Shown: piece after piece, positions 1 through 24,263 of the stretch
Layout: the number at the start of each line of letters is the position of its first letter
Numbering within the stretch: position 1 is the stretch's first letter
Assembly: GCA_964547385.1 (NCBI GenBank)
Contig: CAZJNB010000004.1
Span: forward strand, 1 to 24,263
Direction: 5' to 3'
Origin: an uncultured bacterium
GTDB taxonomy: Bacteria > RBG-13-66-14 > B26-G2 > WVWN01
Length of the DNA: 24,263 bases
The notes under the pieces: model-generated
Seen by the model: only the letters and a program-made list of their open reading frames with translations
What the model was told of the DNA's origin: nothing
Databases searched by the model: none
Program-made: the position numbers and the translations under genes

Positions 1-503
1 ATGAGAACCTCGTAGGCCTTCGAGCCGTAGAGGATGAAAATAGACGTGGCGCCCAAAAGGCCCAGGCCGACGCAGAACATCCCGGCGATGGTCCCGGTCT
101 GGAACGCGATCGTGAGCGCCTTCTTATACGACGTGCGCGCGGCGTAGGCACAGCGGACGTTCCCGCGGACCGCCAGGCTCATCCCCACCAGGCCGATGAG
201 GGCCGAGAAGAACGCGCCCAACAGGAACGCGCCCGCGCGGCCGAACTGCATCACGAGCGTATCGCCGGTGAAAAACAGGCCCGCCGCTATTACGACGGTG
301 AGAAATACTATGGTCTTGAACTGGCGGCTGAGGTAGGCCCGCGCGCCCCGTTGAATGGCCCGGGCGATCTTCTGCATCGCCGGCGTCCCGGTGTCGTATC
401 TCAAAATCCGACGGACGATTAATAGCGCGTAGCCGATGCCCACGAACGCCGAGCCGAAGACGGTCCAGAGCGCTATTTTCTCGAACAGCGTATACGAAGC
501 CAT
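1..503 (-). CDS. hppA: Membrane-bound H+/Na+-translocating pyrophosphatase, N-terminal ~167 codons. The gene continues beyond the left edge of the window.
   Basis: Translating the reverse complement from the ATG at 503..501 gives MASYTLFEKIALWTVFGSAFVGIGYALLIVRRILRYDTGTPAMQKIARAIQRGARAYLSRQFKTIVFLTVVIAAGLF... with no stop before position 1. The MQKIA-AIQ-GA-AYL-RQ(F/Y)KTI block and the following TM helices are the conserved N-terminus of V-type pyrophosphatases. An AAGGAG Shine-Dalgarno motif (reverse complement of 506..512) sits 6 nt upstream. The track's 124..633 ORF is a different, spurious frame of this same region. Confidence 0.85.
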   Translation of the reverse strand, partial: MASYTLFEKIALWTVFGSAFVGIGYALLIVRRILRYDTGTPAMQKIARAIQRGARAYLSRQFKTIVFLTVVIAAGLFFTGDTLVMQFGRAGAFLLGAFFSALIGLVGMSLAVRGNVRCAYAARTSYKKALTIAFQTGTIAGMFCVGLGLLGATSIFILYGSKAYEVL

Positions 504-561
504 CAAATCTCCTTAAATTAAATCGGCGGCCCGCCTGAGCCGTCATCCTTAAAGTTGCGCG

Positions 562-590
562 AAAATAACACAACCGCCGCCGCATGTCAA
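562..590 (-). promoter_or_regulatory. Candidate sigma70-type promoter for hppA. Read on the minus strand: TTGACA, 17 nt, TATTTT.
   Basis: On the minus strand: TTGACAtgcggcggcggttgtgtTATTTT. The -35 hexamer is the reverse complement of 585..590 and the -10 is the reverse complement of 562..567, placed about 55 nt upstream of the ATG. The consensus may not apply to this lineage. Confidence 0.3.
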
Positions 591-600
591 ACGAAAGCGA

Positions 601-622
601 GCGCCGGCCCAAGCGCCGGCGC
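601..622 (-). terminator. Candidate intrinsic terminator after the cytochrome c gene: a GC hairpin (GCGCCGGC / GCCGGCGC, 6-nt loop) followed on the minus strand by UCGCUUUCGUUUG.
   Basis: A perfect 8-bp inverted repeat at 601..608 and 615..622 lies 28 nt downstream of the cytochrome c stop codon. On the transcribed (minus) strand it is followed by a U-rich run. Confidence 0.4.
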
Positions 623-649
623 CCGCATCCCAACGTAATATTCGGATTA

Positions 650-1087
650 TTAGAGCGACCCTAAGTACGCGAGGAGATTTAGCATCTCGGGACTATCCTC
701 TGTCAGCGCCTCGCCCTTGAGCGGCATCGTAATGCAGAAGTTCACGACCTCGGCGAGCGTTACTTCCTTCTTCGGGTCGTGCATCATAAAGACGCCGGGG
801 TAGCGGTCCTTGACGCCGGTGAGGGGCTTGGTCGCCATCTCTCCTTCCATCCCCTTCGTCCCGCCTTCCGGATGGCACGATTCACAACTCTTGCCGTTCG
901 TCCCCAGGCCGACGTCTTTGAACAGCTCGAGGCCCTTCGCGACGTCGCCGGCCGCTACGGGCGCGGCGGTCTCTCCCGTCTCCGCCGTTACGGCGGTCTC
1001 CTCGACCGGCGTTTCCTTCTTCTTGCAGGCGACGAAGAGGCCGGCAAGGATAACGACAACCGATAACGCGATTAAAAATGCGCGCAT
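650..1087 (-). CDS. Class I c-type cytochrome (monoheme), secreted, probably a lipoprotein.
   Basis: 145 aa. The N-terminal signal peptide MRAFLIALSVVVILAGLFVAC carries a lipobox-like cysteine. A single CESCH (CxxCH) heme-binding motif is present, with Met-rich segments downstream. A perfect AAGGAGG Shine-Dalgarno (reverse complement of 1092..1098) sits 4 nt upstream of the ATG. Confidence 0.7.
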   Translation of the reverse strand: MRAFLIALSVVVILAGLFVACKKKETPVEETAVTAETGETAAPVAAGDVAKGLELFKDVGLGTNGKSCESCHPEGGTKGMEGEMATKPLTGVKDRYPGVFMMHDPKKEVTLAEVVNFCITMPLKGEALTEDSPEMLNLLAYLGSL

Positions 1088-1174
1088 ACTTCCTCCTTAA
1101 GGCTTAGCGGTTACGTATAGGACGGCGTCCGATGACGTACTGTTAACGCCACTCCATTTCAACTTGCTTTATGC

Positions 1175-1188
1175 TAACATAAATGTTA
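1175..1188. promoter_or_regulatory. 14-bp palindrome TAACATAAATGTTA in the divergent cytochrome-c / SHOCT intergenic region. Candidate operator.
   Basis: TAACAT (1175..1180) and ATGTTA (1183..1188) are exact reverse complements separated by a 2-nt spacer. A related GTTAAC half-site lies at about 1142..1147. The palindrome sits in the AT-rich divergent promoter region. Confidence 0.3.
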
Positions 1189-1224
1189 ATCACATACAGT
1201 TTAGTATTAATCGTCGGTTGGTTG

Positions 1225-1249
1225 ATTAGCGGCGCGGGCACCCGCTAAT
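1225..1249. other. Hairpin ATTAGCGG-(9 nt)-CCGCTAAT immediately abutting the ATG of a small ORF.
   Basis: An 8-bp perfect stem (1225..1232 and 1242..1249) with the loop cgcgggcac. Its function is unknown. It could be an attenuator or terminator-like element, or a protein binding site. Confidence 0.3.
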
Positions 1250-1429
1250 ATGAATAACGCTCTTATTATCGTCGTATACGCCACGCCGGCCGCGGCGGCC
1301 GCCGTGGCCTTCGCGATGATGTTCCGCCTGGGCCGGGGGGGCGGCGGCAAGGCCGGCGGCGCCGCGCGAGGAGAGCCCGTTTGCTCGGGCCGGGCCAAAG
1401 GAAATGCCCTCTTAACGGACCATCTATAA
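1250..1429 (+). CDS. Possible small membrane peptide (59 aa). It is not in the supplied ORF track because it falls below the length cutoff.
   Basis: ATG at 1250 through TAA at 1427..1429 translates to MNNALIIVVYATPAAAAAVAFAMMFRLGRGGGGKAGGAARGEPVCSGRAKGNALLTDHL. It has one hydrophobic helix followed by a Gly/Arg-rich tail. It ends 15 nt before the SHOCT gene, so it could be co-transcribed. There is no clear Shine-Dalgarno motif. Its GC3 is high, like the real genes. Confidence 0.2.
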   Translation: MNNALIIVVYATPAAAAAVAFAMMFRLGRGGGGKAGGAARGEPVCSGRAKGNALLTDHL

Positions 1430-1443
1430 TAGAGGTGAGATTA

Positions 1444-1752
1444 ATGAAGCGTCTGATCTGGGCGGCGGCGACGACTTTGTTTCCCGCCGCGATCGCGTTC
1501 GGCCACGTCAACGACAGCTCGCATATGGGCGGGTGGCCGCTGATGGGCGGCGGCATGTGGTGTTTTGCATTTTGGAGCCTAATCGGCGGCGTCGCGTTGC
1601 TTCTGGTCGTCTTGGCGGTAAAATATTTTATGCGGAAAAGGACCGCGGGAACGTCCGAAAAAAGCGGCCTGGATATACTGAAAGAGCGTTACGCGAAAGG
1701 CGAGATATCCAAGGCCGAGTTCGAGGAGATGAAGAGAGCCCTTTCCGAATAA
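1444..1752 (+). CDS. COG3462/DUF2078-type membrane protein with a C-terminal SHOCT domain.
   Basis: Starting from the ATG at 1444 (AGGTGA Shine-Dalgarno 5 nt upstream), the protein reads MKRLIWAAATTLFPAAIAFGHV...GGWPLMGGGMWCFAFWSLIGGVALLLVVLAVKYF...LDILKERYAKGEISKAEFEEMKRALSE. The Gly/Met/Trp-rich TM segment and the LxxRYAxGEIxxEEF tail are the hallmarks of this family. The track ORF starting at 1381 is an in-frame upstream extension that has no ribosome-binding site. Confidence 0.7.
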   Translation: MKRLIWAAATTLFPAAIAFGHVNDSSHMGGWPLMGGGMWCFAFWSLIGGVALLLVVLAVKYFMRKRTAGTSEKSGLDILKERYAKGEISKAEFEEMKRALSE

Positions 1753-1975
1753 CTCGGTGCCCCGTGCGGCCGCTTCGTCTACGGCCCAGGTGATTTCAAC
1801 CTTTCGATGTCGCGTCTTCACTTGTTAATAATCGGCCGTTTTGTTAGAAAAGTTTTGTAAAATGACGAAAGGCGTTACGGCGTCGCGCGGCGGCGCGCGA
1901 GGAGAGCCGGCAGGTTTGCCGGGAAGCGCGGCGTCCGCGGAAAGGGCATAATTGCCGGGAAGGGTGGTGGAGCAA

Positions 1976-2224
1976 ATGGCTGGAGCCAAACTAAATCCGC
2001 TCGCGTTAGGGTACGCGGCCGCGATCGTCTCCGCGGTGAGTATGTTGTTGCTCGGCATATTGGGAAAGCTGGGGATTTACGCCGGCGCCGCCGAGATGAT
2101 GTCGCAATGGCATATGTTCTTTTCCTTGAGCCTGTGCGGGATAATCGCCGGTATGGTCGAAGCGGCTGTTATGGGCTTTGTGGGCGCAACCGTCTTCGGG
2201 TGGCTCTATAACAGGTTCGTCTAA
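1976..2224 (+). CDS. Small hypothetical 2-TM membrane protein (82 aa).
   Basis: ATG at 1976 is preceded by GGTGGTGGAG. The product MAGAKLNPLALGYAAAIVSAVSMLLLGILGKLGIYAGAAEMMSQWHMFFSLSLCGIIAGMVEAAVMGFVGATVFGWLYNRFV has two predicted TM helices. I do not recognise a family. The 1952 start given in the track is less likely. Confidence 0.45.
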   Translation: MAGAKLNPLALGYAAAIVSAVSMLLLGILGKLGIYAGAAEMMSQWHMFFSLSLCGIIAGMVEAAVMGFVGATVFGWLYNRFV

Positions 2225-2526
2225 GCCGAGGCCCGCGCGATAAATAAAACGCGGGCGCCGTATCATCGCACGATACCCCCGCCGGCCTCTCCGCCGGCGC
2301 CGCCGCCGACGCTCTCGGCGGCTGCCCCTCCGGCTAACGTAAGTGAGGGCGCGGCGCTGGCCGGAGGCGCCGTCGCCTAACGTCCTATCCCTTTATTTGT
2401 CATATATAATACCTTCAGGGCCCTACATCTTGGGGCTCTCGGCGTAGATACCACACTATGTTGCGTTTTCCCTTGCTAAAAACCGGCCCCTTTGTTAAAA
2501 TGGTCGCGTAATAAAGGGTTGAGGAA

Positions 2527-5500
2527 ATGCGGCTTAGCGCCATAGAAATATTCGGCTTCAAATCGTTCCCCCACCGGACGCGTATTGACTTCGGCCCGGG
2601 CATCGCCGCGGTCGTCGGCCCCAACGGCTGTGGCAAGTCGAACATCGCCGACGCGTTCCGCTGGGCGTTGGGCGAGCAGTCCGCCAAGTCGCTCCGCGGC
2701 GACGTTATGGAGGACCTCATTTTCAACGGCACGGCCGACACGCCGCCGCTCTCGTTGGCGGAGGTCTCCCTATATTTCGACGAGGTTGGCGGCCACCTTC
2801 CCCTGGACGCCGACGAGGTAGTCGTTACCCGCCGGATGTACCGGCAAGGCGAGTCCCACTGTTTCCTAAACGGCAAGCCCGTTCGCCTGAAAGATATTCG
2901 CGAGCTCTTTGCCGACACCGGCTTGGGGCGAACCTCTTACGCCGTAATGGAACAAGGGATGGTAGAGGCGATTATCCGGGCCAAAGCGGACGAACGGCGG
3001 GCGCTCTTCGAGGAAGCCGCGGGCATCAGGAACTACCGGGCGAAACGGGCCGAGGCCACGCGCAAACTCGCCGACGTCCAGCTGAACGTGGAACGGCTGG
3101 AAGACCTCCTCAGCGAATACCGGCGCCAGGCGCGCGCCCTCAAACGTCAAGCGGGCGCGGCGCGCCGCCACCACGGCCTGTTGCATAGACTGCGCGAACT
3201 CGACCTCGGCCTCGCGAAGTTGAAGTATACCGCCGGCGGCGAAAAGAAGAAAGCCGCGGTGGCCCGCCGCGACGAATTCGCCGCCGCGTACCGCGGCGCG
3301 AAATCGCGCGCCGCCAACGCCTCCGCCGAGCTCGCACGCCTCGGCGCCGAGGGCGCCGCCGCCGAGCTCGAGCTCGAGCAAAAAGAGAAAGCCCTCCTCG
3401 CGCGCCAGCGGGAACTTAAAGAGGCCGAGGCCGCGCACCAGCTAGCCGTAGAACGACACCGGTCCGTAACCGAGAACATCGCCCGCCTTCGCGCCGAGCG
3501 CGGCCGCCTGGCGGACGAGCTCGTGCACGCCGAGCAAGAAGAACGAAAGCTCGCCGGCGATAAAGAGGAATACGCCCGTCGTATAACCGAGGCGGAAAGC
3601 CGGGCCGCGCGCGGCCGAGAAGAGCTCGCCACGGCCCTCGAGCGCGAGGCCGCCCTCGCCCGCGAAGTCGAAGACGCGCGCGCCGAACAACTCCGCCGCT
3701 TCGAGAAACGGACGCGCCTCGCCAACCTCCACGCTACCGCCGCGGCCGCGCGCGAAAGCCTCGCCCGCGAACTCGCGCGGATGCGCGGCGAAGCCCAACA
3801 GGCCTCGCTCCTCTTCGACGAACGCTTGGCCTCCCAGGAGAAGGCCGGCGAGGAACTCTCCTCTCTCCGGAGCGAGCTGGCGCAATCTCGGGCCGCGGCC
3901 GAGGAGCTCACGGCTTCCGACCAACGCCTCACGGCGGCGCTCGCGGCGGCCGAGGCCGCGGCGGCCGAAGCCGCGGCCCGCTACGAAAGCGTCCGCTCCC
4001 GATTATCTTCCCTCCAAGAGCTTGCCCGCCGCTTCGAATCTTTCGGCGCCGGCGTCGCCGCGCTTATGGAGCGGGGAACGCCCGCCGGCATCGCCGGCCT
4101 CCTGGTGGACGCGTTGAAGGTGCGGGAAGGCTACGAGGCCGCGCTCGAGGCCGCGCTGGGGCCCGCCGCCGGCGCTCTCCTCGCCGCCGACTTGGCGACC
4201 GCCGCCGCTTACGGCCAACGCCTCGCGACGACGGCGAAAGGACGCGCCGCTTTCCTCGTCCCCGGCGCCGCGCGGGCCGCGGAAAGGGACTTGCCGGTCG
4301 TAGAAGGCGTCCGCGGCTGGGCGTCCGGCTTTGTAGCGGCCGGCGGCCCGTTCGGCGACGCCGTCTCCCGCCTCCTGGACAACGTCATAGTAGTCGAGGA
4401 CTTAGCCGCCCTCCGGGCGATAGCCGAGCTCTACCCGGCCGTCGCGGCCGTAACCCTCAACGGCGACCGCTGGGACGGCCGAGCGGTCTTGGTCGCCGGC
4501 GCGGCCGAGAACGCGAGCGCTACCATTCTGGGCCGTCGGGCCGAGATGGCGAAGCTCGCTACCTCCCTCCAAGAGCTTACCGCCGAAGTCAAACGCAAGA
4601 AGGCCGAGGTCGCGCGGCTCCGCATAGCACGCGAGGAACTCGCCCGCCGCAAGGACGAGAACGCCGCGCGCATAACGAAGGTCGCCGCGGCGTGTGCCAA
4701 CCTCCAAGCCGCCCTCGCGCGCGACGCGCGCGACGCCTCCAGCCAGGCCGAACGCCGGACGGTCCTCGAGCGGGAAATCGCGGGCGCGGAAGACCGCCTC
4801 GGCGACGCGTTCCGCCAAGAGGAAAACCTCGCGGGCCAACTCGCCGCTTCCGGCGCGGCGTGCGAGGAGTCCGGCCAACTCGTTACCTCCCTGGAGGAAG
4901 GACGCCGGGAAGCCCGCGCGCGCGTAGACGAGCTTCGGCGGGAGGTCGCGGAAATACGCGCCCAGGCCGCAAGCTTCCACGAGAGGTTAAACGCCGTTAC
5001 CCGCGACCGGCAGCGCCTCGCCGACTTCCGAGAGAAGGCGACGAACGAGCAGGCGCGCCGCGCCGAAAGTATAGCGCAAAAAGAAGGGGAGGAGAACGAG
5101 CTCCGCGCCGGCATCGCCGCGTGGGAGCGAGCGGTGGCGGAAAAACAAGCGGCGTTCGCCGCGGCCGACGACGACGTTAAAGACGCGCGTTCCGCCCAGA
5201 ACGAGCTCGGCGGCCGGCGCCGGGAGGCCGAGCAGGACCGCGCCGCCGCGGAAAAAGCGATGGAGGAGGTCGCCGATAGCCTCCGCGACCAGGACCTCGC
5301 GGTCGCCGAGGTGACGAGCGAGCTGAACGCCCTCGACGAGTCGTTCGCCGTAAAATACAACGTCCGCCTGAGCACCCTCGCCGCGGACCAATACGTCCTG
5401 GAGGGCGACGCCGCGACGGCGGAAGAAGAGCGGGCGGCGCTGGAACGCCGGCTCGGGAAGATGGGGGAAGTCAACTTCCGCGCGGCGCGCGAATACGAGG

Positions 5501-6099
5501 AAATCGCCGCGACGCTCGCTTCGTTGGAGGAACAACGCGCCGACCTCGCCGCGGCGCGCGCCAACCTCGACGAGAGCATCGCGCGTATCGACGCCCAAAG
5601 CCGCCGCGACTTCGTCGCTACCTTCGAACGGGTGCGCGAAGAATTTCACCGGACCTTCCAAGAAGCCTTCGGCGGCGGCCAGGCCGACATCAACCTCCAG
5701 CCGGGCGTCGACCCCCTGGAAGCGGGTATATATATCTACGCGCAGCCGCCCGGGAAGAAGATGGAACACCGCTCGCTCTTGTCCGGCGGCGAAAAGGCCC
5801 TTACCGCGATCGCGCTCATCTTCGCGCTCTTCAACGTTCGGCCCGCGCCCTTTGCGATTATGGACGAAGTCGACGCGCCGCTGGACGAAAATAATATCGA
5901 GCGCTTCCTCGGCCTCCTCAACCGCTACCGCGACCGGGCACAGTTTATGTTGATAAGCCACGCCCGCCGGACGATGGAGGCCGCGGACGCCATCTACGGC
6001 ATCACGATGGAACGTAAGGGGATATCGAAAGTCCTCTCCTTAAAGCTCGAGGAAATACCGGCGGAATACTTGGAGCCCGCGGCGGCCGCCGCCGGCTAA
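2527..6099 (+). CDS. smc: Chromosome segregation/condensation ATPase SMC (1190 aa).
   Basis: The N-terminus is MRLSAIEIFGFKSFPHRTRIDFGPGIAAVVGPNGCGKSNIADAFRWALGEQSAKSLRG, which includes the Walker A motif GPNGCGKSN. A long Ala/Glu/Arg/Leu coiled coil follows, then the hinge (GIAGLLVDALKVREGYEAALEAALG), then the C-terminal signature LSGGEKALTAIALIFALF and Walker B IMDEVDAPLDE. A GAGG Shine-Dalgarno motif sits 5 nt upstream. Confidence 0.92.
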   Translation: MRLSAIEIFGFKSFPHRTRIDFGPGIAAVVGPNGCGKSNIADAFRWALGEQSAKSLRGDVMEDLIFNGTADTPPLSLAEVSLYFDEVGGHLPLDADEVVVTRRMYRQGESHCFLNGKPVRLKDIRELFADTGLGRTSYAVMEQGMVEAIIRAKADERRALFEEAAGIRNYRAKRAEATRKLADVQLNVERLEDLLSEYRRQARALKRQAGAARRHHGLLHRLRELDLGLAKLKYTAGGEKKKAAVARRDEFAAAYRGAKSRAANASAELARLGAEGAAAELELEQKEKALLARQRELKEAEAAHQLAVERHRSVTENIARLRAERGRLADELVHAEQEERKLAGDKEEYARRITEAESRAARGREELATALEREAALAREVEDARAEQLRRFEKRTRLANLHATAAAARESLARELARMRGEAQQASLLFDERLASQEKAGEELSSLRSELAQSRAAAEELTASDQRLTAALAAAEAAAAEAAARYESVRSRLSSLQELARRFESFGAGVAALMERGTPAGIAGLLVDALKVREGYEAALEAALGPAAGALLAADLATAAAYGQRLATTAKGRAAFLVPGAARAAERDLPVVEGVRGWASGFVAAGGPFGDAVSRLLDNVIVVEDLAALRAIAELYPAVAAVTLNGDRWDGRAVLVAGAAENASATILGRRAEMAKLATSLQELTAEVKRKKAEVARLRIAREELARRKDENAARITKVAAACANLQAALARDARDASSQAERRTVLEREIAGAEDRLGDAFRQEENLAGQLAASGAACEESGQLVTSLEEGRREARARVDELRREVAEIRAQAASFHERLNAVTRDRQRLADFREKATNEQARRAESIAQKEGEENELRAGIAAWERAVAEKQAAFAAADDDVKDARSAQNELGGRRREAEQDRAAAEKAMEEVADSLRDQDLAVAEVTSELNALDESFAVKYNVRLSTLAADQYVLEGDAATAEEERAALERRLGKMGEVNFRAAREYEEIAATLASLEEQRADLAAARANLDESIARIDAQSRRDFVATFERVREEFHRTFQEAFGGGQADINLQPGVDPLEAGIYIYAQPPGKKMEHRSLLSGGEKALTAIALIFALFNVRPAPFAIMDEVDAPLDENNIERFLGLLNRYRDRAQFMLISHARRTMEAADAIYGITMERKGISKVLSLKLEEIPAEYLEPAAAAAG

Positions 6100-6141
6100 C
6101 GTTTCCTTCCCCACCCGAAGGCGTAAACGGGATAATGAGAC

Positions 6142-6170
6142 GGGCGGCTCGTGGAGCCGCCCTCTTCTTC
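6142..6170 (+). terminator. Intrinsic terminator after smc: GGGCGGCUC-GUG-GAGCCGCCC followed by UCUUCUUC.
   Basis: A perfect 9-bp GC stem (6142..6150 and 6154..6162) with a 3-nt loop is followed by a U/C-rich tract, 43 nt after the smc stop codon. Confidence 0.55.
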
Positions 6171-6181
6171 GCGGGCTGTTG

Positions 6182-6210
6182 TTGACACCCGCCGCCTTTA
6201 TTGATATATT
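6182..6210 (+). promoter_or_regulatory. Consensus-like sigma70 promoter: TTGACA, 17 nt, TATATT. It is placed so that the transcript for the next gene would be leaderless or have a very short leader.
   Basis: TTGACA lies at 6182..6187 with an exact 17-nt spacer to TATATT at 6205..6210. The predicted TSS is about 6217..6219, and the ATG is at 6222. Confidence 0.45.
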
Positions 6211-6221
6211 AAAAGGGCTTT

Positions 6222-6995
6222 ATGGACCGAGACGACCGAGAGAGCCTGGGCGTATGCCAAGCGCACGAGGGCCGGCCGGCGATCGCGAAGTGCGCGCGCT
6301 GTGGCCGGTATTTATGCCCGTTGTGCGTTAGCCGGGGGGCCGAAGTTTCGGGTCAACTGGTCTGTGCCGAATGCACCGGCCTCCTCTTCGCGAGCCGCGG
6401 CCTGAGGCGCGAAGTCCCGTGGGAGAGCCGCGGCAACGCGTCCCGCCTCCGCGCCTTCTTCGCGACCTGGCGAGAGATTATCTTCGCGCCCCGTCGCTTT
6501 TTCGGTAGCCTCGACCCCAACGGCGGCGTATTTATGCCGCTGGTCTTCAGCGGCCTGTGCCTCGGCATCGGCCTCCTCGGCAGCCTGTGGGGCGTGGCGG
6601 AGACCGCGAACGCGCTGTTGGGACCGACGGGCGGGATGGTAGCCGCGGGCGTCGCCGTAGCCCTCGCGCCGATATCGTATATAATCTCCTTCGCCGCGAC
6701 GGTAGGTTTCTTGCACTTATTGGCGCGGGGCTTTGGCGGCCGCGCCGGCCTCCGCGCCACGACCCGCGTTACGGCATACGCGCAGGCCGCGGCGGTAGCC
6801 GAAGTTATCCCGGCCATCGGCAGCATCCTCTCGCTGGTCCTCCGGCTCTCGCTCTACGGTTGGGGCATCTCCGCGGTTCACGGCCTGTCCACCAAGAAGG
6901 CGCTGGTGATCTACTTCGTAATACTCACGACGGCGGTCGGGTTTTTATATTTCGCGACGCGGTTGGTGACGCCCTTTTTGCCGTTGGCGGCTTAA
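6222..6995 (+). CDS. Yip1-family multi-pass membrane protein with an N-terminal Cys4 zinc-ribbon.
   Basis: The N-terminus contains CQAH...CARCGRYLCPLC...CAEC, which is a zinc-ribbon pattern of paired CxxC motifs. About five TM helices follow, with Gly-rich segments (GLLGSLWG, GGMVAAGVAVALAPISYI, GFLHLLARGFGG) typical of Yip1/DUF1282 proteins. Confidence 0.55.
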   Translation: MDRDDRESLGVCQAHEGRPAIAKCARCGRYLCPLCVSRGAEVSGQLVCAECTGLLFASRGLRREVPWESRGNASRLRAFFATWREIIFAPRRFFGSLDPNGGVFMPLVFSGLCLGIGLLGSLWGVAETANALLGPTGGMVAAGVAVALAPISYIISFAATVGFLHLLARGFGGRAGLRATTRVTAYAQAAAVAEVIPAIGSILSLVLRLSLYGWGISAVHGLSTKKALVIYFVILTTAVGFLYFATRLVTPFLPLAA

Positions 6996-7031
6996 CGGGA
7001 CGCCGCGGCGGGGAGAAAACAACAGGCCTTA

Positions 7032-7886
7032 ATGCCCTCCTCAAATTTCCGGATACGGCCTAACTTCTTCTCGCCGATAGCGTTCGTGCTCGCGGTCGCG
7101 GCGGCGTTACCCGGATGCCACGGCGACGACGCCGCGCCGCCGCCGAGCGCCGCGACGGCCGGGCAAGTTGTGGGGCGGCTCGTGGCCCTCGGGCCGGACG
7201 GCCAACACCTTCCCGCGGGCGTCGCGATCTACGCCGCCGGCAAACACGAGACGCCGCGCTGGGAGGGGATGGCGGGCGAGCAGTTCGGCCTCCCGCCGGG
7301 GCGCTACGATATATTGATAGAATACTTCGGCCAAAAATACTGGCGCCGGGGCGAGCCGCTCGCCGCGGGCGAGACGACCGTAAAACTACCGATGGCGACG
7401 TTGTCCGTAGAAACGCTCTCCAGCGCCGGGGAGCGGCTAAGCGGCGAGGTCGCGGTGTTCCCGGTCGGCGCGACGAACGGCGCCGCGGCGATGCGAGGCC
7501 GGAGCTTCGAGGATATGGCCGTGCTCGGCGGCGACTACGACGTCCGCGTCGCCGTCCAGGGACGGGAGCGTTGGGTCCGAGACGTCACCCTCGCCGCGGG
7601 CGACCGTGTAACGCGGACGTTGGTTGAAGCGGTGGGATACTTACGGGTAGAAGCCGTGGACCAAAACGGGGACGCCGTCGCCGCGAAGGTTTGGATATAT
7701 AGGCCGACGTCGTCGCATACGCCCGTAGCGGCCGGCGAGAGCGGCCGCGCCGTGGCACTCCTCCCGGGGCGCTACGACGTCGCGGTCCGCGGCGCCGGCG
7801 GGCGCGATTACTCCGCCGGCGTAGCGGTCCTCGAGAACCAAACAACGGTGGAACGGTTTAACTTTTGGCGTGGGGAGGAACGTTGA
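7032..7886 (+). CDS. Secreted lipoprotein with three tandem ~80-aa carboxypeptidase-regulatory-like (Ig-like beta-sandwich) repeats.
   Basis: The signal peptide and lipobox read ...LAVAAALPGC. There are three internal repeats, each ending in a G-(R/D)-Y-D-(I/V) core: PPGRYDILIEYFGQKYW..AGETTVKLP, then LGGDYDVRVAVQGRERW..AAGDRVTRTLV, then LPGRYDVAVRGAGGRDY..ENQTTVERFNF. The pattern LpaGxYdv-v---Gy-----v-l-aGettv resembles CarboxypepD_reg/PEGA-like domains. Confidence 0.6.
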   Translation: MPSSNFRIRPNFFSPIAFVLAVAAALPGCHGDDAAPPPSAATAGQVVGRLVALGPDGQHLPAGVAIYAAGKHETPRWEGMAGEQFGLPPGRYDILIEYFGQKYWRRGEPLAAGETTVKLPMATLSVETLSSAGERLSGEVAVFPVGATNGAAAMRGRSFEDMAVLGGDYDVRVAVQGRERWVRDVTLAAGDRVTRTLVEAVGYLRVEAVDQNGDAVAAKVWIYRPTSSHTPVAAGESGRAVALLPGRYDVAVRGAGGRDYSAGVAVLENQTTVERFNFWRGEER

Positions 7887-9490
7887 TGGCCGATAGGACA
7901 GCGCGTCGGGCGTTCGATAAGCGTATGCGGACCATAAAGGCCGGCGTGTATTCTCTGGTTATAGTGTTGGCGTTGGTCGGCGCCCTTGTCGTCTCGACGG
8001 TCCTACTGCCGCCGCAGATCGCGGCCTGGCGCTCGCGCCGCGCGGCCGAAGAAGCGCAAAAGCTCGTCGCCGAAGATAGAGTCTCCGAGGCTATGACGTT
8101 GCTCAAGCACGCCACCGCCCTCGACGCCGGAAACGAAAAGGCGTTCTTCAACTTGGCGGTGCTCGAGCTCGCGGTGAACGGCGACCCCGCCGCCGCCGCG
8201 GACAACTTCCGCCGCGCCGCGGACATCGACCGCGACTTCGGCCGCGCCTTCTACAATTTGGGCGTCGTCCAACTATTCTATCTTCACAAACAACGACTGG
8301 CCCTCGAGAACTTAAAGCGGGCCGTAGCGCTCGAGCCGGCGTACGCGCCGGCGCACGCCGCGCTCGGGCTGGCGCGGGAGGCCCTGGGGAAATACGCCGC
8401 GGCCCGCGACGCCTACGACCGTTACTTAGAACTCGAGGCCGACGGGACGTGGGCGGGACTGGTGAAACAACACCGGGCCGCTATCGGCGGCCTTCCCGCC
8501 GCCGACGAGCTCGCGGCGAAGATCTCGGCCGAGGACGACGTCTTCGAGCTCGTCGCCGTCGGCGACATCAGCTTAGCGCGGGGCGTGAACGTCGACCTCT
8601 ATACCGGCCGCTCCGAAAGTCCCCTCCGCTACGTAGCGCCGCTCATAAGCCGCGCCGCGGTCGCGTTCGGTAACTTAGAATCGCCGCTCACGAAACGGGC
8701 GCCGCGAGCCCCGACTAAAGGGCCGCGCGGCGGCTCGATATATCTAAAAGGCAACCCGGACTACGCCTTCCTCTTGACCGAAGCCGGCTTCGACGTGCTA
8801 TCCCTTGCGAACAACCACATTATGGATTACGGCCCCCAGGGCCTCGACGATACTATTTATTATTTGGACCAAGAGGAAATCAAACACTGCGGCGCGGGCG
8901 AGAACCTCGCCCGGGCGTCGGCGCCGGCGGAAGTGGACCTCGACGGCTATATCATCCGCTTCATCGCGTTCTCGGGCGTCGAACCCGCGTCCTATTTCGC
9001 GGGCCCCGGCAAACCCGGCGCCGCGGCCCTGACCGAGAGCGCGGTCGTGAGCGCGATAGGCCGAGCCAAGAAAGACGCCAACTTGGTGGTCGTCTCTCTC
9101 CACTGGGGCGAGGAATCTATGGCCTATCCCTCCTCCGAGCAGCGGCGGCTCGCCCGGCGCTTCGCGGACGCCGGCGCGGACCTAATCTTGGGCCATCACC
9201 CTCACGTCGTCCAGGGCGTCGAATCCTACGGAAGCTCCGTAATAGCGTACAGCTTGGGGAACTTCCTCTTCGATTCGCGTTACGCCGCGCGCCATTACTC
9301 CACCCTTTTGACGGTAGAAGTGTCGCGGAGCAAGGGTATCCTGGGCTTCCGGCTTATCCCCATTTATATCAAGGGAACCGAGCCGGTAACGGCGGCGGAC
9401 GGCTCTATGGCCGAGCTTATGGATTTCGCGCTGGTGAGCGCCGCGGGGCGGCGGACGCCCGTTACGCCGCCGGCCCGGCGGGAGAAATGA
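7886..9490 (+). CDS. TM-anchored TPR-repeat protein fused to a CapA/PgsA-type (PGA_cap) metallophosphatase-like domain. Capsule/poly-gamma-glutamate biosynthesis family.
   Basis: The ATG at 7886 overlaps the upstream stop codon (ATGA) and is preceded by GGGAGGAA. The protein has one TM helix (VYSLVIVLALVGALVVSTVLL) and TPR-like helices (AFFNLAVLEL, AFYNLGVVQL, AHAALGLAREALGKY). The CapA blocks follow: DISLARGVN, GNLESPLT, LSLANNHIMDYGPQGL, VVVSLHWGEE, GADLILGHHPHVVQGVE, IAYSLGNFLFD. The track start at 7865 is a TTG upstream extension. Confidence 0.8.
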   Translation: MADRTARRAFDKRMRTIKAGVYSLVIVLALVGALVVSTVLLPPQIAAWRSRRAAEEAQKLVAEDRVSEAMTLLKHATALDAGNEKAFFNLAVLELAVNGDPAAAADNFRRAADIDRDFGRAFYNLGVVQLFYLHKQRLALENLKRAVALEPAYAPAHAALGLAREALGKYAAARDAYDRYLELEADGTWAGLVKQHRAAIGGLPAADELAAKISAEDDVFELVAVGDISLARGVNVDLYTGRSESPLRYVAPLISRAAVAFGNLESPLTKRAPRAPTKGPRGGSIYLKGNPDYAFLLTEAGFDVLSLANNHIMDYGPQGLDDTIYYLDQEEIKHCGAGENLARASAPAEVDLDGYIIRFIAFSGVEPASYFAGPGKPGAAALTESAVVSAIGRAKKDANLVVVSLHWGEESMAYPSSEQRRLARRFADAGADLILGHHPHVVQGVESYGSSVIAYSLGNFLFDSRYAARHYSTLLTVEVSRSKGILGFRLIPIYIKGTEPVTAADGSMAELMDFALVSAAGRRTPVTPPARREK

Positions 9491-9512
9491 CGCCCGGCGA
9501 AGGATGCTCGCT

Positions 9513-10367
9513 ATGAAGGTTGACGTCGTCCAGGTCCGTTTTTTAAACGAACGCCGGGAGTTTCACATCCCGACGGGCGGCATCTCGCTCCGGACGGGCG
9601 ATGTTATAATCGTCGAGACGGAGGAAGGGCTCGATTGCTGCGAAGTCGTAACCGCGGCGCGGGGTTGTCCTCGCCGCAACTTCGAGCCGGCGCCGGACCT
9701 CACGATATTACGGAAGGCCACGCCCAACGACATCGAATGGCTCGCGACGAAGAGAGAGACGGAGGAGACCGCCGCCGAAGTCTGTAGGTCGTCGGCCGCG
9801 GCGTTGGCCCTCAAGATGAAACTGGCCTCCGTCAAGATGACCTTTGACGGCGCCAAGATAATCTTCTTCTTCTCGGCCGACCGGCGGGTGGACTTTCGGG
9901 CGTTGGTCCGCGAGCTCGCGAAGCGCTTTCGCACCCGTATCGAGATGCGCCAGATCGGCGTCCGCGACAAAGCCCGGCAGCTGGACGGCATCGGCGTATG
10001 CGGCCGTAGTCTCTGCTGTGCCACGTTCCTGCAGGATTTCCAACCGGTAACGATGAAGATGGCCAAAGAGCAAAACCTGACGTTGAGCCCCTCGAAGATA
10101 TCCGGCTATTGCGGCCGATTGATGTGCTGTTTGGCCTACGAGAACGAATCCTATCGCCGTCTCAAGAAAACTTTCCCGGCGCCCGGGACGCGGGTGAAGA
10201 CCGCCGAGGGCGAGGGGCAGATAAAAAGCATATCGCCGCTCGCCGGCTACGTAGTGGTCGCCCTCGACTCGGGCGCGACCGTAAAGGTGCGGCGGGAGAC
10301 GCTGGAACCCGCCGGTCCGGTCGAAGCGGAGGTGAAAGGCCCGCGCGAAGGCCGGGGAAAACGGTAA
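9513..10367 (+). CDS. ricT: PSP1-domain protein, RicT/YaaT family.
   Basis: The sequence MKVDVVQVRF...GDVIIVETEEGLDCCEVV... carries the PSP1 C-terminal region, including the paired Cys motifs GVCGRSLCCATFL and GYCGRLMCCLAYE that serve as Fe-S ligands in RicT. AAGGA lies 6-8 nt upstream of the ATG at 9513. An in-frame ATG at 9504 is the alternative start. Confidence 0.8.
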   Translation: MKVDVVQVRFLNERREFHIPTGGISLRTGDVIIVETEEGLDCCEVVTAARGCPRRNFEPAPDLTILRKATPNDIEWLATKRETEETAAEVCRSSAAALALKMKLASVKMTFDGAKIIFFFSADRRVDFRALVRELAKRFRTRIEMRQIGVRDKARQLDGIGVCGRSLCCATFLQDFQPVTMKMAKEQNLTLSPSKISGYCGRLMCCLAYENESYRRLKKTFPAPGTRVKTAEGEGQIKSISPLAGYVVVALDSGATVKVRRETLEPAGPVEAEVKGPREGRGKR

Positions 10368-10386
10368 CCCCGTTCGCCGGAGAGCG

Positions 10387-11022
10387 GTGAGGAACGTGCT
10401 CGTATTCGCCCTCGTCTTGGGGGCAGCCACGGCCGCGGCCGCGCGCGTTACGTTGACGCCCGCCGCGGGCGTGTTCCAGTATTACACCTACGACTACGGC
10501 ATAGCGGCGTCGCGCGTCGGCCCCGCGGCCGCGTTAGCGCTCCGGCTCGAGCGCGACGCGTCGGCGTTCGAAGTAGAGGCCCGATACCGCGGCTACGCCG
10601 ACGGCCCGTATATGGCCGGCGGCGAAGCGCGGGCGGCGTTTTACTTCCACGCGGCGCCGGCCCGGCCCTATATAGCGCCCACGGTGGGCTTCTGGATGCC
10701 GGGCGACGGCGCGCAAACGTATAAGGTCGCCGGCGCCGGCGCCCGGGCCGGCGCCTTACTCGCCGCGGAAGGTTCTACGCTCAGCCTCGACGTCTACGGC
10801 GGTTATACCGGCCAGTTCAACTTCGATTACAACGACCAAAGGCCGGCGTTCTTCTCGGAACTCGCCGCCGGCGCCCGCGGCGATTGGCGCCTCACCGCCC
10901 GAGTGAGCCTGTATTTCGAAGGTAGGATACTCTGGCCCGGCTTCTTCGGAGAGAAACACGGGCGACTGTATACGGTGGGCGTAGCGCCATTTGTGCTCGC
11001 CGGACCGGCGTTCGTGTTATAA
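10387..11022 (+). CDS. Secreted hypothetical protein, possibly an outer-membrane beta-barrel.
   Basis: A GTG start at 10387 is followed by the signal peptide MRNVLVFALVLGAATAAAARV. The mature part is rich in alternating aromatic and small residues (YYTYDYG, YRGYADGPYMAGGE, YGGYTGQFNFDYND, ARVSLYFEG). The C-terminus, ...PFVLAGPAFVL, is hydrophobic. I cannot assign a family. Confidence 0.45.
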   Translation: MRNVLVFALVLGAATAAAARVTLTPAAGVFQYYTYDYGIAASRVGPAAALALRLERDASAFEVEARYRGYADGPYMAGGEARAAFYFHAAPARPYIAPTVGFWMPGDGAQTYKVAGAGARAGALLAAEGSTLSLDVYGGYTGQFNFDYNDQRPAFFSELAAGARGDWRLTARVSLYFEGRILWPGFFGEKHGRLYTVGVAPFVLAGPAFVL

Positions 11023-11106
11023 TAGCAGAGGTGTTCTGACCATATCTATTCGCCGATTTGACGCTAACCGAGGAACCAATCCTCGCCTAACAACAGGAGG
11101 CTCGTT

Positions 11107-11889
11107 ATGCCGTATATAGGTTGCATCGGGACGCCGCTCATTATCGCCGGTTTCATATTGATATTCATCCTCGCGAGCGCGATACGTATCCTGCGCGAAT
11201 ACGAACGGGGCGTCGTCTTCCGCCTCGGCCGTCTCATCGGCGCGAAAGGCCCGGGGCTTATCATCCTCATCCCCATCGTGGACCGGATGGTGCGGGTGGA
11301 CTTACGCACGGTGGCGTTGGACGTGCCGCCGCAGGACGTCATCACCAAAGACAACGTCTCGCTGAAGGTCAACGCCGTAGTCTACTTCCGCGTAATGGAC
11401 CCGAACAAGGCCATCGTCGAGGTCGCCGACTTCCTCTTCGCGACCAGCCAGCTCGCGCAGACGACGTTGCGCTCGATATTGGGCCAATCGGAATTGGACG
11501 ACGTTCTCATCCACCGCGAGAAGATCAACCAGAGCCTCCAGCTCATCCTGGACGACGCGACGGACGCGTGGGGCATCAAGGTCTCGATGGTCGAGGTCAA
11601 GCACGTGGACTTGCCGGAAGAGATGCAACGGGCGATGGCCCGGCAGGCCGAGGCCGAGCGGGAGCGGCGCGCCAAGGTCATCAACGCCGAGGGCGAATTC
11701 CAGGCGGCCCAGCGGCTTACGGAGGCCGCGAAGATAATAGAATCGGCGCCGTCCGCGCTCCAATTGCGCTACCTTCAGACGCTGCGCGAAGTCGCCGCCG
11801 AGAACAACTCCACGACGCTCTTCCCGATTCCCATAGACCTGTTCACACCTTTCATCGAGGCCTACGCGCAGAAGCAGACGAAGAAGTAG
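11107..11889 (+). CDS. SPFH/band-7 (stomatin/prohibitin-like) membrane protein.
   Basis: AGGAGG lies 7 nt upstream. The protein has an N-terminal TM helix followed by the band-7 core: [14 protein letters not shown]...[51 protein letters not shown]...[16 protein letters not shown]. The Glu/Arg/Ala-rich coiled-coil tail [24 protein letters not shown] follows. Confidence 0.88.
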
Positions 11890-11985
11890 CGGCGAAGGAA
11901 ACGCCGCAACCTGTAGCCTATACGTAACGGCGACGCCCGCCCGGGCCGCTTCCGCACGAGCGGAGGGAGCCCCCGCCTTCGGGCT
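11890..11985 (+). other. Two GC hairpins in the SPFH - LEA_2 intergenic region. Candidate terminator or attenuator.
   Basis: The first is GCGGCG-AAGGAAA-CGCCGC (11890..11908). The second is GGGAGCCC-ccgccttc-GGGCTCCC at about 11960..11983, which overlaps an alternative pairing CTTCGGG / CCCGAAG. Neither has a clean U-tract. Confidence 0.3.
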
Positions 11986-12009
11986 CCCCCCGAAGAGAGG
12001 CAGACGTTG

Positions 12010-12480
12010 ATGATAACCAAGCGACGCCTTTTACTCCTGGCGGCCGTCGCCCTCTTCGCCGTGTGGGCGGCGCCGGCCTGCGGGCCGCTCAAAAAACGCC
12101 AAGCGCTCAAGGACTGCAACTTCCGCCTGGCCGACGTCGAGGTGAAGGACGTAACGCTCTCCGACGCCAACTTCGTCGTGAAGCTCGAGGTCTATAACCC
12201 CAACGACGTCGAGGTCATCGTGGACCGCTTCTCCTACAAGCTGTGGAGCGATAAGACCGCACTGGCCGAAGGGTGGCACCGCCGCCAGGAGAAGGTCGCC
12301 GCCGGCGAGACGAAGGTGCTCGCCCTCACCGCGAAGACGCCGCTCAAAAACCTCGGCCGCGGCGTCCTCAGCCAGCTCCGGGGGAAAGGCGGCGTAACTT
12401 ATACCCTTCAGGGGACCGTCTATCTGGACACGTTCTTGGGCGAGCTGGAGATACCGATAACGGTCCGCAAGAAGTATTGA
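12010..12480 (+). CDS. LEA_2 / WHy (water-stress and hypersensitive-response, NDR1/HIN1-like) domain lipoprotein.
   Basis: The start is the ATG at 12010 (GAGAGG upstream; the track start at 12007 is a TTG). The signal peptide and lipobox read LFAVWAAPAC. The mature domain begins CNFRLADVEVKDVTLSDANFVVKLEVYNPNDVEVIVDRFSYKLW and ends LQGTVYLDTFLGELEIPI, matching the Ig-like LEA14/WHy fold pattern. Confidence 0.55.
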   Translation: MITKRRLLLLAAVALFAVWAAPACGPLKKRQALKDCNFRLADVEVKDVTLSDANFVVKLEVYNPNDVEVIVDRFSYKLWSDKTALAEGWHRRQEKVAAGETKVLALTAKTPLKNLGRGVLSQLRGKGGVTYTLQGTVYLDTFLGELEIPITVRKKY

Positions 12481-12489
12481 GGTAACCGG

Positions 12490-15114
12490 ATGAGAGGGAA
12501 ATCCCTAACGCTGTGGACCGCGGCGGCGGCCCTCGCCGCCTCGGCCGCTTGGTCCGTAGATGCCAGCCGCGAGGTCTTCGCCAACGGCCTGACCGCCATA
12601 GTCGCCGAAGACCACGCCCACCCCGTCGCGACGGTCCGCGTCTACGTCAAGGCCGGCTCGATCTACGAAGACCCGTATTTGGGCGCCGGGATATCCCACT
12701 ATATTGAACACCTGCTCGGCGAGGGCACCGAGAAATATACGAAGGAGGAGATGACCGCGGCGGTCGCCGAGATGGGCGGCGCCTACAACGCGTATACCTG
12801 GAAGGACCAGGTCTGCTACCACATCGCCGTTCGCGCCGACAAGGTGGACCAGGCGATCGAACATATGGCCGAGCGCGTCTTCCGCTCTACGTTGCCGCCA
12901 GCGAGCGTTGCCAACCAACGCGATATTATCGTGAACGAAATCCGGATGGGCCGCGACGAGCCGAGCCGCGTCCTCCAGAAGGGCTTCTTCCGAACGGCGT
13001 TTCGCGAGCATCCGGCCCGCTACCCCGTTATTGGCTACGAGGAACTCTTCACCGCGCTCAGCCGCGACGACGTCTTCGACTATTACCGGCGCTACTACGT
13101 CCCGGCGCGCGCCGTCGTCGTCGTCGCCGGCGACGTGGATACCGCGGCGACGTTCGCGACGTTGCGCGCCACCTTCGGCGCACTGCCTCGCGGGAAGCCC
13201 GTCGCCGAGGAGCCTTTCGTGGAGCCGCCCCAGCTCGGCCGCCGCGACGTGGTCGTGCCGATGGACATCGAGGCCGCGTATCTATGGCTGGGCTTCCGGG
13301 CGCCGCCGCTCGGGTCCAAGGACGCCGACGCGCTGGAGCTGGCCGCGGCCATCGCGGGCCAGGGGCGCTCGAGCCGGCTCTACCGCCGCGTCCTGCAAGA
13401 GGAAGGTTACGTTACCGACATCAGCGCGTGGCTGAGCACGCCGCCGTCGGGCGCGGGGTATCTGGCGGTCTACGCCGAAGGCGAGGCGATGGAGCTCAAC
13501 TACGCCGAGGACGCGATCGTAGCGGAGATGCTTAACTTCGCCGAGAAGCCCGTCTCCCGGGCGGAGCTGGCTCGGGCCAAGAAGCTCCTCGCCGCCCAGC
13601 GCATCCTCGGCCTCCAGACCGTCGAGGACGTCGCCGCCGACCTCGGCGAGAACGAGCTCTATACCGGCAATATGAACTACGGCGACGAATCGCTCGCCCG
13701 CCTCGCGGCGATTACCGCAGACGACGTTCGCGCCGCGGCGCGACGCTATATCCGAGAATCGAATATGACGGTCGCGAAGGTCGTCCCGCGGGATTGGGCC
13801 GCGGCCGCGGTGCCGGGCCCGGGACGGCGGCCGCCCGGGCCGATGACGGAGCTAACCCTCGATAACGGCGTCCGCCTCCTCATCCGAGAAGACGCCGCCG
13901 CCGGCGCCGTCAACGTTCGCGGCGTCATCGCCGGCGGCTCCCGCGTCGCCGCGCCCGGCAAAGAGGGCGTCGCCGAGCTGGCCGCGGAGCTGTTGGTTAA
14001 GGGAACGAAGAAGCGCGACGCCGAGCGCATCGCCCGGGAGGTGGAAGACCTGGGCGCCAGCCTGAGCGCCGCCGCCGGCCTCGACTACCTGACGTTGGCC
14101 GCGGACTGCCTGGGCGAGGACTTCGAGAAAATTTTCGACGTCTACGCGGACTGTTTAACGAACGCCGTCGTTCCCGAAACCGAATTCACCCGCGAGCAGG
14201 ACCGCCTCGTGGCCCAGGTCCAGAGCGAGGACGACGACTGGGAGCTTCAAGCGGAAAAGCTGATGCGCCAGGCGCTATACCCCAAACACCCCTACCGCTA
14301 CCGCACCACCGGCACCGCCGATACGGTGGCCCGCATCACCCGCGAGGACGTGGTCGCCTATTACCAAAAATACGTTACGCCCGCCAACGTCGTAATCGCC
14401 GTCGTGGGCGACGTCGCCGCCGACGAGGTGGCCCGCGTCGCGGCGAAGAAGCTCGGGAAGTGGCGGCCGCCCGAGGCGCCGGCGCCGCTGGTCCCGACGG
14501 ACCCGCCGCCCGCCGACGAAGTCGACCTTACCCAAAAGACCGATAACGAGCAGGCCGTTATCTACTTCGGCTTCGCCGGCATCAGCTACGGCGACGGTGA
14601 CGAATTCCCGCTCCGCCTCCTCGACGCCGCCCTCTCCGGCGTCTACCTCCCCGGCGGCCGCCTCCACGAGCGCCTCCGCGGCGCCGGCCTCGTCTACGTC
14701 GTGCACGCCTACGACGTTATCGCCCAAGACCCGGGCTACTTCGCCATCTTCGCCGCAACGGCGCCCGACAAAGCGGCGGACGCGTTGGCCGCGATCGAGG
14801 AGGAGGTCGCGAAGATAAAGGCCGAGCCGATAACCGCGGAGGAGCTCGCGCTCGCGAAGGAGAACTGGCTCACGATGGACGCGCTCTACAACCGCCAGAG
14901 CAACGGCGACGCCGCGGCCCTCGCCGCCCGCGACGAGCTCGTCGGCCTCGGCTTCGACTGGCGCGACAACTTCGCCGCGCGCGTCCGGGCCGTAACCGCC
15001 GCGGACGTAACCGCGGCGGCCCGTAAATACCTCGTCAACCCGGTCGTCGTCGTAACGTCGCCCGCGGCCGCCGAAGAAGAAACGGCCCCCGCGGAGCCGC
15101 CGGCGCCGGAGTAA
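12490..15114 (+). CDS. Secreted tandem M16 (pitrilysin-family) zinc peptidase, two M16 modules, 874 aa.
   Basis: GAGGT lies 6 nt upstream. A signal peptide is present. The first module has the inverted zinc motif HYIEH (HxxEH) and the downstream Glu region (...NEIRMGRDEP). The second module is homologous (GVRLLIREDAAAGAVNVRGVIAGGSR...) and lacks HxxEH, so it is the non-catalytic half, as in PqqL-like enzymes. The C-terminal tail is Ala/Glu/Pro-rich. Confidence 0.85.
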   Translation: MRGKSLTLWTAAAALAASAAWSVDASREVFANGLTAIVAEDHAHPVATVRVYVKAGSIYEDPYLGAGISHYIEHLLGEGTEKYTKEEMTAAVAEMGGAYNAYTWKDQVCYHIAVRADKVDQAIEHMAERVFRSTLPPASVANQRDIIVNEIRMGRDEPSRVLQKGFFRTAFREHPARYPVIGYEELFTALSRDDVFDYYRRYYVPARAVVVVAGDVDTAATFATLRATFGALPRGKPVAEEPFVEPPQLGRRDVVVPMDIEAAYLWLGFRAPPLGSKDADALELAAAIAGQGRSSRLYRRVLQEEGYVTDISAWLSTPPSGAGYLAVYAEGEAMELNYAEDAIVAEMLNFAEKPVSRAELARAKKLLAAQRILGLQTVEDVAADLGENELYTGNMNYGDESLARLAAITADDVRAAARRYIRESNMTVAKVVPRDWAAAAVPGPGRRPPGPMTELTLDNGVRLLIREDAAAGAVNVRGVIAGGSRVAAPGKEGVAELAAELLVKGTKKRDAERIAREVEDLGASLSAAAGLDYLTLAADCLGEDFEKIFDVYADCLTNAVVPETEFTREQDRLVAQVQSEDDDWELQAEKLMRQALYPKHPYRYRTTGTADTVARITREDVVAYYQKYVTPANVVIAVVGDVAADEVARVAAKKLGKWRPPEAPAPLVPTDPPPADEVDLTQKTDNEQAVIYFGFAGISYGDGDEFPLRLLDAALSGVYLPGGRLHERLRGAGLVYVVHAYDVIAQDPGYFAIFAATAPDKAADALAAIEEEVAKIKAEPITAEELALAKENWLTMDALYNRQSNGDAAALAARDELVGLGFDWRDNFAARVRAVTAADVTAAARKYLVNPVVVVTSPAAAEEETAPAEPPAPE

Positions 15115-15156
15115 CGCCGGCGTTAATCTCGAGACGACGTATGTAACATATAAAAC

Positions 15157-15178
15157 AAGCGGCCCCGGCGGGCCGCTT
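15157..15178. terminator. Bidirectional intrinsic terminator between convergent genes: AAGCGGCCC-CGGC-GGGCCGCTT.
   Basis: A perfect 9-bp stem with a 4-nt loop. It is followed on the plus strand by TTTTAATTT, and on the minus strand by (revcomp) GTTTTATATGTT. It lies 43 nt after the M16 stop codon and abuts the stop codon of the minus-strand gene at 15179. Confidence 0.6.
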
Positions 15179-15691
15179 TTAATTTACCTCGTATCCGCTC
15201 AGCGTCATCGTCACCCGCGGCCAGTCGGCGAACTTGAACGATACCTTGAGGAGCTTGCCGGCGAGCTCGCCCTCCCGGCCCACGTAGGCATTTATCGTCG
15301 CGGCCTTGTTACCGGCCCAGCCGGTAACGTCGCCCTCGACGTGGACGCCGGCGAAGGTCCGGGCCGGGAACGTCGTGAGCTTCACTTGGCCTACCGCCGT
15401 CGCCCGCGCGCGCACGTGATAGACCTTGCCGCGGAGCGGGTAGTCGAAGCCGAGCTCGTCGCCCTTCGCGAGCCGCCGGCCTAGGAAGAAGTTCATCAAG
15501 GCGATGATCTTCTCGGCGCGCGCCGGGTCCACCGGCACGACGCGCCGCTCGAAGAGCGAGAGGAAGTGAACGGTCCCGCGCGCGCCGTCCACGACCATCA
15601 ACGAGCGGCCGGCGTTCTCGAGCGTAACCCGGCCGCCGGCGTCCTCCCGCCAGGCCACCTCGTCGTCGGCGACGAAGAAGAGCGCCAACAC
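15179..15691 (-). CDS. Hypothetical protein at the end of the rSAM operon, possibly a secreted LolA-/DUF3108-like beta-barrel. The start codon is unresolved.
   Basis: The track ORF begins at a GTG (15691) and gives a product with no signal peptide. The same frame is open all the way back to the upstream gene's stop codon (15896..15898) and encodes ...KALRTAVALTVLAAAAAGASGDAALTYKVTLSY..., which looks like a signal peptide. There is no ATG, GTG or TTG in that stretch. The body (…GFDYPLRGKVYHVRARATAVGQVKLTTFPARTFAGVHVEGDVTGWAGNKAATINAYVGREGELAGKLLKVSFKF…) is a beta-rich domain. The family assignment is tentative. Confidence 0.5.
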   Translation of the reverse strand: MLALFFVADDEVAWREDAGGRVTLENAGRSLMVVDGARGTVHFLSLFERRVVPVDPARAEKIIALMNFFLGRRLAKGDELGFDYPLRGKVYHVRARATAVGQVKLTTFPARTFAGVHVEGDVTGWAGNKAATINAYVGREGELAGKLLKVSFKFADWPRVTMTLSGYEVN

Positions 15692-15895
15692 GACCGCGGC
15701 CAGAAACTCGCGCGCGTTCTGATAGGAGAGCGTTACTTTATACGTGAGAGCGGCGTCGCCGCTAGCGCCGGCCGCGGCCGCGGCGAGGACCGTTAGGGCG
15801 ACAGCTGTTCGTAAGGCCTTGACGTCGTTTCCCCCGAGGGCGCGGCCCGAGCCGTTCGCGCGCGGCCGGCCCTCTGCTTGCGCGCGCGTCGCCGC

Positions 15896-17338
15896 TTAGA
15901 CCTGGGTGCCGTGGGGCGTGAACTCTTTCTTGAACAGCGACGTCAGGAGGAAGGCGAAGCCGCCGGCGAGGAGGACCTTGAGGTCCGTCCAGCTCCGGAT
16001 CATCTTCAGGCGTTTCCACATATAACCAGGGCGGCGGTAGAAGCGCTTGAACGCCAGGCGCCGGACCTCCTGGAGCTGTTCGCGGGTCATCGTGAAGGGG
16101 ACGAAGGCGCACCCCTCGAACGTGTAGTCGAGGACGTTGTCCGTCGGTATCCGGCCGTATCGCTCGTGGTGCTCGTAGAGCTCGGCGCCCGGGAACGGCG
16201 CCAGCGCGTGGAAGTTGACGATGTCGGCGTCGATATCGATCGCGAATTGTATCGACGCCAGCGCGTCCTCGTAGGTCTCGCCGGGCGCGCCGAAGATGAA
16301 GGGCGTAACGGTCCACAGGCCCGCGTCGCGCGCCCACGCCACCGCCTGGCGGTTCTGCTCGACGGTCGTCCCTTTCCCCAACGCGTCGAGGCTCGACTGG
16401 ACGCCGGACTCGATGCCGTAGAGAATTCCCCAGAACTTCGCCCTCTTCATCTTATGGAGGATGTCGCGGTCGATGTTATCGACGCGCGCCGAGCCGTAGA
16501 ACGTCAGGTCGTAGTCGCGCTCGATAATGCCGTCGAGGATGGCGTGAATCCGCTCCTTGTCGTAGACCAGGTTGTCGTCGAAGAAGCGAATTTCCTTGAC
16601 GCCGTAAGTTGTGTAGATATGGTCTATCTCTTCGAGGACCTTCGCGGCGCTACGGGAGCGCCACTCGCCCTCGGCGTTTAACTGCCAACAGAAGATGCAT
16701 TCGCCGTTACAGCCGCGGGACGTATACATATACATCGCCGGCAGGCGGCGGTAGCTCCCCAGCGGCGGGACGTAGCGTCCAACGTCGTCCAGGAGGTCGC
16801 GCGCCGGCAAGGGCAGGGCGTCGATGTCCTCGATGCGCGGCCGCGGCGGATTGAGGTGCACCTCGCCGTCGTCGCGGTAGGCGATGCCCTCGACGCCGGC
16901 GAGGTCGCCGCCCGCCGCCAACGTCCGCGCGAGGACGTCGCCCGTCACTTCGCCCTCGCCGACCGTAACGCTGTCGGCGTACGGCGCCTTGCGGAGGACC
17001 CGGTCCTTCCAGCCGCTCGCGAGCGGCCCGCCGACGTTGACGTGGACGCCCGGCATCTCGCGGCGGATGCGCTCGGCGAGCCGGTTCATCGACGCCCATA
17101 AAAACGTCGTAAGGTACATCCCCACCATCGCCGGCCCGAACGCCTTGAGCTCGGCCATCATCTCGTCGGTGGTCATAAAGCCGCCGTCGAAGAAGCGGAC
17201 GTCGTGGCCCCGTTCGCGGAGCGCCGCGGCGACGGACAACAGCCCGAGCGGATGCCACCGGCCGCCGACGAACAGGCCCAAATTGCCGGTGAAGACTTCC
17301 TTAACGGTCCAGGGCGGAAAACAGAGCGCGATTTTCAT
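15896..17338 (-). CDS. Cobalamin (B12)-binding domain radical SAM enzyme (class B rSAM), paralog 1.
   Basis: The N-terminal B12-binding Rossmann-like domain reads MKIALCFPPW...WHPLGLLSVAAALRERGHDVRFFDG. The radical SAM cluster motif is SRGCNGECIFC (CxxxCxxC). The shared C-terminal region includes YGIESG...LGKGTTV...PFPGAELY...FYRRPGYMWKRL. The C-terminus is hydrophobic (LLAGGFAFLLTSLF). AAGG lies about 8 nt upstream of the ATG. Confidence 0.85.
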   Translation of the reverse strand: MKIALCFPPWTVKEVFTGNLGLFVGGRWHPLGLLSVAAALRERGHDVRFFDGGFMTTDEMMAELKAFGPAMVGMYLTTFLWASMNRLAERIRREMPGVHVNVGGPLASGWKDRVLRKAPYADSVTVGEGEVTGDVLARTLAAGGDLAGVEGIAYRDDGEVHLNPPRPRIEDIDALPLPARDLLDDVGRYVPPLGSYRRLPAMYMYTSRGCNGECIFCWQLNAEGEWRSRSAAKVLEEIDHIYTTYGVKEIRFFDDNLVYDKERIHAILDGIIERDYDLTFYGSARVDNIDRDILHKMKRAKFWGILYGIESGVQSSLDALGKGTTVEQNRQAVAWARDAGLWTVTPFIFGAPGETYEDALASIQFAIDIDADIVNFHALAPFPGAELYEHHERYGRIPTDNVLDYTFEGCAFVPFTMTREQLQEVRRLAFKRFYRRPGYMWKRLKMIRSWTDLKVLLAGGFAFLLTSLFKKEFTPHGTQV

Positions 17339-17411
17339 AACCTAACCTTATTATTATAACATAGCTCTTGCGCCGGCACCCAACGAGGGCCCCGGTGCTT
17401 CGGCTGAGCTC

Positions 17412-18668
17412 CTACCTCCAGATCTTCCGGGCGATGCTCACTAATAATATGGTGTAGGAGACGATAGCGAACGAACCCTCCAGCCCGGCGGCGACCTTCG
17501 CCCAACCGTAGGGCTCGTACGACGTAAAGCCCAGCTTCGTGAGCGTAACGAACGAGAAGTAGAGGCACCGTTGGAGGCTGGCCCAGCTCAGGTCCGCGAG
17601 CGGCGCGACGCTGCCGCCCGGGTCCAGATAGCTTACGACGCCGACGCCGAGGCCGCCGAAGAACGGCAACAGGTAGTAATAGAGGGAGAAGAGGGCCCAC
17701 GCGCCGATAAGGGCGTAGGCTACCCGCCACGGCTTCGTCCCGTAGCCCGCGTAGAAGTCCAGGAAGACGAAGTCGAGCGCGTGCCGGAAGAGCGCCCACG
17801 GCCGCCAGTCCTTGCGGCCGCGCAGCCGGCCGCGGCGCCGGGCGACCATCTCCCGGTAGAGCGCCGTCTCCGCCAACCCCGAGCGGCCGAACTGACGGAA
17901 GTTTAATTTGAGCTCCGCGTAGACCTCCGCGGCGTCGTCGAACTTGCCCTCCTCGTCGTTTTTCACAATAAGGTCGTCCGGCAGGACCGCGCGTCCTAAA
18001 TCCGTCTCCCGGAAAAGGGCGCCGTAGAGGTCGGCGCGCCTTAGGTCCGCGCCGCCGACGTCGCAGTTCTCCAACCGGGCGCCGACAAACGCCGCGCCGG
18101 CGCAGTCCGCCCGCCGCAGGGAGACGCGCCGGAGGCCGGCGCCGGCCAGGTCCGCGTCTTTCAGGCACGCCCCGGCCAAGTCCGTATCCTCGACTTCCGC
18201 GTGGCTAAGCCGGGCGCCGGCGAAGTCGCTCTGCGTCAGCGTCGTCTCTCGGAAGCGCGCGCGCGAGAGGTCCGCGCCGCGCAGGTTCGCGAACGGCATA
18301 TCGGCGCCCGAAAAATCGGCGTGGGCGAGCCTCGCGCCGCGGAGCGTCGCCCCCTCCATCTCGGCGTCGGTGAAGTCCGCGCCCGCGAAGTCGCCGCCGG
18401 CGAAGTCCGCGCCCCGTAGGTTCGCGCCGGCGAAGTTCGGCCGCGGGCCCGCGACCGAGACGAGCCTCGCGCCCTGTAAGTTTAACCCCGCCAAGCCCGC
18501 GAGCGACGCCGCTTTCGCCCGCAGACTCTCCACGTAGGCGTCCTGGTCGGGGAGATGCGCCCAACAGTGGCGCGCAAAACTCAGCGCGCTCGCGGTGCAC
18601 TCGGCGTGGCTACACGCCGGCCGCTCCGACCAGTGTTCGTCCCGCATCTCGTCGTTTGCCTCAGCCAT
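17412..18668 (-). CDS. Pentapeptide-repeat protein fused to a C-terminal 2-TM potassium-channel-like pore domain whose selectivity filter is non-canonical.
   Basis: The start is the ATG at 18668, which overlaps the upstream TAA by 1 nt (TAATG) and has GGGGGGAG upstream. The track start at 18767 has no support. The N-terminus is Cys/His-rich (CSHAEC...HCWAH). About 200 aa of A(D/N)LxG-type pentapeptide repeats follow (GANLRGADFAGGDFAGADFTDAEMEGATLRGARLAHADFSGADM...). Then come TM1, a pore helix with filter-like CLYFSFVTLTKLGFTSYEP (canonical channels read ...FSFVTLTTVGYGD), and TM2. Confidence 0.75.
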   Translation of the reverse strand: MAEANDEMRDEHWSERPACSHAECTASALSFARHCWAHLPDQDAYVESLRAKAASLAGLAGLNLQGARLVSVAGPRPNFAGANLRGADFAGGDFAGADFTDAEMEGATLRGARLAHADFSGADMPFANLRGADLSRARFRETTLTQSDFAGARLSHAEVEDTDLAGACLKDADLAGAGLRRVSLRRADCAGAAFVGARLENCDVGGADLRRADLYGALFRETDLGRAVLPDDLIVKNDEEGKFDDAAEVYAELKLNFRQFGRSGLAETALYREMVARRRGRLRGRKDWRPWALFRHALDFVFLDFYAGYGTKPWRVAYALIGAWALFSLYYYLLPFFGGLGVGVVSYLDPGGSVAPLADLSWASLQRCLYFSFVTLTKLGFTSYEPYGWAKVAAGLEGSFAIVSYTILLVSIARKIWR

Positions 18669-20104
18669 TACGCTCCCCCCAAGACGTAACGCCGCACTAC
18701 GTCCGCGCCGGCCTTCGCGGCCCGCGCCAGGTCCGCCGGCGAGCGGACCCGCCGCAGACGCCGCCACACGTAGCCGGGCCGAAGGTAGAATTCCCGGTAA
18801 GCCTTCCTTATGTAATACTCAAGCAGAGCCGCGTCGCCGTAGACCGCGCGCCGCGCGTCGTAGCCGGCGAAGCCGTCTCCCAACGTCGCCTTCACTTGTT
18901 CATAGAACTCGGTCCCCGGGTAGGGCGTCGCGACGTTGAAGGAGGCGAACGCCGCGTCCAACTCCTTCGCGAGCTCGACCGTCGCGCGCATATCCTCGGC
19001 CTCCTCGCCCAGGTTGCCGAACATAAAGAACGCCGCGGCCTCCAGGCCGACGCGCGCCGTCATCTCGAACGCCCGCCGCGCCTGCGCCACCGTCGTCCCC
19101 TTTCCCATCCGCGCCAACACTTTCGGCGAGCCGGACTCGACGCCGTAGATAACCAGATAACAACCGGCGCGCCGAAGCGCCGCCAACATCTCCTCGTCCA
19201 CGGTGTCGACCCGCGACATACACATCCAGGAGAACGCCAGGCCGGCGCGCTCGATGCGCCCGCAGATGTCCATCACCCGCCGCTTGCCGATGGTGAACGT
19301 GTCGTCCCAAAAGCCGACTTGGCGCACGCCTTCCTCCTCCACCATCTCGCGCAATTCCGCGAGGACGTCGCCGGCGGAACGGAACCTTATCTTCCGGCCG
19401 TAATAGGCGCCCGTCGAACAGTAATTACACCGATAGGGGCAACCCCGCGACGTCAATATTATATCGAAACGACCGGAGCGTATAAACGGCGGCTCGTAGC
19501 GGTAGGGGCGAAAGAAACGCCGCGCCGGGTGGGGTAGCTCGTCCAACGACGCCAAGAGCGGCCGCGCCGGGTTGTGGACTACGCCGCCGTCCTCCCGCCG
19601 GCTCAGGCCGGCTACGGCCGCGAGGGGAATCTCCCCGGCGACCGCGCGCGCGAGCTCCGCGCACGTCGCCTCCGGCTCGCCGCGGATGACGAAGTCGGCG
19701 CCCGGCGCCGCAAAGCCGTCGGCCGGCCGCGCCGTAACGTGGGTCCCCATCACGGCCGTCCGCGTCGTGGGCGAAACCTCCTTCGCCGCGGCGAGAAACG
19801 CCAGGTCGCGCGCTACCGTGGAGGTCCCGGCGGCGACGTATAATAGGTCCGGCTTCGCCGCGGCCACCGCGGCCAATATCTCCTCGGGCGGATTTCGGCC
19901 CGCGACCGCGTCGACCAAATCCACCTCGGCGCCGGCCCACCGTTCCACCGCGGCGGCGCAATACGCCAAGCCGAGCGGCGGCACGACGTAGTCCGTCTTC
20001 GTGAAGATACCCGCGCACCGCGCCAGGACCGCGTCCGTCTGCGTCGCGAAGTCGCCCGGCCCGAGCGGCGGCACCAGGAAGAGGGCTGTGAGGGTGCCCG
20101 TCAT
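18668..20104 (-). CDS. Cobalamin (B12)-binding domain radical SAM enzyme (class B rSAM), paralog 2.
   Basis: The B12-binding domain includes PPLGLAYCAAAVERWAGAEVDLVD. The cluster motif is SRGCPYRCNYC (CxxxCxxC). It is collinear with paralog 1 at YGVESG...MGKGTTV...PYPGTEFY...FYLRPGYVWRRLRRVRS. The ATG at 20104 overlaps the upstream TGA by 4 nt (ATGA). Confidence 0.85.
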   Translation of the reverse strand: MTGTLTALFLVPPLGPGDFATQTDAVLARCAGIFTKTDYVVPPLGLAYCAAAVERWAGAEVDLVDAVAGRNPPEEILAAVAAAKPDLLYVAAGTSTVARDLAFLAAAKEVSPTTRTAVMGTHVTARPADGFAAPGADFVIRGEPEATCAELARAVAGEIPLAAVAGLSRREDGGVVHNPARPLLASLDELPHPARRFFRPYRYEPPFIRSGRFDIILTSRGCPYRCNYCSTGAYYGRKIRFRSAGDVLAELREMVEEEGVRQVGFWDDTFTIGKRRVMDICGRIERAGLAFSWMCMSRVDTVDEEMLAALRRAGCYLVIYGVESGSPKVLARMGKGTTVAQARRAFEMTARVGLEAAAFFMFGNLGEEAEDMRATVELAKELDAAFASFNVATPYPGTEFYEQVKATLGDGFAGYDARRAVYGDAALLEYYIRKAYREFYLRPGYVWRRLRRVRSPADLARAAKAGADVVRRYVLGGA

Positions 20105-20814
20105 TTCTCCAATTTATATATCACCGCGCCGCCGGGGACGAAGTTGAAGAGGAACGCGTCCCAGGCGGTGAGCCATATCCGGACGGCGTTCGCCGCCCGG
20201 GCCCACGGACGCCGTAATAACTCCTCTTTGTTTTCACGCCGCCCGCCCGAGCCGCCTGCGGCCCGCCGCCGGACCAGCAGAGCCGCCAACGGCTGGAACA
20301 GGTGCTTGAAGTAGCGGCGCCTTCTTATCGTTAGGCCCGCGGCCGTGAACGCGGCCTTCCACTCCCGCGGCGTGAGCCGGCTGTGGTGGCCGTCCGCCAG
20401 GTCGTCCGCGTCCAGGCGCGGTTGGCCCGGCGCCGGCCTAAGCCATCGTCTTAGATAGACGCCGAAACAGGACGAGTTGACCAGCGCTACCGCGCCCGGC
20501 TTCATCACCCGGGCCGCCTCGGCGAGGGCGACGGCGACGTCTCCGGGCGCGAGGTGCTCCAATACGTCGGAAAATAATACCACGTCCGCGGCGCCGCCGC
20601 GAAGCGGGAGTCGCCGGGCATCGCCTACGACCGCGGCGAGGCCGCGCGCCCGGGCAACGGCGAGCGCCGAGGCAACGCAGTCCACGACGACCCTGCGCCC
20701 TGCGCCGGGCCACCGCGCCGCGAAGTACCCTTCGCCGCCGCCTACGTCGATGAGCGTATCGTAGTCCCCCGGGCCCGCGAAACGCCTAAGCGTCCGCCAT
20801 ACGAACCACCCCAA
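20101..20814 (-). CDS. Class I SAM-dependent methyltransferase (Methyltransf_11/25-like). The 5' end is uncertain.
   Basis: Motif I is LIDVGGGEGYF. The acidic beta2 end is VVVDC. Motif II is VVLFSDVLEHL. Motif III is MKPGAVALVN. The only canonical start is the TTG at 20814, which has no Shine-Dalgarno motif. The frame stays open upstream to 20937, and that upstream stretch has an AAGGAA but no ATG, GTG or TTG. Confidence 0.75.
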   Translation of the reverse strand: MGWFVWRTLRRFAGPGDYDTLIDVGGGEGYFAARWPGAGRRVVVDCVASALAVARARGLAAVVGDARRLPLRGGAADVVLFSDVLEHLAPGDVAVALAEAARVMKPGAVALVNSSCFGVYLRRWLRPAPGQPRLDADDLADGHHSRLTPREWKAAFTAAGLTIRRRRYFKHLFQPLAALLVRRRAAGGSGGRRENKEELLRRPWARAANAVRIWLTAWDAFLFNFVPGGAVIYKLEK

Positions 20815-20922
20815 AGGCCCGAGGGCGTGCTTCGGCGGTAACGTGTCGCTTAGCCGCCACCGCCCGCCGGCGTAGAGCCGCTCGCTCTCTCGCCGGGCGT
20901 AGTCGCCAATTTCCTTTGTCGT

Positions 20923-20956
20923 AGCTATACGGCTATATTATAATTAAAAACGAGGT
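20923..20956. promoter_or_regulatory. AT-rich divergent promoter region between the rSAM operon and the BatA-like gene. TATAAT-like hexamers are present on both strands.
   Basis: tagctatacggctatattataattaaaaacgagg is the only AT-rich island between two divergently oriented gene blocks. Confidence 0.35.
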
Positions 20957-20977
20957 CGCCCGCAACCGCGACGTCCT

Positions 20978-22999
20978 ATGGCGATAGCATTCGAGCCCCT
21001 ATCCTATTGGTGGCTAGCGGCGGTGGCGGCGGCGCTGGCCGCCGCGGCCGCGGCCTACGGCGCCCTCCGCCTCCGCGGGTTGGTCGCGGCCCGCTCGTGG
21101 GTACTATTCCTACTCTTACGGCTCGGCGCCGTCGCCGCGGTAATACTTTACGTGCTCGGGCCCGCGGTCGAGTTCCGCGGCGCGGCCCGCGTCGGTCCGC
21201 CGGTCGCGGTCCTGGTGGACTCGTCGGCGAGTATGGACTTCGCGGCCGGCGGCCAACCGCGCCTCGCCGGGGCGCTGGCCGTCGCGCGCGGCGTCGCCGC
21301 CGCGGTGCAGGCGAACGGCGGGTCCTATCGGTTCTACGACTTCGCCGCGGCGCGCCGGCCCTGGGGCGAATACGTCCCCGACGAGGCCGCGGTGAAGGAA
21401 GGCCCGCGCGCCCGCACCGACGCGGGCGGCGCCCTCGCCGAGTTGGCCGCGCGTTTCGGCCCGGACGGCCTGGCGGCCGTCGTCGTATTGAGCGACGGCG
21501 CTTGGGACGCGCCGCCCGCGTCCGAAGGCCTACCTCCTTGCTTGACGATGGCGGTGGGCGTCGAGCCGCCGCCCGGCCGCGTCTTCATCACCGGCGTGGA
21601 CGCGCCCGCGACGGTTACCGCCGGAACTTCGTTCGACGTCCGCGTCCGATATTTCTCGACGCTCGGCGCCGGCGATACGGCCGCGGTTTCCGTCGCCGAA
21701 GGGGAGACGGCCGAACGAACGTACCGCCTGGCCGTCGGCCCGGGCCGGGGCGAGGTCCACGCGAAGGTGAAAGCGACCGGCCCCGGCGACCGATTCTACC
21801 GGCTCCGCGTCGCGCCGGGGGCGGGCGAGCGCTGGTTTCATACGCGTGTTCTGGCGAGGCCGCTCCGTATATGGTATTGGGAAATGGCGGGCGACGCCGA
21901 CTTCGCGTTCCTGCGGCGCGCGCTGGCGACGAACGCCGACTTCGACTTCGGCTACCGCCTGGACGTGGGCGACCGGAGCATATCCTCCGGCCGGCCCGCG
22001 CCCGCGGAAAGCGACATCGTCGTCGTAGGCAATCCGCGCGCGGCCAAGTTGACCGGTGCGGCCGGCGACGCGTTGGAACGCGTCGTCGCCGCGGGCGGCG
22101 GCCTCCTCTTCGTCATCACCGCGCGGCCGGTGGACCTCGCGGCGTTGACGTCCGGCGCTCTCGGGAGACTATTACCGGTGCGCGACGTCACCCAAGCAAA
22201 AGAAGTGCCGGGCGGGCCTTTGACGGCGACATCGCTCCCGGGCGCCGTAACGGTGGGGGCGGCGGCGCCGCGCGCGAGCCACGTCTGGCGCTTGGGCGTT
22301 CTGAAGGAGGGAGCGACGCCGGCGTGGCAGGCGCCGGACGGCACGCCCGCGCTGGTCTTTATGCCCTACGGCTTGGGGCGGGTGGCGCTGTTATCGGCGG
22401 GCGGTCTGTTCAAGTGGCAGCTCCGCGGCGGCGACGACGAAGCCGAGCTGGCCGCGGCGCTCGTCCTCTCGCTCTACCAGGAAGGGGCGCGGGCGCTCGC
22501 CGTAAGTCGCCGCATCGTCGCGCCGGGGGAGACGGTGGAGGTAACGTGTCGCGCCGCGGCGGAGCCGACGGCCTCGCTCGCCGGCCCGGGCGGCAACGTC
22601 CGCCCGCTGGCCCTCACGAACGTGGGTGCGGACTTGTGGGCCGGCGACGCCGAGTTGCCGCGGACGGGCCGCTACGAAGTTACGGCCCGGCTCCCGACCC
22701 CGAGCGGCGTCGACGTCGAGAAGGCGGCGATTATGGCGACGCCTTCCGCGGCGGAATACGCGGCGTTCCGGGCGCGGCCGGCGCCGCTACGGGCGTTGGC
22801 CGCGGCGACGGGCGGCCGCTATTTCGATGAGGGCGACGGCGCCGCGTTGGCCGCGGCGGCGGCCGACATCGTGCGGGCCGCGCCGCGGGAACGGACGCGA
22901 ACGCGCCGGCGGCTTTGGCCCGCGTGGCTCGCGTTTCCGGCGGCGCTGCTCTTCTTGCTGGGAGAGTGGATACTGAGACGGCGCGCCGGCCTACGGTAA
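20978..22999 (+). CDS. BatA-like membrane protein: N-terminal double-TM segment, a vWA (MIDAS DxSxS) domain, a ThuA/DJ-1-like (DUF4159-type) domain and a C-terminal TM anchor.
   Basis: The N-terminus is MAIAFEPLSYWWLAAVAAALAAAAAAYGALRL...VLFLLLRLGAVAAVILYVL (two TM helices). The MIDAS motif is VAVLVDSSASMDF. The middle region (DIVVVGNPRAAKLTGAAGDALERVVAAGGGLLFVI) resembles a class-I glutamine-amidotransferase-like fold. A terminal TM helix follows (WLAFPAALLFLLGEWIL). The track ORF 21007..22830 is an off-frame Arg/Gly-rich artefact of this same DNA. Confidence 0.7.
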   Translation: MAIAFEPLSYWWLAAVAAALAAAAAAYGALRLRGLVAARSWVLFLLLRLGAVAAVILYVLGPAVEFRGAARVGPPVAVLVDSSASMDFAAGGQPRLAGALAVARGVAAAVQANGGSYRFYDFAAARRPWGEYVPDEAAVKEGPRARTDAGGALAELAARFGPDGLAAVVVLSDGAWDAPPASEGLPPCLTMAVGVEPPPGRVFITGVDAPATVTAGTSFDVRVRYFSTLGAGDTAAVSVAEGETAERTYRLAVGPGRGEVHAKVKATGPGDRFYRLRVAPGAGERWFHTRVLARPLRIWYWEMAGDADFAFLRRALATNADFDFGYRLDVGDRSISSGRPAPAESDIVVVGNPRAAKLTGAAGDALERVVAAGGGLLFVITARPVDLAALTSGALGRLLPVRDVTQAKEVPGGPLTATSLPGAVTVGAAAPRASHVWRLGVLKEGATPAWQAPDGTPALVFMPYGLGRVALLSAGGLFKWQLRGGDDEAELAAALVLSLYQEGARALAVSRRIVAPGETVEVTCRAAAEPTASLAGPGGNVRPLALTNVGADLWAGDAELPRTGRYEVTARLPTPSGVDVEKAAIMATPSAAEYAAFRARPAPLRALAAATGGRYFDEGDGAALAAAAADIVRAAPRERTRTRRRLWPAWLAFPAALLFLLGEWILRRRAGLR

Positions 23000-23017
23000 G
23001 GTCGAGGAGGTTTGGCT

Positions 23018-24263
23018 ATGATTAGCGAGGAGTATATTGTCGCGGGGGAGCGGCGCCGAGCCGGAGAGGAGCTCCCCGTCCGCTGTCCCTTCGACGGCGA
23101 AGCGGTCGGCACGAGCTGGCGGGCGACGGCCGCGGACGTGGAGGCGGCGACGGCCGCGGCGAGCGAGTTCTTCGCAGGAGGCGAGGCGCCGCCGCTCTAC
23201 GAGCGCGTCGAGACGCTGAACCTCCTTTCGGCGCTGGTGAAGGAAAACGCGGAGGAGCTGGCGCGGACGTTGGCGTTGGAGGCCGGGAAGAACATAAAGG
23301 AGGCGCGCGGCGAGGTGGGCCGGTGCGTCTTTACGTGCGCCGCGGCGGCGGCGGCGGCGAGCCAACTGGAGGGCGAGGTCGTGCCGTTGGACGCGCACGC
23401 CGCCGGCCGGGGCCGGTTCGGCATCGTCCGGCGCTTCCCGCGGGGCCCGGTCCTGGCGATAACGCCTTTCAACTTCCCCCTAAACTTGGTCGCCCACAAG
23501 CTCGCGCCGGCCCTCGCGTGCGGCGCGCCCATCGTCATCAAGCCGGCGTCGGCGACGCCGCTCTCGGCGTTAAAACTCGGCGCCCTGGCGCTGGCGGCGG
23601 GAGCGCCGTCCCGGCAGATTTCGGTGCTGCCGATGCCGGGCGGCGAAGCCGAGGCGATGGTGGGCGACGAGCGTTTCGCGGTGCTGACCTTCACCGGCTC
23701 GCAAGAAGTGGGGTGGCGGCTGAGGGCGGCGGCAGGCCGCAAACAAGTGTGCTTGGAGCTGGGCGGGAACGCGGCGACTATTATCCATTCCGACGCCGAC
23801 CTCGAGCGCGCGGTCGCGCGGGTCGCCGCCGGGGCCTTCGGCGTCGCCGGCCAATCGTGCATCTCGGTCCAACGCGTCTATATCCACCGGCCCGGCTACG
23901 ACGACTTCGTGGCGTCGCTCGTCGCGAGAGCGGCCGCGCTCCGCGTAGGCCCGCCGCTGGACGAGGAGGCCGACATCGGAAGTATGGTCGACGACGCGTC
24001 GGCGGCGCGCGTCGAGCAGTGGCTCGCCGAGGCGACGGCCGCGGGCGCCGAAGTCCTTACGGGCGGCGCGCGCGAGGGGACCCGCTTCGCGCCGACGGTC
24101 GTCGCGGCCTGCCCGCGCGAGGCCAAGTTGAGTTATCGGGAGGCGTTCGCGCCCGTCGTTTTGGTCGAGCCCTACGACGACTTCGCCGCGGCCGTTGCGT
24201 TGGCCGACGACTCCCGCTACGGCCTGCAGGCCGGCGTCTTCACCCGCGACATAGGCCGGATAC
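23018..24263 (+). CDS. NAD(P)-dependent aldehyde dehydrogenase family protein. The N-terminal ~415 codons are in the window; the gene continues past the right edge.
   Basis: ATG at 23018 with GAGGAGG 8 nt upstream. The translation MISEEYIVAGERR...ITPFNFPLNLVAHKLAPALACGAPIVIKPASATPLSAL...TFTGSQEVG...CLELGGNAATIIHSDADLERA...GAFGVAGQSCISVQRVYIH...YGLQAGVFTRDI contains the ALDH Rossmann region, the ELGG(K/N) motif and the catalytic-Cys GQxC motif. It is not in the track because it runs off the window. Confidence 0.85.
   Translation, partial: MISEEYIVAGERRRAGEELPVRCPFDGEAVGTSWRATAADVEAATAAASEFFAGGEAPPLYERVETLNLLSALVKENAEELARTLALEAGKNIKEARGEVGRCVFTCAAAAAAASQLEGEVVPLDAHAAGRGRFGIVRRFPRGPVLAITPFNFPLNLVAHKLAPALACGAPIVIKPASATPLSALKLGALALAAGAPSRQISVLPMPGGEAEAMVGDERFAVLTFTGSQEVGWRLRAAAGRKQVCLELGGNAATIIHSDADLERAVARVAAGAFGVAGQSCISVQRVYIHRPGYDDFVASLVARAAALRVGPPLDEEADIGSMVDDASAARVEQWLAEATAAGAEVLTGGAREGTRFAPTVVAACPREAKLSYREAFAPVVLVEPYDDFAAAVALADDSRYGLQAGVFTRDIGRI

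What the first reader, a model, noticed from the sequence alone, without database searches (positions are those of the whole stretch)
17412..18668. Pentapeptide-repeat domain fused to a K+-channel-like 2-TM pore with a degenerate selectivity filter
The C-terminal 120 aa have the TM1, pore-helix, filter and TM2 layout of KcsA-type channels. The pore-helix sequence CLYFSFVTLT aligns residue for residue with the canonical ...FSFVTLTT. Where the signature TVGYGD should be, the sequence reads KLGFTS. Both glycines of the GYG motif and the acidic residue are changed, so K+ selectivity, and possibly conduction, are probably lost. The cytoplasmic part is about 200 aa of pentapeptide repeats, which form a right-handed quadrilateral beta-helix, preceded by a Cys/His-rich N-terminus (CSHAEC...HCWAH) that could bind a metal. 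The result is a channel-like membrane anchor with a large beta-helical cytosolic domain, encoded between two radical SAM genes. It could be a gated pore, a substrate conduit or a scaffold.
Basis: partly seen in the sequence, partly recalled or inferred. Interest (0 to 1): 0.6.

Follow-up and report, generated by a model that had tools for sequence, protein, structure and literature searches.

The report
Pentapeptide-repeat channel with degenerate filter
This gene encodes a membrane protein that joins a cytoplasmic beta-helix to a potassium-channel-type pore which has lost the potassium-selectivity motif, a divergent member of a large, almost unstudied family whose only characterised relative is the phage-defence channel HalA.

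Summary
Window 17412-18668 (minus strand) is a 418-aa gene. It encodes an N-terminal Cys/His knuckle, about 34 pentapeptide repeats (Pfam E 1.8e-46), a helical linker, and a TM1 / pore-helix / loop / TM2 module.

The filter reads TKLGFTS where TTLGYGD is expected. The pore helix, filter and TM2 are the most strongly constrained part of the gene, so this is a repurposed pore, not a decaying one.

The triad methyltransferase / B12-radical-SAM / this gene, with overlapping stop and start codons, is conserved in three lineages (45-68% identity), including Zixiibacteriota MAGs.

Most likely it is a HalA-like tetrameric gated pore that is not K+-selective and works with the two enzymes. A pore-dead membrane scaffold is the main rival. 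Verdict: new variant of a known kind, moderate interest.

The parts
17412..18668 (-). Complete gene, 418 aa plus stop: pentapeptide-repeat / 2-TM P-loop channel-like protein
   Evidence: ORF list and sequence. The identical 418-aa gene is called on two public contigs.
18549..18632 (-). N-terminal Cys/His knuckle, residues ~13-40 (HW-ERPAC19-x4-C24-x10-C35-W-x-H38-LPD), a probable Zn site
   Evidence: C19, C24, C35 and H38 are conserved in all full-length orthologues. A similar C..C..C[IF][FW]H motif occurs in at least 36 of 138 family representatives. There is a weak Pfam Zf_WRKY19 hit. Metal binding is inferred, not shown.
17964..18488 (-). Pentapeptide-repeat right-handed beta-helix, residues 61-235 (about 34 repeats, about 8.5 coils, net charge -6)
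   Evidence: Pfam Pentapeptide E 1.8e-46. PDB sequence hits to pentapeptide-repeat proteins. AF2 pLDDT 95-98 with 5-residue strand periodicity. Foldseek hits to MfpA, Qnr and HetL. Repeat register shown.
17739..17963 (-). Cytoplasmic helical linker, residues 236-310: a TPR-like helical hairpin (243-259, 263-284), an Arg-rich stretch, a pre-TM helix (290-306) and the family motif AGYGTKPWR
17649..17732 (-). TM1 (outer helix), residues 313-340
   Evidence: AF2 helix and hydropathy peak.
17538..17585 (-). Pore helix, residues 362-377 (SLQRCLYFSFVTLT)
   Evidence: AF2 helix 362-377. It aligns to the family consensus LYFSxVTFT and to K+ channel pore helices.
17520..17540 (-). Degenerate selectivity-filter position, residues 377-383: TKLGFTS in place of TTLGYGD
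   Evidence: DNA reads ACG AAG CTG GGC TTT ACG TCG. Family alignment. Subfamily pattern T[LI]T[KRA][LV][GS]F[TS]x followed by YEP[YH]GWAK, of which YEP and GWAK are invariant. Low pN.
17418..17504 (-). TM2 (inner helix), residues 389-417, ending in the family C-terminal motif ARKIWR. The family hinge Gly (position 401) is Ala here.
   Evidence: AF2, alignments, hydropathy.
18668..20104 (-). Upstream B12-binding radical SAM gene (rSAM1, 478 aa). Its stop overlaps the channel gene's start. Part of the conserved triad.
   Evidence: Pfam B12-binding plus Radical_SAM. It is below every NCBIfam cut-off; the best hit is HpnJ at 209 of 577 bits. Synteny.
20101..20814 (-). Class I SAM-dependent methyltransferase (237 aa), first gene of the operon. 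It overlaps the rSAM1 start. Part of the conserved triad.
   Evidence: Pfam Methyltransf_11/25/23. Synteny.
15896..17338 (-). Downstream B12-binding radical SAM gene (rSAM2, 480 aa, 33% identical to rSAM1). Present only in the Zixiibacteriota-type lineage.
15179..15691 (-). 170-aa protein with no family match, last gene of the operon in the Zixiibacteriota-type lineage
   Evidence: No Pfam, NCBIfam or PADLOC hit. Conserved at 55-60% identity in syntenic loci.
15157..15178 (.). GC-rich hairpin that looks like a bidirectional terminator. It closes the minus-strand operon and the convergent M16 peptidase gene.
   Evidence: Consensus scan. This is a pattern match only.

Best explanation
**What it is.** The gene encodes a divergent member of the family of pentapeptide-repeat (PRP) proteins fused to a 2-TM P-loop channel. 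This is the architecture of the Hailong anti-phage effector HalA.

**Assembly (inferred from the fold).**
- Four subunits assemble through the TM1 / pore-helix / TM2 module into a membrane pore.
- The four cytoplasmic beta-helices, with their N-terminal Cys/His knuckles and TPR-like linkers, form a crown under the pore.

**The pore.**
- The K+-selectivity signature has been replaced: TTLGYGD has become TKLGFTS.
- The replacement is kept under strong purifying selection.
- The pore is therefore almost certainly not K+-selective.
- I infer that it is either a non-selective pore or a pore that opens only when triggered, of the CNG, NaK or HalA kind.
- I also infer that its opening is controlled by what binds the cytoplasmic crown.

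**Genomic partners.**
- The gene is co-transcribed and translationally coupled with a SAM methyltransferase and a B12-dependent radical SAM enzyme.
- More distant relatives of that radical SAM enzyme sit in envelope-glycan clusters.
- The ligand or partner of the crown is therefore most likely these enzymes or their membrane-associated product.

**Shown versus inferred.**
- Shown: domain architecture, homology, fold, filter substitution, selective constraint and operon conservation.
- Inferred: tetramer, conduction properties, gating, and the link to enzyme chemistry.
For: **Architecture and homology**
- Pfam Pentapeptide E 1.8e-46; Ion_trans_2 21.4 bits.
- The profile of the C-terminal 190 aa finds 695 representatives at E<=1e-3. 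The top hits cover the whole module and carry TTLGYGD.
- 102 of 112 scanned members hit Ion_trans_2, and 80 of 112 hit Pentapeptide_3.
- The family profile hits K2P, NaK, KirBac, KcsA and Kv channels in the PDB.

**Fold**
- AF2 pLDDT is 88.9 for the full length and 89.7 for the C-terminal module, with TM1, re-entrant pore helix and TM2.
- All top Foldseek hits of the C-terminal module are K+ channels or HalA.
- HalA (9nyi_A) is the only PDB chain aligned across both domains: 354 columns, E 1e-6.
- 29 of 112 family members hit the NCBIfam HalA model, several of them end to end.

**HalA function (from the literature)**
- HalA is a homotetrameric channel with a cytoplasmic crown. It is held closed by an enzyme-made ligand (review PMC13434031).
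- It is described as pentapeptide repeats plus a K-channel domain (PMC13586616).

**Selective constraint**
- pN is 0.05-0.10 in the pore helix, filter and TM2, against 0.20-0.25 elsewhere. pS is 0.4-0.76 throughout.
- YEP and GWAK after the filter are invariant in the subfamily.

**Operon**
- The stop and start codons overlap.
- The triad MTase / rSAM1 / this gene is kept in three lineages at 45-68% identity with different flanks.
Against: - No conduction, oligomerisation or ligand data exist. Only monomers could be modelled.
- Replacing the second filter glycine is a classic way to kill K+ channels.
- A Lys at the KcsA-T75 position would put four positive charges at the inner mouth of the filter. 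A non-conducting pore is therefore quite possible.
- The TM2 hinge Gly is Ala in this lineage.
- Sequence similarity to HalA itself is very weak: 16 bits against a cut-off of 250.
- No HalB-like nucleotidyltransferase is nearby.
- Gene order among the close orthologues is syntenic over more than 10 kb. Part of the operon conservation therefore reflects relatedness and not selection.
- The radical SAM enzymes match no characterised equivalog, so their chemistry is unknown.
Confidence: 0.55

Rival explanations
1. Pore-dead membrane scaffold. The channel fold is kept only as a tetrameric membrane anchor. It holds a cytoplasmic beta-helix platform that recruits the soluble methyltransferase and B12-radical-SAM enzymes to the membrane. 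There they modify a lipid-linked or envelope-glycan substrate. No ions pass.
For: - The filter lacks the second Gly and the Asp, and has Lys at the T75-equivalent position. The hinge Gly is Ala.
- Outgroup homologues of rSAM1 (44-53% identity) lie in clusters with PMT_2/GT-C, GT2, GT87 and GT9 glycosyltransferases.
- In two of the three outgroup loci examined the next gene nearly abuts or overlaps the radical SAM gene. In one it is a multi-pass membrane protein, in the slot that this gene occupies here.
- The MTase weakly resembles the oligosaccharide methyltransferase MftM.
- Pentapeptide-repeat proteins are typically protein- or DNA-interaction surfaces (established knowledge for MfpA and Qnr).
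Against: - The pore helix, filter and TM2 are the most constrained part of the protein, and the residues after the filter are invariant. That is more than a plain anchor would need, although tetramer packing could also explain it.
- Other families with non-GYG filters, such as CNG and NaK, do conduct (established knowledge).
- No interaction data exist.
Confidence: 0.28
2. Anti-phage defence system of the Hailong type. The channel is an abortive-infection effector. The radical SAM and methyltransferase enzymes make, or sense, the signal that keeps it closed.
For: - HalA is the only characterised relative.
- One canonical family member lies next to an nSTAND2/HEPN protein.
- rSAM1 and rSAM2 give weak PADLOC hits to the candidate system PDC-M51A.
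Against: - The channel protein has no PADLOC hit.
- There is no HalB-like nucleotidyltransferase.
- The locus sits at the same chromosomal place, among housekeeping genes (SMC, PSP1, Band7, M16 peptidase, enolase), in most of the Zixiibacteriota-type contigs sampled. It is not in a variable island and has no mobile-element genes.
- The PADLOC radical SAM hits are generic domain similarity.
Confidence: 0.08
3. An ordinary K+-selective channel (KcsA/MthK type) with a regulatory cytoplasmic domain.
For: The fold and the pore-helix sequence are K+-channel-like. Relatives carry TTLGYGD.
Against: The defining T-x-G-[YF]-G-D signature is not met: the sequence is TKLGFTS. The deviation is conserved in all subfamily members.
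Confidence: 0.03
4. A decaying or non-functional gene remnant of a channel, or an annotation artefact of a GC-rich ORF.
For: The Ion_trans_2 score is sub-threshold. The window has many spurious long ORFs because of its high GC content.
Against: - Full-length intact orthologues are found in at least 15 independent contigs.
- pN is well below pS in every region.
- The AF2 model has high confidence.
Confidence: 0.01

Closest known systems
HalA, effector of the Hailong anti-phage system (PDB 9nyi; NCBIfam NF051894; Tan et al. 2025, as summarised in PMC13434031)
   Same: - The overall architecture matches: cytoplasmic pentapeptide-repeat domain, helical linker and C-terminal 2-TM P-loop pore.
- It is the only solved chain that aligns over both domains (Foldseek 354 columns).
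- 29 of 112 members of the wider family hit the HalA model.
   Different: - Sequence similarity is marginal: 16 bits against a cut-off of 250.
- There is no adjacent HalB nucleotidyltransferase. The partners here are a methyltransferase and B12-radical-SAM enzymes.
- The genomic setting is housekeeping and not a defence island.
- HalA's filter sequence could not be retrieved for comparison.
- Oligo-dA binding is untested.
Uncharacterised PRP + Ion_trans_2 proteins, annotated 'pentapeptide repeat-containing protein' (bacteria and haloarchaea)
   Same: The domain order and family motifs match: the N-terminal C..C..C-x-[FW]-H knuckle, the pentapeptide repeats, YR.LK..F..G.Y..A..YYRE, CGYGE.P.R before TM1, and a C-terminal F.RK..R.
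   Different: - 127 of 148 representatives keep G[YFL]G. This subfamily has TKLGFTS followed by an invariant YEP.GWAK.
- It has a longer TM1-to-pore-helix loop with a conserved Y.DPGG motif.
- It has a conserved MTase / B12-rSAM operon, which was not seen for the three other family members checked.
KcsA / MthK / KirBac 2-TM K+ channels (Pfam Ion_trans_2)
   Different: The K+ signature is absent (K for T75, F for Y78, T for G79, S for D80). The Pfam score is 1 bit below threshold. The cytoplasmic domain is a beta-helix rather than an RCK or Kir domain.
Non-selective P-loop channels with shortened or altered filters (NaK TVGDGN; CNG TIGET; HCN CIGYG). Comparison from established knowledge.
   Different: There is no sequence-level relationship beyond the superfamily and no cyclic-nucleotide-binding domain. 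A Lys precedes the filter Leu. Conduction is untested.
Soluble pentapeptide-repeat proteins (MfpA, Qnr, AlbG, HetL, Rfr)
   Same: The right-handed quadrilateral beta-helix of A(D/N)LXX repeats matches.
   Different: Those are soluble and often dimeric DNA mimics or of unknown function. Here the helix is tethered to a membrane pore and preceded by a Cys/His knuckle.

Membership tests
Pentapeptide repeat family (Pfam PF00805 / PF13599 / PF13576) | Tandem A(D/N)LXX pentapeptides scoring above the Pfam gathering threshold | tested here: met
   PF00805 scores 155.7 bits (cut-off 20.2), PF13599 77.7 (38) and PF13576 62.4 (27). About 34 repeats are in register.
Pentapeptide repeat family (Pfam PF00805 / PF13599 / PF13576) | Right-handed quadrilateral beta-helix fold | tested here: met
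   AF2 pLDDT is 95-98 over residues 81-235 with 5-residue periodicity. Foldseek E is 1e-12 to 1e-8 to MfpA, QnrB1, HetL and designed solenoids. This is a prediction, not an experiment.
Tetrameric P-loop cation channel pore domain (Pfam Ion_trans_2, PF07885) | Score at or above the Pfam gathering threshold | tested here: not met
   21.4 bits against 22.5; E 2.3e-4; residues 362-417. Homology is supported instead by the profile search, whose hits are 102 of 112 Ion_trans_2-positive.
Tetrameric P-loop cation channel pore domain (Pfam Ion_trans_2, PF07885) | TM1, re-entrant pore helix, filter loop and TM2 topology | tested here: met
Tetrameric P-loop cation channel pore domain (Pfam Ion_trans_2, PF07885) | Homotetramer with a central ion pathway; ion conduction | not testable with these tools
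   Only monomer prediction is available, and no coordinates are returned.
K+-selective channels (KcsA / MthK / Kir type) | Signature filter T-[VIL]-G-[YF]-G-[DEN] | tested here: not met
   The aligned residues are K378-L379-G380-F381-T382-S383. The deviation is conserved in the subfamily.
HalA, Hailong effector (NCBIfam NF051894 equivalog) | Score at or above the 250-bit equivalog cut-off | tested here: not met
   16.2 bits, E 0.0046, residues 306-418 only.
HalA, Hailong effector (NCBIfam NF051894 equivalog) | Pentapeptide-repeat crown, linker and 2-TM pore architecture | tested here: met
HalA, Hailong effector (NCBIfam NF051894 equivalog) | Two-gene operon with the nucleotidyltransferase HalB | tested here: not met
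   The neighbours are a methyltransferase, two B12-radical-SAM genes and a 170-aa unknown. No NTase is present in any of the syntenic loci.
HalA, Hailong effector (NCBIfam NF051894 equivalog) | Gating by oligodeoxyadenylate; anti-phage activity | not testable with these tools
   Needs biochemistry and phage assays.
PRP + 2-TM channel fusion family (uncharacterised; defined here by the profile) | C-terminal module of about 180 aa: TPR-like hairpin motif, [CA]GYG.xPxR before TM1, pore helix LYFS..T, and a C-terminal RK..R tail | tested here: met
   Alignment A5. Hits cover profile positions ~10-189 at E 1e-17 to 1e-7.
PRP + 2-TM channel fusion family (uncharacterised; defined here by the profile) | N-terminal pentapeptide repeats preceded by a Cys/His knuckle | tested here: met
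   80 of 112 members have Pentapeptide_3. At least 36 of 138 have the C..C..C-x-x-H motif. The window protein has both.

The most novel reading that the evidence does not exclude
The conserved triad is a housekeeping counterpart of the Hailong logic. In this reading, the methyltransferase and the B12-radical-SAM enzyme make or modify a membrane-associated metabolite, or post-translationally modify the protein itself. The pentapeptide-repeat crown reads that product and gates a re-engineered, non-K+ pore. This would couple envelope-precursor chemistry directly to membrane permeability or potential. Alternatively, the former ion pathway has been converted into a conduit for that product. Either reading would be a new function for the K+-channel fold.
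Probability: 0.12. Interest if true: 0.75.

Novelty: new variant of a known kind. Interest (0 to 1): 0.42.

Why it matters
Pentapeptide-repeat / P-loop channel fusions are numerous: hundreds of 50%-identity clusters across bacteria and archaea. Apart from HalA (2025), none has been studied.

This subfamily shows that the pore's selectivity signature can be rewritten and then held under strong constraint. It also shows that such a channel can be fixed in a non-defence operon with cobalamin-dependent radical SAM chemistry.

If the pore conducts, it is a natural example of how far a K+ filter can drift and still function. If it does not, it is a case of a channel fold reused as a membrane scaffold.

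Either way it gives a concrete three-gene system in which to ask what the beta-helical crowns of this family sense.

Tried and rejected
- **Close-homologue search.** A word-indexed search with the C-terminal 190 aa gave only 4 close hits. The exhaustive profile search was needed.
- **PDB sequence search.** A single-sequence search with the pore module found nothing. Only family profiles reach the K+ channels.
- **HalA filter.** I tried five ways to get the HalA sequence and read its filter, and all failed:
  - a PDB search with a linker-only query;
  - a full-family profile;
  - tblastn of family members against plasmids;
  - tblastn of family members against phages;
  - the primary paper, which is not held.
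  The Aeromonas hit that I followed is an ordinary family member next to an exonuclease III-like gene, not Hailong.
- **PADLOC.** No hit for the channel. The radical SAM and MTase hits are generic, so I rejected them as evidence for defence.
- **RiPP reading** (B12-rSAM plus M16 peptidase). There is no candidate precursor ORF in the only sizeable gap, 15692-15895. The M16 gene is not part of the conserved core. I set this reading aside.
- **Alternative start.** A longer 451-aa ORF starting at a GTG at 18767 was rejected. Orthologues and public gene calls start at the ATG at 18668.
- **RNA genes.** Rfam found nothing. ARAGORN made only an implausible call inside a coding gene.
- **Literature.** Searches for the fusion and for Zixibacteria with B12 radical SAM gave nothing beyond Hailong.
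Full report
**1. The observation**

Window 17412-18668 (minus strand) is a 418-aa ORF. Its ATG overlaps the TAA of the upstream gene (TAATG). The same 418-aa product is called on a JGI metagenome contig and on a Logan assembly. A longer reading from a GTG at 18767 is not supported by orthologues.

Pfam gives:
- Pentapeptide at E 1.8e-46;
- Ion_trans_2 at 21.4 bits, 1 bit under the 22.5 cut-off, over residues 362-417;
- a faint zinc-finger hit at residues 19-38.

The repeats run from residue 61 to 235, about 34 pentapeptides.

**2. Is the C-terminus really a channel pore?**

A word-indexed search found only four close relatives. I therefore aligned the C-terminal 190 aa with two of them and searched 1.84 billion cluster representatives exhaustively.
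- 695 representatives score E<=1e-3.
- Nearly all of the top 150 match the whole module (profile positions ~10-189) at their own C-terminus.
- They read ...LYFSxxTFTTLGYGD...F.RK..R.
- Of 112 scanned, 102 hit Ion_trans_2, 80 hit Pentapeptide_3 and 23 hit Ion_trans.
- A profile of the module hits K2P, NaK, KirBac, KcsA and Kv channels in the PDB at E 1e-9 to 1e-7.

AlphaFold2 gives a confident full-length model (pLDDT 88.9, pTM 0.82):

| Element | Residues |
|---|---|
| Beta-helix | 61-235 |
| Helical hairpin | 243-284 |
| Pre-TM helix | 290-306 |
| TM1 | 313-340 |
| Pore helix | 362-377 |
| TM2 | 389-417 |

The C-terminal module alone models at pLDDT 89.7.
- Its Foldseek hits are exclusively K+ channels and HalA.

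**3. The filter**

In the family alignment the window residues F371-S-F-V-T-L-T377-K-L-G380-F-T382-S383 align with F-S-V-V-T-F-T-T-L-G-Y-G-D. The changes are:
- T to K at the KcsA-T75 position;
- Y to F;
- the second Gly to Thr;
- Asp to Ser.

Three orthologues do have Ser there.

The subfamily pattern is T[LI]T[KRA][LV][GS]F[TS]x, followed by YEP[YH]GWAK in which YEP and GWAK are invariant. The family's near-invariant TM2 Gly (position 401) is Ala in this lineage.

This is not decay. Against seven orthologues, pN is 0.05-0.10 in the pore helix, filter and TM2. It is 0.20-0.25 in the rest of the protein. pS is 0.4-0.76 everywhere.

Within the wider family, 127 of 148 representatives keep G[YFL]G. 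At least two other lineages have lost it. One ends ...FSRKVIR and reads FTAGFT..., again with G-F-T.

From established knowledge:
- the second glycine and the T75 hydroxyl are required for the four-site K+ filter;
- channels with G-x-T or altered filters (CNG, NaK) are non-selective.

K+ selectivity is therefore almost certainly gone. Whether anything is conducted cannot be decided here.

**4. The rest of the protein**

C19, C24, C35 and H38 (C-x4-C-x10-C-x2-H) are conserved in every full-length orthologue, including the 48%-identical P0005. A related C..C..C[IF][FW]H motif opens at least 36 of 138 family representatives. It also opens an Aeromonas member that I looked at. A structural zinc site is a reasonable inference.

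Positive charges flank the cytoplasmic ends of both TM helices. This places the beta-helix in the cytoplasm, as in K+ channels.

**5. Closest characterised relative**

- NCBIfam's HalA model is hit weakly by this protein: 16 bits against a cut-off of 250.
- It is hit by 29 of 112 family members, some end to end.

According to a review of Tan et al. [quoted passage not shown] Oligo-dA made by HalB binds between subunits and keeps it closed. Loss of the ligand depolarises the cell.

Another paper describes the Hailong effector as pentapeptide repeats plus a K-channel domain (PMC13586616).

HalA therefore shows what this architecture can do. This protein is not a HalA orthologue, and it has no HalB.

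**6. Genomic context**

The minus-strand operon runs in this order:
1. methyltransferase (20101-20814);
2. B12-radical-SAM rSAM1 (18668-20104);
3. this gene;
4. B12-radical-SAM rSAM2 (15896-17338);
5. a 170-aa unknown (15179-15691);
6. a hairpin terminator (15157-15178).

Neither radical SAM protein reaches any NCBIfam equivalog cut-off. The best hits are HpnJ and BchE at about a third of threshold.

Orthologous loci come from genome and metagenome collections and include two MAGs labelled Candidatus Zixiibacteriota. They share the channel at 66-68% identity and rSAM1/2 at 76-82%. They also share the whole neighbourhood. That conservation partly reflects relatedness.

Three more divergent loci are more telling: L006, L022 and L023.
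- Their channel is 45-48% identical and their rSAM1 61-69%.
- They keep exactly MTase / rSAM1 / channel.
- They lack rSAM2 and the 170-aa gene.
- In the two with enough flanking sequence (L006, L023) the channel gene is followed by an aminotransferase gene.

The core is therefore the triad.

Outgroup homologues of rSAM1 (44-53% identity; PVC group, Chlamydiota and others) lie among PMT_2/GT-C, GT2, GT87 and GT9 glycosyltransferase genes. In two of the three loci examined the next gene nearly abuts or overlaps the radical SAM gene. In one it encodes a multi-pass membrane protein. This points to envelope-glycan or lipid-linked chemistry for this radical SAM clade.

Three other family members that I checked have unrelated neighbours, one of them defence-like (nSTAND2/HEPN).

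PADLOC does not recognise the channel. The locus sits among housekeeping genes (SMC, PSP1, Band7, M16 peptidase).

**7. Interpretation**

*Best supported (0.55 overall).* My confidence in the identity is about 0.9 and in the mechanism about 0.4. This is a HalA-type tetrameric membrane pore that has exchanged K+ selectivity for another, conserved pore chemistry. It is controlled through its cytoplasmic crown and works with the co-translated methyltransferase and B12-radical-SAM pair.

*Main rival (0.28).* The pore is dead, and the fold serves as a tetrameric anchor that brings the enzymes to a membrane-bound substrate. The filter substitutions and the envelope-glycan context of rSAM1 relatives favour this reading. 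The especially strong constraint on the filter and TM2 argues for a functional pore, but tetramer packing could also explain it.

*Minor rivals.* A Hailong-like defence role (0.08) is disfavoured by the context. A K+-selective channel (0.03) and a pseudogene (0.01) are contradicted by the sequence and by pN/pS.

**8. Novelty and score**

The fusion is not new. It is a large family with a solved member. What is new is a constrained non-GYG filter variant in a conserved operon with cobalamin radical SAM chemistry. I rate it a new variant of a known kind, interest 0.42.

The most novel reading not excluded is that enzyme-made product gates the pore, or that the pore has become a conduit for that product. 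I give this probability 0.12. It would deserve an interest of about 0.75.

Noticed in passing
L031-L035 (loci of rSAM1 outgroup homologues P0178, P0182, P0195): Relatives of the upstream radical SAM gene at 44-53% identity sit in clusters of PMT_2/GT-C, GT2, GT87 and GT9 glycosyltransferases. In two of the three loci the next gene nearly abuts or overlaps the radical SAM gene. In L034 that gene encodes a 9-TM protein, in the slot the channel-like gene occupies in the window.
   Followed up: partly
Family representatives P0068, P0076, P0082, P0092, P0120, P0136 (C-terminus ...FSRKVIR): A second lineage of the same family has also lost GYG. Several of its members read FTAGFT[AG][ED], the same G-F-T as the window. 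This suggests recurrent or shared drift to this filter type.
   Followed up: no
Family-wide; e.g. L013 2770-3732 (Aeromonas caviae), P0006, P0048: Many family members open with a C..C..C[IF][FW]H motif before the pentapeptide repeats (at least 36 of 138). The putative zinc knuckle is therefore a family feature, not a peculiarity of this gene.
   Followed up: partly
L029 388-1965: One canonical-filter family member (P0010) lies directly after a gene with ATPase_2/nSTAND2 and HEPN_Swt1 domains, a defence-like pairing distinct from Hailong.
   Followed up: no
L005 989-3698; L025 577-2932: The downstream radical SAM gene (rSAM2) is tandemly duplicated in two related contigs. It is absent downstream of the channel gene in L018, L006, L022 and L023.
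   Followed up: partly
window 15179-15691 (-): A 170-aa protein with no Pfam, NCBIfam or PADLOC match and no predicted TM segment. It is conserved at 55-60% identity as the last gene of the operon in the Zixiibacteriota-type loci.
   Followed up: no
window 20978-22999 (+): A 673-aa protein, divergently transcribed from the operon. It has two N-terminal and one C-terminal hydrophobic segments and no family match. It is conserved at 52-56% identity next to the operon in most of the close loci sampled.
   Followed up: no
window 15157-15178: A 9-bp GC-rich hairpin with T-runs on both strands lies between the convergent M16 peptidase gene and the operon's last gene. It is probably a bidirectional terminator.
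   Followed up: no
window 6222-6995 (+): A 257-aa protein that combines a B-box-type zinc finger hit with a Yip1 membrane domain, an unusual pairing for a bacterium.
   Followed up: no
window 8964-9043 (-): ARAGORN calls a tRNA of undetermined type with a 4-base anticodon inside the PGA_cap/TPR gene. This is most likely a false positive, and Rfam finds nothing in the window.
   Followed up: no
window 1-3000: GC content is lower (0.57-0.61) than in the rest of the window (0.64-0.74). I did not examine this further.
   Followed up: no
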